This document shows positions 1-64,000 of a stretch of 64,000 nucleotides of DNA, piece by piece. The notes below the pieces were generated by a model. That model had not been told where the DNA came from, searched no databases, and saw only the letters and a list, made by a program, of their open reading frames with translations. The stretch's first letter is position 1. Each line of letters opens with the position of its first letter. The stretch is from Defluviicoccus sp. (GTDB taxonomy: Bacteria > Pseudomonadota > Alphaproteobacteria > MPNO01). The stretch lies in the NCBI GenBank assembly GCA_022823775.1, contig JAJEHI010000086.1:1309-65308 (forward strand), written 5' to 3'. The translations under genes were made by a program, and so were the position numbers.

Positions 1-237
1 GACCAGCCGTTCGGTCTCGGCGATCCCTTCTTCTTCGACATGGTGGGGGTGAATACCGACCGAGCAGTCGACCGCCCCGTGGTCCCGCGCCAGCGACCGC
101 ACGCGTTCGAACTCGGTCAGCTTCGTGCAGATGGTCACGACGCGGCCGACGCCCGCTTCACGCGCGCGTTGCAGGGCCTCGGCCCGATCCTCTTCGAACG
201 CGTCGAAATCGAGGTGGCAGTGGCTGTCGACCAGCAT
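1..237 (-). CDS. tatD: TatD-family metal-dependent hydrolase; N-terminal part, gene runs off window start
   Basis: Reverse-complement translation of 1..240 gives VMLVDSHCHLDFDAFEEDRAEALQRAREAGV..., the canonical TatD N-terminus (SHCHLD motif). The start overlaps the metG stop, as in the conserved metG-tatD arrangement. Confidence 0.7.
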   Translation of the reverse strand, partial: MLVDSHCHLDFDAFEEDRAEALQRAREAGVGRVVTICTKLTEFERVRSLARDHGAVDCSVGIHPHHVEEEGIAETERLV

Positions 238-1805
238 CACGCGGACGCCTCTCCGGCGGTTTCTTCCTGCATCCGGGGAAAGACCGGGCTGGGCTTGGGC
301 AGCGCCGTCCCCACCGGCACGTTGTCGGCCGATCCGAGGTTGGCGAATGTGCGCCGCCCCGGGTCGACGGCGAGCTGGTCGAGGATGCGCCCGGCCGATT
401 CGGGCATGAAGGGTTGCAGCACGATCGCGACGCGCCGGATCGTCTGGACCAGCGTGGCAAGCACCGCCCCGGTCCGAACCCTGTCTTCCTTGATGGACGC
501 CCAGGGCGCCTGGCGGTCGACATAGGCGTTGGCCTGGCGGACGACCGACCAGACCGCGTCCAGCGCCTCGTGGAAGGCCTGCGCGCGCATGCGGTCGCGG
601 CAGGTTTCGAGCAGCCCGGAAGCCGCGTCCAGCAGCTCATGGTCGGCATCCCGGTGTCCGCCCGCGTGCACCGGCATCGTGCCGTCGAAATAGCGCTGGA
701 TCATCGACGCGACCCGCTGGACGAGATTGCCGAGATCGTTGGCGAGGTCGCCGTTGATGCGGTTCACCATGGCGCGGTGCGAGAAATCGCCGTCGTTTCC
801 GAACGGCACCTCGCGCAGCAGGAAGTAGCGCACCTGATCGAGGCCGTAACGCTCGATCACCTCGAAAGGATCGATGATGTTGCCGATCGATTTCGAGATC
901 TTCTGGCCCTCGTTGGTCCACCAGCCGTGCGCGAAGATCCGCTTGGGCGGGTCGATGCCCGCGCCCATCAGGAAGGCCGGCCAGTAGACCGCGTGGAAGC
1001 GCAGGATATCCTTGCCGACCATGTGAAGATCGCACGGCCAGTACATTGAAAAATCGGGCGAATCCGTGTCCGGATAATCGACCGCCGTGGCGTAGTTGGT
1101 GAGCGCGTCGAGCCACACATACATGATGTGGTCGGCGTCGTCCGGCACCGGCACGCCCCACTTGAAGCTGGTGCGCGAGATCGAGAGATCCTTGAGCCCG
1201 CCTTTGACGAAGCTCACCACCTCGTTGCGGCGCGACGGCGGCGCGATGAAGTCGGGGTTGGCCTCGTAGAACGCCAGCAGCCGGTCCTGCCACTTGGACA
1301 GATCGAAGAAATAGCTCGGCTCTTCCACCCATTCCGCCTCGGCGCCCGACGGCGCGCGCCTGATCCCGTCTTCGCCTTCGGCGATCTCGTTCTCGTCGTA
1401 AAACGCCTCGTCGCGCACCGCGTACCATCCGGAATAGCTGCCGAGATAGATGTGGCCGTTATCCATCAGGGCCTGCCAGATCGCCTGCGAAGCCCGGGCG
1501 TGGCGGGGCTCGGTGGTGCGTATGAACGCGTCGTTGGAGAAATTCATCGCCTTGGCGAGTTCGCGGAAGTTCTCCGATACCCGATCCGTGAAGGCCTGGG
1601 GATCCATGCCCGCAGCCTGCGCCGATTTCTCTACCTTCTGGCCGTGCTCGTCGGTGCCGGTCAGAAAGAACACGTCATAGCCGTCGAGCCTCATGAAGCG
1701 CGCCAGCGCGTCGCAGGCCAGCGTCGTATAGGCGTGCCCGATATGGGGAGCGTCGTTGACGTAGTAGATCGGCGTCGTCAGGTAGAAGCGCTTATCGTCG
1801 GACAT
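237..1805 (-). CDS. metG: Methionyl-tRNA synthetase
   Basis: 522-aa ORF with a class I aaRS HIGH motif (PIYYVNDAPHIGHAYTT) and KISKS-type motif (KISKSIGN). Conserved neighbourhood tmk-holB-metG-tatD. Confidence 0.95.
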   Translation of the reverse strand: MSDDKRFYLTTPIYYVNDAPHIGHAYTTLACDALARFMRLDGYDVFFLTGTDEHGQKVEKSAQAAGMDPQAFTDRVSENFRELAKAMNFSNDAFIRTTEPRHARASQAIWQALMDNGHIYLGSYSGWYAVRDEAFYDENEIAEGEDGIRRAPSGAEAEWVEEPSYFFDLSKWQDRLLAFYEANPDFIAPPSRRNEVVSFVKGGLKDLSISRTSFKWGVPVPDDADHIMYVWLDALTNYATAVDYPDTDSPDFSMYWPCDLHMVGKDILRFHAVYWPAFLMGAGIDPPKRIFAHGWWTNEGQKISKSIGNIIDPFEVIERYGLDQVRYFLLREVPFGNDGDFSHRAMVNRINGDLANDLGNLVQRVASMIQRYFDGTMPVHAGGHRDADHELLDAASGLLETCRDRMRAQAFHEALDAVWSVVRQANAYVDRQAPWASIKEDRVRTGAVLATLVQTIRRVAIVLQPFMPESAGRILDQLAVDPGRRTFANLGSADNVPVGTALPKPSPVFPRMQEETAGEASA

Positions 1806-1830
1806 CTCGCCCTCCGGTGCTCGGGCGCGG

Positions 1831-2880
1831 TCAGACGCGCATCGCGGATTGCAGTTGCCGGAACGCGCCCAGCACGACCTGCTTGCGGTCGAGGTTGACG
1901 CTTTCGGCCCGGTCGATCAGCCGGGCACACTTCTCCCATAGCGTGGCCAGACGATCAAGACCGGCGCGGGCGGCGACGTTCGACGCGGCCTTTCCCTCGC
2001 CCTCGACGACTTCTTCTCCCGGAAGTCCGCCGTCGGCGCCCGCGCGCGCGACGCGAGCGATCCACCACAGGAAGAGCTGCATCGCCGTCCGGTAGGCCGG
2101 CTCCGCGTCCCGCCGGGTGAGACGGTCGGAGAACTCGTGCAGCGCCGGCAGATCGAGATCGGGGAGCGTGGCCGCAAGACCGACGACGGTATCCAGCAGT
2201 TCGAGCCCTCCGGCTTCCAGCAGCGCGAACGCGCGCCCCGGGCTGCCCTCGGCGACCGCGAGCAGCCGGGCGAGATCGCCGGGCTCCACCCCTGCCCCGC
2301 CGCGCGTCAGAATTTCTCGCATCGCCGCATCCGCGACCCGGTCGAGCGCCAGTCGGCAGCAACGTGAGCGAATCGTCGGAAGCAATCGGCCGGGCGAATG
2401 GGAAACCATAAGTATCAGCGTATTGTCCGACGGTTCCTCAAGTATTTTCAGAAGAGCGTTTGCGGCGTTCGGATTGAGCTCGTCGGCGCTGTCGACGACC
2501 ACCGCCCGCCACGTCCCCTCGGCCGCGGTCAGGTGCACGAAGTCCCCCGCGGCGCGCACCGCGGCAACCTCGATCGACGTCTTTGGTCGGTCCCCCGTGA
2601 GGTCACGGGAAAGCGTGAGCAGATCCGAGTGTCCGCCCGACGCGACCCGGCGAAACACCGGACGATCCTCCGCGACCGCGAGGGAACCGTCCTCCCCCGC
2701 GTCTCCTCCCGCGAGGACGAACCGCGCGATCCTGAAGGCGAGGGTCGCCTTGCCGATGCCTTGCGGTCCCGCGATCAGCCAGGCGTGCGGCACCCGCCCG
2801 GAACGCCAGGCGGAGAGGAAAACCGCCTCCGCGGCTTCGTGGCCGAACAGGGCCGGATTTTCGCGCGGTTGCATCGGCAT
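1831..2880 (-). CDS. holB: DNA polymerase III delta-prime subunit
   Basis: AAA+ clamp-loader motifs (HAWLIAGPQGIGKATLA, SRCCRL). Start chosen at the internal Met (MPMQPRENP), which has a GGGGACGAG RBS. The longer ORF to 2949 overlaps tmk. Confidence 0.8.
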   Translation of the reverse strand: MPMQPRENPALFGHEAAEAVFLSAWRSGRVPHAWLIAGPQGIGKATLAFRIARFVLAGGDAGEDGSLAVAEDRPVFRRVASGGHSDLLTLSRDLTGDRPKTSIEVAAVRAAGDFVHLTAAEGTWRAVVVDSADELNPNAANALLKILEEPSDNTLILMVSHSPGRLLPTIRSRCCRLALDRVADAAMREILTRGGAGVEPGDLARLLAVAEGSPGRAFALLEAGGLELLDTVVGLAATLPDLDLPALHEFSDRLTRRDAEPAYRTAMQLFLWWIARVARAGADGGLPGEEVVEGEGKAASNVAARAGLDRLATLWEKCARLIDRAESVNLDRKQVVLGAFRQLQSAMRV

Positions 2881-2893
2881 TGCTCGTCCCCGG

Positions 2894-3532
2894 TCAGCCC
2901 GACGCTTCGTCCAACCGGCGCAGAACCGCGGCGAGGACTTCCTCCGCAACCCGGTCTTCGTCCCGCGCGGCGTCGATTACCGCGCAACGGCTGGGCTCCG
3001 AGGCGGCAATTTCCAGGAAACCGTTTCGCACCCGACGATGAAAGTCGAGCAATTGCCTTTCGTACCTGTCCTGAAACGCGGAACGGGTCCGGGTGCGCTC
3101 GAGCCCCGTCTCCGGGTCCAGGTCGAGTATCAGCGTGAGGTCGGGCTGGAACCCGCCCAGCGCGGCCTCGCCGATCGACCGGATCAATTCGAGCGGAGCG
3201 CCTGCCCCGTAACCCTGGTATGCAAGCGTCGAGTCGGCGAAACGGTCGCAGATCACGGTACGGCCGTCCGCGAGCGCGGGCTTGACCGTCTTTGTGAGGT
3301 TCTCCACCCGTCCGGCGAAATAGAGCAGGACCTCGGTCTCCGGCTCCCACCTGGACGCTCCGGGACCGAGCAGCAGGGCCCGGATCCGTTCCGCCTCGAC
3401 GGTGCCGCCCGGCTCGCGGGTGACCGTGGAGGGGACGCCGCGCCGTTCGAGGCTTCGCGCGAGCCGGCCGGCCTGGGTCGACTTGCCCGCCCCCTCGCCG
3501 CCTTCGATGGTGATGAACCGGCCGCCCTTCAT
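2894..3532 (-). CDS. tmk: Thymidylate kinase
   Basis: MKGGRFITIEGGEGAGKSTQ P-loop at the internal Met. The upstream extension of the ORF is Arg-rich and overlaps rlpA, so the start is set at M31. Confidence 0.85.
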   Translation of the reverse strand: MKGGRFITIEGGEGAGKSTQAGRLARSLERRGVPSTVTREPGGTVEAERIRALLLGPGASRWEPETEVLLYFAGRVENLTKTVKPALADGRTVICDRFADSTLAYQGYGAGAPLELIRSIGEAALGGFQPDLTLILDLDPETGLERTRTRSAFQDRYERQLLDFHRRVRNGFLEIAASEPSRCAVIDAARDEDRVAEEVLAAVLRRLDEASG

Positions 3533-3545
3533 GCGCGCCGGCGGA

Positions 3546-4442
3546 TCAGTTCGACACGATCTTGGCGTTCGAACGGCTTCGCGCCGACACCGCGCCGAGG
3601 AGGCTCCTCGCCCGGGCCACATCGGTATAGGGGCCGAGCAGGACGCGGTAGAGCAGCGGACCCGTGCCGCGCTGTGCGATCACGGCGCGGCCAAGCGGCG
3701 CGAGCCTGGCCTTCAGCTTGTTGGCGTTCTCCCGGTTGAGGAAGGCGCCGGCCTGGATGTAGACGCGTTCGATCGCCGGGACCTTCCCCGAACCCGCGCC
3801 CGGCGGCGGCAGAGAAGCCGACTCGACCGGCCCCGTGTTCGCGGGCAGCGGCTCGAACACCACGCCGTCGGCCGCGCTTTGCATCGTCGCCGGCGGCGCG
3901 GTCTTCCTTGCGAGCGCAGCCACTTGCCGGCTTTCCTCGGGCATGATCCGGACCCGCACGCGGGCCGTCCCCTTGTAGCGGAACCCCAGCAGCTGGGCAC
4001 CCCGGCGCGACATGTCGATGATGCGCCCGCGCACGAACGGCCCGCGGTCGTTGACACGAACCTCGATCTGGCGCCCGTTGTCCAGGTTGGTGACCCGGAC
4101 CATGGAGGGCATGGGCAACGTCTGGTGCGCCGCGGATACGGCGTTCATGTCGAAGAACTCACCGTTCGCGGTGCGTTTGCCGTGGAATTTGGGGCCGTAC
4201 CACGACGCGATCCCGGTCTCGTCGTAGCTCTCGTCGATCATCGGCCGATAGGTGACGCCGTCGATGTCGTAGGGCTTGCCGACCTTGTAGGTCCCCTCCA
4301 CGGGCGGCGGCGCGACATAGGCCGTCTTGCGTTCGCCACTGCCGCACGCGGCGACCAGAAGAACGGCTCCGACGCCGAAGGCGGCCTTCGCCCGTCGCCG
4401 GAGGCTTTCGATCGCTAGAACGCGGGGATGGTGCGGACCCAT
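3546..4442 (-). CDS. rlpA: Septal ring lytic transglycosylase RlpA family lipoprotein with C-terminal SPOR domain
   Basis: DPBB/RlpA core (SWYGPKFHGKRTANGEFFDMNAVSAAH...VRVNDRGPF) followed by a SPOR-like C-terminus. N-terminal signal/lipobox (LLVAACGSG). Confidence 0.85.
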   Translation of the reverse strand: MGPHHPRVLAIESLRRRAKAAFGVGAVLLVAACGSGERKTAYVAPPPVEGTYKVGKPYDIDGVTYRPMIDESYDETGIASWYGPKFHGKRTANGEFFDMNAVSAAHQTLPMPSMVRVTNLDNGRQIEVRVNDRGPFVRGRIIDMSRRGAQLLGFRYKGTARVRVRIMPEESRQVAALARKTAPPATMQSAADGVVFEPLPANTGPVESASLPPPGAGSGKVPAIERVYIQAGAFLNRENANKLKARLAPLGRAVIAQRGTGPLLYRVLLGPYTDVARARSLLGAVSARSRSNAKIVSN

Positions 4443-4454
4443 CGCTCGCCGCCT

Positions 4455-5432
4455 CTATCGGCCGCCGATGCGGTCGGCAAGCGTGCCGACCGCCGTCGCG
4501 AACAGGTTCGACCGGTTCCACCGGAGGATCGCCCGGAAGTTGTCGTAGACGACATAGGCTGATCCGTTCGCGCCGCCCGGCTGCAGGATCGAGGACCGCA
4601 GGTTGCGGGTCGGCAGGTTCCGGCCGTCCGGCCTGCGTACGCCGAGACGCTGCCAGTCGTGCAGCCCCTTGCGCACCTTGAGCCCGATCGCCGTCCGGTC
4701 GAACCCCTTCGGCAGCCGTACCATGCGGCCCCAGGTCTGGTCGCCGCGCCAGCCCACCTTGCTCAGATAGTTGGCGCTGGAAGCGAAGACGTCGCCGAGC
4801 GTGCCCCAGATATCGCGCCGCCCGTCCCCGTCGTAATCGACCGCGTAACGCAGGAACGACGACGGCATGAACTGGTTCTGCCCCATCGCGCCCGCCCACG
4901 AGCCCATCATGTCCTTCGCCGCGATGTGCCCCTGGTCGATGACGGTGAGCGCGTTGAAAAGTTCCTTGCGGAAATAGGCCGACCGGCGCCCGTCATAGGC
5001 AAGGGAAGCCAGCGCCGGGATGACCGGAAAACCGCCGAGATAGCGTCCGAAATCGGTCTCGATGCCCCAGAGCGCCACGACGAAGCGGGGCTGGACCCTG
5101 TATTTCGCCGAAATCTTGCCGAGGAGGTCCCGGTGCTCGGCAAGCCGCGCCCTGCCCTTCTCGATCCGCGCCTTCGACACCACCCGCGACAGGTACCGGT
5201 CGAGCGTCAGCTTGAATTCGGGCTGCCGGCGGTCGAGCTCGACGACGCGCTTTATCGGGTCGATATCCGACAGGGCGGACTCGATCGTCGATTCCTTGAG
5301 CCCCCGGTCGCGGGCCTCCTTGCGAACGCCTTCGAGCCAGGCGTCGAAAGCCGGATCGGCCCAACCGGGCGAGGCCAGCGTAACGAGAACGCCGCCGACG
5401 ATCAGCAGCCGCCAAGCGTTGCGAAATGCCAT
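4455..5432 (-). CDS. Lytic murein transglycosylase (MltB/Slt35-like)
   Basis: Signal peptide, then GIETDFG and MGQNQFMPSS motifs typical of the MltB family. Confidence 0.8.
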   Translation of the reverse strand: MAFRNAWRLLIVGGVLVTLASPGWADPAFDAWLEGVRKEARDRGLKESTIESALSDIDPIKRVVELDRRQPEFKLTLDRYLSRVVSKARIEKGRARLAEHRDLLGKISAKYRVQPRFVVALWGIETDFGRYLGGFPVIPALASLAYDGRRSAYFRKELFNALTVIDQGHIAAKDMMGSWAGAMGQNQFMPSSFLRYAVDYDGDGRRDIWGTLGDVFASSANYLSKVGWRGDQTWGRMVRLPKGFDRTAIGLKVRKGLHDWQRLGVRRPDGRNLPTRNLRSSILQPGGANGSAYVVYDNFRAILRWNRSNLFATAVGTLADRIGGR

Positions 5433-5582
5433 CGGCCCCTTTCCGGATCCCTGAAGAGGCAGCGCACCGGAGCGTTAGTGCCACGGTTCGGACGACTCGG
5501 CAACGAAGAACGGCCGACGCTGGCCAGCGCCGGCGCCCGCCTCTATATGACAGGCAATGCGTGACACTGCCGCAAACCCGCC

Positions 5583-7433
5583 ATGACCGAGGCCGAGCGG
5601 ACCGGATCGGGCCGCAAGCTAGAGGACAGCTTCGAGTGGCACGCTCTGGCTTCGCTGCTGCCCTATCTCTGGCCCAGGGGCGCGTTCGAGATCAGGTTAC
5701 GGGTCGCGGTGGCGCTGGGCTTCCTCGCGCTTGCCAAGATCGCCACCGTCTATATTCCGGTCCTTTACAAGGAGGCGGTGGATATCCTCGGCGCGGACGG
5801 CGAGGTGCTGGCGGTCGTGCCCGTCGGCGTGATCCTCGGCTACGGCATCGTCCGGGTGCTGGCGACCGCCTTCGGGGAACTCCGCGACGCGATCTTCGCC
5901 AAGGTCGGCCAGCGGGCGATCCGCCAGGTCGCGCTCGCGACCTTCCGCCACCTGCACGGGCTCGCGCTCCGCTTCCATCTCGACCGCCAGACCGGCGGGC
6001 TGTCGCGGGCGATCGAACGCGGCACCAAGGCGATCGATTTCCTGCTCCGCTTCGCGCTGTTCCACATCCTGCCGACGCTGCTCGAACTGGCGATGGTCTG
6101 CGTCATCCTGTGGACCCTGTTCAATTTCTGGTTCGCGCTGGTGACGCTCTGCACCATCGTGGGATTCGTGGCCTACACGATGGTCGTCACCGAGTGGCGC
6201 CTGAAATACCGCAGGCGCATGAACGAGACCGACCAGGAAGCGAACACGCGGGCGATCGACAGCCTGCTCAATTACGAGACCGTCAAGTATTTCGGCAACG
6301 AGGCCTATGAGGCGCGCCGCTTCGATTCGGCGCTGCGGCGCTACGAGCGGGCGGCGGTGACCAGCAACGCCTCGCTGTCGCTGCTCAACATCGGACAGGC
6401 GCTTATCGTCGGCTGCGGGCTCGCCGGGATGATGCTGATGGCGGGCTACGGCGTGGCGGAAGGCACGATGACGGTCGGCGATTTCGTCATGGTCAACACC
6501 TATCTCATCCAGCTCTATCTGCCGCTCGGCTATCTCGGCTTCGTCTATCGCGAGATCAAGCAGTCGCTGGCCGACATGGAAGCGATGTTCTACCTCCTCG
6601 GCGTCGAGCCCGAGGTGGAGGACGCCCCGCTTGCCCGGCCGCTCGCCGACGGGCCGGGAGAGATCGTCTTCCGCGACGTCTCGTTCGGTTACGATTCGCG
6701 CCGCCGCATCCTGCACGAAGTGAGCTTCGCCGTCCCGCCCGGGCGCCGCGTCGCCATAGTGGGGCCCACGGGGGCCGGGAAATCGACCCTGTCGCGCCTG
6801 CTCTACCGGTTCTACGACGTGACCGACGGCGAGATCGCCATCGACGGCCAGGACATCCGGAGCGTCACCCAGGCGAGCGTCCGCGCCTCGATCGGGATCG
6901 TCCCGCAGGACACCGTGCTGTTCAACGATACCGTCTATTACAATATCGCCTACGGCCGACCCGACGCGACGCCGGCCGAGGTCGAGGCGGCCGCGCGCAC
7001 CGCCGCGATCCACGACCAGATCGCGGCGATGCCGGACGGCTACCAGACGGTGGTCGGCGAACGCGGGCTCAAGCTCTCGGGCGGCGAGAAGCAGCGCGTG
7101 GCGATCGCCCGGACGATCCTCAAGCGCCCCCGCATCCTGATGTTCGACGAGGCCACCTCGGCGCTCGACACCCGCACCGAACGGGAAATTCAGGTCGCTC
7201 TCAGGGAAATATCGCGGGACCGGACGACGCTGGTGATCGCGCACCGGCTGTCCACGGTGGTCGACGCCGACGAGATTCTCGTCCTGGAAGAGGGTCGCAT
7301 CGTCGAACGCGGCGCCCACGCGGCGCTGCTCGCGCGCGACGGCACCTACGCGCAGATGTGGGCCCGGCAGCGGGAAGCGGGCGAGGACGCCGCCCTGCCG
7401 CAAGGCGGAACGCCTCTCCCCGCCCGACCCTGA
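5583..7433 (+). CDS. ABC transporter, fused permease/ATPase, ATM1/heavy-metal exporter type
   Basis: Six-TM N-terminal domain followed by Walker A (GPTGAGKST), ABC signature (LSGGEKQRVAIAR) and Walker B (ILMFDEATSALD). Confidence 0.85.
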   Translation: MTEAERTGSGRKLEDSFEWHALASLLPYLWPRGAFEIRLRVAVALGFLALAKIATVYIPVLYKEAVDILGADGEVLAVVPVGVILGYGIVRVLATAFGELRDAIFAKVGQRAIRQVALATFRHLHGLALRFHLDRQTGGLSRAIERGTKAIDFLLRFALFHILPTLLELAMVCVILWTLFNFWFALVTLCTIVGFVAYTMVVTEWRLKYRRRMNETDQEANTRAIDSLLNYETVKYFGNEAYEARRFDSALRRYERAAVTSNASLSLLNIGQALIVGCGLAGMMLMAGYGVAEGTMTVGDFVMVNTYLIQLYLPLGYLGFVYREIKQSLADMEAMFYLLGVEPEVEDAPLARPLADGPGEIVFRDVSFGYDSRRRILHEVSFAVPPGRRVAIVGPTGAGKSTLSRLLYRFYDVTDGEIAIDGQDIRSVTQASVRASIGIVPQDTVLFNDTVYYNIAYGRPDATPAEVEAAARTAAIHDQIAAMPDGYQTVVGERGLKLSGGEKQRVAIARTILKRPRILMFDEATSALDTRTEREIQVALREISRDRTTLVIAHRLSTVVDADEILVLEEGRIVERGAHAALLARDGTYAQMWARQREAGEDAALPQGGTPLPARP

Positions 7434-7497
7434 TCCCGCCGTTGCCAGCCAATCCGGCGGGCGGCACTATGGCGCAAGCGAACCAGCGGAGCCTCGT

Positions 7498-8325
7498 GTG
7501 ACCGGATTTTCGGAAGCGACCGTCGAGGAATTGGCCGAGCGCATCGGCGACGGCTGCCTGCTCGCCTTGCCGAAGCCTGACGCGGGTGCGTCGATGGCCG
7601 TCGTTCGGGCGCTGATCCGGCGCCGAGCGAAGAAACTGCGGCTCTGGTGCCTGCCCGCGGCGGGGCTCCAGGCGGATCTCCTGATCGGCGCGGGCTGCGT
7701 GGCCTCTATCGAGTGCAGCGGCGTGTCGCTCGGCGAGTTCGGCGCCGCGCCGCGCTTTCGCCGCGCGGCGGAGAACGGCACCGTGCGCGTCGTCGACAGC
7801 ACCTGCCAGGCCATGTACGCCGCCGTGCAGGCAGGCGAAAAGGGCATGCCCTTCGTCGGGCTGCGCGGCATTCTGGGCTCCGACATTCTGACCCACCGGG
7901 ACGACTGGCGGGTCATGCAGAACCCGTTCGCGGACGGCGAAGATCCCGTCGTCGTCCTGCCCGCGGTGCGGCCCGACATCGCGCTGATCCACGCGCGGCT
8001 CTGCGACTCGCACGGCAACCTCTGGGTCGGGAACGCCCGCGAGGCGGCGGTGCTGGCGCATGCCGCGCATGGCTCGGTCGCCACCTTCGAGGAGCGTTAC
8101 GACGGCAACCTGCTCGACGACGAGCGCATGACGGCGGGCACCGTCGCGCCGATCTATGTCGAGGCCGCCGCGCACGCGCCAAGGGGCGCCTGGCCCCTCG
8201 CCTTCCCCGGCGCCTATCGGGCGGACCGCGAATGCCTCGCCGGGTACGCCGCGGCCGCCGCGACGGAGGCCGGTTTCGCAGCCTGGCTCGACGGGCACGT
8301 GTCCGGAGTCGGCCGGGCCGCGTGA
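7498..8325 (+). CDS. CoA-transferase subunit A (3-oxoacid/glutaconate CoA-transferase family)
   Basis: 275-aa product with family-I CoA-transferase alpha-subunit features. GTG start. Translationally coupled to the following subunit B (GTGA overlap). Confidence 0.75.
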   Translation: MTGFSEATVEELAERIGDGCLLALPKPDAGASMAVVRALIRRRAKKLRLWCLPAAGLQADLLIGAGCVASIECSGVSLGEFGAAPRFRRAAENGTVRVVDSTCQAMYAAVQAGEKGMPFVGLRGILGSDILTHRDDWRVMQNPFADGEDPVVVLPAVRPDIALIHARLCDSHGNLWVGNAREAAVLAHAAHGSVATFEERYDGNLLDDERMTAGTVAPIYVEAAAHAPRGAWPLAFPGAYRADRECLAGYAAAAATEAGFAAWLDGHVSGVGRAA

Positions 8326-9056
8326 CCGCCCCGCCCACCACGGACGAATTCCTCGCCTGCGTCCTCGCGCGCGCGATCGAGGGGCTCGGGAACGTCGCGG
8401 TCGGGACCAGCTCGCCGGTCGCGGCAACCGCGGCATTGCTGATCGAGGAAGAGAGCCAAGGCCGCACCCGTGCGAGCATCCTCGGCAGCCGGCGCTACAA
8501 CCCCTTCAACGACGGCGGCAGCGAGATCCACGACCGCGCCGCGCAAGGGCGGATCGACGCGTTCTTTCTCGGCGGCGGCCAGATCGACGGAGAAGGCAAC
8601 ATCAACCTGGTCGGGACCGGCTCATATCCGGCTGTAAATACCCGTTTTCCAGGAGGTTATGGGTCGGCTTTCCTGTATTTTCTCATTCCTCGCGTGATCC
8701 TGTTCAGGGAAGAGCACAGCCGCCGCGTATTGGTGCCGAAGGTCGATTTCGTGAGTGCACCGGGCACCAGCCCGCCCTCCGTCCATCGCACCGGCGGCCC
8801 CCACGCCCTGGTCACGAAGCTCTGCGTCATGGCCTTCGACCGGGACGCCGGGAGGTTCCGGCTGCAGAGCCTTCATCCCGGCGTGGAGTTGGAAGAGGTG
8901 AAAGAGGCGACCGGGTTCGATTTCGAGATACCGTCGGAAGTTCCCCGAACGCCCCCGCCCGGCCCCGCCAGGCTCGCCCTGATCCGCGGCGTCGTCCGCG
9001 AGCGCGTGGCCGAGACCTACCCCGAATTCGCGGCGACCCGCATCGCCGCCGGTTAG
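8322..9056 (+). CDS. CoA-transferase subunit B
   Basis: The in-frame tail of ORF 7647..9056 beginning VTAPPTTDEFLACVLARAIEGLGNVAVGTSSP... matches beta-subunit family (ENG/glutamate active-site region, NLVGTG). GTG start overlaps the subunit-A stop. Confidence 0.7.
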   Translation: MTAPPTTDEFLACVLARAIEGLGNVAVGTSSPVAATAALLIEEESQGRTRASILGSRRYNPFNDGGSEIHDRAAQGRIDAFFLGGGQIDGEGNINLVGTGSYPAVNTRFPGGYGSAFLYFLIPRVILFREEHSRRVLVPKVDFVSAPGTSPPSVHRTGGPHALVTKLCVMAFDRDAGRFRLQSLHPGVELEEVKEATGFDFEIPSEVPRTPPPGPARLALIRGVVRERVAETYPEFAATRIAAG

Positions 9057-9460
9057 GCGTCGGCCTCACCGATGTCGACCCGACCCGCGACGGCGGCCAA
9101 CGCCCGGTCGAAAGTCTTGATATCGCCGACACCCCGCCGCCGGCAACTCGCCAGATGGCAAAGATCGCGGGCGCCGAGGCCCGGATACAGGTCGCAAAGC
9201 TGACGCGCCAGCGTGACGTCTTCGTTTGTCAGCGGCCATACGTCGATTTCGCACCGTTCGATCAACTCGAGCGCGGCATCGAATGTCGCCACCCTCCCCG
9301 CTCCGAGATAGGCATGCGCGAGCTCCTGTGCGACTTCCGCCGAGGTGACGAGCCGGATGCGCTCGCGGATGCAGGCGGCGAGGAACGTCCGGGCCGGCTC
9401 GCGAAGCGGATGCGCCCGACCGACCGCGTACATGAACACGTTGGTGTCGACGAAGATCAT
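9053..9460 (-). CDS. vapC: PIN-domain toxin VapC
   Basis: MIFVDTNVFMY... PIN signature with conserved acidic residues. ATGA overlap with the upstream antitoxin gene. Confidence 0.8.
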   Translation of the reverse strand: MIFVDTNVFMYAVGRAHPLREPARTFLAACIRERIRLVTSAEVAQELAHAYLGAGRVATFDAALELIERCEIDVWPLTNEDVTLARQLCDLYPGLGARDLCHLASCRRRGVGDIKTFDRALAAVAGRVDIGEADA

Positions 9461-9747
9461 GAGCCGGGTGTGCCGCGCCGGCGCGACTCGTCGATCGCCG
9501 TCAGATGCTCCTCCCACTCCGGCTCCGACGACGGTCCGTCAAGCGTGTCGCATTCCCGGAAAAATTCTTCCAGCGCGGCCGGCGACCGGAACGGGCGGCT
9601 TTGCCGGCGCCTTTGCAGCCGTTCGTGAGCAGCCGCCCGCAACCATGCGCTCAACGACAAGCCCTCTTGCCGCGCCTGATGTGCAAAACGATCCCGATCC
9701 TCGTCGGGGATCAAGAGTTGGACCCTCGCCATACGATGTCTATCCAA
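9457..9747 (-). CDS. vapB: Ribbon-helix-helix (CopG/VapB-type) antitoxin
   Basis: 96-aa product, with an N-terminal RHH-like segment followed by an acidic C-terminus. Directly upstream of and overlapping vapC. Confidence 0.65.
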   Translation of the reverse strand: MDRHRMARVQLLIPDEDRDRFAHQARQEGLSLSAWLRAAAHERLQRRRQSRPFRSPAALEEFFRECDTLDGPSSEPEWEEHLTAIDESRRRGTPGS

Positions 9748-9902
9748 TCAGTATGTGTAGAAATATTGCACATCTGTGGCGGGCCGATCAATCGACGTTC
9801 CCGTGGGCAGCCACGTTTACACGTCGCCGCCGTTCGGCGACAATTCCGCGCCCGCGCCGCAAGCGCCCGGGCAGTTGGCCAATCATCGAGGAGACAGTCA
9901 CG

Positions 9903-10928
9903 ATGGGGATCAGACGCTTCGGGGCTTGCGCGCTCGCTCTCGCACTCCCCGCCTTCGCCCTTCTCGGGGGCGGCGCGCCGGCGGCGGCGCAGGGCAAACA
10001 CACGATGAAGCTCGCGATCGTGGTCGCGAACGACCCGCTGCATGAGTTCATCAGGGAATACAAGCGCCAGATCGAGATGAAGACGGACGGCAAGATTACC
10101 GCCCAGCTCTTCCCGTCCGCCCAGCTCGGCAAGATTCCGCGTCTTGTCGAGGGGCTGCAACTCGGGACGGTGGAGTTTTTCGGGACCCCGGCGGGCTTCC
10201 TCAAGGGCGTCGACCCGCGCTTCCAGGTGCTCGAGGTTCCGGGCGTCTTCAACAGCGACGAGCACGCCCACAAGACGATCACCGACCCGCGGTTCCGCGA
10301 CAAGTTCCTCAACGTGGCGACGACCAAGGGGGTCAAGGGCGTCAGCATCTGGATGTACGGCCCGACCTCCTACGCCTCGCTTACCCCGGTCCGCAAGCTG
10401 GGCGACTTCAAGGGCCTGAAGTTCCGCGTGCTCGCCACCAAGGTCGAGACCGAGGTGATGGCCCGTCTCGGGGCGACCGGCGTGCCGATGCCCTATTCGG
10501 AGACCCTGCCGGCGCTGCAGCGGAAGCTGATCGACGGGATCCGCTCCAACATCACGGTGATGGCGGCGACCAAGCACTTCACCGAAGCCAAGTTCATCAC
10601 GGTGGTGAACGACACCTACATCCCCTGCATCGGCTTCGTGTCGATGGCGTTCTACAACAAGCTACCGCGAGACCTGCAGCAGGCGGTCGAGGATGCCGGG
10701 AAGGCGGTCGAGAGCTTCATGTTCAAGACCGCGCAGGACTACGGATCGCGCGCCGAGCAGAAATGGCGAGACGGCGGGGCCGAGGTGATCCGCCTGTCGG
10801 CGGACGACCAGAAGAAGTTCATGGAGACGGTAGCGCCGATCGGCGACGATGTCCTCGGGCAGCGAAAGGACACCAAGGAGATGTTCGAGCTGATGAAGGC
10901 GGTCGCCAAGTCGCACGCGGGAGCCTGA
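9903..10928 (+). CDS. TRAP transporter solute-binding protein, DctP family (orphan)
   Basis: Signal peptide (MGIRRFGACALALALPAFALLGGGAPAAAQ) and a DctP-like fold sequence. No dctQ/dctM in the window. Confidence 0.8.
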   Translation: MGIRRFGACALALALPAFALLGGGAPAAAQGKHTMKLAIVVANDPLHEFIREYKRQIEMKTDGKITAQLFPSAQLGKIPRLVEGLQLGTVEFFGTPAGFLKGVDPRFQVLEVPGVFNSDEHAHKTITDPRFRDKFLNVATTKGVKGVSIWMYGPTSYASLTPVRKLGDFKGLKFRVLATKVETEVMARLGATGVPMPYSETLPALQRKLIDGIRSNITVMAATKHFTEAKFITVVNDTYIPCIGFVSMAFYNKLPRDLQQAVEDAGKAVESFMFKTAQDYGSRAEQKWRDGGAEVIRLSADDQKKFMETVAPIGDDVLGQRKDTKEMFELMKAVAKSHAGA

Positions 10929-10990
10929 CAACCGGAAGGGTTCGGGCCGCCGTCCTCACCGCCGGCGGCCCCTCCCTCGGGAGAAGCGCC

Positions 10991-12100
10991 ATGGTGGAAA
11001 GGGCCGACGCGGCGGTCCTGACGGGTCCGCGCACGTTCGAGTTCCGGGAATTCGACCTGCCCGACATCGCGCCCGACGAGGGCGTGCTGCGGGTCGAGGC
11101 GGCGGGGCTCTGCGGCACCGACTACGAGCAGTACACCGGGCACCTAGCCGGCACGCCGTGGGACATCACGCCGATCATCCCGGGGCACGAGATCATGGGC
11201 TGGCTGGACCGGGTGGGTCCCGAGGCCGCCAAACGCTGGGGCGCCAGGGAGGGCGACCGGGTGGTGGTGGAGTCGATCATCCCCTGCGGGCACTGTTTCC
11301 AGTGCGCGATCGGCAAGACGACGCTCTGCGAGAGCAATCTGGGCTACGGGCTCTACGCCTCGACCGAGAAGGCGCCGGGCCTCTGGGGCGGCTATGCGAG
11401 CCACATGTTCCTCCATCCCAACACCCTGGTTCACAAGGTTCCCGGCGACATTCCCCGCGACGTGCTGTCGCTGTTCAACCCGCTCTCAAACGGGGTGCGC
11501 TGGGCCTATGAAGCGCCCAACACCCAGATCGGCGAAACGGTGGTGATCGAGGGCCCCGGCCAGCGGGGCCTTCTCTGCGTGGTCGCGGCCCGGGAAGCCG
11601 GCGCCGGCACGGTCATCGTCACCGGCACCGCGAATGACGCCCACCGGCTCGAACTCGCCAGGCAGCTGGGCGCCGACATCGCGATCGACGTCGACAGCGA
11701 GAACCCGGTCGAACGGGTGATGCAGGCGACCGGCGGCCGGGGCGCCGACGTCGTCGTCGAGGTCTCCGCCGGCGCGACCCAGCCCATCGTCGACGCGGTC
11801 GACATGGTGCGGCGCGGCGGGCGGATCGTTCTCGCCGGACTCAAGAGCTTCAAGCCGGTCGGAAACCTGATCACCGACAAGATCGTGATCAACGAGATCC
11901 AGCTGATCGGCCTCCTTTCGGCCGGCTGGGTCTCGATCGAACGCTCTCTCGACATCCTCAAACGGCGCGGCGGCGAGCTCCAGCCCCTTTGCTCGCATAT
12001 GTTTCCGCTGGAGGAGACCGACACGGCGGTGCGCGCGCTGGGCCGCGAGGTCGACGACGGCAAAGAGGTCGTCCATATCGCGCTGGACGTCGCGGGATAG
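10991..12100 (+). CDS. Zinc-dependent alcohol dehydrogenase (MDR family)
   Basis: Catalytic and structural zinc motifs (GHEIMGW, CGHCFQCAIGKTTLC) and a Rossmann GxGxxG (IEGPGQRG). Confidence 0.85.
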   Translation: MVERADAAVLTGPRTFEFREFDLPDIAPDEGVLRVEAAGLCGTDYEQYTGHLAGTPWDITPIIPGHEIMGWLDRVGPEAAKRWGAREGDRVVVESIIPCGHCFQCAIGKTTLCESNLGYGLYASTEKAPGLWGGYASHMFLHPNTLVHKVPGDIPRDVLSLFNPLSNGVRWAYEAPNTQIGETVVIEGPGQRGLLCVVAAREAGAGTVIVTGTANDAHRLELARQLGADIAIDVDSENPVERVMQATGGRGADVVVEVSAGATQPIVDAVDMVRRGGRIVLAGLKSFKPVGNLITDKIVINEIQLIGLLSAGWVSIERSLDILKRRGGELQPLCSHMFPLEETDTAVRALGREVDDGKEVVHIALDVAG

Positions 12101-12141
12101 CTTCTCTTCTTTTTCACACCCACGCGAACGGAGAAAACCGA

Positions 12142-12984
12142 ATGAGCGCCGATCTGAGCGGAACGTCGATCCTCGTCACCGGTGCCGGCCGGGGCCTGGG
12201 ACGCGAAATGGCGACCGCACTGGCCGAGGCGGGAGCGAGCGTCGCGTTGATGGAGCGGGACCGGCCCGAGCTCGACGAGGCGGCATCCGCGATCGGCGCG
12301 GCCACCGACCCGGGACGCGTGCTCGCCGTCCAGGGCGACGTCACCGGCGCGGACGACGCCGCGCGGGCGGTCGACGAGGTGAATGGCGCCTTCGGCAAGC
12401 TCGACATGCTGGTCAACAACGCCGCGCTCGGGCCGCAGGAGCACTCGCCCACCAACACGGCTCCGCGCCGGCCGATCTGGGAAGCCGACCTCGACCTCTG
12501 GCTCGCGACCGTCGCGGTCAATTCGTCCGGACCCTTCATCATGACCCGGGCCGCGCTCCCTGGCATGCTGGAGCGCGGCTGGGGGCGGATCGTCAACGTG
12601 ACCACCAGCCTCGATACGATGCTCAACCCCGGCCTCGGCCCCTACGGCCCCGCCAAGGCGGCGACGGAGGCGCTGACCTCGATCCTCGCCTTCGAGCTGG
12701 AGGAGACGGGCGTGACCGCCAACGTGCTGGTTCCCGGCGGGCGAGCGAATACGCGAATGATTCCGGCCGACGGGAAATATTCCGACCGCAACTACCTGAT
12801 CCAGCCGGAGGTGATGCGCGCGCCCATCGTCTGGCTGGCCTCGCGCGCCACGGACGAGGTGAACGGCAGGCGCTTCCGCGCGGCTCTCTTCGACCCGGAG
12901 CTGGCGCCCGAGGAAGCCGCCGAGAAGGCCGGCGCCCCGGTGGCGTGGCGGGACCTGATGGGCCAGACGATCCATTACATCTGA
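12142..12984 (+). CDS. SDR-family oxidoreductase
   Basis: TGAGRGLGRE cofactor motif, NNAA, and YxxxK catalytic region (YGPAK). GGAGAAAACC RBS upstream. Confidence 0.85.
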   Translation: MSADLSGTSILVTGAGRGLGREMATALAEAGASVALMERDRPELDEAASAIGAATDPGRVLAVQGDVTGADDAARAVDEVNGAFGKLDMLVNNAALGPQEHSPTNTAPRRPIWEADLDLWLATVAVNSSGPFIMTRAALPGMLERGWGRIVNVTTSLDTMLNPGLGPYGPAKAATEALTSILAFELEETGVTANVLVPGGRANTRMIPADGKYSDRNYLIQPEVMRAPIVWLASRATDEVNGRRFRAALFDPELAPEEAAEKAGAPVAWRDLMGQTIHYI

Positions 12985-12988
12985 CGCG

Positions 12989-14134
12989 GTGTGTACGGGC
13001 GTCGTGCGTATCCCGACCACCCATGTCGGCAGCCTGCCCCGGCCGGATGCGCTGGCCGCCCTCCTGTTCGCGAAGGAGCACGGCGAAGAATACGACAGGG
13101 ACGCGCTCGACCGCCTGACCGACGAGGCTGTCCGCGACGCGGTCGCGGACCAGCGCGCCATCGGGCTCGACATCGTCAATGACGGCGAGGTCGGACGTAC
13201 CGGCTACGCGACCTACATCCAGGACCGGCTTTCCGGTTTCTCGGGCGAGAGCCCGTCCCTGCGCTTCGACGACCTCGGCGACTTCCCCGATTACCGCCGC
13301 CAGATGGGCCGGGCGGCGGGCACGCGGCGGCTCCACCGTCCCCGCTGCACCGGCCCGGTCGCGCTCCGCGACCGCGCTCCGCTCGCGCGCGAGATCGAAC
13401 GGCTGACGGCGGCGCTCGACGAGGCCGGCGCCGCCGAGGGTTTCATGAACGCCGCCTCGCCCGGGGTAATCGCGGTCTTCCAGGCGAACGACTTCTACCC
13501 CGACATGGACACCTATCTCGGGGCGCTCGCCGACGCGATGAGGCCGGAATACGAGGCCATCGTCGAGGCCGGGCTGATCCTTCAGATCGATTGTCCGGAC
13601 CTCGCGATGGGGCGGCATGTGATTTACAGCGCGGACGACGACGCGGCGTTCCTGCGGCGCGCGGCAATACAGGTCGAGGTGATGAATGCCGCGCTTGAGA
13701 ACGTACCCGCCGAGCGCTCCCGCCTTCACATCTGTTGGGGCAATTACGAGGGGCCGCATCACCGCGACATTCCTTTGGAAACGATCGCCGAGACGGTGCT
13801 CGCCGCCAGGCCGCAGGGTCTCCTGTTCGAGGCCGCCAACCCGCGCCACGCTCACGAGTGGACCGTGTTCCGCGATCGTGGCGGCTGGAACGACAAAATT
13901 CTGATCCCCGGCGTCGTCGATTCGACGACCAACTATGTCGAGCACCCGGAACTCGTCGCGGAACGGATCGGCCGGTTTGTCGACATCGCCGGACGCGAAC
14001 GCGTCATCGCCGGGACCGATTGCGGCTTTGCGACATTCGCCGGCATCGGAAAAGTCGACCCCGCGATAGCCCGGCTGAAGCTGAGGGCGCTCGTCGAAGG
14101 GGCCGGGATCGCAAGCCGCCGACTCTCCTCCTGA
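12989..14134 (+). CDS. Cobalamin-independent methionine synthase C-terminal-domain-like (MetE/UroD-fold) methyltransferase family protein
   Basis: N-terminus IPTTHVGSLPRP and a CxxH/GxDC region (IAGTDCGFA) typical of MetE C-terminal-like proteins. GTG start. Confidence 0.65.
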   Translation: MCTGVVRIPTTHVGSLPRPDALAALLFAKEHGEEYDRDALDRLTDEAVRDAVADQRAIGLDIVNDGEVGRTGYATYIQDRLSGFSGESPSLRFDDLGDFPDYRRQMGRAAGTRRLHRPRCTGPVALRDRAPLAREIERLTAALDEAGAAEGFMNAASPGVIAVFQANDFYPDMDTYLGALADAMRPEYEAIVEAGLILQIDCPDLAMGRHVIYSADDDAAFLRRAAIQVEVMNAALENVPAERSRLHICWGNYEGPHHRDIPLETIAETVLAARPQGLLFEAANPRHAHEWTVFRDRGGWNDKILIPGVVDSTTNYVEHPELVAERIGRFVDIAGRERVIAGTDCGFATFAGIGKVDPAIARLKLRALVEGAGIASRRLSS

Positions 14135-14353
14135 TTTCGTACCGCCGGCGCGCACGGGATCCGATGCTCCGTGAGCCTCGCCCTCTCGACCGGATTTTCG
14201 GGTGGCGGACTCGCTCCATACTTGACCCGGTTAAGTTGATCGCTAATCTGATATGGCCCTCCGGCGCGCTGCCGAGAGCGGGCCCCATCAGGGGTCTTGC
14301 GGAACGTCGATACCGTGGGACCCTCTTGTTCGACCATACTGGAGAATGACCTC

Positions 14354-14578
14354 ATGGCATCCACCGAAGACCAACTCAGGCAGATCATCACCGAGAATCT
14401 CGACATCGGCCGCGAACCCCGCTTCGACACCAAGCTCGTCGACTCCGGCGTGTCTTCGGTGGACTGCATCGCCTTTTTCAAGATTGTGAACGAGCAGTTC
14501 GGCCTGGGGCTGGTCGCCGAGGAGTGCCGGCAGTTCGAGACGCTGACCGATCTGGTCAAGTTCATCGACAGCAAGTAA
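14354..14578 (+). CDS. Standalone acyl/peptidyl carrier protein
   Basis: 74-aa product with a DSGVSSVD phosphopantetheine-attachment-type motif. GGAG RBS 9 nt upstream of the ATG. Confidence 0.65.
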   Translation: MASTEDQLRQIITENLDIGREPRFDTKLVDSGVSSVDCIAFFKIVNEQFGLGLVAEECRQFETLTDLVKFIDSK

Positions 14579-14698
14579 GCCTGTACGGACGGCCGAAGGG
14601 AATTCGGGCTCCGTCAGCTTTCGACACCGCAACCGTTCCCGCGGTGCCTGCGCGCGCCGGGGTGCTGTCGCGCTGCCTCCGGTCGATACGGACGCGCG

Positions 14699-16378
14699 TC
14701 AGCTCCCGGCGGCGTCGGGATCGACGCCGTAGTCGCGGCGGGCGCCTTCGGGAGTCACGTACCCTTCCTCAAGGTCGCGGACGATTCTGTCGGGCGACCG
14801 CTCGGACGGATCGCCATAGCCGCCTCCGCCCGCGCCTTGGACGCTGAACGCCGTGCCGGCGTCGAGGCTTAGCCGGCAGGAGGACGGCATGACCTCTTCC
14901 CGGTCGGTGCCGGGGTGGAGGACGAAACGGCTCGGCCCGCCCGGTTTGCCGCCGCGCAGTCCCGCCGGCGGCACCGCGGCGCGGTCGGAACGATAGACGA
15001 CCTGCGCCGGCTCCAGCATCTCGTAGACCCGGCGGAAATTGAGACCGCCGCGGAACTCCCCTGCCCCGCCGCTGTCGGGGTTGAGTTCGAAACGCCGGAT
15101 CCGGCAGGGGAACTCGGATTCGACGATCTCCACCGGCGCGGCGTATAGGTTGGCGAGGTGAACGGTCACCCCGGAAGCGCCGTCCGCCCCCTCCCCCGCG
15201 CCGTAGGCCGAGCCGAAGATCTCGTACTGGTTGCCGCGGCCGGGACGGTTGCCGCCGGGACGCGCGACGACGATGCTGCCGCCGCTGCCGCCGGAGTGGG
15301 CGATCGACCGGCCGGGCAGCAGCGGGTCGAGCGCCTCCAGGATCACGTCTACCAGCTTCTGGCAGGTCTTCATGTAGCTCGAACAGGGCGCCGGCGGCTC
15401 GGCGCTCAACACGCTCCGCTCGGCGAACCTGAACGAGACCAGGCGGCGCGCGCCGTCGCCGTAGCGGAGCGTCGGATCGAGCAGCCCGATCAGGCAGTAC
15501 CAGACGCACCCTTCCACCATGGCGATGCGGAGATTGGCCGGCCCCTTCGTCTGGGGATCGCATCCCGCGAAGTCGAATTCGAGCGTCCCCTCCGACACCC
15601 TTACCCGGACGTGGATGCGGACGGGCCTAGTATCGTCCACCCCGTCGTGGTCGAGGAATCCTTCCGCCTCTCCGACGCCGTCCGGGATCGATGCAAGGGC
15701 GGCGCGGAACTCTTCGGTCGATAAGTCGATCATCGCTTCCATCGCCTCGACCACCGTGTCGGTACCGTAGCGCGCGCACATCGCGTGCACGTGCTCGCGT
15801 CCGATTCGCGTGACGCCGATCTGTCCGGAAATATCGCCCAGCACGACGTAGGGCGCCCGCGTGTTGGCGGCGATCAGCCGCATCATGTCCTCGTCCGGCT
15901 CGCCGGCGTCGTGGATGCGGACCGGGGGCAGCAGCATCCCCTCGTGATAGAGCTCGGTGGCCTGGCCGTAGGTCGAGCCCGGGACCGTCCCGCCCACGTC
16001 CGCCTTGTGAGCGATCGTGGCGGCGAAGGCGACCAGCCTGCCGTCATGCACGACAGGCGCCACGAAGCCCATGTCCGAGGCGTGCGGCATGTTCCCCTCA
16101 TAGGGGTGGTTGGTGACGAACACGTCGCCTTCGCGCAGGTTCTCCGCCCCGTAAAGCGCGAGGATGCGCTGCACCAGGTGGAAATAGACCGGTCCGTGGA
16201 AGAACATCCACGGCGCCGCCAGCAGCCGCCCTTCGGCGTCGACGACGATGCAGCTGAAGTCGCGCGACTCCCGGACGATGGTCGAATAGCCCGACCGGAA
16301 GAAGTGGTAGTCCATCTGCTGCATCACGCTCGCGATGCGGTTCCGCAGCAGTGCCACCGTGATCGGATCGACGCTCAT
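14699..16378 (-). CDS. hyuB: Hydantoinase B / oxoprolinase family protein
   Basis: 560-aa product from the internal Met MSVDPITVALLRNR..., typical HyuB N-terminus. ATGA overlap with hyuA. The upstream extension of the ORF is Arg-rich junk. Confidence 0.85.
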   Translation of the reverse strand: MSVDPITVALLRNRIASVMQQMDYHFFRSGYSTIVRESRDFSCIVVDAEGRLLAAPWMFFHGPVYFHLVQRILALYGAENLREGDVFVTNHPYEGNMPHASDMGFVAPVVHDGRLVAFAATIAHKADVGGTVPGSTYGQATELYHEGMLLPPVRIHDAGEPDEDMMRLIAANTRAPYVVLGDISGQIGVTRIGREHVHAMCARYGTDTVVEAMEAMIDLSTEEFRAALASIPDGVGEAEGFLDHDGVDDTRPVRIHVRVRVSEGTLEFDFAGCDPQTKGPANLRIAMVEGCVWYCLIGLLDPTLRYGDGARRLVSFRFAERSVLSAEPPAPCSSYMKTCQKLVDVILEALDPLLPGRSIAHSGGSGGSIVVARPGGNRPGRGNQYEIFGSAYGAGEGADGASGVTVHLANLYAAPVEIVESEFPCRIRRFELNPDSGGAGEFRGGLNFRRVYEMLEPAQVVYRSDRAAVPPAGLRGGKPGGPSRFVLHPGTDREEVMPSSCRLSLDAGTAFSVQGAGGGGYGDPSERSPDRIVRDLEEGYVTPEGARRDYGVDPDAAGS

Positions 16379-18441
16379 CGAGCGTCCAGGACGATGTTGC
16401 CGAACCCGTCGCCATGCGCCGACCAGCCGGGCGGCACCACGGTCGTGGCATCGACCTGTTCGACGATCAGCGGGCCCATCGTCGGGTCCTCGCCGATATC
16501 CGCGCGGCAATGGACCGGCGCCTCCAACCGGGTCCGTCCGTCGAAGGTCACGCTCCGGGCGGTTCCGGGTCCCGCCTCGGACGCGGCGGCCACGCCGTTC
16601 TCGACGAGCTCCGGCCTCGGCATCGGCATCCGGACGCGGAGCCGGAAGCTTACCGCCTCGACGGTCGAGTCCGGTGCCGAATGGCCGTGCAGGCGAAGGT
16701 GGAGCGCGTGGAACCGCTCCTCCACCTGGGCGAGTCCCTTTTCGGCGACCGGGCGCCAATCGAGACCGTGGAGCGGGGTGCGGATCTCGTAACCCTGCCC
16801 GGCATAGCGGAGGTCCAGCTCGCGGACGAATTGCCGCTCGCTCCCGCCCAGACCCTCCTCGGACAGTTCCCGTTCCGCCCGCTCCTCCAGCGCGCGGAAC
16901 AGGCTTTCGGCGCGTTCCGGACTCAACGCCCCGAGCTCGACGATTTCGGATCGGATATAGTCATGGACGACATCCGAGCACAGCAGGCCGAGCGCGGAGA
17001 ACGCACCCGGTCGCGGCGGCACCAGCACGCGCCGGATGCCGAGCTCTTCCGCCACCATCGCCGCGTGGACCGGTCCCGCGCCGCCGAACGCAACCAGGCT
17101 CGCGGCGGCGAGGTCGACGACTTTCCTCGCCGCCTGGACCCGGATTTCGTCGGCCATCCGCGCGTTGATCAGCCGCACGATTCCGGACGCGGCCTCGCGC
17201 GTCGACAGCCCCATCGGCCGCGCGATGCGGGTCTCGATGGCCCTCCCGGCCGCTTCCGCGTCGAGCGCGGTCGCCCCGCCGAGCAGGAATTCCGGGTTGA
17301 GGAAACCCGATACCAGGTCGGCATCGGTCACCGTCGGGCGGTCGCCGCCCAGCCCGTAGCAGACCGGCCCGGGCTCGGCGCCGGCGCTGTCCGGCCCGAC
17401 CGTGAGAAGATTGGCGGCGTTGACCCGGGCGACAGTGCCGCCGCCCGCCGAGATGGTGGCGATGTCGAGGGCGGGCACGTCGAGCTTGCGCTCGCCGACG
17501 GTCCCTTCGGTGACCTCCAGCGGAACGCCGTCCTCGATGAAGGCGATGTCGCAGCTCGTGCCGCCCATGTCCATGGCGATCAGCCGCGGCCGTCCTTGAC
17601 GTTCGCCCAGCACGTGGCCGCAAGCCCGAACCCCAGCGGCGGGTCCGGAGAGCAGCGTGTGCACCGTCCGGCCCCGACCGTGCGCGGCCGAAAGCGGCAT
17701 TACGCCGCCGTTCGACTGCATCAGGAAGCGTCTCGGCGTGCCGATGCCGCGCGCATCGAGGCCGACGTCCAAATCCCCTACATAGCGCGCCAGCACCGGC
17801 CCCAGATAAGCGTCGATCAGGCAGGCCGACAGCCTGGGCCACTCGCGGATCCGCGGCAGGACCTCCGAGGACAGCGACACGTGGGAATCCGGTACGGCGC
17901 GGCGCACGATCTCCCCCGCGCGGCGCTCGTGCGCGGGGTTCATGAACGAGAACAGGAAGCAGACGGCGAACGCCTCCACGCCCTTCCGGGACAGCTCCCG
18001 CGCGGCGCGCTCGACCGCATCCTCGTCGAGCGGCTCGATCTCGCGGCCGCGATAGTCGATGCGCCCGCCGATTTCCTCTGTCCGGCTTTGCGGAACCAGC
18101 GGTGCGGCGCGGCGGAACTTGAGGTCGAACTGGTTGGTCTCGCGCGCGCCCGTCTGCACTTCCTGGATCGCGCGGAAGCCTTCGTTGATCAGCAAACCGG
18201 CGCGCGCACCCTTCATTTCTAGCAGCGCGTTGGTCGTCACCGTGGTGCCATGGCCGAAGAAACCGATGTCTCCAGGCGCGATTCCGGAGTCGACGAGCCG
18301 GCCGATTCCCTCAAGGACGGCGATGGACGGGTTGCCGGGCGTGCTCGGCACCTTTTCCACGCGCACTCCGCCCGACCCGTCGACGAGGACGAGGTCGGTA
18401 TGAGTGCCGCCCACGTCCACACCCAGGCGGTACTCGTTCAA
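16375..18441 (-). CDS. hyuA: Hydantoinase A / oxoprolinase family protein
   Basis: MNEYRLGVDVGGTHTDLVLV... ASKHA-fold N-terminus. 688 aa. Confidence 0.85.
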   Translation of the reverse strand: MNEYRLGVDVGGTHTDLVLVDGSGGVRVEKVPSTPGNPSIAVLEGIGRLVDSGIAPGDIGFFGHGTTVTTNALLEMKGARAGLLINEGFRAIQEVQTGARETNQFDLKFRRAAPLVPQSRTEEIGGRIDYRGREIEPLDEDAVERAARELSRKGVEAFAVCFLFSFMNPAHERRAGEIVRRAVPDSHVSLSSEVLPRIREWPRLSACLIDAYLGPVLARYVGDLDVGLDARGIGTPRRFLMQSNGGVMPLSAAHGRGRTVHTLLSGPAAGVRACGHVLGERQGRPRLIAMDMGGTSCDIAFIEDGVPLEVTEGTVGERKLDVPALDIATISAGGGTVARVNAANLLTVGPDSAGAEPGPVCYGLGGDRPTVTDADLVSGFLNPEFLLGGATALDAEAAGRAIETRIARPMGLSTREAASGIVRLINARMADEIRVQAARKVVDLAAASLVAFGGAGPVHAAMVAEELGIRRVLVPPRPGAFSALGLLCSDVVHDYIRSEIVELGALSPERAESLFRALEERAERELSEEGLGGSERQFVRELDLRYAGQGYEIRTPLHGLDWRPVAEKGLAQVEERFHALHLRLHGHSAPDSTVEAVSFRLRVRMPMPRPELVENGVAAASEAGPGTARSVTFDGRTRLEAPVHCRADIGEDPTMGPLIVEQVDATTVVPPGWSAHGDGFGNIVLDAR

Positions 18442-18563
18442 CCGCGGGGGACCCCCGCCCCGGCCGCTGCGCGGAAGCGGCGTGGACGCCGTCCGGCGGG
18501 TCTGATAGCGTGCGCTCGACCGTGCGGGAACCGCATGGGCAACAGGCCGCCGGAGTTCACATT

Positions 18564-18899
18564 ATGGATGCGGGCCCGATCATGATGGCCGGCGTGTTCG
18601 TCGCGCTGGCCGCGCTGATCGTAACCATGATCGGATCGCTGCGCCGGGACATCGACAAACGGTTCGACGGCGTGGACAAACTTTTCGACGGCGTGGACAA
18701 ACGGTTCGACGGCGTGGACAAGCGGTTCGACGGTATCGACAAACGTCTCGACGGTATCGACTCTCGCCTCGACGGCATCGACTCTCGCCTCCGCTCCGTC
18801 GAACAGGGTCTGGCCGAGGCAAAGGGAAAGCTGACCTTCGTGGAGAGCTATATCCTCGGCCGCAACGAACCGGAACCCGGAGAGGCGCCGGCCGAGTAG
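18564..18899 (+). CDS. Small N-terminally membrane-anchored protein composed of seven heptad (DKRFDGV-type) repeats
   Basis: ATG with a following hydrophobic helix (PIMMAGVFVALAALIVTMIG), then seven perfect in-frame 7-aa repeats encoded by 21-bp tandem DNA repeats. High-GC codon usage is consistent with coding. Confidence 0.5.
   Translation: MDAGPIMMAGVFVALAALIVTMIGSLRRDIDKRFDGVDKLFDGVDKRFDGVDKRFDGIDKRLDGIDSRLDGIDSRLRSVEQGLAEAKGKLTFVESYILGRNEPEPGEAPAE
18654..18800 (+). repeat. 7 x 21-bp tandem direct repeat (consensus gacaaacggttcgacggcgtg) inside the small ORF
   Basis: Read directly from the sequence: units at 18654, 18675, 18696, 18717, 18738, 18759 and 18780, with the last two diverged (gactctcgcctcgacggcatc). 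Confidence 0.9.
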
Positions 18900-19087
18900 C
18901 AGCGGACGGATCCATCGCCGCCGGGTCGAAGGACCGCCTCCGGTCCGTCCCAACCCGACATTTCGACCGAGCGGCCGAGCCCAAAAATGCCCCGGTCGGG
19001 GCACCGCGGAACCGTGCGCCACGGATATCTCCCCTTCGGCAAGCTCGGCGGAGGCTGCCCGAGGACTCGCGCGCGTGGGGCGCCGCG

Positions 19088-21373
19088 CTACTCGGCGGCC
19101 GCCTTGGTCTCGCCGCCGTCCATCAGCTCCAGCAGCTTGGGCGGCGACATGGGCAGCGACTGCGGTCGGATCCCGATCGCGTCGCCGATGGCGTTGCCGA
19201 TCGCGGCCAGCGTCGGGACAACCGGCACCTCGCCCACGCCCCGGAGGCCGTAGGGGTGGTTCGGGTTGGGAACTTCGACGATCACCGTGTCGATCATCGG
19301 CACGTCGGAGGCCACCGGCATCCGGTAGTCGAGGAAGCTCGGGTTATCGAGCGTCCCGTCCTCGCGGTAGATGTACTCCTCGTTGAGCGCCCAGCCGACG
19401 CCCTGCACCGCGCCGCCCTGGTACTGGCCCTCGACCTGGAGCGGGTGGATCGCCTTGCCGGCGTCCTCGATCACGGTGTAGCGCGTCACGTCCACCCGGC
19501 CGGTGCCGCGATCCACCTTGAGGTCGACGATATGCACCCCGAAGCCGGGCCCCTCGCCGGTCACGTTCATCTCCGAATGGCCGGCGATGGCGCCGTGGCT
19601 GACGCTGGTCCGCGACGCGATGTCCTTGATCGAGAGCGGTTCGAAATCGCCCACGTTGGCGCTCGCCGGGCGGCAGTGGCCGTCCTCGAACGTGACCTCC
19701 TCCGGCGAGACGCCCCAGATCTCGGCGGCGCGCGCGACCATCTTGTCGATCGCCTGGCGCGCGCCGTCGACGATCACCATGCCGGACGAGAACGTCGTGC
19801 GGCTGCCGGCGGTCACGCGGTTGTTGCCGATCGCGCTGGTGTCGGCGAAGTTCGCCCGCACCTTCTCGAGCGGAACGCCGAGCTCCTCCGCCGCCATCAT
19901 GCTGATGGAGACGCGCGATCCCGCGACGTCGGAGGTCCCGAGCATGATGTTGACCGATCCGTCGGGGGTGATGGTGAGCGAACCCGTCGTGTCGCCGCCC
20001 CGGTTGAACCAGAAACCCGCGGCGAGGCCCCTCCCCTCGCCCGGCTTGACCGGCGCGTTGTAGTGGTCGGTCTTCTTGGCGGCTTCGAGCGTTTCGACGA
20101 AGCCGATCGGCCCGAAGGTGGCGCCGTAGAGCGTCGTATAGCCCTCGGTCGCGGCGTTCTTGAGTCGGAAGTCGATCTCGTCCATGCCGATCTTGTTGGC
20201 GAGCTCGGTAACGATGCCCTCGACCCCGAAGACGATCTGCGGCACGCAGGGCGCCCTGAACGCGTTCACCTTGGGCCGGTTGGAGACCACCTCCCAGGCG
20301 GTCGTCTTGATGTTGTCCAGCGCGTAACGGGTGAACATCGCGTGCGGCGCGTTGAAGAACATCGAGCCCGTGAACGCGCCCGTCTGGAAGATCAGCTCGG
20401 CCTCCGCCGCGACGATCTTGCCGTCGTTGGTGCAGCCCATCTTGATCCGGGAGCGAGTGCCCGAGACCGGGCCGGTGCAGCGGAAGACCTCGTTCCGGGT
20501 CAGCACGATCTTGACCGGGCGGCGCGCCTTCTTGGAAAGCACCACCGCGAGGGGCTCGCCGTAGAACCCGGTCTTGCCGCCGAAGCCGCCGCCCATCTCG
20601 GACTGCATCACCTTGATGCGCGAGGAATCGAGCCGGAGGATGTCGGCCAGCCGGTCGCGGAAGACATGCGTGCCCTGGGTGCAGCACCAGAGCTCGATCT
20701 GGTCGTCCTCGTTGCAGTTGGCGACGCATCCCTGCGGCTCGATATAGCCCTGGTGCATCGGCTTCGAATCGTATTCGCGCTCAACGATCACGTCGGCTTC
20801 GGCGAAGCCCGCCTCCACGTCGCCCATCGCGAGGTCGAGCCGCTCGACGACGTTGGTCGGCGAATCCTCCGCCCCCTCGACGCCCTTGGTCCTGAGATGG
20901 TCGTGCAGGATCGGCGCGCCCGGCTGCATCGCCTCGACCGGGTCGATCACGTGCGGGAGCGTCTCGTATTCGACCTCGATCAGCTTGAGCGCCCGTTTGG
21001 CGACGGGTTCGCTGGTCGCAGCGACCGCGGCCACCGGATGGCCGTCATAGAACACCTTCTCGCGCGCCATGATGTTGCGCGACAGGTCCCCGCCCGGCGA
21101 GCCGAGCGGCAGTTCCGGGAAATCGTCCCGCGTGACCACCGCCTTCACGCCCGGCAGGGCCTCCGCCTTCGACGTGTCGATCGACTTCAGGATCGCGTGC
21201 GGGTGCGGGCTCCTGAGAATCTTGCCGAACAGCATTCCGGGAAGGATCAGGTCGGCGCCGAACTTGGCGCGGCCCGTGACCTTGTCCGGCCCGTCCTGCT
21301 TGACCGGGTTGGTGCCGACGACCTTGAGTTCCTTGTCGGGGTTGAAGCCGCTGTTTTCCAGAATGCTCGCCAT
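19088..21373 (-). CDS. Xanthine-dehydrogenase-family molybdopterin-binding large subunit (CoxL/aldehyde oxidoreductase-like)
   Basis: 762-aa product from MASILENSGF... with a GAGGGAG RBS. MoCo-domain motif SEMGGGFGGKTGF. The upstream ORF extension is antisense-like junk. Confidence 0.85.
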   Translation of the reverse strand: MASILENSGFNPDKELKVVGTNPVKQDGPDKVTGRAKFGADLILPGMLFGKILRSPHPHAILKSIDTSKAEALPGVKAVVTRDDFPELPLGSPGGDLSRNIMAREKVFYDGHPVAAVAATSEPVAKRALKLIEVEYETLPHVIDPVEAMQPGAPILHDHLRTKGVEGAEDSPTNVVERLDLAMGDVEAGFAEADVIVEREYDSKPMHQGYIEPQGCVANCNEDDQIELWCCTQGTHVFRDRLADILRLDSSRIKVMQSEMGGGFGGKTGFYGEPLAVVLSKKARRPVKIVLTRNEVFRCTGPVSGTRSRIKMGCTNDGKIVAAEAELIFQTGAFTGSMFFNAPHAMFTRYALDNIKTTAWEVVSNRPKVNAFRAPCVPQIVFGVEGIVTELANKIGMDEIDFRLKNAATEGYTTLYGATFGPIGFVETLEAAKKTDHYNAPVKPGEGRGLAAGFWFNRGGDTTGSLTITPDGSVNIMLGTSDVAGSRVSISMMAAEELGVPLEKVRANFADTSAIGNNRVTAGSRTTFSSGMVIVDGARQAIDKMVARAAEIWGVSPEEVTFEDGHCRPASANVGDFEPLSIKDIASRTSVSHGAIAGHSEMNVTGEGPGFGVHIVDLKVDRGTGRVDVTRYTVIEDAGKAIHPLQVEGQYQGGAVQGVGWALNEEYIYREDGTLDNPSFLDYRMPVASDVPMIDTVIVEVPNPNHPYGLRGVGEVPVVPTLAAIGNAIGDAIGIRPQSLPMSPPKLLELMDGGETKAAAE

Positions 21374-21375
21374 CT

Positions 21376-21855
21376 TCAGCTCTCCCTCATCTCTTCCGCG
21401 GCCGCCTGGACGGAGCGGATGACCTTGTCGTAGCCGGTGCACCGGCAGAGATTGCCGGCCAGCCAGAAGCGGATTTCGGTTTCGGTGGGGTCGGGGTTGC
21501 GCTCCAGCAGCGCCCGCGCCGCGATCAGGATGCCCGGCGTGCAGATGCCGCATTGCAGCCCGTTGAGCTCGAGGAAATTGCGCTGCAGCGGGTGCAGCTC
21601 GTCCTCGCCCTCGGCCATCCCCTCGATGGTGTCGACGTTCTTGCCGTCGGCCTCGACGGCGAGCACCAGGCAGGAGCAGACCAGCTCGCCGTCCAGCATG
21701 ACCGAGCACGCGCCGCAGTCGCCGGTGGAGCACCCCTCCTTGGTCCCGGTCAGGCCGAGCCCGTTGCGGATGACGTCGACGAGCGTCTGGCCCGGCTCGC
21801 AGAGGAACTCGTACTCGTCGCCGTTGATTGTCGTGGATACGTGAGCCTTGGGCAT
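21376..21855 (-). CDS. [2Fe-2S] small subunit of Mo-hydroxylase (CoxS-like)
   Basis: Two cluster motifs (CSTGDCGACSV and CGICTPG...CRCTGY). GAGGAGA RBS. Confidence 0.9.
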   Translation of the reverse strand: MPKAHVSTTINGDEYEFLCEPGQTLVDVIRNGLGLTGTKEGCSTGDCGACSVMLDGELVCSCLVLAVEADGKNVDTIEGMAEGEDELHPLQRNFLELNGLQCGICTPGILIAARALLERNPDPTETEIRFWLAGNLCRCTGYDKVIRSVQAAAEEMRES

Positions 21856-22724
21856 CAGTTTCTCCTCGCACGCTCGAGCGCGGTCTCGGCCGCGCGCCGC
21901 GCCATCACGCCGGCGGTCTTGATCCGGTACGCGATCGTCCCGCGCTTGTCGTCGATCGGATCGCAGGCGGCGCTTGCCGCCTCGGACAACGCCACCAGGG
22001 CCGCGTCGTCCGCCGGGGTGCCGATCAGCGCGGCCGCGGCGTCCTCCACCAGCAGCGGCGTCGGCGCCACCGCGCCGAGCGAGACCCGGGCGGCGGTGCA
22101 GGTGCCGCCATCGTCGAGCGTGACGTTTACCGCCGCGCCGACCACGGCGATGTCCATCTCGGTCCGGGGCGTCAGCCTGAGATAGCAGTCCCCAGAGTGC
22201 GGCGGGCGTTTGGGGAAGGTGAACGAGACCACCATCTCCCCCGCCTCCAGCGCGGTCTGGCCGGGGCCGGTTACGACGTCCTCCACGGGCAGGTCGCGCC
22301 GCCCGCCGGGTCCCGCGATGTTGGCCACCGCGCCAGCGGCGATCAGCGGCGGAACGCTGTCGGCCGCGGGCGATGCGTTGCAAAGATTGCCGCCGACGCT
22401 CGCCCTGCCCTTGACCTGGATCGACCCGATCAGGGCCACGCCCTCGATCACGCCGGGCCATGCGGCAGCGAAGCCCTCGTGACCCATCAGCTTCATGCCC
22501 GAGGTGGCCGCGCCGATTTTCCAGGCACCGTCTTCAACCGATATATCAGTTAGTTCGGGTATGTTCTTGATATCGACGATAAGTTCGGGCTCGATCAGGT
22601 CCCCGTGCAGCAGGACCAGCACGTCGGTGCCACCGGCCAGGATCCTAGCCCCGGCCCCGGCGTCGGCCAGCATCCCGACCGCCGCGTCGAGACTGTCCGG
22701 CGCGGCGTAATTCAACTCCGTCAT
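21855..22724 (-). CDS. FAD-binding medium subunit of Mo-hydroxylase (CoxM-like)
   Basis: FAD-binding PCMH-type domain (ILAGGTDVLV, ASVGGNLC). Overlaps the small-subunit start. Confidence 0.85.
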   Translation of the reverse strand: MTELNYAAPDSLDAAVGMLADAGAGARILAGGTDVLVLLHGDLIEPELIVDIKNIPELTDISVEDGAWKIGAATSGMKLMGHEGFAAAWPGVIEGVALIGSIQVKGRASVGGNLCNASPAADSVPPLIAAGAVANIAGPGGRRDLPVEDVVTGPGQTALEAGEMVVSFTFPKRPPHSGDCYLRLTPRTEMDIAVVGAAVNVTLDDGGTCTAARVSLGAVAPTPLLVEDAAAALIGTPADDAALVALSEAASAACDPIDDKRGTIAYRIKTAGVMARRAAETALERARRN

Positions 22725-23099
22725 TCAATGCCTCCCGGGCGCAATCCGTTCCCTCCGCCGATGGTGCCTATTCGGCCCCGATTCGGCAAGCCGTCCCCGA
22801 CGCCGCGCCGGGCAACGAGAAGGGCGCCGGCATCTCCGGCGCCCTCACTTTTCGACTTTGATAAATTTACCCCAAAACACGTCCCGAGTCAAGAAAAATA
22901 TTCTTCAAAGGAAAATTTTGTCGTTTTGTCTTTGGAATTTCGGAGCTTTTTGGTGGTCATGGTTCAGCGTCCAAGAACGCTTGCCGAGAACCAGAATTGC
23001 CTCGTCCCCTATTCCGGTTGCAAAGGAGCAGCTTTCTTGCGCACCGCCACGGTCGGCCCGACCCGTGGCGATGAGCGGGGCCGATTCGTCTCGCCGGCC

Positions 23100-23220
23100 C
23101 GCTCAGGCGATCCGCCCGCCGCGGCCGCGGATCATGGGAGCGATACGGCGGCAAAACCCTCGCGGTCCATCGGCTTCATGCCCGTGGTCGCGGCGCCGAT
23201 CGGCCAAGCGCTATCATTGA
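23100..23220 (-). pseudogene. Relic fragment of a second CoxM-like FAD-subunit gene
   Basis: The reverse complement encodes ...AWPIGAATTGMKPMDRGEGFAAVSLP*, matching AWKIGAATSGMKLMGHEGFAAAWPG in the intact gene at 22480-22530. It is interrupted by a stop. Nucleotide similarity is visible by eye (gcttcatgcccg.ggtcgcggcgccgat). Confidence 0.45.
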
Positions 23221-23265
23221 AGGACCGCGGCGAACCGCGGGATCGTCCGTGACGGCGCGTATTTC

Positions 23266-23484
23266 TTATTCCGCCGCCCCCGCCGGGCGGCGTTCTCTAT
23301 CGACCAGAAATTTGGTGAGAAGGTCGACCGCCCCCTCCAGGCGAGCGAGGCGCTCCCGCAAATCGCCTTCCAGCCTGGCCATGCGATCCCGCAGGCCCAC
23401 GATATCGCGGTGCAGGTTCCAGAGAAAAGCCAGGACAGCGATAACGCCGGCCAAATTGGCGTATTGCAGGATATCGGCGTTCAT
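23266..23484 (-). CDS. Hypothetical small membrane-anchored coiled-coil protein
   Basis: 72-aa ORF with an N-terminal hydrophobic helix (LAGVIAVLAFLW) followed by LRDRMARLEGDLRERLARLEG heptads. Architecture resembles the 18564 protein. No clear RBS. Confidence 0.3.
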   Translation of the reverse strand: MNADILQYANLAGVIAVLAFLWNLHRDIVGLRDRMARLEGDLRERLARLEGAVDLLTKFLVDRERRPAGAAE

Positions 23485-23604
23485 TCGGTCGGAACCCTGT
23501 CTGGCTTCTTCCGGACTCGATCACTTTAACCCGTTCGGGGTGAATATCATGAAAAACAATTCAATCTCAAGGGGCATCGCCGAAGCAAAGCTTGCATCGC
23601 CGGT

Positions 23605-24816
23605 TCAGACAGTCCGCCGGCCGCGACCGCGGCCGCGGACCATGGTAAGCGCCACGACGAAGGCGACCGCCAGGATCGCGGCGCCGGCGATATAGGGCAT
23701 GTCGCGTCCCCAGGCGGCGAACAGCGCGCCGGCGGTTATCGGCCCCAGGATGCGCATCAGGCTCTGGACCGATTGCGTCACGCCGAGGATCGCGCCCTGC
23801 GACTCATCCGGCGAGGCGCGCGAGATCAGCGCGTTGAAGGCGGGTTGTCCGAGGCCGTAACCCAGCGTGATCGCGGCGCCCGACAGCGCGATCGCGGTCA
23901 CCGTGTCGGACAAGGGCAGCGTGCCGATGCCGACCGCCATCGCCAGGATCCCGTAGGCCGCCGTCCGCCTCTCGCCGCGCAACCTCACCACGACCCCGAC
24001 CAGCCCGCCCTGGACGATCACCAGCAGCACGCCGATATAGGCGAAGAAGAAGCCGGTCTCGCGCGGCCCCCAGCCCACCGCGCGCTCTGCCCAGATGGCG
24101 AAGGTGGATTCCAGCCCGCCCATGGCGAAGCCCATCATGGCGAAGCAGAGGATGGGGATGCCGACGGCCGGCATGGCGAGAACCTTGGCGAACCCGGCGA
24201 GCTGGGCGGGGACGCTGTAGCGCGGGCCGGACCGTCGACGGCGTTCCGGCTCCGGCAGAAACAGGAGCCCGAAAAGGACGCCCACGAACGACATCGCGGC
24301 GGCGGCGAGGAACGGCGTGCGGAAATCCGGGTTGGCCGGGTCCGGCCCGGCGAGAATGCCGCCGATCGCCGGGCCGAGCACGAAGCCGAGCCCGAAGGCG
24401 GCGCCGAACAGGCCGAGCCCCTTGGCCCGGTCCTCTTCCGGCGTCACATCGGCGATATAGGCTTGGCCGACCGCGATATTGGCGCCGAAGATGCCGCCCA
24501 TCGCGCGCGCCGCGAACAGCATCCAGAGCGCCTCGGCGAAGCCGAGCCAGAGGAAGGAGAGCACCGAGCCCATGAGGCTCAGGAGCAGGATGGGCTTCCG
24601 CCCCCACTTGTCGCTCGCCCAGCCCCACAAGAACGAGAATACGAACCCGAAGGCGGAGTAGGTCGCGAAGAGGAGCGTTACCGTCGCCGGCCCGGCGCCG
24701 AACCGCTCGGCCCAGAACGGGGTCAGCGGGATGATGATCCCGAACCCCACCATGTCCATGAATACGGTGATCAGGAGCGCCGTCAGCGCGCCCCCGCGGC
24801 GAAACCTGCCCCTCAT
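23605..24816 (-). CDS. MFS transporter (tetracycline-resistance-like/TCR family)
   Basis: 12 predicted TM segments, MFS motif A-like GRKPIL, and a D(K/R)xGR region. Confidence 0.8.
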   Translation of the reverse strand: MRGRFRRGGALTALLITVFMDMVGFGIIIPLTPFWAERFGAGPATVTLLFATYSAFGFVFSFLWGWASDKWGRKPILLLSLMGSVLSFLWLGFAEALWMLFAARAMGGIFGANIAVGQAYIADVTPEEDRAKGLGLFGAAFGLGFVLGPAIGGILAGPDPANPDFRTPFLAAAAMSFVGVLFGLLFLPEPERRRRSGPRYSVPAQLAGFAKVLAMPAVGIPILCFAMMGFAMGGLESTFAIWAERAVGWGPRETGFFFAYIGVLLVIVQGGLVGVVVRLRGERRTAAYGILAMAVGIGTLPLSDTVTAIALSGAAITLGYGLGQPAFNALISRASPDESQGAILGVTQSVQSLMRILGPITAGALFAAWGRDMPYIAGAAILAVAFVVALTMVRGRGRGRRTV

Positions 24817-24989
24817 CCGCGCATCGCGCGCTCAGCCATGGCGCCGTTCCGACAAACCGCGTTAGACGGTCGGGAGCATACACAGGACAGCCGCCGCCGC
24901 GTTGCGGGGCGGCCGTTATTGCCTATGATCCGACGAGCGGCGGACTATAGACATCGTTGTCGGACCGCGCGAGGGCCGGAGGAGCGGGA

Positions 24990-25205
24990 ATGGCGATACG
25001 GATCGAATACTGCGTGAGATGAAACTACGAGCCGCGCACCCTCCGTGCGAGGGACAGGCTCAAGGCACGCGGCGCCGGGGACGTCGAGATCGCTCCCGGG
25101 GCGACCGGCGCCTTCGAGATCGTCATCGACGGGCGGACCGCCTGGTCCAAGCTCGGGACCGGGCGCTTTCCCACCGACGAAGAGGTCGACGCGTTGCTCG
25201 GCTGA
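24990..25205 (+). CDS. SelW/Rdx-family selenoprotein (CxxU) with in-frame UGA selenocysteine codon
   Basis: ATG at 24990 preceded by GGAGGAGCGGG. Translation is MAIRIEYCVR-U-NYEPRTLRARDRLKARGAGDVEIAPGATGAFEIVIDGRTAWSKLGTGRFPTDEEVDALLG, with TGA at 25020-25022 exactly at the CxxU redox-motif position. It carries the downstream family hallmarks (PGxxGxFEI..DG, SKL, FP). A hairpin follows immediately 3' of the UGA. It was missed by the ORF track because of the internal TGA. Confidence 0.7.
25029..25061 (+). promoter_or_regulatory. Candidate bacterial SECIS hairpin downstream of the UGA
   Basis: gagcc-gcgca-ccctc-CGUGC-gaggg-aca-ggcuc: outer stem, inner stem, internal loop and a 5-nt apical loop containing GU. 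It begins 7 nt after the UGA. Confidence 0.4.
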
Positions 25206-25220
25206 CCGCCGGGAAACGCC

Positions 25221-26648
25221 TCAGTTGGTACGGGTCGGGGTCTCGAGGCTGGCCTCGGCGCGCGGCGCATCGAAGCTCCGGCGCGCCGGGCTCACGGGCT
25301 TCACCCCGTCTTCTCCGACCTCGACGATCGCGTAGCTGCGCTCCGACAGCCCGTCGGCGTGGAAGCGAAACAGCCCGGAGGCACCCTCGAAGCCGCGCGC
25401 GTCGCGCAGCGCCGGGACGCCGAAATCCGCCCCGGGACGCCGCCCGAGCAGCGCCGCGACCGCCGCCGCGTCATAGGCGAGCGCCGCGAGCGGGCCGGGC
25501 GGCTTGCCGAAGAATTCGGAGAAGCGCCGCTCGAACAGGCTGCCCAGCTCGGTGGCAGGGCTCGCGTACCACGCGCCCCTGAGCGCCGGCTCGTATCTCA
25601 GCTCGAGCCGGTCCCAGGTCGAAATGCCGAGCACGCGCACCCGATCGCTCGGAATGTCGTAATACGGCAAACGCGCCGCGATGGCGTAGACGGGGCTGCT
25701 GCCGGACGGCACCAGAATCGCGTCGAACCCGACATTTCCCAATGTGTCGCGATTCTTCAGCCGCTCCAGAATGGCGAGCGATTCGGGGTCCCCGCGCCGT
25801 TTCAGGGCGGTGCGGCGTTCGCTCAGCGCGGCCTTGCGGCCGTCGTAGCGGGCAAGCCGGCGAACCGCGCGGTCGATCGACGGCACGTCGTCGGTGTAAA
25901 CGGCGATCTCGTGCACCCTGATGCCGGCCTCCCGCGCCGCGGCGTCGGCGGCGACGGCGGCCTGGGCGCCGAACCTGCCGGTCGGGACCAGAACCGCCAG
26001 GCTGCGGATCCCGCGCCCGCCGGCATAGGCCAGGACCGCGCGGATCTGCGGCTCCAGATGATGACCGAGGATGAAGACGCCCCGCCCCGCCGCAGCCCGG
26101 TCGTTGGTGAACGCGACCACGTTGACGCCCGCGCGCTCGGCGACGGGCGCGACCGCCGCGACGGAGTCCGAGAACAGCGGGCCGAGCAGCAGCCTCGCGC
26201 CGTCCTTCAGCGCCGCCGCCGCCGCTTCCGCCGCGCCCGCCGGCGTTCCCGCCGTGTCGTAGGGCTTGAGCGCGAGGCCGGGAGCGGCGTGGTCGAACAC
26301 GGCCATCATGGCGCCGCTCAGCATCGCGCGACCGAGCTCGCGCTCGTCTCCCGACAGCGGCAGCAGGATTCCGACGACGACCGGTGCTTCGTCCGTGTCG
26401 GCGGAATCCCGGGTTTCGCCGGGCGCGGACGCCGGGCTTTCGGGCACCGGATCGGCCTTCGGGGCGGGCGGAAGCGCGGGAGCCTTCGCCACGGGCGGCG
26501 GGGCGGCCTCGACCCTCGGAGGCGGCGCTCCTGCCTCGGGCACGCATCCGCCGAGCGCGAGAAGGGCCGCCGCGATCGCGACGGCGCGCGCGAGCCGGCT
26601 TCCCAGCCGAGGAAAAATTGCGGAAAAATGTCGACCGCGGGAGTTCAT
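25221..26648 (-). CDS. LpoA/LppC-type periplasmic-binding-fold lipoprotein (penicillin-binding protein activator-like)
   Basis: Signal peptide plus lipobox (LALGGCV), a Pro/Ala-rich linker, then a type-1 periplasmic binding protein fold. 475 aa. Confidence 0.55.
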   Translation of the reverse strand: MNSRGRHFSAIFPRLGSRLARAVAIAAALLALGGCVPEAGAPPPRVEAAPPPVAKAPALPPAPKADPVPESPASAPGETRDSADTDEAPVVVGILLPLSGDERELGRAMLSGAMMAVFDHAAPGLALKPYDTAGTPAGAAEAAAAALKDGARLLLGPLFSDSVAAVAPVAERAGVNVVAFTNDRAAAGRGVFILGHHLEPQIRAVLAYAGGRGIRSLAVLVPTGRFGAQAAVAADAAAREAGIRVHEIAVYTDDVPSIDRAVRRLARYDGRKAALSERRTALKRRGDPESLAILERLKNRDTLGNVGFDAILVPSGSSPVYAIAARLPYYDIPSDRVRVLGISTWDRLELRYEPALRGAWYASPATELGSLFERRFSEFFGKPPGPLAALAYDAAAVAALLGRRPGADFGVPALRDARGFEGASGLFRFHADGLSERSYAIVEVGEDGVKPVSPARRSFDAPRAEASLETPTRTN

Positions 26649-26770
26649 CCCATTCCTTCGAACATCGAACTAATCGATTGATTCGACGAACCGGTTCACG
26701 CGCCCCGACGGGCGTTGCCGCCCCATGCGCATCAGGGGTCCGGCGGTACGCGCCAAACCCCTGATACCTT

Positions 26771-26847
<77 letters not shown>

Positions 26848-26941
26848 TCGGCTTCGGCGCCCGTTCGGGCGGTCCGATTACGCAGCCGACCATATAGCAC
26901 CTTCGGAGTGGATTACAACGGCGGAGCCGGGAAGCGCCGGC

Positions 26942-27415
26942 CTAATCGAGCGCGTTGCGGAGGCGGGCTCCGATCCGTTCGAGCTCTTCCACGAGCTCCG
27001 CCAGCGCGGCTCTCAGCGCCTCGACTTCGGACGCATCGGCGGCCGGGGCGGCGGGGACCGGTTCGGGCCGGGCCCGCGGCTCCGGAACTTCCGGCCGGGC
27101 CCGGCTGTTCTGGCGCTCGGCGAGCGCCTTCACGCCGCCCTCGCGCAGCAGCTTCTGAACGCCCTTGATGGTATAGCCGTCGGTATAGAGCAGCTCGCGG
27201 ATCGATCTCAGAAGGTCGATGTCCTCCGGGCGGTAGTAGCGCCGCCCGCCGCCGCGCTTCATCGGCTTTACCTGGATGAACTTGCTCTCCCAGAAACGCA
27301 GCACGTGCTGCGGCACGTCGAGTTCGTTCGCCACCTCGCTGATGGTGCGGAAAGCGGACGCCGACTTCGCCGACCCGCGGCGCCTCGCTTCGACCGGCCG
27401 TAGCGCCTCCGCCAT
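26942..27415 (-). CDS. MerR-family transcriptional regulator
   Basis: HTH region ([22 protein letters not shown]) with a coiled-coil C-terminus. Conserved position downstream of ihfA in alphaproteobacteria. Confidence 0.8.
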
Positions 27416-27418
27416 GAC

Positions 27419-27754
27419 TCAGTCGCCGGGCTCGTCCGGGCCGCCCGGCCGCGCGGCCGCCATCGATTGGTTGATTCTCGACTTGAGCACGTTGGAAGCG
27501 CGGAAGACCAGCACCTTGCGGGGCAGGATCGGGACCTCTTCGCCGGTCTTGGGATTGCGCCCCACCCTGGCGCCCTTCTGGCGGACCGAGAAGCTGCCGA
27601 ACGAGGAAATCTTGACCGATTCGCCGCGGGCCAGCGAATCCGAGACCTCGCGGAGCACGGTTTCCACCAGATCGGCCGATTCGTTGCGCGACAGCCCGAT
27701 TTCCCGATACACCGCCTCGGCCAGATGCGCGCGCGTCACCGTCGCTGACGCCAT
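27419..27754 (-). CDS. ihfA: Integration host factor subunit alpha
   Basis: [11 protein letters not shown]...[26 protein letters not shown], a bacterial DNA-binding HU/IHF fold. Confidence 0.9.
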
Positions 27755-27890
27755 TTCCCCAAGCCTCCGCCTGTTCCTTGCTCAGGGTAAGCCGAACAAA
27801 GAATTCAGTCAATTATCAATAGGATAGACGGAGTGCCTAATGTAATACCGCGTCAAGCGCAGCCGGGCGAATCCGCGCGGCCCGTCCCGC

Positions 27891-28865
27891 CTACCAGCGG
27901 ACCAGGCTGGCGCCCCAGGCGAAACCGCCGCCCATCGCCTCGAGAAGGCAAAGATCGCCGGGCTTGATCCTGCCGTCCCCCGCCGCTTCGGCGAGCGCGA
28001 GAGGAATCGACGCCGCCGAAGTATTGGCATGCCGGTCGACGGTCACGATCACCTTTTCCTCCGGCATCCCCAGCTTGCCCGACGTGCCCTTGATGATCCG
28101 AAGATTCGCCTGGTGCGGCACCACCCAGTCGACGTCGTCCGCGCCGACGCCGTTGGCGGCCAGCGCCTCCTGCATCACCGTCGCGAGATTGACCACCGCG
28201 TGGCGGAACACGTCGCGGCCCGCCATCCTGAGATGTCCGACGGTGCGGGTGCTCGACGGTCCGCCGTCGACGAAGAGGAGATCGTGGTGGCGTCCGTCGG
28301 AATGGAGATGGTTCGAGAGCACGCCGCGGTCCTCCGCGGTCCCGGCCCCCTCCTCCGCGCGCAGCACCACCGCGCCCGCCCCGTCGCCGAACAGCACGCA
28401 GGTCGCCCGGTCGGTCCAGTCGAGGATGCGGGAAAAGGTCTCCGCGCCGATGACGAGCGCGCTGACGGCCTGACCGAGGCGGATGAAATTGTCCGCCACG
28501 TTGAGCGCGTAAATGAACCCCGAGCAGACCGCCTGGACGTCGAAGGCGGCGCCCCGCGTCATTCCGAGCTCGTTCTGGACCCGCGTCGCGGTCGCGGGAA
28601 AGGTCTCGTCCGGCGTCGCGGTCGCGACCACGATCAGGTCGAGATCGGACGGCTCCATCCCGGCCCGGCCGAGCGCCGTGCGCGCCGCGGCCGTCGCGAG
28701 ATGCGAGGTGAATTCCCCTTCGGCCGCGATGCGGCGCTCGAGAATACCGGTGCGCTGGACGATCCAGTCGTCCGAGGTGTCGACCATCCGCGCGAGGTCT
28801 TCGTTGGTCAGCACCTTTTCGGGCAGATACCCGCCGCAGCCGGCGACGACGGCCCGCGTCACCAT
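27891..28865 (-). CDS. fabH: 3-oxoacyl-ACP synthase III
   Basis: Internal Met [15 protein letters not shown]... The Cys-His-Asn triad context is present ([17 protein letters not shown]). 324 aa. The long upstream ORF extension is artefactual. Confidence 0.9.
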
Positions 28866-29914
28866 CAGGATACGGCCGCGCGCGTCCGGACGGGCATCGA
28901 CAGCGAGCCTCGGTCGAGCTGCGCGGTGATCTTTTCGTTGAACCGATGCGCGGCCATGTCCACCGCCACGCCGATCGCGTTGGCGAATCCGAAGGCGTCG
29001 GTGGAGCCGTGGCTCTTGACCACGTTGCCGTTGAGCCCGAGGAACATCGCGCCGTTGTAGCGCCTCGGATCGACGCGGGCGCGCAGCTTGTTGAGGCTGC
29101 GCCGGGCGAGCAGGTAGCCCAGCCGCGAGCTCACGGAGCTCTTGAACGCCTTCCGCATGAACTCCGAATAGAGCTTCACCGAACCCTCGATCGTCTTGAG
29201 CGCGATATTGCCGGAAAACCCGTCGGAGACGATGACGTCGACGGTCCCCATGGCGATATCGTCGCCTTCGACGAAGCCGTGATAACGGATGCCGGCGCCG
29301 TCCGCGCGCAGTATCGCCGCCGCCTGGCGAACCGCCTCGTGCCCCTTGACCTCTTCGGTGCCGACATTGAGGAGGCCTACCGAGGGGTTTTCGAGGCCCA
29401 GGACGGTGCGTCCGAACTCGGATCCCATGACGGCGAACTGGATCAGGTTGTCGGCATCGCACTCGACATTCGCGCCGAGGTCGAGCATCACGCTCTCGCT
29501 GCGGTAATTGGGAAACACCGCCGCGATCGCGGGGCGGTCGATCCCGGGCAGGGTCTTGAGCGTGAACTTCGCCAACGCCATCAGCGCGCCGGTATTGCCC
29601 GCCGAGACAACGCCTTCCGCCTCGCCGGCGCGCACCGCGTCGATGGCGAGCCGCATGCTCGACCGCTTTCCCTGGCGCAGCGCGTGGGAAGGCTTGTCGT
29701 CGTCGGAGATCATCTCCTCGGTGTGATCGATGGCGATCGCCCGGCGCAGCTTGGGCAGCCGCTTGAGGAGCGGCGCGATCTTGCGCTCGTCTCCGAACAG
29801 CCGGAAGCGGACGTCGGGATAACGTCTCCGCGCGATGTTCGCGCCCCGGACCACGATGCGCGGCGCGTTATCGCCTCCCATCGCGTCGAGCGCAATTGTG
29901 ATCAGCGCCTTCAA
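28865..29914 (-). CDS. plsX: Phosphate acyltransferase PlsX
   Basis: [17 protein letters not shown]... family N-terminus. A TTG start is proposed because the ATG at 30007 would add a 31-aa Arg-rich extension. Overlaps the fabH start. Confidence 0.8.
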
Positions 29915-29945
29915 CCGAAACCGGCCTCCGGTGGAGTGCGTCGGG

Positions 29946-30128
29946 CTACGCCGTACTCGCCTCCGTGACTTCCCGACCGTCGTAATACCCGCAGGACGGA
30001 CAGACATGGTGCGGAAGCTTGTATTCGCCGCAGTTCGGGCACTCGCCGTAAGCCGCCGCGCTCAGCGCATGATGCGAACGCCGCTTGTCGCGGCGGGACT
30101 TGGACACTTTCTTCTTCGGTACAGCCAT
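29946..30128 (-). CDS. rpmF: 50S ribosomal protein L32
   Basis: [49 protein letters not shown], 60 aa. Confidence 0.9.
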
Positions 30129-30213
30129 CGCCAGCGTCTCTGGTTGAGATTGTCGAAGGGGATTTCGCGGATACCTAGCCGACCGGAACCCGACCGGCAA
30201 GCGAAAGCGCAGT

Positions 30214-30741
30214 CTACCCGTTTTCGGTTCGTGCCGCCAGCGCACGAAAAGGCGAATCGCCGGCGTCGGGCAGCGGTTCGCCGCCTTCGCGGTCTGCGGC
30301 CGCCGCGTCGGCTTCCGGCGACCGGGGAAAGGGATCGAGGCAAAGGGCCAGCTCGACGGCCACGACTTCGCCGATATCGAGCGACTCCCCGGCGAAGGGC
30401 TCGAAATCCTCGTGGGCCGAAATGACGACCGTCTTTTCGTCGAGCGCCTCCTGCGCGACGGGCCGGAAGAGAAGCGCGACCTCCTCTTCGATCTCGCTGG
30501 CGACGGGATCGAGCGTGACCACGCATTCCTGCACGACGCGGGCGGAGAAACGCCCCGAAACGGCGACGTCGCCCCCGCCCGCGCGTCTGAGCGCAACCCG
30601 GGCGGAGAGCGATTCGATCGAGACGATGGCGAAGCGGCTGGCAAGGGCGCGGCGTTCGTCCTCCGCCGCGGCGATTTCGCGGACGATCCCCGAAGCGGGA
30701 ATCCGGTCGACGCGGACGGGGCGCGAGAATTCGGGCGTCAT
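30214..30741 (-). CDS. yceD: YceD/DUF177 family protein (large-subunit rRNA maturation factor)
   Basis: Conserved position upstream of rpmF-plsX. 175 aa with an acidic C-terminal region. Confidence 0.65.
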
Positions 30742-30753
30742 GCCGGTCCCCGC

Positions 30754-31305
30754 TCAGCCTGTCCCGGCGGGAAGCGCGACATCGACATCGAAGCGCACGC
30801 TGCCCGCGACGAGATCGTCCAGCGGTTGGGCCTCCAGCGACGCGAGCTGGTCCCGCGTATAGCGCGCCATCGCCCGTGCGTCGTCGGCGGGCGCCGGGAC
30901 CGTGCCGTAAAGATTGCGGACGAGCGCGGACCGGAGCGCCTCGTCCCCGCTCTCGAGTCCCGCTTCATAGGCCTTGACCCGCCCGAGGAAAGAACTCGCC
31001 ATGAACTTGACCCGGCGTCCGACGCCGAGATCGCCCGCCCCCATCTCCCTGAGGCTGCGGTCCATATCGTCGAACATCGTATCGAACAGGGCCTGGGCCA
31101 GAACCCCGGTTCGCTCCGGATCCTCCTGCAGCCGGCGCAACACCATGAACGCGTGCAGCGCGACGAGCTCGAACCGGCCGTCCAGCGTGTCCGGCACGCC
31201 CGCCTCGCCATAGAACGACGGCGAGCGGGCCCGCGCCACCACCGCGCGGTAGAGCGCCCCGGCGGTTTCGCGCGCCGCCTTCCTGTCGCGCAAGCGTTTC
31301 AGCAT
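30754..31305 (-). CDS. Ubiquinol-cytochrome c chaperone (Cbp3-like) domain protein
   Basis: 183 aa. The FELVALHAFMVLRRL...QALFDTMFDDMD region is typical of COG5452. Confidence 0.55.
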   Translation of the reverse strand: MLKRLRDRKAARETAGALYRAVVARARSPSFYGEAGVPDTLDGRFELVALHAFMVLRRLQEDPERTGVLAQALFDTMFDDMDRSLREMGAGDLGVGRRVKFMASSFLGRVKAYEAGLESGDEALRSALVRNLYGTVPAPADDARAMARYTRDQLASLEAQPLDDLVAGSVRFDVDVALPAGTG

Positions 31306-31415
31306 GTCGCGGCGACCCCGGCCTCCGCATTGACAGGTGGGAAACTTGATGCAAACTCTGGCGCAGGTCCAGCGGGCAGTCCCGGCGGGCCGGCGAAGGG
31401 CGGACCCCGATACCG

Positions 31416-31880
31416 ATGCGCGCTCGACTCCCAGTTCGTTGCCCGGTCCCCGGCGTCGCTGCGGCCGCCGCAGCGGCGCTTCTTCTCGCCTGCTCGCCGA
31501 TCCAGGACAATAACGGCAACATCCCGCTCGCCGAGTCGATGGAAAAAATCGCGCCCGGAAAGCAGACCCGGGAACAGGTGAGGGAGACCCTCGGAACCCC
31601 GTCGGCCGTCGGTGCGTTCGAGGAAAGCGACGTCTGGTACTATATCGGAAAGCGCACCAGAACCGTCGCCTTTCTCAAACCGGAAGTGCTTGAGCATCGG
31701 GTTGTCGAAATCCGTTTCGGCGTCGACGGGCGGGTCAGCGAGGTCAACGCGATCGACGCCACGCAGGTCGCCAAACCCGACCCCGTGGATCGCGTGACGC
31801 CCACCGAGGGCAACGAGTTCACGATCCTCGAACAGCTGATCGGCAATATCGGCCGGTTCACGCCCAACACCGAGCGGTAG
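31416..31880 (+). CDS. bamE: Outer-membrane protein assembly factor BamE (SmpA/OmlA) lipoprotein
   Basis: Signal peptide plus lipobox (LLLACS). Family region IAPGKQTREQVRETLGTPSAV...WYY. Confidence 0.75.
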   Translation: MRARLPVRCPVPGVAAAAAAALLLACSPIQDNNGNIPLAESMEKIAPGKQTREQVRETLGTPSAVGAFEESDVWYYIGKRTRTVAFLKPEVLEHRVVEIRFGVDGRVSEVNAIDATQVAKPDPVDRVTPTEGNEFTILEQLIGNIGRFTPNTER

Positions 31881-31907
31881 AAGCCCGGAGCGCGGGGCGC
31901 CGGCGCG

Positions 31908-34013
31908 TCAGGCGGCAAGTACCGCGAGCAACAGCAGCGCCACGATATTGATGATCTTGATCATCGGGTTGACCGCGGGCCCGGCGGTATCCTTGTAGGG
32001 ATCGCCGACGGTATCGCCGGTCACCGCGGCCATGTGGGCATCCGATCCCTTGCCGCCGTGGTTGCCGTCCTCGATGTATTTCTTGGCATTGTCCCAGGCG
32101 CCGCCGCCCGAGGTCATCGAGATCGCGACGAAGATGCCGGTGACGATGGTGCCGAGGAGCATCGCGCCCAGCGTCGTGAACCCGGCCGCGGGCCCGCCGA
32201 TCCACGACATCACGAAATAGGTCACGATCGGCGCGAGTACCGGCAGCATGGACGGAACGATCATCTCGCGGATCGCGGCTCGGGTGAGGAGATCGACCGC
32301 GCGGCCGTATTCGGGCCGGCTGGTGCCGTCCATGATCCCCGGGATCTCGCGGAATTGCCGCCTGACCTCGACGACCACCTGCGCCCCGGCGCGGCCCACG
32401 GCCATCATGCCGAGAGCGCCGAACAGGTATGGCAGAAGCCCACCCACGAACAGACCGATCACCACGTAGGGATCGGCGAGCTGGAAGGAGATGCTCTTGG
32501 CGAGCTCGGGGAAGTAGTACTGGAGGTCCTGGGTGTAGGCGGCGAACAGGACGAGCGCCGCGAGACCGGCGGAGCCGATGGCGTAGCCCTTGGTGACCGC
32601 CTTGGTGGTGTTGCCGACCGCGTCGAGGAGGTCGGTATGCTTGCGGACGTCGTCGGGCAGGTCCGCCATCTCCGCGATGCCGCCCGCGTTGTCGGTCACC
32701 GGCCCGTACGCGTCGAGCGCGACCACCATGCCGGCGAGCGCGAGCATGGTCGTCGCGGCGATCGCGATTCCGTAGAGCCCCGCCGCGAAGTAGGAGACGA
32801 CGATGCCGGCGCAGATCACCATCACCGGCAGCGCGGTCGCTTCGAGCGACACCGCGAGCCCCTGGATCACATTGGTCGCGTGCCCGGTCTCGGACGCCTT
32901 GGCGACGCTCCGGACGGGCCGGTAGGCGGTCGAGGTGTAATACTCCGTGATCCACACCAGAAGCCCGGTGACCGCCAGCCCCACGAGCCCGCAATAGAGG
33001 AGGTGGCGCGGCGCGATCTTGTCGCCGGCGAGCGCAATCTCGGCGGAGAAGCTCCCGAAGATGAGGTAGATCGCCAGCGCGATCAGAACGGCGGAGATCA
33101 GCGCCGCGGCGACGAACCCCTTGTAGAGCGCGGCCATCACGTTGTTGCTCGCGCCGAGCCGCACGAAGAAGGTGCCGATCACCGAGCCGATGATACAGAC
33201 CGCCCCGATGACGAGCGGCAGGGCCATCATCGTTTCCTGCAAGGCGCCGGTGAAGAAGATCGCGCCGAGCAGCATCGTCGCCACCACGGTGACCGCGTAG
33301 GTCTCGAACAGATCGGCCGCCATGCCGGCGCAGTCGCCGACATTGTCGCCCACGTTGTCGGCGATGACGCCGGCGTTGCGCGGGTCGTCCTCGGGAATGC
33401 CGGCCTCGATCTTGCCGACGAGGTCGGCGCCGACATCGGCGCCCTTGGTGAAGATGCCGCCGCCGAGGCGGGCGAAGATCGAGATCAGGGAAGCGCCGAA
33501 ACCGAGCGCCACCAGCGCCTCGAGAATGTGGCGGAGCCCGGCCGGATCGGAGGGATCGTGGACGCCGCGCAGGATGATGTAGTAGACGACGACGCCGAGC
33601 AGGCCGAGACCGACGACCAGCATCCCGGTCACCGCGCCCGACTTGAAGGCGACATCGAGAGCCGGCTTGATGCCGCCGGTCCGCGCCGCGTTCGCGGTCC
33701 TGACATTGGCGCGGACCGACACGTTCATGCCGATATAGCCGGCGACCCCGGACAGTATCGCGCCCACGAAGAAACCGAGACCCACGAAGACGTCGAGAAG
33801 CAGGCCGAGAATGACGCCCACGGCGATGCCGACGATGCCGATAGTCAAATACTGGCGGTTGAGATAGGCGCGCGCGCCTTCCTGGATCGCGCCCGCGATC
33901 TCCACCATGCGTTCCGTGCCGGGACTCGCGGCCAGGATCGATCGAACCGCATAGAGTCCGTAAAGGATCGCCAGCGCGCCGCAGGCGATGACGATCCAAT
34001 AGGTTGCCATCAT
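31908..34013 (-). CDS. hppA: Membrane-bound proton-translocating pyrophosphatase
   Basis: 701-aa multi-TM protein from [17 protein letters not shown]..., with an AAGGA RBS. Conserved H+-PPase motifs ([36 protein letters not shown]). Confidence 0.9.
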
Positions 34014-34169
34014 GGTCCAGAATCCTTCAGCTTTTCGAGACGGGCAGCGCGGAACGCGCGGTCTTGAGCGCAGAGCCGATTGCCATTGGCGGGTAGGGCT
34101 CGGACGAGCGCGCGGAACATGCCAGAACTCGGTTTCCAAGGCAACATCGGGCGCGCCGCGTCCGCGCTC

Positions 34170-35363
34170 TCAGGCCGCCGCCCGGTGCCGCGCGAGATCG
34201 AACCGGAGCCACATCGTGGCGATCAGCGCCATCGCGATCAGGGGGAGCGTCACCGCGTTGACGATCGCCCATCCCAAGTGATGGATCGATGCACCGGACA
34301 GCACCGCGCCGACGGCGACGAAGCCCCAGATGCAGAAATCGTTGAACCCCTGGGTCTTCGCCATCTCCGAGGGGCGGTAGCACTCCGTCAACAGGCTGGT
34401 GCCACCGATGAACAGGAAGTTCCAACCCACGCCCAGCAGGATCAGCGCGCTCACGAAGTTGAGATACTCGATGCCGGCGAAGTTGATCGCGACGCACAGC
34501 GCCTGGAGCAGCGCGCCGACGATCATGATGTTGGTCGCGCCGAATCGGACGACCAGGTGGCCGGTGAAGAACGAGGGCAGGAACATGCCCACGATGTGCC
34601 ACTGGATCACCGATGCCGAGTCGCCGAACGCGAAACCGCAATCGGCCATCGCCAGCGGCGTCACGGTCATCACGAAGGTCATGACCGCGTAGCCGGATAC
34701 CGCGCCGAGGATCGCGACGATGCATTTGGGCTGGGAGAGGATTTCCAGCAGCGGACGTTGCGGTCCCCTCTTTTCCGCCGCGCTCATCGGCGGGATGGTG
34801 AGCAACGACGCCACAAGGCCCATCGCCAGGTAGATCAGCACGATCGCCGCGAAGGTGCCGGCGAAGACCAGCGGATCGAACAGATCCTTGGTGAACCGCG
34901 CCAGGTTGGGGCCGGTGAAAGCCGCCACCACGCCGCCCAGCAGAACCAGCGAAATCGCCCGGCTGCGCATGTCGGGCCCCGCCGTGTCGGCGGCGGCGAA
35001 GCGGAAGAACTGGCCGAATGCGAGCATCGAGCCGATCAGCGCCGTGCCGAGCGCGAACAGCCAGAAGGAGGAGACCGCGATCGCCGCGGTCGCGATCGCC
35101 GCGCCGGCGGCCCCGACGGTCGCCCCGGTGACGAACCCCCACCGCCGCCCGACCCGGCGCATGTAGAGCGACGCCGGTATCGAGGTCAGCATGGTCGCCA
35201 CGAACTGGAAAGCGACCGGAAGGGTCGCGAGCGCCTTGTCCTCGGCGAGCGCGTGGCCGATCAGCGCGGCCGAGGCGATGATCGCCGAGGTGGTGGTCAT
35301 CATCAGCGCTTGGGAAAGCGCCAGCAGGGCCACGTTGCGGTTGATGCCGGAAAGGAACTGCAC
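34170..35363 (-). CDS. MFS transporter
   Basis: 397 aa, 12 TM segments, MFS signature-like motifs. Confidence 0.8.
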   Translation of the reverse strand: MQFLSGINRNVALLALSQALMMTTTSAIIASAALIGHALAEDKALATLPVAFQFVATMLTSIPASLYMRRVGRRWGFVTGATVGAAGAAIATAAIAVSSFWLFALGTALIGSMLAFGQFFRFAAADTAGPDMRSRAISLVLLGGVVAAFTGPNLARFTKDLFDPLVFAGTFAAIVLIYLAMGLVASLLTIPPMSAAEKRGPQRPLLEILSQPKCIVAILGAVSGYAVMTFVMTVTPLAMADCGFAFGDSASVIQWHIVGMFLPSFFTGHLVVRFGATNIMIVGALLQALCVAINFAGIEYLNFVSALILLGVGWNFLFIGGTSLLTECYRPSEMAKTQGFNDFCIWGFVAVGAVLSGASIHHLGWAIVNAVTLPLIAMALIATMWLRFDLARHRAAA

Positions 35364-35563
35364 GGAGGGAAACTAAACCGTATCGGTCGCGGAGTCGAAA
35401 CCGCACCGGACAGGCGTCCCTCGATACGGCGCTGGCGTGCCTACGCGGGATGAGGAGGATCTATTGCCGCCCGCAACCTGTCCCTCACCCTGGGTAGCGG
35501 CGGAGCCGCGCATCGAAGGGCCTGCCCGACCGCGTCGGCGATTCCAAGCGAAACGAACCCGCC

Positions 35564-36547
35564 TTAGAAGTGCCGGTAGCCGGCGCGGTCGATCGCGATC
35601 CGGGCGTTCGCGGGATCGAACACGGACACCCCCTCGCCCTCCGTCATCGTACCGATGCGGGCGACCGGAACGCGGGCCCGCGCCGCGGCTTCGCGAATGG
35701 CGTCGCTGCGGTCCGCCGGCGCGGTGAAGACAAGCTCGTAATCGTCGCCGCCGGTCAGGAGGTCGACGATCTCCACCGCGCCGGATCCGAGCGCCGACCG
35801 GGCGGCGCCGGATAGCGGAACCCGTCCGGCTTCGATCCGGGCGCCCAGACCGGACGCCGCGCAGATATGCCCGATATCCGCGATCAGCCCGTCGGACACG
35901 TCGACGGCGGCGGACGCGGGAAGCGCCATGCCGAGATCGAGGCGCGGCTCCGGCAGGCGGTAGCGGGCGATCGCCGCCTCGCGTTCGCCTGCCGGGAGTC
36001 CCAGCTCCTCGCCCCGCAGCGCGCGCAGACCCAGGGCGGCGTCGCCGACGGTTCCCGAGACGTAGACATGCTCCCCGGCGGCGGCATTGGAGCGCAGCGG
36101 AGACCTGCCCGGCTCGATCTCGCCGATCGCGGTCAGGGAGAGGCAAATCGGGCCGGTCGTCGCGGTGGTATCCCCCCCGGCCAGCGAAATGCCGAACCGG
36201 AGCTGGTCCGACGCGAGGCCGCGCGAGAAATGCCGCAGCCAGTCGAAATCGACCGCGTCCGGAATGGCGAGTCCCAGCAGATACGCGCGCGGCCGCGCGC
36301 CCATCGCGGCGAGGTCGGAGAGGTTCACGCGCAGCAGCTTCCGCGCGATGTCGAAAGGCGGATCCGCGGGTAGGAAATGGACCCCCTCGACGATCGTGTC
36401 GATCGCGGTGACGAGTTCGCGGCCCGGCCGTGGCGCGATCAGCGCGGCATCGTCGAGGAGGCCGAGCGCTCCGGGCTCATCCGCCGCGAGCGGGGCGAAG
36501 AGCTCCCGGATGAGCTCGAACTCACCCGGCCGCGGCCGCCCGGGCAC
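35564..36547 (-). CDS. thiL: Thiamine-monophosphate kinase
   Basis: GEFELIRELF... N-terminus and PurM-like ATP-binding fold. GTG start chosen just inside the nusB 3' end. Confidence 0.75.
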   Translation of the reverse strand: MPGRPRPGEFELIRELFAPLAADEPGALGLLDDAALIAPRPGRELVTAIDTIVEGVHFLPADPPFDIARKLLRVNLSDLAAMGARPRAYLLGLAIPDAVDFDWLRHFSRGLASDQLRFGISLAGGDTTATTGPICLSLTAIGEIEPGRSPLRSNAAAGEHVYVSGTVGDAALGLRALRGEELGLPAGEREAAIARYRLPEPRLDLGMALPASAAVDVSDGLIADIGHICAASGLGARIEAGRVPLSGAARSALGSGAVEIVDLLTGGDDYELVFTAPADRSDAIREAAARARVPVARIGTMTEGEGVSVFDPANARIAIDRAGYRHF

Positions 36548-37058
36548 CGGCGGGACCTCCGGACTCCGCGAATTCGTCGCCGCGCAGCCGCCGGGCGATC
36601 CTGTCGAGCACGGCGTTCGCCATGCCCTTCTCGGCGTCGGCGAAGAACGCGTCGGCGAGATCGACATATTCGGAGACCGCCACGCGGGCGGGGGTCGCCG
36701 GGCGGCCGAGGAGCTCGAACGCGCCGGCGCGGAGAATGCAGGCGAGCAGGACCTCGATCCGTTCGAGCGGCCATGACGGGCTCAGCGCGGCGCGGAGGAT
36801 GTCCTCGATTTCCTCCCGCCTGACGGTCGTTCCGCGAAGTATCTCGGTAAAGAGTGCGCTCTTGGGCGGGACCGGGGTCTCGTCCCGGTCGAGAACGCCG
36901 TCCCGGCGGTAGCGGAGGAATTCCGCCAGCACGTCCTCGATGGCCGCGCCGCTCATCTCCATCTGGTAAAGCGCCTGAACCGCGGCGAGGCGTGCCGCGC
37001 TCAGCCGCGCCGCTTTTCCCGGTCGCGGCCTTTCCGAGCCGGAGCGCCGCGCGGGCAT
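36522..37058 (-). CDS. nusB: Transcription antitermination factor NusB
   Basis: ARLAAVQALYQMEMSG... NusB fold, 178 aa. Between ribH and thiL as in the conserved operon. Confidence 0.85.
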   Translation of the reverse strand: MPARRSGSERPRPGKAARLSAARLAAVQALYQMEMSGAAIEDVLAEFLRYRRDGVLDRDETPVPPKSALFTEILRGTTVRREEIEDILRAALSPSWPLERIEVLLACILRAGAFELLGRPATPARVAVSEYVDLADAFFADAEKGMANAVLDRIARRLRGDEFAESGGPAGARAAAAG

Positions 37059-37513
37059 TACCCCTCCAGCCCGAGTCGCGCCTTGAGCTCGATCATGGCA
37101 AGGCAGGCCCGCGCCGCCGCGCCGCCGCGATCGGCCTCGTCGCGTCTCGCCCGGTGCATCGCCTGCTCGCCGTTTTCGCAGGTGAGGATGCCGTAGCCGA
37201 TGGCGAGGCCGCGCTGCAGGGCGAGGTCCTGGAGACCGCGCGCGCTCTCGGTGCAGACATAGTCGTAATGCGTCGTCTGGCCGCGGATGACGCAGCCGAG
37301 CGCAACGAACCCGTCGAACCGGCGGGCCGGATCCGGCCCTTCCATCGCGCGCGCCGCATAGCCGATCGAGGCCGGGATCTCGAACGCCCCGGGCACGGAG
37401 AACCGCTCGTAGGTCGCGCCCGCGGCGTCGAGCGCCGCCGTCGCCCCCTCGAAGAGCGCATCCGCGATTTCATCGTAAAACCGCGCCTCGACGATCATCA
37501 CATGCGGCGCCAT
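37058..37513 (-). CDS. ribH: 6,7-dimethyl-8-ribityllumazine synthase
   Basis: 151 aa with the IVEARFYDEIADAL...VPGAFEIP motif. Confidence 0.9.
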   Translation of the reverse strand: MAPHVMIVEARFYDEIADALFEGATAALDAAGATYERFSVPGAFEIPASIGYAARAMEGPDPARRFDGFVALGCVIRGQTTHYDYVCTESARGLQDLALQRGLAIGYGILTCENGEQAMHRARRDEADRGGAAARACLAMIELKARLGLEG

Positions 37514-37525
37514 GCCCGCTCCCCG

Positions 37526-38746
37526 CTAAACGACCGGCTCGATCGGCCGGTGTCCGACGATCCTGATCCCGTACCCCTCGAGCCCGACCACCGTCCGGTT
37601 GTGGTTGGTCAACAGGATCATTTCGGTCACGCCCAGATCGCGGAGGATCTGCGCGCCCACGCCGTAATCGCGGAGCGCGGGCGGCGCGAACGCGGTCTCG
37701 GCGTCCGTGGTCACGCTGACCTCCATGGAGGCGGCGCCTGGATCGCCCGGAATGTCGTGGCGCTGACGCACCTGGTTCACGAAACTCTGGGCGAACGAAT
37801 CTCGGATCAGCACGACGACGCCCCTTCCCGCCTCGCCGATCGTTCGGATGCAGGATTCGATCACTCCGGCGCGACCCGCGGTCTCGTCCTGGATCACATC
37901 GTCCAGCACGTTGATCGCGTGCATCCTCACCGGCACCGGTTCCGACCCGGAAATGTCGCCCTTGATCAGCGCCAGATGCTCGGCTCCGGTGATCTTGTTG
38001 ACATAGACGATCAGACGGAATTCGCCGCCGTGCTTGCGCGTGAGCCGCGTCGCGAGGACGCGCTCGACAAGGCTGTCGTTGCGCAGACGGTACGCGATCA
38101 GGTCGGCGATCGTGGCGACCTTGAGCCCGTGGAACTGCGCGAACGGGATGAGATCGGGAAGACGGGCCATGGTGCCGTCGTCCTTCATGATCTCGCAGAT
38201 CACACCCGAGGGGTTGAGACCCGCCAGACGGGCGATATCGACCGAGGCCTCGGTGTGGCCGGCGCGCTCCAGCACTCCGCCGTCGCAAGCGACAAGCGGA
38301 AAGACATGGCCGGGGGTCACGATGTCTTCCTCGCCGGACGTGGGATCTATCGCGACCGCGATCGTCCGCGCCCGGTCGGGCGCCGAAATTCCCGTGGTCA
38401 CGCCCTCGCGCGCCTCGATGGACACGGTAAAGGCGGTCTGATGCCGCGTCCGGTTGTTCTGCGACATCAGCGGCAGACCGAGCCTCTCGATCCGTTCGCG
38501 CATCATCGCGAGGCAAATCAGGCCGCGCCCGTGGGTCGCCATGAAGTTGACCGCTTCCGGGGTCGCCATCTGGGCGGCAACCACCAGGTCGCCTTCGTTC
38601 TCGCGGTCCTCGTCGTCGACCAGAATCACGATGCGCCCGTTCCGGATATCCTCGATCACGTCCTCGATGGGCGAGAGGAAACCGGCCGTGTCGTCCAGCG
38701 CCTCCGCGACTTTCGACGGGGCCGCGCGTTTGAGGCTGTCGCTCAA
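37526..38746 (-). CDS. ribBA: 3,4-dihydroxy-2-butanone-4-phosphate synthase fused to a GTP-cyclohydrolase-II-like domain that lacks the zinc-binding cysteines (RibBX-type)
   Basis: The N-terminal DHBP synthase motifs are intact ([20 protein letters not shown]). The C-terminal RibA-like domain lacks the SEC...CDCG cysteine triad; the corresponding region is [11 protein letters not shown]...ESCIRT. Confidence 0.8.
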
Positions 38747-38759
38747 GGAATCCCCCTCT

Positions 38760-39347
38760 TCAGCTCCGCGCCGTCAGCCGGTCGACATATCGGGCGATGG
38801 TGTCGACCTCGAAATTCACCCGGTCGCCCTCCGCCAGACGGCCGAATGTCGTATGGCGGCGCGTATGCGGGATGATGTTGACCCCGAATCCCGTTTCGTC
38901 AACCTCGTTCACGGTAAGCGACACGCCGTCGAGCGCGATCGACCCCTTGGGCGCGACATAGCGAGCGAAGCCTTCGGGAGCCGCGAAAACGAAGCGCGTG
39001 CTGTCGCCTTCGGCGCGCGTTTCCAGGACGATGGCGACCCCGTCGACATGACCCGACACGATATGCCCGCCGAGCTCGTCGCCGATCCGGAGAGAGCGCT
39101 CGAAATTGACCGGCGTCCCGACGGTCCAGCTCCCCAGCGTGGTCCGCGCCAGGGTCTCGGCGGACGCCTGGACGGTGAACCGGCCGGGTCCCTTGTCGAC
39201 CACCGTGAGGCACGGGCCGGAACACGCGATGGACGCGCCGATCGCGATCTCCCCCGTGTCGTAGCCGGTATCGAAGTCGAACCGCGTGTCGCCGTCCTTC
39301 GAGATCGCGCGCACGCGGCCCAGATCGGTCACGATTCCGGTAAACAT
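38760..39347 (-). CDS. ribE: Riboflavin synthase alpha chain
   Basis: [12 protein letters not shown]... with two lumazine-binding repeats. 195 aa. Confidence 0.9.
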
Positions 39348-39358
39348 CGCCTGTCCGC

Positions 39359-40450
39359 CTATCCGTCGGGCTTCGGCGCCGGCCGGTAGATTTCCTCGAC
39401 ATCGTTGCCGACCGGCCGGCTCGCTATCTTCTCGAAGCGCGGCGCGGCGTCAAGCGCGTCGACCTCCAGACTCCCGACGGCGGGCAGGCCGTCGCCGCCG
39501 ATCGCGACCCCGGACCGGTACCAGACCAGGCGATCGACGAGGCCGGCGCGAAGCAACGCCGCGGCGATGCGCCCCCCGCCCTCCACCAGCACCGACGTGA
39601 TGCCCTTGCGGGCGATGGCGCGGAGGGCCGCGGCAAGGTCGACCTTGCCCGAGCCGTCGGGTTCGACCGCCTCGACGTCGACCCCGCTGCCCCGATAGGC
39701 CTCTGCGCGCCCGGCCGCGAGCGGTTCCGCGACCGTCGCCCAGGTCGGGATACGGGCCGCATCGGCGATCAGGGAATGGGTCGCCGGGAGGGCCTCGCCC
39801 CCCTCGACGACGACGCGCACGGGGCTCCGGTCGGCCAACCCGGGAAGCCGGCAGGTCAGGCTCGGATCGTCCTGCCGCGCGGTGCCGGCCCCGACCAGAA
39901 TGGCGTCGTGGCGGGCGCGCAGCATGTGCGCCGCCCGGCGCGCCTCCTCCCCGGTTATCCAGCGGCTTTCGCCGGACCGCGTCGCGATCCGGCCGTCGAG
40001 CGTGGTGGCGAGCTTGAGCGTGACCGCCGGGCGACCCTGGCCTACCCGGGTAAAAAAGCCGATCAGACCTTCGGCCGCCTCGTCGGCGCACAGGCCCGCC
40101 TCGACCGCGACGCCCGCCGCGGCCAGCTTCTCCATCCCGCGGCCGTCCACGCGCGGGTCGGGATCCCGGCAGGCGACGACGGCGCGGGCGATGCCGGCCT
40201 TGATCAGCGCGTCCGCGCAAGGCGGGGTCCGGCCGACATGGGCGCAGGGTTCCAGCGTGACATAGGCCGTGGCCCCCCGCGCGGCGGCTCCGGCGCGGGC
40301 GAGCGCCTCCGTCTCCGCGTGCGGGCGTCCGCCCGGCGCCGTCCATCCGCGCCCCACCGCGACGCCGTCGCGTACGATCACGCAGCCCACTGGTGGATTC
40401 GGCCAGGCATTGCCGAGCGCGCGGCGGGCGATCGAAACCGCGCCGCGCAT
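39359..40450 (-). CDS. ribD: Bifunctional diaminohydroxyphosphoribosylaminopyrimidine deaminase / 5-amino-6-(5-phosphoribosylamino)uracil reductase
   Basis: CMP/dCMP deaminase zinc motif (HAETEALA...[11 protein letters not shown]) plus a C-terminal reductase domain. Start set at the internal Met so as not to overlap nrdR. Confidence 0.85.
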
Positions 40451-40460
40451 GAAGCGCCGG

Positions 40461-40925
40461 TCACTCTCCGCCTTCGACGACACCGAGATTGCCGATGAAG
40501 TCTCCGAAGTCGCGGGCCTCGCGGAAGTTGCGATAGACCGATGCGAAACGGACATAGGCGACCTGGTCCAGGGTGGAGAGCGCGTCCATCACCATTTCCC
40601 CGATCGTATCGGAGTTCACTTCCGTCTCGCCCGAACTCTCCAGCCGGCGAATTATGCTGTTGATCACCAACTCGACGCGTTCGGCCTCGACGGGCCGCTT
40701 GCGCAGGGCGATCCGCATCGAGCGCTCCAGCTTTTCACGGTCGAGCGGCTCGCGCGCGCCGTCCTTCTTGACCACGGTCAATTCGCGGAGCTGTACCCTT
40801 TCGAAGGTCGTGAACCGTTGCCCGCAGGACTGGCAGGATCGGCGCCGCCGGATCGCGGAATTGTCTTCCGTCGGGCGCGAGTCCCGAACCTGGGTGTCGC
40901 TGTGACCGCAAAAGGGACAACGCAT
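40461..40925 (-). CDS. nrdR: Transcriptional repressor NrdR
   Basis: [42 protein letters not shown] zinc ribbon plus ATP-cone. Confidence 0.9.
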
Positions 40926-40944
40926 CAGCGCATCCTAACCCCGG

Positions 40945-42255
40945 TCATTGGTGGGGGTATATCGGAAATCGGTCGCACAGATCGCGCACCCGCCTACGCA
41001 CCGAAAGCTCGACGGCGCCGTTGTCGTTGCTGCCTGAGGCGAGCCCGTCGAGCACCTCGAGGATCAGAGCGCCCACCCGGGCGAACTCCGCGGGTCCGAA
41101 CCCGCGGGTGGTCGCGGCGGGCGATCCCAGCCTTATCCCGGATGTGACGGTCGGCTTCTCCGGGTCGAACGGAACGGCGTTCTTGTTGCAGGTGATGCCG
41201 GCGCGCTCGAGGCTCTGCTCGGCGATCTTGCCCGTCAGCCCCTTGGGCCTGAGGTCGACCAGCATCAGATGGGTATCGGTGCCGCCGGACACGATGTCGA
41301 GACCGCCTTCGAGCAGCGTTTGCGCCAGGATCCGGGCGTTCTCCACCACGGCGGCGGCGTATGCCGGGAAAGTGGGCCGCAGCGCTTCGCCCAGCGCGAC
41401 CGCCTTGGCGGCGACGATATGCATCAGCGGCCCGCCCTGGGTCCCCGGGAAAATCGAGGAATTGATCTTGCGCGCGATGGCCTCGTCATCGGTCAACACC
41501 ATGCCGCCTCGGGGCCCCCGCAGGGTCTTGTGGGTGGTCGTCGAAACGACGTGGGCGTGCGGCAGGGGGCTCGGGTGGACTCCGCCGGCGACGAGTCCCG
41601 CGAAGTGGGCCATGTCCACGAACAGGTAGGCATCGACTTCGTCGGCTATTTCGCGGAACGCGGCGAAATCGATGATTCTCGGGTAGGCGGATCCGCCGGC
41701 GACGACGATCCTCGGGCGACGTTCGCGGGCGAGCCGGCGAACCTCCTCCATGTCGATCCGGCCGTCCTCCTCGCGCACGCCGTACTGCACCGCGTCGAAC
41801 CACTTGCCGGACAGGTTGGGCGCCGCGCCGTGGGTCAGATGTCCGCCGGCGGCGAGCGACAGCCCGAGTATCGTGTCCCCCGGCTTGCAAAGTGCGAAAT
41901 AGACCGCCGCATTGGCCTGGGCGCCCGAATGCGGCTGGACGTTGGCGAAGCCGCAACCGAAGAGCGCCTTTGCCCGATCGATCGCGAGGGCTTCGGCGAC
42001 GTCGACGAATTCGCACCCGCCGTAATAGCGGCGGCCGGGATATCCCTCGGCGTATTTGTTGGTCAGCACGGAGCCCGCCGCCTCCAGCACCGCCCGCGAA
42101 ACGATGTTTTCCGAGGCGATCAGCTCGATCTGATCCTGCTGGCGAACCAGCTCCGAGCGAAGGGCGGCGTCCACCTCCGGATCGGATTCGCGTATCGCCT
42201 GCTCGAAAAAACCGTCATCGAGTTCCGTCCGCGCGCCAAGCTGTTCTACCGACAT
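40945..42255 (-). CDS. glyA: Serine hydroxymethyltransferase
   Basis: 436 aa with the PLP-lysine region ([16 protein letters not shown]). Confidence 0.95.
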
Positions 42256-42265
42256 GTCATCTCCG

Positions 42266-42712
42266 CTATGCGACTCCCCCGGCGATCTTGCCCAGGCGGC
42301 GCCGATGGCGCCCTCCCTCGAAGGCCGCCGTCAGGAACGCCTCCATGCAGCGTTCCGCCTCGCTCTCCGAGATGCGGCGTCCCGGCAGGACCAGGACGTT
42401 CGCGTCGTTGTGCAGACGCGCCAGCCGCGCCGATTCCGCATCGCCCGCCAGGGCGGCGCGTATGCCGCAATGCCGGTTGGCGGCAATCGACATGCCGATG
42501 CCGCTGCCGCAAATCAGCACTCCGCACTCCGCCGCGCCGGTCCGCAGGGCATCGACAAGCGCCTCGGCGAAGTCGGGGTAGTCCACCGCATCCGCGCTGT
42601 CGGTGCCGAGATCCCTCGCCACGACGCCCCGGCCGATGAGCCAGTCGACGAGGTGCGACTTTAGCGCGAAGCCGGCATGGTCCGCGGCCAGGGCAACCGT
42701 CTTTTCGGGCAT
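42266..42712 (-). CDS. rpiB: Ribose-5-phosphate isomerase B
   Basis: Internal Met [18 protein letters not shown]... and the LacAB/RpiB active-site Cys region ([15 protein letters not shown]). Confidence 0.85.
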
Positions 42713-42841
42713 CGCGGTGGGACTCAAGGGCTCGGGTCCGCGCCTGATACCACACCGTCGGGGAGGTTGCCAAGAATCGCGGAATCGGCCCGAGGTCCGG
42801 CCGGGCCGTTCAAAGACGTGACGCGACGTCTCATTTGGCAT

Positions 42842-43075
42842 AGAATAAAACTCGTCATTTCATTTACACCTCGTCGCAAGCCAAGGCACGATTACTGGCT
42901 CGGATATTCTTGCCTTGAATTGGTAGTCTTCGAAGGGAATACATCGATAGCTGGGCCGACAGGCGTATTCATAAGATTATTTTCTGTATAGATTTGTTAC
43001 GATTTCATTTGACAATCTAATAGGTTTGTGTCATCTGCCACTTGTTCAACTTTCAATTGAGGATAGCCACGCAAA
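42842..43075 (+). promoter_or_regulatory. AT-rich divergent promoter/operator region upstream of mucR/ros (and of the rpiB operon)
   Basis: A locally AT-rich stretch (for example tattttctgtatagatttgttacgatttcatttgacaatctaataggtttgtg) in an otherwise high-GC genome. Ros/MucR regulators autoregulate through AT-rich operators. Confidence 0.4.
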
Positions 43076-43528
43076 ATGGTGGACAATTCGAAGGACGCTG
43101 CGGACCGTTCCGAAATCCTCCGCATGTCGGTCCAGATCGTCGCTGCCTATGTCGGCAGTAACTCCGTTGCCGCCAAAGACATTCCGGAAGTAATCGACAC
43201 GGTGTACAGGTCGCTCAGCGTCCTGGACCACGACGGACCGCGGGTCGGCATGGAGCCCCCGAAACCGGCCATCAACGTCCGTCATTCGGTCACGCCGGAC
43301 TACATCGTTTGTCTCGAAGATGGCAAGAAGCTCAAGATGCTCAAGCGGCATCTCCGCGCGGTCTACGACATGACGCCGGAAGAGTACCGCGTGAAGTGGG
43401 GGCTTCCGGCCGATTACCCGATGGTCGCCCCCAACTACGCGGCCAAGCGCTCGGAGTTCGCGAAGCGAATCGGGCTGGGACGAAAGAAGGGCCAGCGGCC
43501 GCAACAGGAGCAGCGCGGAGCGGCCTGA
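43076..43528 (+). CDS. mucR: Ros/MucR-family zinc-finger transcriptional regulator
   Basis: C2H2-type prokaryotic zinc-finger region (PDYIVCLEDGKKLKMLKRHLRAVYDMTPEEYRVKWGLPADYPMVAPNY). Confidence 0.85.
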   Translation: MVDNSKDAADRSEILRMSVQIVAAYVGSNSVAAKDIPEVIDTVYRSLSVLDHDGPRVGMEPPKPAINVRHSVTPDYIVCLEDGKKLKMLKRHLRAVYDMTPEEYRVKWGLPADYPMVAPNYAAKRSEFAKRIGLGRKKGQRPQQEQRGAA

Positions 43529-43604
43529 CGGGCGCGGTCCGCCCGTTTCCTCACGGGGAGCGAGCGGCGCCAGCGCGAACCGGCGCCACCGCTTCCGTTC
43601 CGGG

Positions 43605-44708
<1,104 letters not shown>

Positions 44709-44736
44709 TTCGAATTCTCCGGTTGGCAACACGGAC

Positions 44737-45384
44737 TCATCCTATCGGCTTACCGAGAGCGGAATAAAGCGCCGAATCCCGGACCTGTCCGCAATCGCGG
44801 ATCGCGTCCTTGAGCGATTCGTAGTCCTCGACCGCGGGGAAGTCCGGGAATTCGTCCCGTACCGCAGCCGGGGCGCGAAACAGGATGCCGGCATGCGCCG
44901 CCCGCAGCATGGCGATGTCGTTATAGGAATCGCCGGCCGCGGTAACGTGGAAGTTGAGCGTTCGGAAGGCTTCGACGCTCGCGCGCTTGTGGTCTGGGTG
45001 CCGCAAGCGGTAATCGCCGATGCGCCCGTCTTCCTCGACGACGAGCGAATGGCAGAGCAGCGTCGGCAGATCGAGTTGCGCCATCAGCGGGCCGGCAAAC
45101 TCGCGATAGGTGTCCGACAGGATGATCACCGGCCCCTGCTCGCGGAGCCAGCGGAGGAATTCGCGCGCCCCGGGTAGCGGTGCCATCGTCGCGACCACCG
45201 CCTCGACATCCCTCAGCCCGAGCCGATGCTCTTCGAGCAGCCCCAGGCGCTGACGCATCAGCGCGTTGTAGTCGGGAACGTCGCGCGTGGTCGCCCTGAG
45301 CGCTTCGATGCCCGTGCGTTCGGCGAGCCCGATCCAGATTTCGGGGATCAGCACGCCTTCGAGATCGAGACAGAAAATCCGCAC
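44737..45384 (-). CDS. HAD-family phosphoserine phosphatase/homoserine phosphotransferase ThrH-like
   Basis: MRIFCLDLEGVLIPEIWIGLAERTGIEALRATTRDVPDYNALM... closely parallels ThrH (the DLEGVL nucleophile motif and GDSYND motif). Confidence 0.7.
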   Translation of the reverse strand: MRIFCLDLEGVLIPEIWIGLAERTGIEALRATTRDVPDYNALMRQRLGLLEEHRLGLRDVEAVVATMAPLPGAREFLRWLREQGPVIILSDTYREFAGPLMAQLDLPTLLCHSLVVEEDGRIGDYRLRHPDHKRASVEAFRTLNFHVTAAGDSYNDIAMLRAAHAGILFRAPAAVRDEFPDFPAVEDYESLKDAIRDCGQVRDSALYSALGKPIG

Positions 45385-45449
45385 GCAAGGGTCTCTTCAC
45401 ATTACGCGAGGCGGTTCGCGAACCCGACCCGCCCGAACGCGGGTTAGGC

Positions 45450-47081
45450 TCACACCTCGGCGGGCGCCAGCGGCTCGCGGCCGCGGATCAGGTCGGAGGC
45501 GCGTTCGGCGATCATGATCACCGGCGCGTTGATGTTGCCGCCGACGAGGTCCGGCATCACCGAGGCGTCCACTACGCGCAGCCCGTCGACACCTCTCAGG
45601 CGCAATTCCGGATCGACCACCGCCATGTCGTCGCTCCCCATGCGGCAGGTGCCGGCGGGATGATGCGCGGTCGCCGCGTTCCGACGCACGAAGGCGTCGA
45701 TCTCGTCGTCGCTCGTCACGTCCGGACCGGGATCGACCTCGATCGCGCCGAAGTTCTTCAACGGCTCCTGGCGGCCGACCTCCCGGACCAGCTTCACCCC
45801 GTCGCGGATGGTCCTGACATCCGCCTCTTCGGAAAGAAAGTTCTGGTGGATGCGGATCTTGTCCCGGGGATCGGCCGACGCGAGCCTGAGTTCGCCCCGG
45901 CTCTGCGGGCGAAGCAGTACCGGCCGGCAGCCGAACCCGTCGGACCAGGCGGGCTTCACGACAGGAAACCAGGGATAGGCTTCGTCCGGCAGGGCGCGGA
46001 ACAGGAACTGGATGTCCGGCAGCTCGACCTCCGGCCGGGACTTGAGAAAAGCCATGATCCCGCCGGGAAGGTCCGTGGCAGGCCCGGAGCCGGCGACATA
46101 GGCCCGCGGCACGTCCACCGCGAGCCGGTCCATCCGCATCTGCCGGTGGAACGTCCCGCGGTCGTCGCGGCTGTAGGAAACCAATGCCGACAGATGGTCC
46201 TGCAGGTTCTTACCGACGCCTTTCAGATCGTGCACGGCGTCGATCCCGTGCTCGCCGAGTTCGTCGGCCGGCCCGATTCCCGACAGCATCAGCACCTGCG
46301 GCGAGTTGATCACGCCGCCGGCGAGCAGGACTTCGCGGTCCGCGCCCACCTCCGCAGCCTGTCCGTTCCGGGCGAATTCGAGCCCCGCCGCCCTGCCGTT
46401 CTCAATCAGGAGACGGGTGACGAGCGCGCCGGTCTCGAGGGTTACGTTGGAGCGCTTCAGGGCGGGCTTGAGATAGGCCACGGCGGCGCTGCAGCGGCGC
46501 CCGTTCCGGATCGTCTGCTGGAGCCAGGTAAAGCCCTCCTGCCGGGCGCCGTTATAGTCCTCGGTGAACTCGTGGCCCGCCTCGCGCCCGGCCTCTATGA
46601 AGGCGTGCAGCAGGGGATCGTCGAAGATTCCCGCGCGCACGGTAAGCGGACCGCCGTTGCCGCGATATTCGTCGCCTCCCCTTTCCCAGGCCTCGGACCG
46701 CTTGAAATAGGGCAGCACGTCGGCGTAGGACCAGCCCGGACAACCCTTCTGGCGCCAGCGGTCGTAATCGCCCCGGTGGCCGCGCACATAGGCCATCGCG
46801 TTGATGGAGGACGAGCCGCCGACCACCCGTCCGCGCGCGCACTCGATGGAGCGGTTGTCGAGATTGGGCTCGGGCTCGGTGAAGTACATCCAGTCGTGGC
46901 GCCGCTCCTCGAGGATTTTCCCCCAGCCGAGCGGAATGTGGATCATCGGGTCCCGGTCCCAGCCGCCCGCCTCGACCACGAGAACGCTGACGTCCGGGTC
47001 TTCGCTCAGCCGGTTGGCGAGCACGCAGCCGGCCGACCCGGCACCGACGATCACGTAATCGTATGTCACTCGCTGCACCAA
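45450..47081 (-). CDS. GMC-family FAD-dependent oxidoreductase (choline dehydrogenase-like)
   Basis: YDYVIVGAGSAGCVLANRLSED... N-terminal FAD motif and GMC signature regions. 543 aa. Confidence 0.85.
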   Translation of the reverse strand: MVQRVTYDYVIVGAGSAGCVLANRLSEDPDVSVLVVEAGGWDRDPMIHIPLGWGKILEERRHDWMYFTEPEPNLDNRSIECARGRVVGGSSSINAMAYVRGHRGDYDRWRQKGCPGWSYADVLPYFKRSEAWERGGDEYRGNGGPLTVRAGIFDDPLLHAFIEAGREAGHEFTEDYNGARQEGFTWLQQTIRNGRRCSAAVAYLKPALKRSNVTLETGALVTRLLIENGRAAGLEFARNGQAAEVGADREVLLAGGVINSPQVLMLSGIGPADELGEHGIDAVHDLKGVGKNLQDHLSALVSYSRDDRGTFHRQMRMDRLAVDVPRAYVAGSGPATDLPGGIMAFLKSRPEVELPDIQFLFRALPDEAYPWFPVVKPAWSDGFGCRPVLLRPQSRGELRLASADPRDKIRIHQNFLSEEADVRTIRDGVKLVREVGRQEPLKNFGAIEVDPGPDVTSDDEIDAFVRRNAATAHHPAGTCRMGSDDMAVVDPELRLRGVDGLRVVDASVMPDLVGGNINAPVIMIAERASDLIRGREPLAPAEV

Positions 47082-47153
47082 GATCGTCTCCCGGGTTGTC
47101 CGGCTCCGCGGTCAGGTCTGGCGGAGCCGGCGCATGGGCAGGGCCGCCGGACC

Positions 47154-48089
47154 CTATTCCGCAGCCCGATGGGCTGCCGACTGCATATCGAAATCGACCA
47201 GCGATGCCGCGTCTGCGGTCTCGCGCAGCATGCCCCAGCTCCGGATCCACGCGGCGGTCCGTTCGAGCTCATGGTCCGGGATCGGCGCCGGCTCGACGAC
47301 GACGATCCGGCTCGGGCGCAGGTCGTCGATGCCGAGCGCCGCGATTTCCGGGTCGTTTCGGGCGTGACGGTCGATGAAATAGCGCAGGTATTTCGTCTTG
47401 TCGGCGTCGATCCGGCGAACGGCCTCGCAGACGGCGCGGTTAAACCGTGCATAGGTCCCGGCGTCGACCCGGTCCGAAGCGACCTCGGTGCCGTGATAGA
47501 ACGCGGCCGTGAGGATCCGGCAACCCTTCTTTTCCGCGAGCGAGATATAGGGCTCGGTCAGGGTGGTCGCCTCGATCTCGCCCGACATCATCGAATCGAG
47601 GCGGAAGCGAGAGCCCATCGGGGCGCTGCACACCCGGATGCGGTCGCGCGGCAGGAAACCCTCCAGCATGTGGAGGGCGAGATAGTGGGTGCCGAAATAG
47701 AACGGCACGCCGACCAGCCGGTCGGCGAGCTGTTGCGCGGTGAACACGTCGGAATCGGGGCGCACCGCGATCGCCGCGTAGGTGACGATCGAACGACGGC
47801 CGACCTGGCGTCCGCCCTCGATGCCAGAATCCTGCACCCGGCAGTAATTCCCCCACTCGCAGGCGTTGTACATGTCCGCCCTGCCCTCTTCGAAGAGCTT
47901 GCCGTGGCTGGAGTGGGGATCGAGCCCTTCCGGACCGAGAATGTCGACGCGGGTCCGCCGGTCGACACCGGCTTCGCGGTCGACCCATTCGATTTCGAGG
48001 CCCTCTTTCTCGAACAGCCCCTCATCGTCGGCGACCAGTTCGCAGAGCCCTTGGAACGGGGCCGTATTCTCGAGCACCAGCGTCTGCAT
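47154..48089 (-). CDS. NMT1/THI5-like (NitT/TauT-type) ABC substrate-binding domain protein
   Basis: About 310 aa with a periplasmic-binding-protein type-2 fold. Start chosen at the third Met (MQTLV...), which follows GGGAGAG. There is no obvious signal peptide, so the function is uncertain. Confidence 0.5.
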   Translation of the reverse strand: MQTLVLENTAPFQGLCELVADDEGLFEKEGLEIEWVDREAGVDRRTRVDILGPEGLDPHSSHGKLFEEGRADMYNACEWGNYCRVQDSGIEGGRQVGRRSIVTYAAIAVRPDSDVFTAQQLADRLVGVPFYFGTHYLALHMLEGFLPRDRIRVCSAPMGSRFRLDSMMSGEIEATTLTEPYISLAEKKGCRILTAAFYHGTEVASDRVDAGTYARFNRAVCEAVRRIDADKTKYLRYFIDRHARNDPEIAALGIDDLRPSRIVVVEPAPIPDHELERTAAWIRSWGMLRETADAASLVDFDMQSAAHRAAE

Positions 48090-48219
48090 CGGCATCTCTC
48101 CCAAGCACCCTATCCTAGAGCAATCGGCCCGCGCGAGCGACAGCCCGCGGCGGGTTGCAATCGGTCCCCGAGGGGTTCAGTTTTCCACGGCGCGACGGGC
48201 CGCGGCGGTTTCGCGAAAC

Positions 48220-48309
48220 GGATGGGTGGCCGAGCGGTCGAAGGCACCGGTCTTGAAAACCGGCAGGCGTGCAAGCGTCTCGTGGGTTCGAATCCCACCC
48301 CATCCGCCA
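48220..48309 (+). tRNA. tRNA-Ser (anticodon UGA)
   Basis: GGATGGGTGGCCGAGCGGTCGAAGGCACCGGTCTTGAAAACCGGCAGGCGTGCAAGCGTCTCGTGGGTTCGAATCCCACCCCATCCGCCA has a 7-bp acceptor stem, an anticodon stem CCGGT/ACCGG with loop CTTGAAA, a long variable arm and an encoded CCA. Confidence 0.9.
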
Positions 48310-48680
48310 TATCCGGGACTCTACGGGAAAGGGGCGGAGCCAAGGCCGAGCCAACGACTTCGGCTCCGCAAGTCGCAGGGGGGAAACACAGGGAGGCATC
48401 TGGCAGGACAACCCGATCCCCCCACCAAGGACCCGCGGAAGGGAGAAACCGCAAGTCCAGCAAAAAATATTTCACATGCGGCAGGCGATTGTTACCGGAA
48501 TATGACCCGGCGCCGCGCCCGCCGGATAGCTGACTTCAAGCCAGTTTTGGACCGAAATAGTACTTATTAATCAATATATTATAGTCATTTTCTGAGATTT
48601 TGAATCGCCCCGTGCTTCGGAACAAATGCGAATCGCCCTGGGCGAATCGGCAACCCGTCGGCAGCGCCGCGGCGGCACGC

Positions 48681-50027
48681 TTAGCGACGCCGGTCGATGA
48701 AACGCGGGGCTTTCACGCTGGCCTCGAACTCGCGGGCCAGCAGGCCGGGTTCGAGGATGACGATGTCGGGCGAGAGCTCGAAGGTCTCCTTGGTGCGCCT
48801 CTCCAGGTCCTCGCGCAGCGTGTCGGGGTCGGCGCCGCGGCGCGGCTCGACGGAAACCCGGAGGCGTTCGAGACCCGACGCGTCGCCGATCAGTTCGAGC
48901 TTGAAGTCGTTCACCGAGCGGTGCCCGAACATCATGTCCTCGAATTCCTGGTGGTTGACGTTGACACCGCGCAGCTTGAAGAAGCCCGCCGTGCGGTGGG
49001 CGTGGCGCATCGTGGGGAAGACCGAGAACGCCCCGTCGTCGCCCCCGGCGGGGTTCATGATCACGATGTCGCCCGAATCCCAGCGCAGGAACGGCGCCCC
49101 GTTGTTGCCGAACAGGGAGGTGCAAACCAGATGGCCGGGCTCGCCGTCCGGCACCGGCTTGCCGGTATCGGGGTCGAGCACCTCGAATATGGCGAGGTCG
49201 GCCCAGATCCTGAACCCCTGGCGGGACGGTCCCTCCGCGGCCAGCATGCTGATCTCGGTCATCCCGAAACAGTCGAAGACCCGGGCTCCCCAGTCGCGTT
49301 CGAGCTTTTCCCGCTTGGCCGCCGAAAGCGCCTCGGCGGAGCACAGCATGGTGGAGACCGAGCCTTCAGCAAGGTCCACGCCCTCCGAGTTGGCCAGGTT
49401 GGCGAGGTGCAGGCCGTAGCTCGACATGCCCAGCCAGACGGTGGGCTTGAGCGAGGAAATCAGGGCGAGCTGCTGGACCGACGGCAGCGACGCGCCGGAG
49501 CCCGCCCATACCGCGCCCATCCCCACGATCTGCGCCGCGCGCGCCCACATGTGGCCGACCGGATGGACCCCGAGCGGCGTCGAGATATGCGCCCTGTGGT
49601 TCGCCCCGTCTTCGATCCCCGCGGCCGCGAAGGTGCGGGTGAAACCGACCATGTTGAAGAGGATGTCCTCGAAAGTCTTCGGGTAGAACAACGGCTTTCC
49701 GGTGCTCCCGCCCGAGCGCCAGTACTCGCAGATCTCCTGACCGTCGAGCGTGCAGAAATCCTCGTAAAACCGCTCGTCCGACATCGCCCGAAGCTCGTCC
49801 TTGGTCAGGATCGGGATCTTCGACCACTCCTCGGGGTCGTCGAGCTTGCCGACGTCGATCCCCTCGAGGCGCGGGCGCCAGAACGGCGATCTGCGGGCGC
49901 GCTCGACGGCGATGCGCTTGCGTCTGCTCTGGATGCCTTCGATCTCTTCCGGGTTCTCCGGAATGCAGAGCGGCAAACCCGCGTAGATGTCCGGACGGCC
50001 CCGGGCCAGGCTCTCCAGCGCGCTCAT
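48681..50027 (-). CDS. Phenylacetate-CoA ligase family (PaaK/coenzyme F390 synthetase-like) adenylate-forming enzyme
   Basis: 448 aa. The AMP-binding core is present (YWRSGGSTGKPLFYP, GMTE) and the PaaK-like C-terminal domain. Confidence 0.8.
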   Translation of the reverse strand: MSALESLARGRPDIYAGLPLCIPENPEEIEGIQSRRKRIAVERARRSPFWRPRLEGIDVGKLDDPEEWSKIPILTKDELRAMSDERFYEDFCTLDGQEICEYWRSGGSTGKPLFYPKTFEDILFNMVGFTRTFAAAGIEDGANHRAHISTPLGVHPVGHMWARAAQIVGMGAVWAGSGASLPSVQQLALISSLKPTVWLGMSSYGLHLANLANSEGVDLAEGSVSTMLCSAEALSAAKREKLERDWGARVFDCFGMTEISMLAAEGPSRQGFRIWADLAIFEVLDPDTGKPVPDGEPGHLVCTSLFGNNGAPFLRWDSGDIVIMNPAGGDDGAFSVFPTMRHAHRTAGFFKLRGVNVNHQEFEDMMFGHRSVNDFKLELIGDASGLERLRVSVEPRRGADPDTLREDLERRTKETFELSPDIVILEPGLLAREFEASVKAPRFIDRRR

Positions 50028-51034
50028 TCCCCTGAATCGCTCCCGAGATAGCCGAGCGCGCCGATCCAGCGCTCCTGGGCGGCATAAGAGTCGGGGAGCG
50101 CCTCCTTCGCCTCCGCGTCGGCCATTGCGGCGAGGCGCCCGGCCTTTTCCGGGGTCGCCTCCGGTATCTCATCGAGGCTGTCCCCGATCATCCGCGCGTA
50201 GTCGTTGCCCACCGGACACACGTCCTGGCAGCGGCGGCAACCGCTGATCACCCCGGCACCGCGCAAAATGCTCTGCCACAGGTTGAAGCTGGTCTCGGAA
50301 CGGATCATGTCGAGCCTGGCGGCATCGTCCGGCGCTTCCAGGATGTCGCCAAGGTGATCCGCGAGCTGCGAGAAACCGTGCGGCGACCGGTAGCTGTCGC
50401 AGGCGGGCCAGTCGCGGTCCCAGTGTCCCACCACGTCTCCCGGGCAGGCGGTCAAGCAGCGGCCGCATTCCGGGCCGAGGCAAAGCGCCTCCTCCCGCCG
50501 GCCATCGGTTTCGCAATCGACCGAACACATCACCGCGGTGATCAGGACCCGGGGGCCGAACTCGGGGGTGATAAGCTGCAGATTCAGGCCCAGCGTGCCG
50601 AGCCCGGCCTCGACCGCCGCATGGGTGAGCGACAGCACCGTGGTCATGTGCTGGTTGCGGTCGCCGCGATAGAGCCACGGATCGGCATGGGTCGGCGGGA
50701 CGATGATCGTGGGATAGCCGTTGTCCTCCAGCCAGAAGACGAGCTCGAGCGAGGTTTCCTCCAGCATCGTGAGGACGAGCTCGTCGTTGTAATATTTGTG
50801 CCGCTCGTCCCAGCGCGCGATCCGGGTGGTGCCGGCGGAGTAGCGTTTGGCGAGGACGATCACGCGGCCGCCGTCATGCTCGGTGATGTCCTTCGGGCGG
50901 CGCGGGTCGCGCGGATCGGGCGGGTGCGCGTCCATCACCGCGCCGTCGGCGATACCGACGAGGTCGGCGCCGAGCGCCCTCGCCTTCGCCTTTATCGTGT
51001 CCGCGTCGAGCGGAGTCTGGAAGACGCCGACCAT
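50024..51034 (-). CDS. QueG/RdhA-superfamily 4Fe-4S protein (epoxyqueuosine-reductase-like paralogue 1)
   Basis: N-terminal KARALGADLVGIAD, GLGTLGLN...PEFGPRV, and two Cys clusters (CLGPECGRCLTACPGD and CRRCQDVCPVGND). These parallel the QueG A(E/G)LGxxG...CxxCxxCxxxCP and CxxCQxVCP motifs. Confidence 0.6.
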   Translation of the reverse strand: MVGVFQTPLDADTIKAKARALGADLVGIADGAVMDAHPPDPRDPRRPKDITEHDGGRVIVLAKRYSAGTTRIARWDERHKYYNDELVLTMLEETSLELVFWLEDNGYPTIIVPPTHADPWLYRGDRNQHMTTVLSLTHAAVEAGLGTLGLNLQLITPEFGPRVLITAVMCSVDCETDGRREEALCLGPECGRCLTACPGDVVGHWDRDWPACDSYRSPHGFSQLADHLGDILEAPDDAARLDMIRSETSFNLWQSILRGAGVISGCRRCQDVCPVGNDYARMIGDSLDEIPEATPEKAGRLAAMADAEAKEALPDSYAAQERWIGALGYLGSDSGE

Positions 51035-52051
51035 CTAGCGCTCGGACGCGTTCGTCTCGCGCTCGCGCTGCAGCGCCTTGAAGGCCTGGAGCTGGCGCGC
51101 GACAATGCCCTTGTAACCCTCCGGCCCCACCCAGCGCACGTTCCAGTCGTTCAGCCCGTCGACCTCGGCGCCTGACTTTCGGGCCTCCTTGAACGCGGCG
51201 GCCTTGTCCACCTTTTCCGGCGTCTTTTCGGGGATGACCTTCTGAAGCGGCGCGAGGAAAGCGTGGTAATCGTTGCCCACCGGGCAGACCGCGAGGCAAC
51301 GGGGGCAGTCCCCGAACGACCCCACGACCCTGAGCAATCCCTGCCAGAACCCGTAGATTTCCCGGTCGGCGATCAGGCGCCGCCTGGTTTCCCCGTCGGA
51401 AACCAGGAAATGCTCCCAGAATTTCAGAATGGTGGTGAACCCGAACTCCTGCGCTTCGGTGGCACAGGCGCGCTTGTCGATGCCGAAATGGCGGACCGCG
51501 TCGGAGGGGCAGGAATAGAGACAGCGGCTGCAGCTCTCGCCGATGCAGACCTGCTCGGTCATCGGCTTGTCGGCCTCGAGCTCGCATTCGGTGAGCACGC
51601 CGGTCAGGTAGACCCTCGGTCCGAACTCGGGCGTCAGGATGTTGACCTCCAGCCCGAACGTGCCGAGCCCCGCCTCGATCCCGAGATGGCGCGTCGACAG
51701 CCGCCCGTAACTCGCCCGCTTGTAGCTCCAGTCGGTCTCCTGCGCCGCGGTGACGAAGCTCGGATGGCCCTCCCGTTCGAGGGCATCGACGAGACGGTAG
51801 GCGATCCTGTCCATCCGCCTCAGCACCAGCATGTCGATGTACTGGACCGGCACGTTCGTTTTGCACCGGAATGCGCCGACCGGAATGCGCTGGGCGATCG
51901 CCACGACGCTCTTCACATGCGGCGAAATCCGCTCGGGCGTCTGCGGGAACAGCGGGTCGGGCGGAAACGCGTTGAGGACGGAGGCGTCCGCGATCCCCAC
52001 CAGGTCCGCGCCGAGATCCTTCGCCAGGGCCTTTACTTCGGTTGCGTCCAT
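51035..52051 (-). CDS. QueG/RdhA-superfamily 4Fe-4S protein (paralogue 2)
   Basis: Internal Met MDATEVKALAKDLGADLVGIADAS..., with a GGGGAG RBS. Same motif set (GLGTFGLEVNILTPEFGPRV, CIGESCSRCLYSCPSD, CPRCLAVCPVGNDY). Clear paralogue of the preceding gene. Confidence 0.6.
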   Translation of the reverse strand: MDATEVKALAKDLGADLVGIADASVLNAFPPDPLFPQTPERISPHVKSVVAIAQRIPVGAFRCKTNVPVQYIDMLVLRRMDRIAYRLVDALEREGHPSFVTAAQETDWSYKRASYGRLSTRHLGIEAGLGTFGLEVNILTPEFGPRVYLTGVLTECELEADKPMTEQVCIGESCSRCLYSCPSDAVRHFGIDKRACATEAQEFGFTTILKFWEHFLVSDGETRRRLIADREIYGFWQGLLRVVGSFGDCPRCLAVCPVGNDYHAFLAPLQKVIPEKTPEKVDKAAAFKEARKSGAEVDGLNDWNVRWVGPEGYKGIVARQLQAFKALQRERETNASER

Positions 52052-52161
52052 CGACTCCCCGCAGGACCGTGAACGGGCGCCAAACTGGCATAGGGGAGAG
52101 TTGCGGGCAAGGCGGGGCGGCGCGCGTTGCCCGGACGCCGGGCGGCGCGTATTTAGGTGCC

Positions 52162-53298
52162 ATGAGTTCCCCGCCAACCCGACCCGTGCCAGGATTCGAG
52201 ACAGGCGATATAGCCGCGGTGGACCGCGCGGCCGGCGATCTTCGCCGCGGTCTGCCGGTGATTCTTGCCGAACCCGGGGACACCGACGGCATCGTCGCGT
52301 TCGCGGCCGAATTCATCTCGGCATCGCGGCTCGACGCGCTGCGCCGGCTGGCGGGGCGGGAACCGGACCTGACGATTACCCATAACCGGGCCGCCACCCT
52401 GAAAATCCGTCTCTACACGCCGGACGTGATCAGGATTCCGGTGCCGGAGTGGCTCTCGATCGAGGGGTTGGCAAGCCTCGCGGATCCGGCGACCGACCTC
52501 GCCCAGCCCCTGCGCGGCCCGTTCGAGGCGCGGCGCGATCCGGTGCCGGCCGGCGTCGTCGCGGCGGTGCGGCTCGCCAAGATCGCGCGACTCCTGCCGG
52601 CGACGGTGACCGCGGAGGTAAGCGACCTCGCCGCCGCGCTCGGAACCGAAAAGGCGGACCTGCTCGGGGTCGGACCGTCCGCGGTCATGTCATACGATGT
52701 CGCCGCCTCGCACCGGCTGGAGCAGGTCACCGCGGCGAAAGTGCCGCTCGAGGGCGCCGAGGGAGCGCGCATTTTCGCCTTCCGCCCGCGGGACGGCGGG
52801 ACCGAGCACTTCGCCATCGCGATCAACGACCCTCCCCCGCCCGGCCCGGTGCTGGCCCGGCTCCATTCGGAGTGCTTCACCGGCGATCTGCTCGGGTCGC
52901 TCAAATGCGATTGCGGGCAACAGCTGCGCGGCGCCATCGAACAAATCTCGTCCGAAGGCGCCGGCATTCTCCTCTACCTCGCCCAGGAAGGCCGCGGCAT
53001 CGGGCTGATCAACAAGCTCCGGGCCTACGCCCTGCAGGACCTCGGCTTCGATACGGTGGAGGCGAACGAACGGCTGGGATTCGACGCGGACGAGCGGGTG
53101 TTCCTGCCCGCCGCCGAGATGCTGCGCCGGCTGGGCTATTCGTCGGTACGGCTGATGACCAACAACCCCGACAAGGTCGAGGCGCTCGCCCGCTTCGGAA
53201 TCGAGGTCGCCGAACGGGTGCCGCACAGCTTCCCTTCCAACGACCACAACGCCTTCTACCTGTCGACGAAGGCGGAGAAGAGCGGGCATCTGTTGTAG
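52162..53298 (+). CDS. ribA: GTP cyclohydrolase II with N-terminal extension
   Basis: C-terminal RibA domain with an intact zinc/catalytic region (ARLHSECFTGDLLGSLKCDCGQQL, RAYALQDLGFDTVEANERLG). Confidence 0.85.
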   Translation: MSSPPTRPVPGFETGDIAAVDRAAGDLRRGLPVILAEPGDTDGIVAFAAEFISASRLDALRRLAGREPDLTITHNRAATLKIRLYTPDVIRIPVPEWLSIEGLASLADPATDLAQPLRGPFEARRDPVPAGVVAAVRLAKIARLLPATVTAEVSDLAAALGTEKADLLGVGPSAVMSYDVAASHRLEQVTAAKVPLEGAEGARIFAFRPRDGGTEHFAIAINDPPPPGPVLARLHSECFTGDLLGSLKCDCGQQLRGAIEQISSEGAGILLYLAQEGRGIGLINKLRAYALQDLGFDTVEANERLGFDADERVFLPAAEMLRRLGYSSVRLMTNNPDKVEALARFGIEVAERVPHSFPSNDHNAFYLSTKAEKSGHLL

Positions 53299-53462
53299 CC
53301 GAGCGATCCTATCGACGAGATCGTCATCGCACGCTGAAAGAAACGCAACGAAATGGCACGGCCACGATTTGTCGCTCTGGACGGCCCGTGCCGGACGCGG
53401 TGCCGCCCCTGTGAGACGTCCATCCGCTTTGACATGCGACATAGGTCGTATTACGGTCGTCG

Positions 53463-53741
53463 ATGATACGAAAGTTCCGGAGTCGGGCACTGCGTCGGTT
53501 CATGGAGCGAGGCGACGAGCGGCGCGTCCACCCGGAGCACCGCGACACCGTGCGCGACATCCTGGTGCGTCTCAACGCGTGTGCGAACCCGGACGATATG
53601 GACTTGCCCGGCTTTCGGCTGCACCGCCTCAGGGGCGAGTATGCCGGATTTTGGGCGGTGACGGTCGGCGCCAACTGGCGGGTGATCTTCCGATTCGAGG
53701 ACGGCCACGCCACCGATGTCGACTATGTGGGCTACCACTAG
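53463..53741 (+). CDS. higB: HigB-type (RelE/ParE superfamily) toxin
   Basis: 92-aa product. [39 protein letters not shown]... matches the 'plasmid maintenance system killer' family. Immediately followed by higA. Confidence 0.75.
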
Positions 53742-53754
53742 GAAGGCAACGTTC

Positions 53755-54042
53755 ATGCTTATGCACGATCCGCCCCACCCCGGCGCCTTCATTCGGCGTC
53801 AATGCCTCCAACCCCTCGGGCTGACGGTCACCGACGCCGCGAAGGGGCTGGCGGTTTCGCGCAACACGCTCTCTCTGTTACTCAACGGCCACATTGGCAT
53901 ATCGCCCGAAATGGCGATCCGGCTCTCCGAAGCATTCGGCGGCAGCCCGGAAAGCTGGCTGACCCAGCAGATGCAGTACGATCTCTGGCACACGCGGCAC
54001 AACCGCGAGGCAGTCGAAATCCGCAAGTTCGCCGCTGCCTGA
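53755..54042 (+). CDS. higA: HigA-type HTH (XRE-family) antitoxin
   Basis: [78 protein letters not shown], the canonical HigA sequence. AGGAAGG RBS 8 nt upstream. Confidence 0.8.
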
Positions 54043-54079
54043 CAGGCGAACTTGCGGGAGTCTGCGGCGGTGACGTTCT

Positions 54080-54868
54080 TCAACGCCCCTTGAACGCGGG
54101 CGGGCGTTTTTCCATGAACGCGGTGCGCCCCTCTGTGTAGTCCTCGCTGGCAAAACAGGCGTCGACGAGTTCCTGGCACGCCGCCAGGTCTCGTTCGCCG
54201 TCCGGCTTCAGCACCTCGTTGACGATCAGCTTCATCCCCTTGACCGTCAACGGAGCGTTGGCGGCGACGGTTCGTGCGTACTCGGTCACGGTTTCGGCGA
54301 GCGTTCCGTCGGGCACGACGCGCTGGACGAGGCCGATCGCATAGGCCTCGTCGGCGGGGATCATGCGGGCGGAAAAGACGATGTCGCGCGCCGCCCCGGG
54401 GCCCACCGCATCGACCAGCCGCTTGAGCCCGCCGAACCCGTAGCCGAGGCCGAGCCTGGCCGCCGGCAGCGCGAAGCGGGACTTCTCCGAACAGAAGCGC
54501 AGATCGCAGCAAAGCGCGAGACCGAGCCCGCCGCCCACGCAGTAACCGTCGATCTCGGCGATGGTGGGTTTGGGAATCGTCGCCACCATCGCGTTGGCGG
54601 AAGCGACCTTCGCGTTGTAGTTCCGGATCCCCTCCTCCGACGACCGCTCGGACTCGAATTTCGAGATATCGGCGCCCGATACGAACGCCCGTCCGCCGGC
54701 GCCGCTCAGCACCACGACACGGACTTCAGGATTATCGGCGAACCCGCGCAGGATTTCTTCCGCGGCCTCCCACATTTCGAGCGAGACCGCGTTCCGGCGC
54801 TCCGGATTGTTGAAGATCATCCGGCCGATACCATCGTCGATCTGGGACAGCATCTTGTCGGTGGCCAT
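54080..54868 (-). CDS. Enoyl-CoA hydratase/isomerase (crotonase) family protein
   Basis: Oxyanion-hole motifs (FVSGADISKF and GYCVGGGLGLAL...D). 262 aa. Confidence 0.85.
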   Translation of the reverse strand: MATDKMLSQIDDGIGRMIFNNPERRNAVSLEMWEAAEEILRGFADNPEVRVVVLSGAGGRAFVSGADISKFESERSSEEGIRNYNAKVASANAMVATIPKPTIAEIDGYCVGGGLGLALCCDLRFCSEKSRFALPAARLGLGYGFGGLKRLVDAVGPGAARDIVFSARMIPADEAYAIGLVQRVVPDGTLAETVTEYARTVAANAPLTVKGMKLIVNEVLKPDGERDLAACQELVDACFASEDYTEGRTAFMEKRPPAFKGR

Positions 54869-54900
54869 GCGTGTCGTCCTTCGTTTGGGTGTGTTTGCGC

Positions 54901-56094
54901 TCAGATCACGCCGCGTTCGCGAAGCCGGGCGATCTCATCCTGGTCGACCCCGATCGAGGCCAGAATTTCCTCCGCGTGCTCGCCCGGCTCCGGCGCCGGC
55001 GACGCGATCCGGCTGGGCGTGCGGCTGAGCTGCATGGGCTGGCGCACCATCCGGGTGCGGCCGAACGGGCGCGTCTCGACCGGCTGGGCGATCTCCAGAT
55101 GCGCGAACTGGGGCTCGTCGAACATCTCGCGGATATCGTTGATCCGCCCCGCCGGCACCCCGGCCTCGTTGAACAGCGCGATCCAGCGGTCGCTCGTGTT
55201 CTTCCGCGTGATGTCCCCGATCAGCGCGTTGAGCGCCCGCCGGTTCTCCGACCGTTTTCGCCCGGTCTCGAAGCGCGGGTCCGCGAGCCACGCTTCGCGG
55301 TCGATCGCGGCGCAGAATCTCCGCCAGATCCGCTGCCCGGAAACGCCGATATTGATGTGGCCGTCGGCGGTCGGGTAGACGCTCGTCGGCATCGAGGTCG
55401 GGTGATCGTTGCCCGCCTGCCCCGGCACCTCGCCGCCGATCAGGTAGCGCGCGGCCTGGAAGTCGAGCATGAACGCCTGCGCCTCGATCAGCGAGGTCGC
55501 GACCCACTGCCCCTCGCCGGACCGCTCCCGCTCGTAGAGCGCAACGAAGATCCCGAGCGCGCAGAACAGGCCCGCGGTGAGGTCCGCGATGGGAATCCCG
55601 GCCCGCATCGGACCCCTTCCCGGCTCTCCGGTGATCGACATGAGCCCGGCCATGCCCTGGGCGATCTGGTCGAACCCGGGCCGGTCGGCGTCGGGCCCGT
55701 CCTGACCGAAGCCGGAGATGCTGCCGAGGACGATGCGGGGATTCACGGCCCGCAGTGCCTCGTAGCCGATACCGAGCCGGTCCTTGACGGCGGGACGGAA
55801 ATTCTCGACCACGACGTCCGCCTGCTCGACCAGCTTTAGGAACAGAGCGCGCCCCTCGTCCGCATTGAGATTGAGCGTTAGCGAGCGCTTGTTGCGGTTG
55901 AGGTTCTGGTAGTCCGCCGTCGCGCGCGCCGCGCCCACCGCCCCGTCGTCCGCGAAGGCGGCGGGCGTTTCGATCCTGATGACGTCAGCCCCCCAATCGG
56001 CCAGCTGCCGGACGCAGGTGGGGCCCGAGCGGACCCGCGTAAGGTCGAGCACGGTGATGTGCTTCAGCGCATCCGAAGCGGGGCGGTGCGGCAT
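54901..56094 (-). CDS. Family III CoA-transferase (CaiB/BaiF)
   Basis: VLDLTRVRSGPTCVRQLADWGADVIRIE... N-terminus and a conserved catalytic Asp region. 397 aa. Confidence 0.85.
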   Translation of the reverse strand: MPHRPASDALKHITVLDLTRVRSGPTCVRQLADWGADVIRIETPAAFADDGAVGAARATADYQNLNRNKRSLTLNLNADEGRALFLKLVEQADVVVENFRPAVKDRLGIGYEALRAVNPRIVLGSISGFGQDGPDADRPGFDQIAQGMAGLMSITGEPGRGPMRAGIPIADLTAGLFCALGIFVALYERERSGEGQWVATSLIEAQAFMLDFQAARYLIGGEVPGQAGNDHPTSMPTSVYPTADGHINIGVSGQRIWRRFCAAIDREAWLADPRFETGRKRSENRRALNALIGDITRKNTSDRWIALFNEAGVPAGRINDIREMFDEPQFAHLEIAQPVETRPFGRTRMVRQPMQLSRTPSRIASPAPEPGEHAEEILASIGVDQDEIARLRERGVI

Positions 56095-56143
56095 GGGCGG
56101 AGACCTCGCGAAAATCCTTCCGGCAGTCTATGGCGCGGGCGCG

Positions 56144-57043
56144 CTAGCCGCCATCGGCGCGTCCGCGATAGACCGAGAGGTAGATGCCCGCCCCGATCAG
56201 CGCCACGCCGACGGCGTGGAACCATGCGAAGACCTCGCCCAGAAACACGATCGCCATGACCACGGTGAAGGCCACGATCAGGTGGATGAAAATTCCCGCC
56301 AGCGACGGCCCGAGATGCCGGATCGAGTAATTCCAGAGATAGATCGCCGCGACCGAGGAAAATACGGCGAGACCTACGATCGCGGCGATCGACGGCAAAC
56401 CGAAAGTCATCGGCCGGTCGACGGCCCACTCGATCAGGTAGAACGGGATCAACAAAAGGGCGCCAAGAAAAAGCACCAGAAACAGCATCACGCGCTGGTC
56501 CAGCGAACGCGGAGCGAGCCTGAGATAGACCGCATAAAGCGCCCAGCTGATATAGGCGAACAGGACCATGATATCGCCGACGTTGAAATCGAGATTGAGG
56601 ATTGCCCGGGGATCGCCGCGCCCGATCAGCGCGAAAACGCCGAGCAGGGAAACGAGTACGCCGGCCAGCTGGTTGGCCGTCACCCGGTCGCGAAAGATCG
56701 CCCAGGCGGCGACGATGATGATCAGCGGCTCGAAGGAGTTCAGAACGCCGACGTTGATGGCGATGGTGTATTGGAGCGACAGGAACAGAACCGCGTTGCC
56801 GCCGACGATGAGAAGAAACGACAGCAGCAGGATGATCCAGAAATGGCGTCTGATGAGATGGATCTGCTGAATCATCGGGCGCCAGGCGAAGGGCAGGACG
56901 ATCAGCGCTCCGAGCATGGTACGCCAGAACGAAAGCCCGAGCGGCGGCACCTCCTCGCGCAAGCCCCGGACAACGACGGTGCTGCCGGCCCAACACAGCA
57001 TCGCCACCGTCACCGCCAGATAGGGCGAGGTCAGGAAGCGCAT
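56144..57043 (-). CDS. DMT-superfamily (EamA) transporter
   Basis: Ten predicted TM helices with two EamA repeats. Start set at the internal Met MRFLTSPYLAV. Confidence 0.7.
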   Translation of the reverse strand: MRFLTSPYLAVTVAMLCWAGSTVVVRGLREEVPPLGLSFWRTMLGALIVLPFAWRPMIQQIHLIRRHFWIILLLSFLLIVGGNAVLFLSLQYTIAINVGVLNSFEPLIIIVAAWAIFRDRVTANQLAGVLVSLLGVFALIGRGDPRAILNLDFNVGDIMVLFAYISWALYAVYLRLAPRSLDQRVMLFLVLFLGALLLIPFYLIEWAVDRPMTFGLPSIAAIVGLAVFSSVAAIYLWNYSIRHLGPSLAGIFIHLIVAFTVVMAIVFLGEVFAWFHAVGVALIGAGIYLSVYRGRADGG

Positions 57044-57239
57044 CGCCAGGCCGCGCTCGTCGGAACCGGCTCGAAGCGGATTGCCTGCCATCGAATTACC
57101 TTGTGTCGCGGAGTTCGGCGCGCGCGCCGCCGGGGCAACCTATGTTGCGAACCCACCGGCGACAAGCGCTCGCCGGGCTTGCCCCGTGGCCGCGCGGGGC
57201 GGAAACTGCCCGCCGGCAAACCGGGTCGGGAGATACGAA

Positions 57240-57644
57240 ATGGCGATCGAACGCGTTCAGTCCGAGAAGGTGTCGGAACCCCCGCCGGAGACATGGTCCA
57301 ACTGTCTCGTCGCGGACGATCGCGTCTTCATCGCCGGGATGACCGCTCGCGGCGCCGATTTCAAGCCGCTCTCCGACATGGACGAGTACGAGCAGGCCAG
57401 GGTTTGCCTGACCAAGATACGGCATCTGATCGAGGCGGCGGGCGGGTCGATGGCCGATATCGTCAGGGTCAATATTTTCGTCACCGACATACGGAACCGC
57501 GAAGAGGTGTGGCGCGCCCGGCGCGAGTTCTTCTCCGGCGATTTTCCGGTGTCCACGCTGGTCGAGGTGAGCGCGCTCGCGGCGCCGGAGATGAACGTGG
57601 AGATCGAGGCGGAAGGCGTGCTGGGCGCTTCGGCGCGCGGTTGA
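57240..57644 (+). CDS. RidA/YjgF-family reactive-intermediate deaminase-like protein
   Basis: 134 aa. Conserved C-terminal region (RVNIFVTDI...EVSALAAPEMNVEIEAEGVL). GGGAG RBS. Confidence 0.8.
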   Translation: MAIERVQSEKVSEPPPETWSNCLVADDRVFIAGMTARGADFKPLSDMDEYEQARVCLTKIRHLIEAAGGSMADIVRVNIFVTDIRNREEVWRARREFFSGDFPVSTLVEVSALAAPEMNVEIEAEGVLGASARG

Positions 57645-57674
57645 CCGCCCCGGACGACGCGGCGGCGCGCAACC

Positions 57675-59009
57675 TCAGCGCATCGGAGCCGCCGCCTCCT
57701 TGAGCGCCGCCAGCTCCTCTTCGGCCCGCCCGGTGTCGTCGAGCCCGGCCTTGCGGTCGATCGGAACGGCCTCCTTGTCATCCGCCGTCGGCAGCTTCCC
57801 GACCGGGTAGACCGCGACCCGTTCGTTGGCGCCCGAGACGTCGCGCCCGAGCGACAGGTCACGCTCGTTGGCGGCGGACGCCGCGACGATCCTGCCGTCC
57901 TCCTTCACGAGGTCGAGCCACCAGCGCTTGACCGGGTTGCGCTTGCCGTAGCCGAGCGCATCGTCGAGCCAGATCAGGAAACGGCGCGAGAACGGCAGCT
58001 TGATCGCCGCCCACATCGCGAGCCGGTGCGCCAGCAGCCCCTCCTTGTTCCACGGGCACATCTTCATGCAGCGCCCGCACGCCGAGCCCTTGAGGTTGGT
58101 CACCCGGTACTTGGTGCACTTCTCGACGTCGGGCTTCCAGATCTCGTAGCCGTTGTAGAGCAGCTTGTCGCCGAACGGGATGGCCTGGGCCGGGCACTCG
58201 CGCGCGCATTTGCGGCATTTGTCGCAGAAATCCTGGAGCCCGAAATCGATCGGCTTGTCGGGAACCAGCGGCAGGTCGGTGGTCACGACGGCGGTCTTGT
58301 GGCGCGGCCCGATGAAGGGGTTGAGGACGAGCTCGCCGATCCGGCTCATCTCGCCCAGCCCGGCAAGCAGCATCAGCGGAATCTGCATCACGTCGCCGTG
58401 GGCGTTGGAGTGCGCCTGGGCCGGGTAGCCGAGGCGGCGGATGTAATCGGCGACGATAGTGGCCGTGGTGGAGCCGTTGAGATATGCGCGATAGCTCTGC
58501 GCGCCGGACACCCAATCGTCGCCGGACGAGGCTTCGAACGTGTCCCAGCCCTGGTCGATCACGATGACGACCGCGAATTTGTGCCGGGTATCGATCGGCG
58601 TACCGTCGCTCTCGTGGGAGAACCATGCGTACTCGGGCACCTCGCACACCCCCACCATGTCGGCGTCGAGGAAATAGCAGAGCGATTTGACGTGTCTGGT
58701 CAGCTCTTCGGGGTCGTCAGGCAGCGGCGCCTTCTCGTCCGCCGGATCGCCCTTGTGGACGGGCACGTGCTTCCAGTGCAGGTGCCCGATCGCCGCGTTG
58801 AGCGGGTTCTTGGTGATGAAGCGCCGGATTTCCCTGGCGGGCTTGGGACCGAGATCGCCGTAGAAGGCACGGACGAAGAAGCCGGCGCGCTTGGGCACCT
58901 GCTTCACGTCGTCGGTGATCAGCGTCGTCGGACGATCGACGCGCCTGATCTTCTCCATCGGATAGCGGCCGAGATGCATCGGCCGCTTCTTGCGTGAAAG
59001 TATCCGCAC
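57675..59009 (-). CDS. Cytoplasmic reductive-dehalogenase-like (RdhA/QueG superfamily) cobalamin/4Fe-4S protein
   Basis: About 440 aa. No Tat signal. Two ferredoxin-type clusters (FCDKCRKCARECPAQAI and CGRCMKMCPWNKEG) preceded by AGLGEMSRIGELVLNPFIGPRHK, the RdhA/QueG core pattern. No rdhB anchor gene nearby. Confidence 0.55.
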   Translation of the reverse strand: MRILSRKKRPMHLGRYPMEKIRRVDRPTTLITDDVKQVPKRAGFFVRAFYGDLGPKPAREIRRFITKNPLNAAIGHLHWKHVPVHKGDPADEKAPLPDDPEELTRHVKSLCYFLDADMVGVCEVPEYAWFSHESDGTPIDTRHKFAVVIVIDQGWDTFEASSGDDWVSGAQSYRAYLNGSTTATIVADYIRRLGYPAQAHSNAHGDVMQIPLMLLAGLGEMSRIGELVLNPFIGPRHKTAVVTTDLPLVPDKPIDFGLQDFCDKCRKCARECPAQAIPFGDKLLYNGYEIWKPDVEKCTKYRVTNLKGSACGRCMKMCPWNKEGLLAHRLAMWAAIKLPFSRRFLIWLDDALGYGKRNPVKRWWLDLVKEDGRIVAASAANERDLSLGRDVSGANERVAVYPVGKLPTADDKEAVPIDRKAGLDDTGRAEEELAALKEAAAPMR

Positions 59010-59093
59010 GCCCGTATCCCCGCGCTGGACGATCCCGCCGACGCCCGGCCGGCGCGAGGACCGGCCGGCCGGGCGCGAACGAAGCGGACCCGG

Positions 59094-60158
59094 CTACTGG
59101 ATGCCGTAGAGCGCCTTGGTGTTGTGATAGAGGATCTTTTCCTTGACCTCCATCGAGTATTCGTTGTCGGCGAGGAAGTCCGGCACGTCCGCCGTCAAAT
59201 CCTCTTCCGTCGGTTCGTGCGGGAAGTCGGACGCGTAGATGATCCGGTCCGACCCCATCGCGTCGATGACGTATTTGAGGCTCTTCTCGCCCATCTCGCA
59301 GGACAGCCAGATGCTCTCCGTGTCGCGGATGATCTCCGAGGGCTTCTTCTTCAACTTCGGGCGGACGGGCGCGCCGAACACCGAATCGTATTCGTAGTCG
59401 AGCCGGTCCATCATGAAGGTGATCCAGGCGCAGCCGCCTTCCAGGAACGCGAACTTGAGATTGGGGAAGGTCTCGAAGACGCCGTTGAACATCATGTCGG
59501 TCATCTGGATCATCAGCGGGACCGGGTGTTCGAGGGTATGGACCTTGAGGAACGGCTTCAGGTTGTCGAGCCCGAAACCCCGGCTTACCGCGCCGTGGAA
59601 GGCGATGGTCATGCCCTGGCGCTCGGCCTCCTCGTAGATCGGCCAATAGCACTCGTCCCCGAAATACTTGCCGTTGACGGTCACCGTCGGGAGCAGCATC
59701 GCACCGAAATTGGTCCGCTCGGTGGCGCAGCGGGCCACTTCCTTCTTCGCGGCCTCGACGTCGTTGTAGGGGATCAGCCCGACGCCCCAGAGCCGGCCGT
59801 CCTTCTTGGTGTAGTGCTCTTCCAGCCAGTTGTTGTAGGCGATCGCGGTGGCGGTCTGGAACTCCTCGCTCTGCATCAGCCCGTAGGCCAGCCCGGACGT
59901 CGGGTAGAGAACGCTGCCCTCGAGCCCGATCTTGTCGAGGATCTCGGCCCAGATATCGGCGTCGGTCGACCAGTACCGCGCGCCTTCGTCGCCCTCCGCG
60001 ACGATCGAGCTCCGCGACCAGCCGTCGAGGCTCGGAAAGATGGTCATGCCTTCGAGGCGGCGGTTGCCCGTCCACTTGCCTTCATAGTGCTGCGCGAGCT
60101 CGCGGTCCGGCTCGAGGACGTGGCCGTCGCCATCGAAGACGGGAATGTCATGTTGCAT
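59094..60158 (-). CDS. Amidohydrolase-2 (ACMSD/LigW-type) metal-dependent decarboxylase family protein
   Basis: N-terminal FDGDGHVLEP (HxH-type metal ligands in the D/HxH context), an internal AFHG, and a C-terminal DFPHE motif typical of PF04909. Confidence 0.75.
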   Translation of the reverse strand: MQHDIPVFDGDGHVLEPDRELAQHYEGKWTGNRRLEGMTIFPSLDGWSRSSIVAEGDEGARYWSTDADIWAEILDKIGLEGSVLYPTSGLAYGLMQSEEFQTATAIAYNNWLEEHYTKKDGRLWGVGLIPYNDVEAAKKEVARCATERTNFGAMLLPTVTVNGKYFGDECYWPIYEEAERQGMTIAFHGAVSRGFGLDNLKPFLKVHTLEHPVPLMIQMTDMMFNGVFETFPNLKFAFLEGGCAWITFMMDRLDYEYDSVFGAPVRPKLKKKPSEIIRDTESIWLSCEMGEKSLKYVIDAMGSDRIIYASDFPHEPTEEDLTADVPDFLADNEYSMEVKEKILYHNTKALYGIQ

Positions 60159-60351
60159 GGCCTGACGCTCCGTTCGGGTTTGGGTGCGTCAAGAGTGAAG
60201 CGGAACGCACGGCGGCTCAAGCCCCGATCGTCCGGGCGAGCAAGAGCGCGCCCCGGATGCCGGGTCGTTGGGGTCTGGACGGTCGACACCTCATGTCCTA
60301 TCTGTTGGGCGGCCCGTTCGGCCGACCTCCTCGCACTTCAAGGGGCCGGAA

Positions 60352-61506
60352 ATGAGCTCAGCCACCCCGACGATCCGATCGATCGCCTCCGGCGCCATCC
60401 TGGCCGCGGCGATGTGCCTCGCCGCGACGGCTTCGGGCGCGATGGAAACGCCGGCGAAGCAGGCCTACATCGTCGACCTGGAGACCGGGACGGTGCTGCT
60501 GGAGAAGGACAGCACCACCCCCACCCCGCCCGCGTCGTTGAGCAAGCTGATGACGCTCTACATGGTTTTCGAGCAGCTCAAGCAGGGAAAACTCTCCCTC
60601 GACGACAAGTTCGTCGTCAGCCGCAAGGCCTGGAAGATGGGCGGCTCCAAGATGTTCGTCGAAGTCGACAAGCGGGTGCGCGTCGAAGACCTGGTGCGGG
60701 GGATCGTCGTCCAGTCGGGCAACGACGCCTGCATCGTGGTCGCCGAAGCGATGTCGGGCTCGGAAAGCGCGTTCGCCGACGCGATGAACCGCAGGGCGGC
60801 GGAAATCGGTCTTACCGACACCCACCTCGTCAATTCCACCGGTTGGCCGGCCGACAGCCACCTCATGAGCCCGCGCGACCTCGCCGTTCTCGCGCAGCGC
60901 ATCATCGAGGAATTTCCGGAATATTATCCCTATTTTGCGGAGAAATCCTTCCGCTACAACAAGATCAAACAGGGGAACCGCAACCCCCTGCTCTACCGCG
61001 ACACCGGGGCGGACGGCCTGAAGACCGGCCATACGCGGGCGTCGGGCTACGGGCTCGTGGCGTCGGCCGTGCGCAACGGCCGGCGCGTGATGATGGTGCT
61101 CACCGGACTGCCGAGCGCCAGGACCCGGTCGTTCGAGGCGCGCCGCCTGCTGGACTGGGCCTATCAGTCATTCAAGAACTACGACCTCTTCCAGAGCGGC
61201 GCCGTCGTGGAGAATGCGGACGTCTGGCTCGGCGACGACGAGACGGTGCCGCTGGTTGCGGAGCGCGACGTCAAGATCTCCCTGCCCCGCGCCTCGCGCC
61301 GGGGGCTCAAGGCGAAAGTCGTCTACGAGGGTCCGGTTCCGGCGCCGATCGCCAAGGGAACGAAAATCGCGAGCCTCGTGATCACGGCCCCCGATTTCGA
61401 TACGATCGAAGTGCCTCTCGTCGCCGGCGCCGATGTCGCACGGGTCGGCATCTTCGGCCGGCTGGGCGCGGCGATTTCCTACATGGTCTGGGGCGCCGAT
61501 CGCTAA
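60352..61506 (+). CDS. D-alanyl-D-alanine carboxypeptidase (PBP5/6-type, serine peptidase S11)
   Basis: Signal peptide. SxxK (ASLSKLMT), SGN (QSGND) and KTG (KTGHT) motifs. ATG with an AAGGGG RBS. An upstream TTG alternative exists at 60268. Confidence 0.85.
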
Positions 61507-61513
61507 CAGGCAT

Positions 61514-61596
61514 GTCGGCGTTAGTCGACTGAAACCGCTCGCTTTTCCAAGGCTCGCGGACCGGTTGTGCCGCGGCAATCCGACTAACGCGACTGT
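61514..61596 (+). promoter_or_regulatory. Inverted repeat / candidate operator region upstream of bufA
   Basis: cggcgttagtcgact ... atccgactaacgcgac form a 10-12-bp inverted repeat separated by about 55 nt. A GTGAT-N7-ATCAC palindrome follows (61607-61623). They lie between the dacC stop and the AAGGAG RBS of bufA. Confidence 0.3.
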
Positions 61597-61708
61597 GAAT
61601 TGTTGTGATGGTGGGTATCACTTAGGGTCATGTCGTGGCTATGCCCGAAGTTACGGGGCGCCATGTCGTTTTTCCATACACCTGTCCCATCGACAAGGAG
61701 ACGAACCG

Positions 61709-62008
61709 ATGACCAAGAGCCCAGTGTTTCTCGCGGCCGCGCTTCTGGCCGCCGCCAATTTCGCCGCCTCCGACGCGGCTCAAGCGGCCGACAAGCAGGA
61801 GAAGTGCTACGGCGTCTCGCTCGCCGGCAAGAACGACTGCAAGGCGGGTCCGGGAACGAGTTGCCAGGGCAGCTCGACCGTGGACTACCAGGGGAATGCC
61901 TGGAAGCTGGTCCCCGCCGGATCGTGCGAGGGTATGTCCTTCAAGACCAAGGACGGCCGGACGGTGTCAGGCAGCCTGAAGGAGCTGAAGCGCGACATTC
62001 CGAGCTGA
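61709..62008 (+). CDS. bufA: DUF2282-family secreted Cys-containing peptide (bufferin-type RiPP precursor, BufA-like)
   Basis: 99-aa product with a Sec signal peptide ([26 protein letters not shown]). The core has four Cys in the conserved spacing ([46 protein letters not shown]). AAGGAG RBS. Confidence 0.75.
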
Positions 62009-62063
62009 TCGGATAACGTCCGGGACGCCGTCCGGGCCTTCGACCCGGCGGCGACCGGACGAT

Positions 62064-62957
62064 TTGTCGACGAATCCGGCAATGCCGGCACTTTATCCTT
62101 TCACGCCGTTTACCTCGCGGATGCCCGCGCGGGCCGGCGTCGGGTTCAAGGGCGAGCATGCGGAGACGGTCTGCGGGGACCGACCGGACGTCGGCTGGTT
62201 CGAGGTCCATCCGGAAAACTACATGGTTGCCGGCGGGCCGAGGCTCGCGGTGCTCGAGGAGCTGCGCGGCAATTACCCGCTGTCGCTGCACGGCGTAGGC
62301 CTGTCGCTCGGCGGTGCCGAACGACTCGACTCCGACCATTTGAGAGCCTTCCGCGAGCTGGCGGACCGCTTCGAGCCGGGGCTGATTTCCGAACACATCG
62401 CCTGGTCCGCGCATGGCGGGATGTGGTTCGCGGACCTGCTCCCTCCGAGCCTTAGCCGGGCCGGCCTCGACCGCATTTGCGACAATATCGACGAGACGCA
62501 GGAAGCGCTCGGCCGTGCGATCCTGATCGAGAACCCGGCCAACTACCTCGTCTTGCCGGACCGCGACATGGACGAGGTCGCTTTCATCGTCGAAACGGCG
62601 AGGCGGACCGGTTGCGGCCTGCTGGTCGACGTCAACAACATCTACGTCAGTGCCGAAAATGTCGGCATCGACGCGGACGCCTATATCGATGCCGTCCCTG
62701 CCGACCTCATCGGGGAAATCCATCTTGCCGGCTTCACGGTCGACGAGCACGCCGGCGAGCGTCTGCTGATCGACAGCCACGGCGCGGCGGTCGACGCCGC
62801 GGTCTGGCGGCTCTACGACAGGCTGATCGCGCGAGTCGGGCCGCGCCCGACACTGGTCGAGTGGGACAAGGACATTCCCGACTGGGACGTGCTGCATGCC
62901 GAAGCGGTCGAGGCGGAGAGCCGCCTGGCCCGCCTTGCCGAGCCGGTGCCGGCATGA
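62064..62957 (+). CDS. bufB: DUF692-family multinuclear non-heme iron oxidase (MNIO, BufB-like) RiPP maturase
   Basis: 297-aa TIM-barrel-type DUF692 product (VGFKGEH...HPENYM...HGVGLSLGG...ISEHIAWS...LIEN). Immediately downstream of the DUF2282 precursor. Confidence 0.8.
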   Translation: MSTNPAMPALYPFTPFTSRMPARAGVGFKGEHAETVCGDRPDVGWFEVHPENYMVAGGPRLAVLEELRGNYPLSLHGVGLSLGGAERLDSDHLRAFRELADRFEPGLISEHIAWSAHGGMWFADLLPPSLSRAGLDRICDNIDETQEALGRAILIENPANYLVLPDRDMDEVAFIVETARRTGCGLLVDVNNIYVSAENVGIDADAYIDAVPADLIGEIHLAGFTVDEHAGERLLIDSHGAAVDAAVWRLYDRLIARVGPRPTLVEWDKDIPDWDVLHAEAVEAESRLARLAEPVPA

Positions 62958-62970
62958 GGAGGCGCCTGGG

Positions 62971-63750
62971 ATGAGCGCGCCTCTGGCTGCCCGGCAGGCG
63001 GATTTCGCCGCGGCCCTGAGAGACCCCTCGCCGGATGCGGTGCCGGACGGTTTCTCCGAAGCCGCCGCCCGGCGTTTCCGCGTATACCGCAACAATGTGC
63101 GCGTCGCGCTGATAGAGGCGCTTGCAGCCGCCTACCCGGCGGTGTCGAGGCTGGTCGGAGAGCCCTTCTTCCACCGCATGGCCGGCGTCTACGCGGCGGA
63201 GGAACCCTCGCGCGAGCGCACGCTCAATCTCTACGGCGAAAACTTCGCGGATTTCGTCGCCGGCTTCGCTCCGGCTGGCGAGTTGCCCTATCTCGCCGAC
63301 ATCGCCCGGCTCGAACGCGCGGTGCTCGAAGCGCGCCATGCGGCCGATGCCCCGGTGCTGGACCCGGCCGCGGCGGCCGCTCTCGGTTCCAGGCTCGCTT
63401 CCGCGTGGCTGATACCGCACCCGGCGACCCGGCTGGTGCGCTCCGAATATCCGGTTGCCGAGATCTGGCACGCCAACACGGCCGAGGCGCCGACGCCGGA
63501 CGACCTGGTCCTGACCGCGGGAGCTGCCGGCGCGCTGGTGTCGCGGCCCGCGCTGTCCGTTTCGGTGCAAGCTCTGGCGCCGGGCCGATGCGCATTCGCG
63601 GAAACCCTGCTGGACGGCGGCGATCCGGCCGCCGCGCATGCGGCCGCGGCCTCGCGTGAAGAAGATTTCGACGTTATACCGGCATTCAGGGACCTGCTTG
63701 CCGCGGGCGCCTTCGCGGGCGTCGCGAACGAACCGGGCGAAGGAGGGTAG
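62971..63750 (+). CDS. bufC: DUF2063-family MNIO partner protein (BufC-like)
   Basis: Start at MSAPLAARQADFAAALRD, which has a GAGGAGG RBS. DUF2063 N-terminal domain pattern (FRVYRNNVRVALIEALAAAYP). Overlaps the bufB stop region. Confidence 0.7.
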   Translation: MSAPLAARQADFAAALRDPSPDAVPDGFSEAAARRFRVYRNNVRVALIEALAAAYPAVSRLVGEPFFHRMAGVYAAEEPSRERTLNLYGENFADFVAGFAPAGELPYLADIARLERAVLEARHAADAPVLDPAAAAALGSRLASAWLIPHPATRLVRSEYPVAEIWHANTAEAPTPDDLVLTAGAAGALVSRPALSVSVQALAPGRCAFAETLLDGGDPAAAHAAAASREEDFDVIPAFRDLLAAGAFAGVANEPGEGG

Positions 63751-63752
63751 CG

Positions 63753-64000
63753 ATGGGTGGCCTGTCGAACATGGTGCGGCAACTGGTCGATCTCGGCCAC
63801 CGTATCGCGGAGCCCGTGACGGGCGGGCTGGGGCCGGTCGCGCTGCTCGCGCTACGGCTGCCCGTCGCCATCGTCTTCTGGCGCTCCGGCCGCGCCAAGG
63901 TGGAGGGGTGGAACATCTTTTCCGTCGGCGACTCGCAGTATTTCCTGTTCCGCGAGGAGTTCGGCATGCCGATGCCGGAACTGACCGCGCATGTGACCGC
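63753..64000 (+). CDS. bufD: DoxX-family membrane protein (BufD-like), 3' end beyond the window
   Basis: ATG with an AGGAGGG RBS. The N-terminus MGGLSNMVRQLVDLGHRIAEPVTGGLGPVALLALRLPVAIVFWRSGRAKV is typical of DoxX. Truncated by the window end. Confidence 0.6.
   Translation, partial: MGGLSNMVRQLVDLGHRIAEPVTGGLGPVALLALRLPVAIVFWRSGRAKVEGWNIFSVGDSQYFLFREEFGMPMPELTAHVT

What the first reader, a model, noticed from the sequence alone, without database searches (positions are those of the whole stretch)
24990..25205. Unannotated SelW/Rdx-family selenoprotein gene with in-frame UGA (CxxU) and downstream hairpin
The ORF track skips this locus because the frame contains TGA at 25020-25022.
Reading through it gives a 71-aa protein that has every hallmark of the SelW/Rdx thioredoxin-like family. 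The TGA falls exactly at the second redox position of the CxxC/CxxU motif (IEYCVR-U-NY).
A good SD (GGAGGAGCGGG) precedes the ATG at 24990. A two-tiered hairpin (25029-25061) starts 7 nt after the UGA, where a bacterial SECIS element is expected.
This implies the organism decodes UGA as selenocysteine. No selA, selB, selD or tRNA-Sec genes are present in this window.
Basis: partly seen in the sequence, partly recalled or inferred. Interest (0 to 1): 0.75.

Follow-up and report, generated by a model that had tools for sequence, protein, structure and literature searches.

The report
Unannotated SelW-like selenoprotein gene with SECIS
A small redox-protein gene that gene callers miss because it uses a UGA "stop" codon to encode selenocysteine; the call is correct, but the gene belongs to a bacterial selenoprotein family known since about 2005, so it is an annotation gap, not a new kind of system.

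Summary
Window 24990-25205 (+) encodes a 71-aa protein with in-frame TGA at 25020-25022. Read through, it matches Pfam Rdx (58.5 bits, cutoff 22.6) and NCBIfam CXXU_selWTH. The TGA aligns with the second Cys of the CxxC motif in solved relatives.

The TGA is conserved in 15 distinct Defluviicoccus-clade sequences and in 119 of 120 distinct Rdx ORFs recovered with a TGA/TGC/TGT-neutral pattern. TGA is also the commonest ordinary stop here (29/48 genes).

- It is 95.7% paired across 83 diverse sequences, with compensatory changes at all five pairs.
- G+26/U+27 are near-invariant, although that codon encodes Ser, Arg or Gly.

The lower tier (25029-33/25057-61) is not conserved family-wide.

No selA/B/C/D lies in the window or within 10 kb of it. 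The rest of the genome could not be searched. In other lineages, including alphaproteobacterial relatives, the same gene type lies beside selD or a fuller sel set (selC-selD-selA-selB in L037).

Verdict: a genuine but ordinary SelW-like selenoprotein, a new member of a known kind.

The parts
24902..24929 (+). Promoter-like conserved block: TTGCGG (24902-07), 16-nt spacer, TATGAT (24924-29). Inferred promoter of the gene.
   Evidence: Conserved in 13 species while the flanks diverge; TATGATCCG is invariant. The consensus scanner did not flag it, because the -35 hexamer matches only 3/6.
24942..24952 (+). Conserved GGACTATAGAC motif between the putative -10 box and the SD. Role unknown (5' UTR or operator).
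   Evidence: GCGGACT is invariant and the following A, T, A nearly invariant (>=90%) in the 13-species alignment.
24978..24983 (+). Shine-Dalgarno GGAGGA, 6 nt before the ATG.
   Evidence: Sequence. A purine-rich GGAG/GGGAG is kept at this distance in orthologues.
24990..25205 (+). SelW-like (Rdx family) selenoprotein CDS, 71 aa: MAIRIEYCVR-U-NYEPRTLRARDRL...DALLG.
   Evidence: Pfam Rdx 58.5 bits. TIGR02174 56.9 bits. Orthologue model pLDDT 96.6 with Rdx fold. Conserved in 11 species genomes.
25011..25013 (+). Cys8 codon (TGC), first residue of the CxxU redox motif.
   Evidence: Invariant in 15/15 clade sequences. Aligns with the first Cys of CxxC in PDB relatives.
25020..25022 (+). In-frame TGA, the selenocysteine codon (residue 11).
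   Evidence: TGA in 15/15 clade sequences. TGA in 135/136 pattern matches, 119/120 after filtering to distinct Rdx ORFs, with TGA/TGC/TGT all allowed. Aligns with the second Cys of CxxC.
25039..25053 (+). SECIS core: 5-bp stem CCCUC/GAGGG (25039-43 / 25049-53) capped by loop CGUGC (25044-48), with G25045 and U25046 at +26/+27 from the U of UGA.
   Evidence: 95.7% of cells paired, with compensatory changes at all 5 pairs. For the 6-pair version (19-24/30-35): covariation 0.563 against 0.06-0.18 for slid controls, 0/500 shuffles as high. G26 in 116/118 and U27 in 115/118. Zero synonymous variation in codons 17-22 within the clade.
25029..25061 (+). The outer tier GAGCC/GGCUC (25029-33 / 25057-61) is lineage-specific.
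   Evidence: MFE structure in the window and clade. The outer tier is paired in only 50.1% of cells family-wide.
25203..25205 (+). Terminal TGA stop of the same gene, so UGA is read two ways within one mRNA.
   Evidence: TGA is the stop of 29/48 window genes.

Best explanation
Window 24990-25205 is a monocistronic gene for a 71-residue SelW-like (Rdx family) thioredoxin-fold protein. Its redox centre is Cys8-x-x-Sec11.

The UGA at 25020-22 is recoded as selenocysteine. A SECIS hairpin lies inside the coding sequence: stem 25039-43 / 25049-53, loop CGUGC, with G and U at +26/+27 from the UGA. By analogy with characterised bacterial SECIS elements, this hairpin would be bound by SelB-GTP-Sec-tRNA(Sec) while the ribosome sits on the UGA (inferred). 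The gene's second UGA, at 25203-05, has no such hairpin and terminates translation.

The mature protein is inferred to cycle between a selenolate/thiol form and a Cys8-Sec11 selenenylsulfide form, acting as a small thiol-dependent oxidoreductase. Its physiological substrate is unknown, as it is for the whole family.

Shown here: family membership, fold, position of the UGA in the motif, conservation of the UGA, purifying selection on both sides of it, and covariation-supported SECIS geometry.

Inferred: actual Sec insertion, presence of selA/B/C/D elsewhere in this genome, and the redox chemistry.
For: - Family and fold: Pfam Rdx 58.5 bits against a 22.6 cutoff. TIGR02174 CXXU_selWTH 56.9 against 34.2. 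PDB sequence hits are all Rdx proteins, with C8/U11 aligned on their CxxC. The AlphaFold model of orthologue P0001 (83% identical) has pLDDT 96.6 and topology b1-CxxU-a1-b2-b3-b4-a2. Its top 23 PDB fold hits are all SelW-related proteins, TM 0.66-0.89.
- UGA conservation: TGA at codon 11 in 15 distinct clade sequences. All changes in codons 1-8 are synonymous and codons 9-10 vary VR/RV. A metagenome pattern neutral to TGA/TGC/TGT returned 135 TGA and 1 TGC among raw matches, and 119 TGA and 1 TGC among 120 distinct Rdx ORFs.
- No code reassignment: TGA is the normal stop of 29/48 window genes and of this gene itself.
- SECIS: the codon at +25..27 is NGU in 114/118 sequences but encodes Ser (48), Arg (33) or Gly (33). 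The upper stem is 95.7% paired with compensatory changes at all 5 pairs. For the 6-pair version, covariation is 0.563 against at most 0.18 for slid controls, with 0/500 shuffles reaching it. Rare Arg codons CGT and AGG (6.7% and 7.0% of Arg codons) are invariant in the stem-loop. Synonymous diversity is 0.099 in codons 12-24 against 0.242 in codons 25-71 (p = 0.023).
- Link to Sec machinery in relatives: 16 of 101 metagenome contigs with this gene type have sel genes adjacent (selD in all 16; selA and/or selB as well on 9 of them). tRNA-Sec is also adjacent on 6 of the 32 metagenome contigs scanned. Examples are L037 and L035, whose sel genes all score above their equivalog cutoffs. Two alphaproteobacterial-type relatives with the same CGUGC loop have it too: L054, and L152 where the gene sits with selD, tRNA-Sec, selB and selA.
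- Not an error: independent assemblies of the same population (99.2-99.9% identical) carry the same TGA.
Against: - No selA, selB, selC or selD lies in the window or within 10 kb either side. The rest of the genome could not be searched, so the Sec-decoding trait of this particular organism is inferred, not shown.
- The hairpin's free energy is not better than shuffled controls.
- No Rfam family matches.
- An alternative local hairpin (pairs 14-19 with 25-30, loop CCCUC) has similar energy in most clade members.
- The two closest Cys-form homologues also keep the hairpin. So the hairpin's presence alone does not prove current Sec insertion.
- There is no experimental evidence of selenium incorporation.
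Confidence: 0.93

Rival explanations
1. Pseudogene or sequencing/assembly error. The TGA is a recent nonsense mutation or a miscalled base in a Cys-type Rdx gene.
For: Gene callers skip or truncate the ORF. No Sec machinery is in the window.
Against: TGA is present in 15 distinct clade sequences from 11 species-level genomes and several metagenomes, with only synonymous change in codons 1-8 and a full-length frame downstream. Independent assemblies of the same population carry it. 119 of 120 distinct family ORFs found with a TGA/TGC/TGT-neutral pattern have TGA.
Confidence: 0.01
2. UGA is read through as a standard amino acid. This could be Trp, as JGI and other pipelines translated it, Cys by a near-cognate tRNA, or a reassigned code (table 4/25), rather than Sec.
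For: Public protein sets show 'W' at this site in 67 of 150 family representatives. Sec machinery was not found in the held DNA of this organism.
Against: The 'W' is a TGA at the DNA level wherever checked: P0001, P0006 and P0009. TGA terminates 29/48 genes in the window and this gene itself, so there is no reassignment. The conserved SECIS-type hairpin with G/U at a fixed distance is the hallmark of SelB-dependent recoding. Members of the same subfamily sit next to tRNA-Sec, selD, selA and selB. The position is the redox Cys of CxxC, where Trp would abolish function.
Confidence: 0.03
3. The real gene is only the downstream ORF, as called in P0002 and P0003 (46-47 aa). It would start after the TGA and give an N-terminally truncated Rdx fragment. 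The upstream part would be untranslated leader.
For: Automated callers produce exactly this. 35 of 150 family representatives are such truncated calls.
Against: The truncated product lacks strand b1, the CxxU motif and most of helix a1 of a confidently predicted compact fold. Codons 1-10 are under purifying selection in frame with the rest. A conserved SD and ATG precede codon 1. The internal start positions are not conserved between P0002 and P0003.
Confidence: 0.02

Closest known systems
Bacterial SelW-like selenoproteins (Pfam PF10262 Rdx; NCBIfam TIGR02174 CXXU_selWTH), as described in the Sargasso Sea and bacterial selenoproteome surveys (PMC1088965, PMC1794560)
   Same: Small (~70-80 aa) thioredoxin-like protein. 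N-terminal CxxU with Sec encoded by UGA. SECIS hairpin immediately downstream inside the ORF, with a conserved G in a small apical loop. Few Cys homologues. Function unknown but presumed redox. The HMM, fold and motif position all match.
   Different: Nothing categorical. The host is a Defluviicoccus-clade alphaproteobacterium, whereas the 2006 survey listed FdhA as the only alphaproteobacterial selenoprotein family (PMC1794560). This lineage adds an outer helix to the SECIS and is not linked to sel genes.
Escherichia coli fdhF SECIS (SelB-binding hairpin with loop GGUC, G23/U24 and bulged U17; from established knowledge, not re-derived here)
   Same: Hairpin directly 3' of the UGA within the ORF. 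Apical loop presenting a G-U dinucleotide at a fixed distance. Some family members even have the loop GGUC(U), such as L016.
   Different: The G-U lies at +26/+27, one codon further than in fdhF, in most family members. L025 has it at +23/+24. The window's loop is CGUGC, and there is no bulged U in the 5-bp upper stem.
Cys-type Rdx proteins with solved structures: Agrobacterium Atu0228 (2FA8), Bordetella BPP (2OJL), Vibrio (2P0G), human MIEN1 (2LJK), mouse SelW (2NPB)
   Same: Same fold (TM 0.66-0.89, rmsd 1.2-3.3 A), with the redox motif in the same place.
   Different: These bacterial structures are CxxC forms, about 25-29% identical. Distant Cys forms lack the G26/U27 hairpin signature (L017, L144). 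Mammalian SelW uses a 3'-UTR eukaryotic SECIS (PMC1088965).

Membership tests
Rdx / SelW-like family (PF10262; TIGR02174) | Sequence match to the family profile above the curated cutoff | tested here: met
   PF10262 scores 58.5 bits (cutoff 22.6), covering residues 3-68 of 71. TIGR02174 scores 56.9 bits (cutoff 34.2).
Rdx / SelW-like family (PF10262; TIGR02174) | CxxC/CxxU redox motif near the N-terminus, between strand b1 and helix a1 | tested here: met
   C8-V-R-U11. It aligns on YCEPCGF (MIEN1) and YCTQCNW (Atu0228). The profile scores 7 bits more with C than with X at residue 11. In the model, b1 is residues 2-7 and a1 is 14-26.
Rdx / SelW-like family (PF10262; TIGR02174) | Thioredoxin-like b1-a1-b2-b3-b4-a2 fold | tested here: met
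   Tested on orthologue P0001 (83% identical): pLDDT 96.6. The top 23 PDB hits are all SelW-related structures.
NCBIfam NF041051 SelTWH_Campy (equivalog) | Score above the equivalog cutoff (88 bits) | tested here: not met
   69.6 bits, below 88. It is not a member of this specific equivalog, only of the broader subfamily.
Bacterial selenoprotein gene (Sec-UGA) | In-frame UGA conserved among orthologues, with coding conservation on both sides | tested here: met
   15/15 distinct clade sequences have it. Changes upstream are synonymous only and the downstream frame is intact. 119/120 distinct family ORFs carry TGA.
Bacterial selenoprotein gene (Sec-UGA) | Homologues with Cys aligned to the UGA | tested here: met
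   27 CxxC representatives. TGT/TGC confirmed at the DNA level in L148, L149, L144 and L017. PDB CxxC relatives align the same way.
Bacterial selenoprotein gene (Sec-UGA) | Bacterial SECIS: a hairpin just 3' of the UGA, with a small apical loop carrying a conserved G (or GU) roughly 16-37 nt from the UGA | tested here: met
   Loop at +25..29 with G26 in 116/118 and U27 in 115/118. Stem 95.7% paired with compensatory changes at 5/5 pairs. Shuffle and slide controls were passed on the 6-pair version of the stem. No dedicated bSECIS predictor or Rfam model was available.
Bacterial selenoprotein gene (Sec-UGA) | selA, selB, selC (tRNA-Sec) and selD present in the same genome | not testable with these tools
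   Absent from the window +-10 kb. The machinery is adjacent to the same gene type in other lineages.
Bacterial selenoprotein gene (Sec-UGA) | Selenium actually incorporated (75Se labelling or MS of the Sec peptide) | not testable with these tools
   Experimental.

The most novel reading that the evidence does not exclude
SelW-like CxxU proteins may be functionally part of the selenium-utilisation pathway itself, for example as a redox or carrier partner that handles selenide or selenenylsulfide for SelD, rather than generic oxidoreductases.

The basis is repeated physical linkage. The gene sits directly next to selD, alone or with selC, selA and selB, in several protein sub-lineages:
- L035/L037 type, transcribed ahead of tRNA-Sec, selD, selA and selB
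- L032/L103 type
- L117/L121 type
- L054 and L152, alphaproteobacterial type, divergent from selD

The alternative, which I think more likely, is that the linkage only reflects co-transfer of the Sec trait with a client selenoprotein. That is what was proposed for fdhA with selA-selB-selC (PMC1794560).
Probability: 0.15. Interest if true: 0.6.

Novelty: new member of a known kind. Interest (0 to 1): 0.28.

Why it matters
For the genome, this adds a real and conserved gene that automated annotation misses in every member of the Defluviicoccus clade examined. It also implies that these wastewater and soil alphaproteobacteria have the selenocysteine-decoding trait.

For databases, it shows a systematic artefact. 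67 of 150 family representatives carry 'W' at the Sec site, and all three checked at the DNA level were TGA. A further 35 are N-terminally truncated.

For SECIS biology, the family gives a clean example of an RNA signal overriding protein coding. The NGU codon at +25..27 is kept although it encodes Ser, Arg or Gly.

None of this changes what is known about selenoproteins in principle.

Tried and rejected
- Rfam, at gathering and at permissive thresholds, gave no SECIS hit. Bacterial SECIS elements are not usefully modelled there, so this is uninformative.
- Single-sequence folding energy against shuffles was not significant. I replaced it with comparative analysis.
I replaced them with a degenerate DNA pattern.
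I used P0001 instead.
- The single-sequence AlphaFold model was poor (pLDDT 63). I redid it with an alignment.
- A scan of the window for other read-through TGA genes, which would have been independent evidence of Sec use, gave only two trivial hits.
- The Cys-form negative control for the hairpin was only partly informative. Distant Cys forms lack G26/U27, but the two closest keep the hairpin.
- Tracing Sec machinery to the window's own genome failed. I ran a SelD search seeded from L054, a cluster look-up that returned no accessions and one context look-up. These produced a sel locus (L152) from a different organism, 64.9% GC with only weak DNA similarity to the window.
- A literature search for Defluviicoccus plus selenocysteine gave nothing relevant.
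- I rejected the alternative hairpin (14-19 / 25-30, loop CCCUC) as the functional element. It would bury G26/U27 in a stem, and it is weakened in the window itself by A at +19.

Full report
**1. Observation**

- The ATG is at 24990, preceded by GGAGGA (24978-83) with a 6-nt spacer.
- TGC (Cys8) is at 25011-13, and the in-frame TGA at 25020-22.
- The frame stays open to a terminal TGA at 25203-05.

Read through, the product is 71 aa: MAIRIEYCVR-U-NYEPRTLRARDRLKARGAGDVEIAPGATGAFEIVIDGRTAWSKLGTGRFPTDEEVDALLG.

The gene stands alone. An MFS transporter gene (23605-24816) lies divergent on the minus strand. An LppC/Peripla_BP_6 lipoprotein gene (25221-26648) converges on it from the minus strand.

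Public assemblies of the same organism leave a ~400-nt uncalled gap here. In relatives, callers report only a 46-47-aa C-terminal fragment.

**2. Protein family**

- With Cys substituted for Sec, the protein scores 58.5 bits against Pfam Rdx PF10262 (cutoff 22.6). With X at that site it scores 51.4, so the profile specifically expects Cys there.
- NCBIfam TIGR02174 (CXXU_selWTH) scores 56.9 against a cutoff of 34.2. The narrower equivalog NF041051 is not reached (69.6 < 88).
- Sequence search of the PDB finds only Rdx proteins among the significant hits: MIEN1 2LJK, Agrobacterium Atu0228 2FA8, mouse SelW 2NPB and others. C8 and U11 align on their CxxC.
- An AlphaFold model of orthologue P0001 (83% identical), built with a 60-sequence alignment, has pLDDT 96.6. 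Its topology is b1(2-7), CxxU loop, a1(14-26), b2, b3, b4, a2.
- The top 23 PDB fold matches of that model are all SelW-related structures, with TM 0.66-0.89.

Membership in the Rdx/SelW-like family is therefore established by sequence, motif and fold.

**3. Is the TGA real and translated?**

*Conservation in the clade.* A scan of one genome per GTDB species returned 11 Defluviicoccus or 'Alphaproteobacteria bacterium' MAGs and a Planctomycetota MAG. Together with metagenome contigs this gives 15 distinct clade DNA sequences.
- All have TGA at codon 11.
- Codons 1-8 differ only synonymously (ATA/ATT, CGG/CGC, ATC/ATA).
- Codons 9-10 swap between VR and RV.
- The downstream frame is intact in all.

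*Independent assemblies.* The window is 99.9% identical to ENA ERZ23491513 scaffold_143 and 98.4% identical to NCBI GCA_022822845.1. Independent assemblies of this population carry the same TGA. Sequencing error and pseudogene are therefore excluded.

*Genetic code.* TGA is the commonest ordinary stop in the window (29 of 48 GC3-supported genes). It also terminates this gene itself (14 of the 15 clade genes end in TGA and one in TAG), so the code is not reassigned.

*Wider family.* An exhaustive profile-free search with P0001 found 154 representatives. At the Sec column, 67 show 'W', 27 show C, and 35 are N-terminally truncated. Wherever I checked the DNA, the 'W' was a TGA mistranslated by the source pipeline: P0001, P0006 and P0009.

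- Among raw matches in all held loci, 135 of 136 carry TGA.
- After filtering to distinct Rdx ORFs, 119 of 120 carry TGA.

**4. The SECIS**

In this 67% GC context it is no more stable than shuffles (z = +0.62), and Rfam has no matching model. I therefore tested it comparatively.

*The loop.* I anchored 118 distinct Sec-form sequences on the U of UGA (position 1; window coordinate = 25019 + p).
- The codon at +25..27 is NGU in 114 of 118 sequences, yet it encodes Ser (AGU, 48), Arg (CGU, 33) or Gly (GGU, 33).
- G26 is present in 116/118 and U27 in 115/118.

So an RNA-level constraint overrides the amino acid.

*The upper stem.* Positions 20-24 pair with 30-34. In the window these are 25039-43 CCCUC and 25049-53 GAGGG, with loop 25044-48 CGUGC.
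- On an 83-sequence alignment, 95.7% of cells are paired and all five pairs show compensatory changes. For example, pair 23-31 is CG 37, UA 23, UG 14, AU 6, GC 2.
- For the six-pair version (19-24/30-35), the covariation score is 0.563, against 0.06-0.18 when the 3' partners are slid by 1-3 columns. None of 500 shuffles reaches it.

It is a lineage-specific extension at best.

*Within the clade.*
- The stem-loop codons CTC CGT GCG AGG are invariant, although CGT and AGG make up only 6.7% and 7.0% of Arg codons here.
- Synonymous diversity is 0.099 in codons 12-24 against 0.242 in codons 25-71 (permutation p = 0.023). It is zero in codons 17-22.

*Competing fold.* A hairpin pairing 14-19 with 25-30 has similar energy in most clade members, but it would bury G26/U27 in a stem. 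It is weakened in the window by A at +19.

*Comparison with E. coli.* From established knowledge, the E. coli fdhF SECIS has loop GGUC with G23/U24. Here the G-U sits one codon further 3'. Some family members carry the loop GGUC(U) (L016) or the +23/+24 spacing (L025).

**5. Sec machinery**

- The only tRNAs are tRNA-Pro(GGG) and tRNA-Ser(UGA).
- Pfam context of the window plus 10 kb each side shows no SelA or SelB domains.
- The AIRS-fold gene after nusB is ThiL. TIGR01379 scores 306.8, while selD scores 48.7 against a cutoff of 125.
- tblastn with genuine SelD, SelA and SelB finds nothing in the window or in the clade flanks.

An attempt to trace a clade SelD through a protein search and one context look-up reached a different organism. 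This remains the one untested defining feature.

*In other lineages.* Circumstantial support is strong.
- tRNA-Sec lies ~300 nt downstream of the SelW-like gene in 6 of the 32 metagenome contigs scanned.
- In L037 the gene order is SelW-like, tRNA-Sec, selD, selA, selB. The sel genes score 343, 486 and 344 bits, all above their equivalog cutoffs. L035 has the same sel genes in the same order on the minus strand.
- 16 of 101 metagenome contigs with this gene type have sel genes adjacent, always including selD.
- L054 shares the window's exact NYEPRALRARDRL segment, with a CGUGC loop in a compensated CUCUC/GAGAG stem. It has an alphaproteobacterial-type selD divergently adjacent.
- L152 has an uncalled SelW-like gene with TGA and stem-loop GCUCUC[CGUGC]GAGAGC next to selD, tRNA-Sec, selB and selA.

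**6. Mechanism**

*Shown:* a conserved, translated ORF of the Rdx fold with UGA at the second redox position, and a covariation-supported hairpin presenting G-U 23-24 nt after the UGA.

*Inferred from the established bacterial pathway:*
- SelD makes selenophosphate.
- SelA converts Ser-tRNA(Sec) to Sec-tRNA(Sec).
- SelB-GTP-Sec-tRNA(Sec) binds the hairpin loop and delivers Sec to the UGA at 25020.
- The terminal UGA at 25203 lacks a hairpin and is read by release factor 2.

The protein is inferred to act through a Cys8-Sec11 selenenylsulfide/selenol couple. Its substrate is unknown, as for the whole family (PMC1088965).

*Expression signals (inferred):* a block conserved in 13 species carries TTGCGG-16-TATGAT (24902-29) and GGACTATAGAC (24942-52) upstream of the SD.

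**7. Comparison with what is known, and novelty**

- SelW-like CxxU proteins were the most abundant selenoprotein family in the Sargasso Sea data (48 genes). They have bacterial SECIS elements and no known function (PMC1088965).
- They have few Cys homologues, which suggests that Sec is ancestral (PMC1794560).
- NCBI maintains a dedicated model for the family (TIGR02174).

The finding is therefore a correct detection of a new member of a known kind. The modest additions are these:
- The host clade. In the 2006 survey, alphaproteobacterial genomes had only FdhA as a selenoprotein family (PMC1794560).
- The fixed-register NGU codon.
- The scale of 'W' and truncation artefacts in public protein sets.
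- The recurrent adjacency to sel genes.

**8. Verdict**

My confidence that this is a Sec-encoding SelW-like gene with a functional SECIS is 0.93. Interest is low to moderate (0.28), because the family and the mechanism are well known.

Noticed in passing
L037:4572-9513 (+); L035:7279-12261 (-); also L041, L070, L102, L103, L134; L152:9696-14484: In several lineages the SelW-like Sec gene sits next to the Sec-decoding genes. In L037 the order is SelW-like, tRNA-Sec, selD, selA, selB. In L152 and L054 it is divergent from selD. 16 of 101 metagenome contigs with this gene type have sel genes adjacent. This could reflect co-transfer of the trait with a client selenoprotein, or a functional tie to selenium metabolism.
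   Followed up: partly
L148:137-355; L149:501-734: The closest Cys-form homologues (TGT at the redox codon) still carry the SECIS-like hairpin. L148 has CUCUC[CGUGC]GAGAG with 5/5 pairs, and L149 has loop GGUCU with 4/5 pairs. These look like fossil SECIS elements after recent Sec-to-Cys replacement. Distant Cys forms (L017, L144) lack G26/U27. With n = 4 this is anecdotal.
   Followed up: partly
Public protein sets (P0001, P0006, P0009 and 64 more of the 150 representatives listed): 67 of 150 family representatives carry 'W' at the Sec position and 35 are N-terminally truncated. All three 'W' cases checked at the DNA level are TGA. This is a systematic mistranslation of Sec as Trp in metagenome gene calls.
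   Followed up: partly
window 24894-24953: A ~60-nt block upstream of the gene is conserved across 13 species while the flanks diverge. It reads GCGTTGCGGGG...TTGCC-TATGATCCG...GCGGACTATAGAC. It looks like a promoter (TTGCGG-16-TATGAT) followed by a conserved GGACTATAG element of unknown role, and may also serve the divergent MFS gene.
   Followed up: partly
window ~61708-64000 (+): A bufferin-type RiPP-like cluster: BufA1 (PF10048) precursor, MbnB_TglH_ChrH (PF05114), HvfC_N (PF09836) and DoxX. It is seen through the Pfam context of the near-identical contig L024.
   Followed up: no
window ~53502-54042 (+): A HigB-like toxin and HTH_3 antitoxin pair, from the Pfam context of L024. A PIN-domain gene also lies at ~9053-9460 (-).
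   Followed up: no
L152:8040-9665 (+) and L152:6370-6924: Next to selD in L152, a UGSC-family (PF24696) protein is called as two adjacent ORFs (96 aa and 433 aa), with a DsbA-like gene nearby. The split probably marks another in-frame Sec-UGA that the gene caller broke.
   Followed up: no
L037:5211-6206; L035:10658-11626: The SelD ORFs start at profile positions 16 and 34, so they are N-terminally cut. The N-terminal active-site residue may itself be encoded by an in-frame TGA (Sec-type SelD).
   Followed up: no
window 26942-27754 (-): The IHF/HU-like gene (27419-27754) and the MerR-family gene (26942-27415) are in the same frame, separated only by a TGA and one codon. My read-through scan flagged this, but it looks like two ordinary adjacent genes, called separately in all assemblies.
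   Followed up: yes

What the first reader, a model, noticed from the sequence alone, without database searches (positions are those of the whole stretch)
48310..52051. Two tandem QueG/RdhA-superfamily paralogues plus a PaaK-like adenylating ligase inserted between tRNA-Ser and ribA
Immediately 3' of tRNA-Ser(UGA) (48220-48309) lies an AT-rich spacer, then a co-directional three-gene block on the minus strand.
- A phenylacetate-CoA-ligase/F390-synthetase-family enzyme (48681-50027).
- Two adjacent 336-aa paralogues (50024-51034 and 51035-52051). Both carry the epoxyqueuosine-reductase/reductive-dehalogenase motif set: xDLVGIAD, A/GLGxxG...PEFGPRV, CxxxCxxCxxxCP and CxRCxxVCPVGNDY.
The paralogues are shorter than canonical QueG and lack its conserved C-terminal HEAT-like region, so they are unlikely to be the housekeeping queG.
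A tandem pair of cobalamin/Fe-S-type reductase homologues translationally linked (ATGA overlap) to an adenylate-forming ligase is not a described pathway.
The location next to a tRNA gene, with core ribA on the other side, is typical of an integrated islet, but no integrase or direct repeat was found.
Basis: partly seen in the sequence, partly recalled or inferred. Interest (0 to 1): 0.65.

Follow-up and report, generated by a model that had tools for sequence, protein, structure and literature searches.

The report
Ligase-coupled QueG/RdhA-like reductase pair
Three tightly linked genes encode two related iron-sulfur proteins from the vitamin-B12 reductase superfamily and an acid-activating ligase; the trio recurs in hundreds of mostly uncultured bacteria, matches no described family, and probably modifies a CoA-activated organic acid.

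Summary
On the minus strand lie B (51035-52051, 338 aa), A (50024-51034, 336 aa) and a PaaK-type ligase (48681-50027, 448 aa). B's stop abuts A's start, and A and the ligase share an ATGA overlap.

A and B are 37% identical. Both are true but remote relatives of QueG and reductive dehalogenases. They keep all eight cysteines for two [4Fe-4S] clusters but score far below both curated family cut-offs. They lack QueG's tRNA-binding domain and its catalytic Asp134, so they are not queG.

The tRNA-linked islet idea is not supported:
- There is no integrase, repeat or GC anomaly.
- The tRNA adjacency exists only in the closest clade.
- B-A-ligase is collinear in 65 of 72 assessable genome loci from Alpha- and Betaproteobacteria, Rokubacteria and Acidobacteria.
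- Natural B-A fusions exist and also sit beside acyl-CoA ligases.

Neighbours are Liv-type ABC transporters, benzoate-CoA-ligase-like enzymes, acyl-CoA dehydrogenases, hydratases and ring oxygenases.

Best reading, which is inferred: a heteromeric, probably cobalamin/Fe-S reductase acting on a CoA-activated, probably aromatic, acid. The substrate and the reaction are unknown. It is a new variant of a known superfamily.

The parts
51035..52051 (-). Subunit B (338 aa). It is a QueG/RdhA-superfamily protein with an N-terminal cobalamin-domain-like core and eight Cys for two [4Fe-4S] clusters: C169-x4-C174-x2-C177-x3-C181, C196, C249-x2-C252-x3-C256. It is the most conserved of the three genes.
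   Evidence: ORF. Start ATG with GGGGAG upstream. TIGR00276 47 bits against 200 and TIGR02486 33 bits against 160. PDB phmmer gives QueG at 1.4e-9; the profile gives 6e-18. Identity is 70-98% in 80 genome loci. Arg121 aligns to QueG Arg141 and Ser114 to QueG Asp134.
50024..51034 (-). Subunit A (336 aa), a paralogue of B with 37% identity. It has the same eight Cys and the GLG...PEFGPRV core. It has Thr where B has the QueG-Arg141-like Arg.
   Evidence: A follows B directly in 75 of 75 assessable loci, at 55-94% identity. It forms the C-terminal half of natural fusions, for example P0275 residues 353-675 at 63% identity.
48681..50027 (-). Adenylate-forming ligase (448 aa), a distinct subfamily of the PaaK / F390-synthetase branch. 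Its start overlaps the stop of A (ATGA).
   Evidence: PF00501 58.9 bits. Haloarchaeal PaaK model 149 bits against a cut-off of 700 and TIGR02155 111 bits against 646. PDB PaaK 4r1l E 1e-29. The P-loop, GMTE, SGD and C-terminal Lys439 are conserved, and HRTAGFF replaces GRSDDM. The ligase is collinear after A in 65 of 72 loci.
52052..52161 (.). Short divergent intergenic region between the B start and the likely ribA start (Met at about 52162). It is the presumed promoter region of the operon (inferred).
   Evidence: Sequence. The ribA gene called in relatives is 383 aa against the 418-aa maximal ORF. No sigma-70 consensus and no riboswitch were found.
48310..48680 (.). The 3' boundary of the operon, a spacer to tRNA-Ser. 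An AT-rich and poorly conserved stretch (48540-48629) is followed by about 190 nt of conserved non-coding sequence next to the tRNA. It is not an attachment-site scar.
   Evidence: No repeat of the tRNA 3' end was found.

Best explanation
The three genes form one operon for a cytoplasmic two-step module that acts on an imported organic acid, most likely an aromatic or arylacetic acid.

Step 1 (inferred from family): the PaaK-type ligase adenylates the acid and makes its CoA thioester.

Step 2 (inferred): B and A form an obligate heteromer, which in some bacteria is a single fused B-A polypeptide. Each subunit carries two [4Fe-4S] clusters. At least B probably holds a base-off corrinoid in a QueG/RdhA-like pocket. 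Electrons from an unlinked ferredoxin or flavodoxin pass through the clusters to the cofactor, which performs a two-electron reductive change on the acyl-CoA. Candidates are removal of a halide, a hydroxyl or epoxide oxygen, or another substituent. The product would then enter ordinary CoA-dependent catabolism.

Shown: gene structure, paralogy, remote homology to QueG/RdhA, the full set of cluster ligands, conservation of the B-A-ligase order, the fusions, and the kinds of neighbours.

Inferred: heteromer formation, corrinoid binding, CoA-thioester substrate, reductive chemistry, and the aromatic nature of the substrate.
For: Homology:
- The profile of the family matches QueG (E 6e-18), PceA-type RdhA (2e-17) and NpRdhA (1.7e-7) over the cobalamin core plus the first cluster motif.
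- The top 46 Foldseek hits of the fusion model are all NpRdhA, QueG or PceA, followed by the B12 chaperone CblD.
- The eight Cys parallel QueG's published ligand pattern.
- B keeps an Arg at the position of QueG Arg141, which lies under the corrin ring.

Obligate pairing:
- A follows B in 75 of 75 loci, with gaps mostly between -39 and +46 nt.
- B-A fusions form about 17 clusters of 650-694 aa. P0275 is 63% identical to both B and A.

Ligase coupling:
- The PaaK-like ligase follows in 65 of 72 loci.
- Of the five fusion contexts read, four sit beside an acyl-CoA ligase: L085 benzoate-CoA ligase family at 591 bits against a cut-off of 375, L091 and L092 FadD-like, L090 PaaK-like. The P0122 fusion has none adjacent.

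Context is CoA-dependent acid or aromatic catabolism and uptake:
- Liv-type ABC transporter in about 20 loci, a benzoate-CoA-ligase-like second ligase in 15, enoyl-CoA hydratase in 15, acyl-CoA dehydrogenase in 9, OYE/BaiCD-like in 8, Rieske ring oxygenase in 8, Mo-hydroxylase in 8.
- GST, MarR, LigB and meta-cleavage genes also occur.

The same window also encodes a bona fide NpRdhA-like enzyme 6 kb away. NpRdhA is a cobalamin-dependent dehalogenase.
Against: - No cofactor or activity was measured, and corrinoid binding cannot be read from sequence.
- Neither QueG's catalytic Asp134 nor PceA's Tyr246 is conserved at the aligned positions, so the chemistry may differ from both.
- The AlphaFold models are of low confidence (pLDDT 57.5 and 60.5).
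- The ligase lacks the usual GRxDD hinge motif and might not make a CoA thioester.
- No electron-donor gene is linked.
- Neighbourhoods are heterogeneous and point to no single substrate.
- B is 70-98% identical across phyla and more conserved than ribA in the same genome pairs (for example B 79% against ribA 55%). That is unusual for a peripheral catabolic enzyme.
- No cobalamin riboswitch was found in the window or in 14 related loci.
Confidence: 0.45

Rival explanations
1. One of the two paralogues is the organism's epoxyqueuosine reductase (queG) and the pair serves tRNA queuosine maturation.
For: Some pipelines name relatives 'epoxyqueuosine reductase QueG'. The best curated hit is TIGR00276. 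A tRNA gene is adjacent.
Against: - TIGR00276 scores are 36-47 bits against a cut-off of 200, and only model positions 129-207 match.
- The HEAT-like tRNA-binding domain, residues 257-385 of B. subtilis QueG, has no counterpart.
- Catalytic Asp134 aligns to Ser114.
- Obligate pairing and ligase coupling are foreign to queG.
- The tRNA is tRNA-Ser, which is not one of the tRNAs that carry queuosine (own knowledge), and it is adjacent only in one clade.
Confidence: 0.02
2. The block is a recently integrated genomic islet that used tRNA-Ser as its attachment site.
For: It is adjacent to the tRNA 3' end. A 90-nt AT-rich stretch lies in the spacer. Housekeeping ribA lies on the other side.
Against: - There is no integrase and no repeat of the tRNA 3' end.
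- GC is the same as in the flanks.
- The arrangement is identical in six related genomes (L005-L010). In L011 ribA adjacency persists without the tRNA.
- None of the other 54 loci scanned has a tRNA beside the trio.
- ribA adjacency extends to genomes whose ribA is only 55-68% identical, so the position is old.
Confidence: 0.04
3. A and B bind no corrinoid. They are Fe-S, and perhaps flavin, electron-transfer or redox proteins that kept the RdhA/QueG scaffold. For example, they could reduce the ligase's acyl-adenylate or thioester, or act as a CblC/CblD-like heterodimer that processes a cofactor.
For: - The catalytic residues of QueG and PceA are not conserved.
- The core fold is shared with flavin nitroreductases and the CblC/CblD chaperones. 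The link to flavin nitroreductases and CblC rests on own knowledge; the search itself returned CblD, at E about 0.02.
- No cobalamin riboswitch or B12 gene is linked.
- ribA, a flavin pathway gene, is adjacent in 11 of 80 loci.
- HbpS/PduOC-like and short MetE-like neighbours occur in a few loci.
Against: - The strongest conserved block (EAGLGxxG...TPEFGPR) is the one shared with the corrinoid-binding cores of QueG, PceA and NpRdhA.
- B keeps the QueG Arg141 equivalent.
- Every characterised member of the superfamily branch it matches uses cobalamin.
- ribA adjacency is confined to one alphaproteobacterial sub-clade.
Confidence: 0.2
4. The trio is biosynthetic rather than catabolic. The PaaK-like ligase would activate a building block, as AjiA1, FlxY or BagE do, and B/A would tailor it for a secondary metabolite or cofactor.
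For: The ligase scores almost equally with FlxY, DVU_1553-type, BagE/FevW and AjiA1-like enzymes. All three genes are under unusually strong purifying selection.
Against: No PKS, NRPS, carrier-protein or other biosynthetic genes appear in about 90 neighbourhoods. The neighbours are uptake and degradation genes.
Confidence: 0.1

Closest known systems
Epoxyqueuosine reductase QueG (TIGR00276; PDB 5d08, 5d6s)
   Same: It is cytoplasmic. It shares the N-terminal alpha-beta-alpha corrinoid-type core with the AGxG...TPEYG block. It has the same eight-Cys pattern for two [4Fe-4S] clusters, with an insert between the two motifs. B has an Arg at the position of Arg141. It is the best sequence match.
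   Different: The trio's proteins have no HEAT-like tRNA domain. Asp134 is replaced. The first motif is Cx4C rather than Cx2C. They form an obligate paralogue pair or a fusion, and they are coupled to an acyl-CoA ligase. Scores are a fifth of the family cut-off.
Catabolic reductive dehalogenase NpRdhA/BhbA type (PDB 4ras, 6zxx)
   Same: These are cytoplasmic enzymes of aerobic Alphaproteobacteria that act on aromatic acids. They have the same core and ferredoxin domain. NpRdhA is the best fold match to the B-A fusion, aligned over about 670 columns. A true homologue lies 6 kb away in this window.
   Different: Sequence similarity is only E 1.7e-7, against the C-terminal half. TIGR02486 is not met. 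NpRdhA acts on the free acid without a ligase (own knowledge). The TM-score is only 0.25, on a low-confidence model.
Respiratory reductive dehalogenase RdhA (PceA; PDB 4uqu, 8q4h)
   Same: It shares the corrinoid core block and two [4Fe-4S] motifs, at profile E 2e-17 to 3e-16.
   Different: A and B have no Tat signal, and no RdhB anchor gene lies nearby. PceA Tyr246 aligns to Leu77 in B and Arg305 to Tyr148. The hosts belong to lineages usually regarded as aerobic heterotrophs (own knowledge).
Phenylacetate-CoA ligase PaaK and PaaK-like ligases (PDB 2y27, 4r1l, 6siw, 6hdw)
   Same: It has the same two-domain ANL architecture over its full length. The P-loop, GMTE, SGD and C-terminal catalytic Lys are present.
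   Different: It scores 111-149 bits against equivalog cut-offs of 646-700. The hinge motif is HRTAGFF instead of GRSDDM. No paa genes are nearby, and the substrate is unknown.
4-chlorobenzoate pathway logic (ligase, then dehalogenase acting on the CoA ester), and the NADPH-dependent reductive ortho-dehalogenation of 2,4-dichlorobenzoyl-CoA reported in coryneform bacteria (own knowledge, not checked here)
   Same: CoA activation comes before removal of a ring substituent. To my knowledge the reductive version has no assigned gene.
   Different: There are no sequence data to compare. The held library has no paper on it. This is a lead, not a test.

Membership tests
QueG (tRNA epoxyqueuosine reductase, TIGR00276) | Full-length match above the curated cut-off (200 bits) | tested here: not met
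   A scores 35.8 bits and B 47.3 bits. Only model positions 129-208 are matched.
QueG (tRNA epoxyqueuosine reductase, TIGR00276) | C-terminal HEAT-like tRNA-binding domain (Leu257-Leu385 in B. subtilis) | tested here: not met
   Alignments to 5d08 and 5d6s end after the ferredoxin motifs. B has only 82 residues after Cys256, and they have no match.
QueG (tRNA epoxyqueuosine reductase, TIGR00276) | Catalytic Asp134 (with His106) | tested here: not met
   With the +28 offset of the 5d08 chain, Asp134 aligns to Ser114 of B and His106 to Asp81. A has an insertion there. This rests on alignment, not structure.
QueG/RdhA superfamily (corrinoid plus 2x[4Fe-4S] reductases) | Significant similarity over the corrinoid-binding core and the ferredoxin domain | tested here: met
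   The profile A1 matches QueG at 6.4e-18 (positions 10-211), 8q4h at 2.1e-17, PceA at 3e-16 and NpRdhA at 1.7e-7. All Foldseek hits with E<1e-3 are these families (the model has low confidence).
QueG/RdhA superfamily (corrinoid plus 2x[4Fe-4S] reductases) | Eight Cys ligands for two [4Fe-4S] clusters | tested here: met
   C169, C174, C177, C181, C196, C249, C252 and C256 are invariant in A, B and their relatives. The pattern parallels QueG's.
QueG/RdhA superfamily (corrinoid plus 2x[4Fe-4S] reductases) | Bound base-off cobalamin | not testable with these tools
   The family has no sequence motif diagnostic for binding. B keeps the Arg141 equivalent (R121), while A has Thr.
Reductive dehalogenase RdhA (TIGR02486) | Match above the curated cut-off (160.35 bits) | tested here: not met
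   A scores 15.7 bits and B 32.7 bits. The window's other gene, 57675-59009, scores 201.5 bits.
Reductive dehalogenase RdhA (respiratory type) | Tat signal peptide and an adjacent rdhB membrane anchor | tested here: not met
   The N-termini, MDATEVKALAKDLGADLVGIAD and MVGVFQTPLDADTIKAK, have no twin-arginine motif. The neighbours are ribA and the ligase.
Reductive dehalogenase RdhA (respiratory type) | Active-site Tyr/Arg pair (PceA Tyr246/Arg305) | tested here: inconclusive
   Tyr246 aligns to Leu77 and Arg305 to Tyr148 of B, but the alignment is uncertain around Tyr246.
PaaK (phenylacetate-CoA ligase, TIGR02155 / NF041878) | Equivalog-level score | tested here: not met
   111.4 bits against 646.3, and 149.1 bits against 700.
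ANL adenylate-forming superfamily, PaaK-like branch | AMP-binding domain, P-loop, A5, A7 and the A10 lysine | tested here: met
   PF00501 scores 58.9 bits against 29.9. SGGSTGKP, GMTE, SGD and K439 are conserved in 48 orthologues. Full-length alignment to PaaK structures is shown.
ANL adenylate-forming superfamily, PaaK-like branch | A8 hinge motif GRxDD | tested here: not met
   The conserved sequence is HRTAGFFKLRG where PaaK has GRSDDM..(R/K)G.
ANL adenylate-forming superfamily, PaaK-like branch | Formation of an acyl-CoA thioester | not testable with these tools
   Inferred only, from the family and from interchange with benzoate-CoA-ligase-type and FadD-type ligases beside the fusions.
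tRNA-linked genomic island | Integrase, a direct repeat of the tRNA 3' end, deviant composition, and patchy presence among close relatives | tested here: not met
   There is no integrase ORF and no repeat. GC is 0.62-0.69, like the flanks. The arrangement is conserved in L005-L010.

The most novel reading that the evidence does not exclude
B/A define a third functional branch of the cobalamin/[4Fe-4S] QueG-RdhA superfamily. It would be an obligate heteromeric (or fused) enzyme carrying out a so-far undescribed corrinoid-dependent reduction on CoA-activated acids. Candidates are CoA-dependent reductive dehalogenation, or deoxygenation of an aryl-CoA epoxide or hydroxyl. It would be widespread in aerobic and largely uncultured soil, freshwater, marine and sponge-associated bacteria.
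Probability: 0.3. Interest if true: 0.75.

Novelty: new variant of a known kind. Interest (0 to 1): 0.58.

Why it matters
Only two reaction types are known for this B12 enzyme superfamily: organohalide reduction and epoxyqueuosine reduction. The trio would add a third branch with three distinguishing features:
- It pairs two paralogous subunits.
- It is hard-wired to an acyl-CoA ligase.
- It is more conserved than a housekeeping gene across several phyla.

That branch would extend the known chemistry of cobalamin. It would add a B12-requiring step to aerobic organic-acid catabolism. It would also give a function to hundreds of proteins now labelled 'hypothetical', 'ferredoxin' or, wrongly, 'QueG'.

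The family is concrete enough to test directly. It has three genes and natural single-chain fusions, and a panel of aryl acids could be screened.

Tried and rejected
- **Riboswitches.** An Rfam scan of the window and of 14 related loci found only tRNAs and a sub-threshold sX4 hit that overlaps the tRNA.
- **Promoters and terminators.** The consensus scan found nothing.
- **Islet test.** A repeat scan for a duplicated tRNA-Ser segment found only the paralogy between A and B.
- **Structure prediction.** The models of B and of a natural fusion have pLDDT 57.5 and 60.5. The Fe-S parts are disordered, so I did not read active-site geometry or subunit interfaces from them.
- **Plasmids.** tblastn of B against 72,556 plasmids gave no hit at E<=1e-20.
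- **Literature.** Five searches found no paper on this gene combination.
- **Distant relatives.**
  - The 260-300 aa relatives sit beside DUF169 and Liv-type transporters, or in unrelated contexts, without ligases. They do not inform the function.
  - The multi-copy 470-794 aa relatives, like the 260-aa ones, match no curated family.
- **ribA as a functional partner.** I rejected this as probable synteny. It is adjacent in 11 of 80 loci, all from one alphaproteobacterial sub-clade.
- **Conserved spacer next to the tRNA.** A covariation test found hairpins, but only 1 of 41 pairs covaries across 7 sequences.

Full report
**What is in the sequence**

ARAGORN and Rfam place tRNA-Ser(tga) at 48220-48309 on the + strand. 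Three co-directional ORFs lie on the minus strand. I call them B, A and LIG:

| Name | Coordinates | Length |
|---|---|---|
| B | 51035-52051 | 338 aa |
| A | 50024-51034 | 336 aa |
| LIG | 48681-50027 | 448 aa |

- B starts at an ATG preceded by GGGGAG. The longer TTG ORF reaching 52177 is not used in relatives, which are 338 aa.
- B's TAG stop is followed directly by A's ATG.
- A's stop overlaps LIG's start in ATGA.
- A and B are 37% identical over their full length, E 7e-68.

- B is 338 aa.
- The first cluster motif is Cx4Cx2Cx3CP.
- Only about 90 nt of the 371-nt spacer is AT-rich.

**What the proteins are**

LIG is a full-length member of the PaaK / F390-synthetase branch of adenylate-forming enzymes.
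- PF00501 scores 58.9 bits. PaaK structures match at E 1e-29 to 5e-23.
- It lies far below every equivalog cut-off, for example 149 bits against 700.
- Across 48 orthologues it conserves the P-loop, GMTE, SGD and the C-terminal lysine. It carries HRTAGFF where PaaK has the GRSDDM hinge.

A and B hit only ferredoxin-type Pfam models, near or below their cut-offs (only A's Fer4_10 hit just clears it), and no DUF1730 or PF13486.
- Against NCBIfam they hit QueG locally at 36 and 47 bits (cut-off 200). They hit RDH at 16 and 33 bits (cut-off 160).
- The homology is nonetheless real. A family profile matches B. subtilis QueG at E 6e-18, a PceA-type RdhA at 2e-17 and NpRdhA at 1.7e-7. The match covers the whole corrinoid-binding core and the first cluster motif.
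- Eight cysteines are invariant. They follow the published QueG ligand pattern, C188..C198, C214, C240..C247.

I fixed the numbering offset of the 5d08 chain at +28, because Glu125, Asp134, Ser190 and Cys188 all then fall on the right residues. With that offset:
- QueG's catalytic Asp134 aligns to Ser114 of B.
- Arg141, which lies under the corrin ring, aligns to Arg121 of B and to Thr in A.
- PceA Tyr246 aligns to Leu77.

There is no counterpart of QueG's HEAT-like tRNA domain. There is also no Tat signal and no rdhB. A and B are thus members of the superfamily but of neither known family.

None of nine more distant relatives tested reaches a curated family cut-off either.

AlphaFold models were poor, with pLDDT 57.5 and 60.5. 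Even so, every Foldseek hit with E<1e-3 was NpRdhA, QueG or PceA, followed by the B12 chaperone CblD.

**How widespread it is, and how the genes travel**

- B has 2537 relatives at E<=1e-3 in the 5.8-billion-protein set. The best 120 are all at least 78% identical.
- In the 50%-clustered library, 85 clusters match at E<=1e-30.
- A scan of one genome per species returned at least 582 stretches. The best 80 loci come from MAGs of Alphaproteobacteria, Burkholderiales and other Betaproteobacteria, Rokubacteria and Acidobacteria. The alphaproteobacterial MAGs include Defluviicoccus, Rhodospirillales, Xanthobacteraceae and Stellaceae.
- The window itself is a Defluviicoccus-type genome. It is 98% identical to a Defluviicoccus MAG (locus L006), and NCBI calls the protein hypothetical.
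- No sequenced plasmid carries it.

Gene order is very stable:
- In 75 of 75 assessable loci, A directly follows B.
- In 65 of 72, the PaaK-like ligase follows A.
- In two it is elsewhere in the locus, and in five it is absent.

Identity to the window proteins is 70-98% for B, 55-94% for A and 50-93% for LIG. In the same genome pairs ribA is less conserved than B, for example 55% against 79% in L020.

Natural B-A fusions of 650-694 aa form about 17 clusters. P0275 is 63% identical to B over residues 3-333 and 63% identical to A over residues 353-675. Fusion in gene order is the usual signature of two subunits of one complex.

**The islet hypothesis**

- There is no integrase, no repeat of the tRNA 3' end and no GC deviation.
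- The tRNA-Ser / trio / ribA order is identical in six related genomes. L011 keeps ribA but not the tRNA. None of the other 54 loci scanned has a tRNA beside the trio.
- The spacer is not a scar. Its 190 nt next to the tRNA are strongly conserved in the clade. The AT-rich part is AT-rich in all genomes but variable in sequence.

I reject the islet reading.

**What it probably does**

The strongest functional clue is the constant company of an acyl-CoA ligase.
- The PaaK-like enzyme accompanies the split genes.
- Beside four of the five fusion contexts read there is a ligase from one of three different subfamilies:

| Locus | Ligase beside the fusion | Score |
|---|---|---|
| L085 | benzoate-CoA ligase family | 591 bits against 375 |
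| L091, L092 | FadD-like | below the subfamily cut-off (428 and 309 bits against 476) |
| L090 | PaaK-like | 152 bits against a cut-off of 700 |

The remaining fusion (P0122) has no ligase adjacent. Interchange of ligase type around a constant partner argues that the ligase supplies an acyl-CoA, or acyl-AMP, to B/A.

The wider neighbourhoods vary but share a theme:

| Neighbour | Loci (of 80) |
|---|---|
| Liv-type ABC transporter | about 20 |
| Second, benzoate-CoA-ligase-like enzyme directly upstream | 15 |
| Enoyl-CoA hydratase | 15 |
| Acyl-CoA dehydrogenase | 9 |
| OYE/BaiCD-like flavoenzyme | 8 |
| Rieske ring-hydroxylating oxygenase | 8 |
| Xanthine-dehydrogenase-type Mo enzyme | 8 |

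GST, MarR, an Amidohydro_2 protein, and a LigB/meta-cleavage cluster also occur.

I therefore propose a peripheral catabolic module:
1. Uptake of an organic acid, probably aromatic.
2. CoA activation by the ligase.
3. A two-electron reductive modification by a heteromeric B/A enzyme, using two [4Fe-4S] clusters per subunit and probably a base-off corrinoid in B.

The nature of the leaving group is not determined. It could be a halide, an epoxide or hydroxyl oxygen, or something else. The electron donor is not linked. All of this paragraph is inference, and I give it 0.45.

**What argues against it, and what remains unexplained**

- The catalytic residues of both known families are missing.
- Corrinoid binding is untestable here.
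- The ligase has an unusual hinge.
- No riboswitch or B12 gene is linked.
- The very strong conservation of B across phyla fits a central function better than a peripheral one.

A corrinoid-free Fe-S redox role, or a CblC/CblD-like role, keeps about 0.2. A biosynthetic role keeps about 0.1. queG and the islet are effectively excluded.

**Comparison with the known, and novelty**

- The pair works most like a catabolic RdhA or QueG, but it is a member of neither.
- It differs in quaternary structure, in its obligate link to CoA activation and in its active-site residues.
- No curated model (Pfam, NCBIfam) covers it, and no paper in the held library covers it.

I class it as a new variant of a known kind, with interest 0.58. 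If biochemistry shows a new corrinoid-dependent reaction on acyl-CoAs, it would deserve about 0.75.

Noticed in passing
window 57675-59009 (-), with 59094-60158 (-): A 444-aa protein passes the reductive-dehalogenase model (TIGR02486, 201.5 bits against 160). It is a close homologue of residues 251-689 of the catabolic dehalogenase NpRdhA (E 4e-165) but lacks NpRdhA's N-terminal 250 residues. It sits next to an Amidohydro_2 protein. The pair is conserved in the related genomes L005-L009. The window therefore holds three QueG/RdhA-superfamily genes within 9 kb.
   Followed up: partly
window 53463-53741 (+) and 53716-54042 (+): A HigB-like toxin (PF05015, 60 bits) and an HTH antitoxin lie between ribA and the enoyl-CoA hydratase gene. 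In the close relatives L001/L005 and L006, ribA and the hydratase are directly adjacent. The toxin-antitoxin pair is therefore a strain-specific insertion.
   Followed up: partly
window 48310-48500 (+), directly 3' of tRNA-Ser: About 190 nt of non-coding sequence is strongly conserved in six Defluviicoccus-clade genomes, with several invariant blocks and predicted hairpins. The adjoining AT-rich stretch is not conserved. Rfam gives only a sub-threshold sX4 match that includes the tRNA. With seven sequences, covariation is uninformative: 1 of 41 pairs. It may be a tRNA-linked small RNA or a trailer.
   Followed up: partly
L012 13275-14201, also L017, L019, L072: A third, much more divergent paralogue follows the ligase in four loci. 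It is 308 aa, 26% identical, with hhalign probability 99.2% against the A/B profile. Its first Fe-S motif is altered.
   Followed up: partly
L020, L021, L025, L076 compared with window 51035-53298: B is more conserved than the adjacent housekeeping-type ribA in the same genome pairs: B 76-79%, A 68-72%, ligase 61-64%, ribA 55-68%. Such strong constraint on a presumed peripheral enzyme is unexplained.
   Followed up: no
window 47154-48104 (-): A 316-aa protein has only a faint NMT1/SsuA-like match and no signal peptide. It is conserved just beyond the tRNA-Ser in the Defluviicoccus clade. In L089, NMT1-type binding proteins and a GTP cyclohydrolase II also lie near the trio. Its function is unknown.
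   Followed up: no
window 52162-53298 (+): The ribA product carries a long N-terminal region resembling a degenerate DHBP-synthase domain (PRK08815-like, 272 bits against a cut-off of 464). It may not be the standard housekeeping RibA.
   Followed up: no
L093 6127-7783; proteins P0207, P0222, P0249: Distant relatives of A/B are single 260-aa proteins next to DUF169 and a Liv-type ABC transporter. Others are two- or three-copy fusions of 470-794 aa. None matches a curated family, so the whole clade is uncharacterised.
   Followed up: partly
L003, L048, L057-L059, L077; L011, L020, L025, L076, L089: Two kinds of neighbour recur next to the trio in small subsets of loci. One is a short MetE-type methyltransferase (PRK06520, 453 bits). 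The other is an HbpS/PduO-C-like protein. Both protein types have reported links to corrinoids (own knowledge). In L077 the MetE-like gene lies between the ligase and B.
   Followed up: no

What the first reader, a model, noticed from the sequence alone, without database searches (positions are those of the whole stretch)
57675..60158. Cytoplasmic reductive-dehalogenase-like protein adjacent to an ACMSD-type aromatic decarboxylase
Gene 57675-59009 encodes a protein of about 440 aa with the RdhA/QueG core and two 4Fe-4S motifs (FCDKCRKCARECPAQAI and CGRCMKMCPWNK). It has neither a Tat signal nor an rdhB anchor, which matches the catabolic (oxygen-tolerant, cytoplasmic) reductive dehalogenase subgroup rather than respiratory RdhAs.
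Its downstream neighbour on the same strand (59094-60158) is an amidohydrolase-2 (ACMSD/LigW/gamma-resorcylate-decarboxylase family) enzyme, which typically acts on hydroxybenzoates.
A dehalogenase plus hydroxyaromatic-decarboxylase pair would make sense for catabolism of halogenated hydroxybenzoates or phenols.
With the two QueG-like genes at 50-52 kb, the window holds three members of this cobalamin/Fe-S superfamily.
Basis: partly seen in the sequence, partly recalled or inferred. Interest (0 to 1): 0.65.

Follow-up and report, generated by a model that had tools for sequence, protein, structure and literature searches.

The report
Short cytoplasmic NpRdhA-like reductive dehalogenase
This gene encodes a cytoplasmic vitamin-B12/iron-sulfur dehalogenase closely related to the known enzyme NpRdhA but without its extra N-terminal domain. 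Its neighbour looks like a two-metal oxygenase rather than a decarboxylase, and the two genes are not a conserved pair, so this is an ordinary new member of a known enzyme group.

Summary
Both ORFs and both quoted Fe-S motifs are real. Both genes lie on the minus strand, so the amidohydrolase-2 gene (59094-60158) is upstream of the RdhA gene (57675-59009), not downstream.

The 444-aa protein passes NCBI's RDH model. It aligns end to end with residues 251-689 of NpRdhA (E 4e-165), against PceA at 9e-36 and QueG at 0.019. It keeps all eight cluster cysteines and the NpRdhA Ser/Tyr/Lys/Arg set. It has no Tat signal, no membrane helix and no nearby rdhB. It also lacks the vestigial N-terminal duplicate that defines published "catabolic" RdhAs. 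It belongs to a large clade of about 440-aa single-core proteins, already auto-annotated as "reductive dehalogenase".

The neighbour is PF04909, but its nearest solved relatives are amidohydrolase-related dinuclear oxygenases (AROs), ahead of LigW and ACMSD. It carries the ARO ligands D-x-H, His, Glu and D-x-P-H; the last acidic residue is shifted by one position. The decarboxylase reading is therefore not supported.

The pairing occurs only in close, fully syntenic relatives. Orthologues of either gene elsewhere have other neighbours. One relative keeps the amidohydrolase beside a decayed RdhA, and a conserved hairpin separates the two genes.

Verdict: new member of a known kind, modest interest.

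The parts
57675..59009 (-). Single-core cytoplasmic reductive dehalogenase (RdhA), 444 aa, NpRdhA clade. It has no vestigial N-terminal domain, no reductase domain and no Tat signal.
   Evidence: TIGR02486 RDH scores 201.5 bits against a cutoff of 160.35. Query residues 6-435 align to 4RAS residues 251-689 at E 4e-165. Homologues are 64-94% identical and 430-450 aa long. Tat and TM checks are negative.
58191..58226 (-). First [4Fe-4S] motif, CDKCRKCARECP (C262, C265, C268, C272).
   Evidence: Translation verified. The cysteines are invariant in all 83 catalytic cores compared.
58053..58118 (-). Second [4Fe-4S] motif: C298 plus CGRCMKMCP (C311, C314, C318). R302, the equivalent of NpRdhA R552, lies within this stretch.
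58296..58496 (-). Active-site residues. S172, Y176 and K238 correspond to NpRdhA S422, Y426 and K488. Pocket residues G169 and Y173 correspond to NpRdhA A419 and M423.
   Evidence: Residues mapped from the HMMER alignment to 4RAS. Their roles are taken from PMC7565698. They are invariant in the clade.
59039..59074 (-). Conserved GC-rich hairpin (11-bp stem) about 20 nt after the amidohydrolase stop codon, in the 84-bp spacer. It is likely a terminator-like or mRNA-end structure.
   Evidence: The spacer folds at -50.8 kcal/mol. A consensus stem is found in 12 genomes, and 4 pairs show changes on both sides. Spacer length varies from 78 to 181 bp.
59094..60158 (-). PF04909 protein of 354 aa, ARO-like (amidohydrolase-related dinuclear oxygenase). 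It is not ACMSD-type.
   Evidence: PF04909 matches at 1e-28. Best PDB sequence hits are 8SM9 at 1.2e-32, then 8SM8, PtmU3 and AibH2; LigW scores 1.1e-18. With the family profile, 8SM9 scores 4.6e-45 and LigW 5e-28. The AF2 model has pLDDT 87.6, and the 21 best Foldseek PDB hits are all ARO entries (20 catalytic ARO chains and one AibH1 partner chain).
60120..60128 (-). N-terminal D11-G-H13, the ARO D-x-H motif (site-1 metal ligands).
   Evidence: It aligns to the D-x-H of AibH2 and 8SM7. It is invariant in the family. The motif definition is in PMC13154177.
59211..59228 (-). C-terminal D311-F-P-H314-E315-P316, a variant of the ARO D-x-P-H-x-[D/E] motif.
   Evidence: It is invariant in 24 family members. 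The published motif is given.
60159..60267 (.). Divergent intergenic region between the amidohydrolase gene and a DacA-type D-Ala-D-Ala carboxypeptidase gene. It is the presumed promoter region.
   Evidence: Sequence read. No sigma-70-like consensus was found and no Rfam element. This role is inferred only.

Best explanation
Gene 57675-59009 encodes a soluble, cytoplasmic, corrinoid- and two-[4Fe-4S]-dependent reductive dehalogenase of the NpRdhA lineage. It consists only of the catalytic core.

By analogy with NpRdhA, electrons from an unidentified ferredoxin-type donor pass through the two clusters to cobalamin. Cobalamin then removes a halogen (Br, Cl or I) ortho to a phenolic hydroxyl. S172, K238 and R302 hold the phenolate and Y176 donates the proton. 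Altered pocket residues (I65, G169, Y173) imply a halophenol that differs from NpRdhA's 3,5-dibromo-4-hydroxybenzoate.

In NpRdhA the vestigial domain mimics the second subunit of the PceA dimer. The short protein lacks that domain, so it is inferred to be a homodimer.

The upstream PF04909 gene most likely encodes an ARO-type dinuclear Fe/Mn oxygenase-like enzyme, not a decarboxylase. The two genes are most likely neighbours by lineage-specific synteny rather than an obligate two-step pathway.

Shown here: homology, motifs, conserved residues, absence of Tat, RdhB and extra domains, and neighbourhood statistics. Inferred: substrate class, oxygen tolerance, dimeric state, electron donor, and oxygenase chemistry.
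For: RdhA identity:
- The RDH model scores above its cutoff; QueG scores far below its own.
- NpRdhA residues 251-689 align over the full length at about 60% identity, E 4e-165. PceA scores 9e-36 and QueG 0.019.
- Eight Cys plus S172, Y176, K238, R302, N202, F44, F45 and F64 are conserved. Their roles are documented for NpRdhA.

Cytoplasmic, single-core form:
- No Tat motif, no TM helix and no rdhB candidate.
- No extra Pfam domain.
- Vestigial domains of the long forms hit nothing in the window except this gene's own first 254 residues.

Clade:
- 77 of the 120 best homologues are about 430-450 aa; the long forms are only 53-60% identical.
- In an NJ tree the window clade has 81% bootstrap support.

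The dimer inference rests on the statement in PMC10463259.

Neighbour is ARO-like:
- ARO structures rank above decarboxylases by sequence, by family profile and by fold.
- D11-x-H13, H188, E240 and D311-x-P-H314 align to ARO ligands and are invariant in the family.
- Two 55%-identical homologues carry a C-terminal double CDGSH [2Fe-2S] domain.

Loose pairing:
- The pair occurs only in L001-L011 and L062, where 17 kb of synteny is conserved.
- Short RdhAs at 67-82% identity have other neighbours.
- Amidohydrolase orthologues at 79, 75 and 66% identity have other neighbours.
- L062 keeps the amidohydrolase intact next to an RdhA pseudogene.
- A conserved hairpin follows the amidohydrolase stop codon.
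Against: - No activity, cofactor or expression data exist for any member of this short clade.
- No cobalamin synthesis or uptake genes, ferredoxin or reductase were found in the 64 kb window, so the electron and cofactor supply is unknown.
- The split between short and long forms has only moderate bootstrap support: 66% for short, 43% for long.
- The PF04909 protein fails the strict published ARO motif at its last position (P316, with the acid at 315). It has no adjacent Rieske ferredoxin.
- LigW is not far behind the AROs in score: 5e-28 against 9e-30 for SfbO.
- Homologues of the PF04909 gene sit near LigB, UbiD and aryl-acid ligase genes, which would also suit a non-redox aromatic-acid enzyme.
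- The two genes share a strand, are 84 bp apart and have no recognisable internal promoter, so co-transcription is not excluded.
Confidence: 0.72

Rival explanations
1. First reader's model. The two genes form a catabolic module in which a cytoplasmic RdhA dehalogenates a halogenated hydroxybenzoate and an ACMSD/LigW-type decarboxylase removes its carboxyl group, or the reverse order.
For: - The genes share a strand and are 84 bp apart.
- PF04909 includes hydroxybenzoate decarboxylases. LigW scores 1e-18 with the single sequence and 5e-28 with the profile.
- NpRdhA's best substrate is a halogenated 4-hydroxybenzoate.
- Some homologues of the PF04909 gene sit next to LigB or UbiD aromatic-acid genes.
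Against: - The ligand set is ARO-type (D-x-H, Glu240, D-x-P-H). It is not the H-x-H or E-x-H found in decarboxylases.
- All better structural and sequence matches are oxygenases.
- The pairing is absent outside one syntenic lineage.
- The amidohydrolase survives loss of the RdhA in L062.
- A conserved hairpin lies between the genes.
Confidence: 0.1
2. Functional oxygenase-dehalogenase couple. The ARO-like enzyme hydroxylates or dealkylates a brominated aromatic metabolite, for example by O-demethylating a bromo-anisole-type compound to expose the ortho-halophenol that an NpRdhA-type site requires. Alternatively it hydroxylates the side chain. The RdhA then debrominates the product. Both enzymes draw on a shared ferredoxin.
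For: - The adjacency and shared strand are conserved in 12 related genomes.
- AROs catalyse C-H hydroxylation and hydroxylation-initiated dealkylation.
- The RdhA retains the phenolate-binding S/K/R triad, so it needs a free ortho-hydroxyl.
- Both enzyme types need an external low-potential electron donor.
Against: - There is no independent co-occurrence. The 12 genomes share the whole 17-kb synteny.
- Orthologues of each gene elsewhere have other partners.
- The RdhA has decayed while the amidohydrolase is intact in L062.
- A hairpin follows the first gene.
- No ferredoxin, transporter or regulator is present in the unit.
- No ARO is known to act on aryl methyl ethers.
Confidence: 0.13
3. The RdhA-like protein is not a dehalogenase. 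It performs another class-III cobalamin reduction, for example of an epoxide or another leaving group on a non-halogenated substrate, as QueG does.
For: - No member of this short clade has been assayed.
- The gene sits among housekeeping and CoA-metabolism genes, not in a halo-aromatic cluster.
- The window holds two other QueG/RdhA-like proteins of unknown function.
Against: - About 60% identity to NpRdhA, with every catalytic and phenolate-binding residue kept.
- The QueG model scores only 27.5 bits.
- All characterised relatives in this branch are ortho-halophenol dehalogenases.
Confidence: 0.05

Closest known systems
[quoted passage not shown]
   Same: - About 60% identity over the whole catalytic half, E 4e-165.
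- Same two Fe-S motifs.
- Same S422/Y426/K488/R552 set, plus F290, F291, F310 and N452.
- No Tat, no RdhB and no fused reductase.
   Different: - Lacks NpRdhA's roughly 250-aa vestigial N-terminal duplicate of the cobalamin core.
- Pocket changes P311I, A419G and M423Y.
- No neighbouring ferredoxin or ferredoxin-reductase genes, unlike the NpRdhA cluster described in PMC10463259.
BhbA / JtRdhA self-sufficient catabolic RdhAs
   Same: Cytoplasmic enzymes in the ortho-halophenol-type branch.
   Different: [quoted passage not shown] The window protein has neither.
'Simplified cytosolic' RdhA-like proteins (Han et al. 2025, PMC12219181) and short cytosolic debrominases such as Ros_A3X954 (PMC13101508)
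   Same: Same architecture: a single core, no Tat and no vestigial domain.
   Different: - The described examples come from Desulfobacterota and Chloroflexota (about 395 aa) or Roseobacter.
- They have different Fe-S motif sequences (CDICTKCADACP and CAICMRVCP).
- The window protein belongs to a separate, NpRdhA-proximal, mostly alphaproteobacterial clade of about 440 aa.
- I could not compare sequences directly.
PceA-type respiratory RdhA (4UQU, 8Q4H)
   Same: Same fold family and similar overall length, with a single core domain. PceA is a homodimer, which is the state inferred here.
   Different: Homology is only local (E 9e-36 over residues 187-364). PceA has a Tat signal and an RdhB anchor; the window protein has neither.
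Amidohydrolase-related dinuclear oxygenases (AROs): TruffO proteins 8SM7-9, SfbO 8SM6, AibH2 6M1W/8FUL, PtmU3 6OMP, DitZ 8UYR
   Same: - Best sequence, profile and fold matches for the 59094-60158 protein.
- D-x-D-x-H on strand 1, the mid His, the bridging Glu and D-x-P-H all align.
   Different: - The last motif position is Pro, with Glu one residue earlier (D-F-P-H-E-P). The published filter D-x-P-H-x-[D/E] would miss this family.
- No adjacent Rieske ferredoxin.
- Some relatives instead carry fused CDGSH domains.
ACMSD / LigW / gamma-resorcylate decarboxylases (PF04909)
   Same: Same TIM-barrel family (PF04909). Scores are significant but weaker: LigW 1e-18 and ACMSD 4e-11. TM-score is about 0.72-0.76.
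   Different: - The N-terminal ligands are D-x-H. The paper states that characterised decarboxylases and hydrolases use other N-terminal motifs.
- The strand-8 motif carries the extra His of AROs.
- Strand 6 has Glu where, from my own knowledge of ACMSD, a catalytic His sits.

Membership tests
Reductive dehalogenase RdhA (TIGR02486 / class-III cobalamin enzymes) | Family HMM above the curated cutoff | tested here: met
   201.5 bits against a cutoff of 160.35.
Reductive dehalogenase RdhA (TIGR02486 / class-III cobalamin enzymes) | Two [4Fe-4S] binding motifs C-terminal to the corrinoid core | tested here: met
   C262/265/268/272 and C298/311/314/318. All are invariant in 83 relatives.
Reductive dehalogenase RdhA (TIGR02486 / class-III cobalamin enzymes) | Bound corrinoid and halide-releasing activity | not testable with these tools
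   Supported by homology only: about 60% identity to the cobalamin-binding half of 4RAS.
Catabolic RdhA as defined by Fisher et al. 2023 (NpRdhA/BhbA/JtRdhA) | No Tat signal and no RdhB anchor; cytoplasmic | tested here: met
   No RR motif, maximum hydropathy 1.19, and no small TM ORF within about 2.5 kb.
Catabolic RdhA as defined by Fisher et al. 2023 (NpRdhA/BhbA/JtRdhA) | [quoted passage not shown] | tested here: not met
   The protein starts at the equivalent of NpRdhA residue 246-251. No separate gene for such a domain exists in the window.
Catabolic RdhA as defined by Fisher et al. 2023 (NpRdhA/BhbA/JtRdhA) | Ortho-halophenol active site (Ser-Tyr-Lys-Arg) | tested here: met
   S172, Y176, K238 and R302 align to S422, Y426, K488 and R552.
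Catabolic RdhA as defined by Fisher et al. 2023 (NpRdhA/BhbA/JtRdhA) | C-terminal PDOR-type reductase domain (self-sufficient subgroup only) | tested here: not met
   Only Fer4 Pfam domains were found. The 444-aa protein ends where NpRdhA ends.
Respiratory RdhA (PceA type) | [quoted passage not shown] | tested here: not met
Epoxyqueuosine reductase QueG (TIGR00276) | Equivalog HMM above cutoff | tested here: not met
   27.5 bits against a cutoff of 200. PDB QueG scores E 0.019.
ACMSD/LigW-type decarboxylase (for gene 59094-60158) | Mononuclear site built from H-x-H or E-x-H on strand 1, with no His after the strand-8 Asp | tested here: not met
   The protein has D11-x-H13 and D311-x-P-H314, both invariant in the family. 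The paper states that decarboxylases and hydrolases of this fold use other motifs.
Amidohydrolase-related dinuclear oxygenase (ARO) (for gene 59094-60158) | N-terminal D-x-H on strand 1, plus the further site-1 ligands (His, Glu) | tested here: met
   D11, H13, H188 and E240 align to the ARO ligand columns in 8SM7, 8SM9, AibH2 and PtmU3. All are invariant in the family.
Amidohydrolase-related dinuclear oxygenase (ARO) (for gene 59094-60158) | C-terminal D-x-P-H-x-[D/E] | tested here: not met
   The sequence is D-F-P-H-E-P. Asp, Pro and His are present, but the last position is Pro and the acid sits one residue earlier. This is invariant in 24 homologues. The protein is therefore 'ARO-like'; strict membership is not established.
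Amidohydrolase-related dinuclear oxygenase (ARO) (for gene 59094-60158) | Dedicated electron-transfer partner (Rieske ferredoxin nearby) | tested here: not met
   None in the window. As indirect support for a redox role, two homologues carry fused CDGSH [2Fe-2S] domains.
Amidohydrolase-related dinuclear oxygenase (ARO) (for gene 59094-60158) | Dinuclear Fe/Mn cofactor and O2-dependent activity | not testable with these tools
   Only fold and sequence ranking are available.

The most novel reading that the evidence does not exclude
The roughly 440-aa NpRdhA-proximal proteins are the free-standing, homodimeric ancestral form of the catabolic RdhAs. On this reading, tandem gene pairs and then the fused pseudo-dimer derive from that form. 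In this lineage (its nearest genomes are MAGs, some with names that suggest a sponge origin, which I did not verify) the enzyme would work with a previously unrecognised ARO subfamily (D-x-P-H-E-P, sometimes fused to CDGSH). Together they would form an aerobic route in which an O2-dependent dinuclear oxygenase unmasks or modifies a brominated aromatic natural product, and the B12 enzyme then debrominates it.
Probability: 0.1. Interest if true: 0.6.

Novelty: new member of a known kind. Interest (0 to 1): 0.35.

Why it matters
Cytoplasmic, probably oxygen-tolerant RdhAs are wanted as tractable models and bioremediation catalysts. Every characterised NpRdhA-type enzyme so far carries the vestigial extra domain.

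A large, uncharacterised clade of single-core proteins exists at 57-60% identity to NpRdhA with an intact active site and a distinct pocket (I65, G169, Y173). It offers smaller expression targets. It also offers a natural test of what the vestigial domain is for, namely whether it substitutes for dimerisation.

The neighbour illustrates a practical annotation point. PF04909 genes beside aromatic-catabolism genes should not be read as decarboxylases by default. This subfamily has ARO-type ligands but would escape the published ARO motif filter.

None of this changes the basic picture. Public pipelines already call these genes 'reductive dehalogenase' and 'amidohydrolase family protein'.

Tried and rejected
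- **Cobalamin supply and electron donor.** I looked for cobalamin biosynthesis or uptake genes, ferredoxins and reductases by Pfam/NCBIfam scans of about 50 ORFs across the window. None were found.
- **Riboswitches.** An Rfam scan of the whole window found only two tRNAs and no cobalamin riboswitch.
- **Promoters and terminators.** The sigma-70 promoter scan of 56.9-60.5 kb found nothing. The terminator scan found only two intragenic plus-strand matches, at chance level.
- **QueG-like protein model.** An AlphaFold model of the QueG-like protein at 50024-51034, intended to test the 'three superfamily members' claim by fold, was too poor (pLDDT 49.6). It was not searched.
- **Original NpRdhA paper.** Payne et al. 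2015 (PMC4968649) is not held. I relied on later open-access papers from the same group.
- **HAD-family gene.** I considered that 44737-45384 might be a haloacid dehalogenase. It is ThrH phosphoserine phosphatase.
- **Separate vestigial-domain gene.** I considered that the vestigial domain might be encoded separately. tblastn with six long-form N-terminal domains hit only the RdhA gene itself.
- **Degenerate tandem copy.** I considered that one copy in the tandem RdhA pairs might be a degenerate pseudo-subunit. Both copies keep all Cys and catalytic residues.
- **Deep tree order.** I did not pursue the branching order of short against long forms further, because support was only 43-66% with one distant outgroup.


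Full report
**Observation**

The window is high-GC (about 67%). Two long, high-GC3 ORFs occupy the stated coordinates: 57675-59009 (444 aa, GC3 0.90) and 59094-60158 (354 aa, GC3 0.91). Both lie on the minus strand. Both quoted Fe-S strings are present verbatim.

**The RdhA-like protein**

- It exceeds NCBI's curated cutoff for the reductive dehalogenase model TIGR02486 (201.5 bits against 160.35). It scores only 27.5 bits against the QueG equivalog, whose cutoff is 200. Pfam sees only ferredoxin-type domains.
- Against all PDB sequences the best match is NpRdhA (4RAS/6ZXU) at E 4e-165. Query residues 6-435 align to NpRdhA residues 251-689. PceA scores 9e-36 over a local stretch and QueG scores 0.019.
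- The residue roles come from the NpRdhA substrate-complex paper (PMC7565698). The phenolate-binding residues S422, K488 and R552 correspond to S172, K238 and R302. The proton donor Y426 corresponds to Y176. F290, F291, F310 and N452 are also conserved.
- Three pocket residues differ: P311 becomes I65, A419 (the pocket for the second bromine) becomes G169, and M423 becomes Y173.
- All of these residues and the eight cluster cysteines are invariant or nearly so in the protein's own clade.
- The N-terminus has no twin-arginine motif and the protein has no hydrophobic segment. No small membrane ORF that could be rdhB lies within about 2.5 kb.

**What differs from the named family**

Fisher et al. 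2023 (PMC10463259) divide RdhAs by architecture. They state that catabolic RdhAs are distinguished by a vestigial, non-cobalamin-binding duplicate of the core domain. That duplicate mimics the second subunit of the PceA dimer and makes NpRdhA a monomer.

The window protein starts exactly where that duplicate ends. No separate gene for such a domain exists in the window. Six long-form N-terminal domains hit only the first 254 residues of this same gene, at 30-37% identity. The protein also lacks a fused reductase. It is a single-core cytosolic RdhA.

That architecture has been noted before. Han et al. 2025 call it the 'simplified cytosolic type' (PMC12219181). Short cytosolic debrominases have also been expressed, for example Ros_A3X954 (PMC13101508). 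Those come from other lineages and have different motif sequences.

**The clade**

- The homologue search returned 4695 hits. Among the best 120, 77 are about 430-450 aa at 64-94% identity. The remaining 43 are long, NpRdhA-like, at 53-60% identity.
- A scan of representative genomes gave 79 loci. The closest (90-95% identity) are MAGs labelled Defluviicoccus sp. or Alphaproteobacteria bacterium. Several bin names suggest a sponge origin, but I did not verify this.
- In an NJ tree of catalytic cores, rooted with a distant paralogue, the window clade is supported at 81%.
- A further set of genomes carries tandem pairs of short RdhAs. Their upstream and downstream copies form two clades, each with 100% support.
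- The separation of all short forms from all long forms is only moderately supported, at 66% and 43%.
- Every group keeps the cysteines and catalytic residues. The groups differ at pocket positions.
- Long-form N-termini resemble the short-form N-terminus (MR(L/I)FSH..RPVHLG.YP.E). This fits an origin of the long form by duplication and fusion of a short-form-like gene.
- That the short form is a homodimer is my inference from the published role of the vestigial domain. It was not tested.

**The neighbour**

PF04909 matches at 1e-28, and no NCBIfam model matches.

The best PDB sequence matches are not decarboxylases:

| Structure | E-value |
|---|---|
| 8SM9 | 1.2e-32 |
| 8SM8 | 1.7e-31 |
| PtmU3 | 2.5e-24 |
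| AibH2 | 4.9e-24 |
| 8SM7 | 1.7e-20 |
| SfbO | 1.3e-19 |
| LigW | 1.1e-18 |
| ACMSD | about 4e-11 |

The entries from 8SM9 to SfbO are the 'amidohydrolase-related dinuclear oxygenases' (AROs) of Liu et al. (PMC10811679, PMC13154177).

- A family profile keeps the order: 8SM9 at 4.6e-45, SfbO at 9e-30, LigW at 5e-28.
- A confident AlphaFold model (pLDDT 87.6) finds only ARO entries in its first 21 Foldseek hits. These are the TruffO proteins, AibH1H2, SfbO and PtmU3; one of the 21 is the AibH1 partner chain. LigW is 22nd. TM-scores are close, 0.77 against 0.75.
- The ARO papers define the family by an N-terminal D-x-H and a C-terminal D-x-P-H-x-[D/E]. They state that characterised decarboxylases and hydrolases of this fold have neither.
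- The window protein has D11-G-H13, H188, E240 and D311-F-P-H314. Each aligns to the ligand column of solved AROs and each is invariant in 24 homologues.
- The last motif position is Pro316, with an invariant Glu315 one residue earlier. The strict motif therefore fails, and this subfamily would escape the published filter.
- Two homologues at 55% identity carry a C-terminal double CDGSH [2Fe-2S] domain. This fusion argues for a redox enzyme.
- I rate 'ARO-like oxygenase' clearly above 'decarboxylase'. Membership is not proven. Homologues near LigB, UbiD and aryl-acid ligase genes leave room for other chemistry.

**Is it a pair?**

- tblastn of the window's genes against the 79 RdhA loci shows the amidohydrolase next to the RdhA only in L001-L011 and L062. 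In those loci the whole 17-kb neighbourhood is syntenic: bufferin maturase, DacA, amidohydrolase, RdhA, RidA, EamA, CoA-transferase, crotonase, RibA, the two QueG-like genes and a PaaK-like ligase. This gives no independent support for coupling.
- Short RdhAs at 67-82% identity have other neighbours. A recurrent arrangement is a MarR gene and a crotonase gene ending 6 bp before the RdhA. Others sit in unrelated or housekeeping contexts.
- Amidohydrolase orthologues at 79, 75 and 66% identity are followed by an AMP-ligase, by a UbiD decarboxylase, or by nothing related.
- In L062 the amidohydrolase is intact (82% identity). The RdhA there has an upstream in-frame stop, a lost cluster cysteine and a truncated end.
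- The 84-bp spacer holds an 11-bp GC stem beginning about 20 nt after the amidohydrolase stop codon. The stem is conserved in 12 genomes, with changes on both sides at four pairs. The rest of the spacer varies from 78 to 181 bp.
- Co-transcription is not excluded, because no internal promoter was recognised. The evidence favours two loosely linked genes.

**What could not be settled**

No cobalamin, ferredoxin or reductase genes and no riboswitch are present in the window. Cofactor supply and the electron donor therefore remain unknown.

**Comparison, novelty and score**

In mechanism this is an NpRdhA-like ortho-halophenol dehalogenase. By architecture it is not a canonical 'catabolic RdhA'. 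It is a single-core cytosolic form, a kind already described. Public annotation already names its near-identical relatives 'reductive dehalogenase [Defluviicoccus sp.]' and 'amidohydrolase family protein'.

- the gene order;
- the missing vestigial domain;
- the oxygenase-like nature of the neighbour;
- the lack of evidence for a pathway.

I score interest at 0.35. The finding is useful as an expression target and as an annotation caution, but it would not surprise a specialist.

Noticed in passing
window 48681-52177 (minus strand): An operon-like trio. Two paralogous Fe-S proteins of about 336 aa (36-38% identical to each other) match QueG and RdhA only remotely: QueG model E 4e-12 and 4e-9, far below cutoff, and PDB QueG 2e-9. 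A PaaK-like aryl-CoA ligase follows them. The family is large and well conserved (2864 hits). The pair plus ligase recurs in distant genomes inside CoA-thioester clusters, for example MarR-ECH-ACAD-OYE-ligase-pair-ligase-ABC transporter in L090, and with a 4HBT thioesterase in L089. This may be an uncharacterised heterodimeric class-III-cobalamin-like enzyme acting on an acyl- or aryl-CoA. It is arguably more novel than the finding itself.
   Followed up: partly
L036, L037, L040, L041, L042, L045, L047, L048, L049, L052, L058 (about 8001-10620 in each): Tandem pairs of short NpRdhA-like genes. The upstream and downstream copies form two separate clades, each with 100% bootstrap support. Both copies keep all Cys and catalytic residues but differ at pocket positions (for example F64R, N202A, and Y173F or Y173Q). 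Many pairs have a PaaK-like ligase and a crotonase gene 5-8 kb downstream.
   Followed up: partly
L080 6670-9362; also L014, L017-L019, L022, L024-L026: In another branch of the short-RdhA clade (71-78% identity) the RdhA is preceded by a crotonase-family gene. In L080, the one locus whose gene calls I read, that gene ends 6 bp before the RdhA and a MarR regulator gene lies upstream of it; the MarR gene was not checked in the other loci. This recurrent unit is different from the window's arrangement.
   Followed up: partly
window 59039-59074: A GC hairpin with an 11-bp stem directly after the amidohydrolase stop codon. It is conserved in 12 related genomes, with changes on both sides at four pairs. 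It has no T-tract and is not repeated elsewhere in the window.
   Followed up: yes
L062 7866-8900: In a related MAG (OZ241868.1) the RdhA orthologue is a pseudogene. It has an in-frame stop before residue 106, the cluster Cys298 replaced by Arg, Trp166 replaced by Ser, and a truncated C-terminus. The adjacent amidohydrolase remains intact.
   Followed up: yes
P0239, P0240 (L087 6001-7464): Homologues of the PF04909 protein (55% identity) are fused to a C-terminal tandem CDGSH-type [2Fe-2S] domain. This fusion is not mentioned in the ARO papers I read.
   Followed up: partly
L060, L063, L057, L079, L069 (N-termini of long-form RdhAs): The vestigial N-terminal domains of long-form RdhAs begin with the same sequence as the short form (MR(L/I)FSH..RPVHLG.YP.E). 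They are 30-37% identical to residues 1-254 of the window protein. This is consistent with duplication and fusion of a short-form-like gene.
   Followed up: partly
window 62064-63750 (plus strand): An MNIO-family bufferin maturase (NF050167, 356 bits) is followed by a protein that matches the HvfC-family RiPP maturation model only below its cutoff (48.8 bits against 142). This looks like a copper-related RiPP cluster. An unassigned 128-aa ORF at 61630-62016 could be the precursor.
   Followed up: no
window 53463-54042 (plus strand): A HigA-family antitoxin (53716-54042) sits beside a small overlapping ORF (53463-53741) that is probably its toxin. The pair lies between RibA and the crotonase gene.
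   Followed up: no
window 52042-53298 and 37526-38746: Two GTP cyclohydrolase II genes. One is a stand-alone RibA-like gene transcribed divergently from the QueG-like pair. The other is a RibBA fusion inside a riboflavin cluster with RibD.
   Followed up: no
window 47154-48104 (minus strand): A 316-aa high-GC3 ORF with no Pfam or NCBIfam match. It lies between a choline-dehydrogenase-like GMC oxidoreductase gene and a tRNA gene next to the ligase/QueG-like operon.
   Followed up: no
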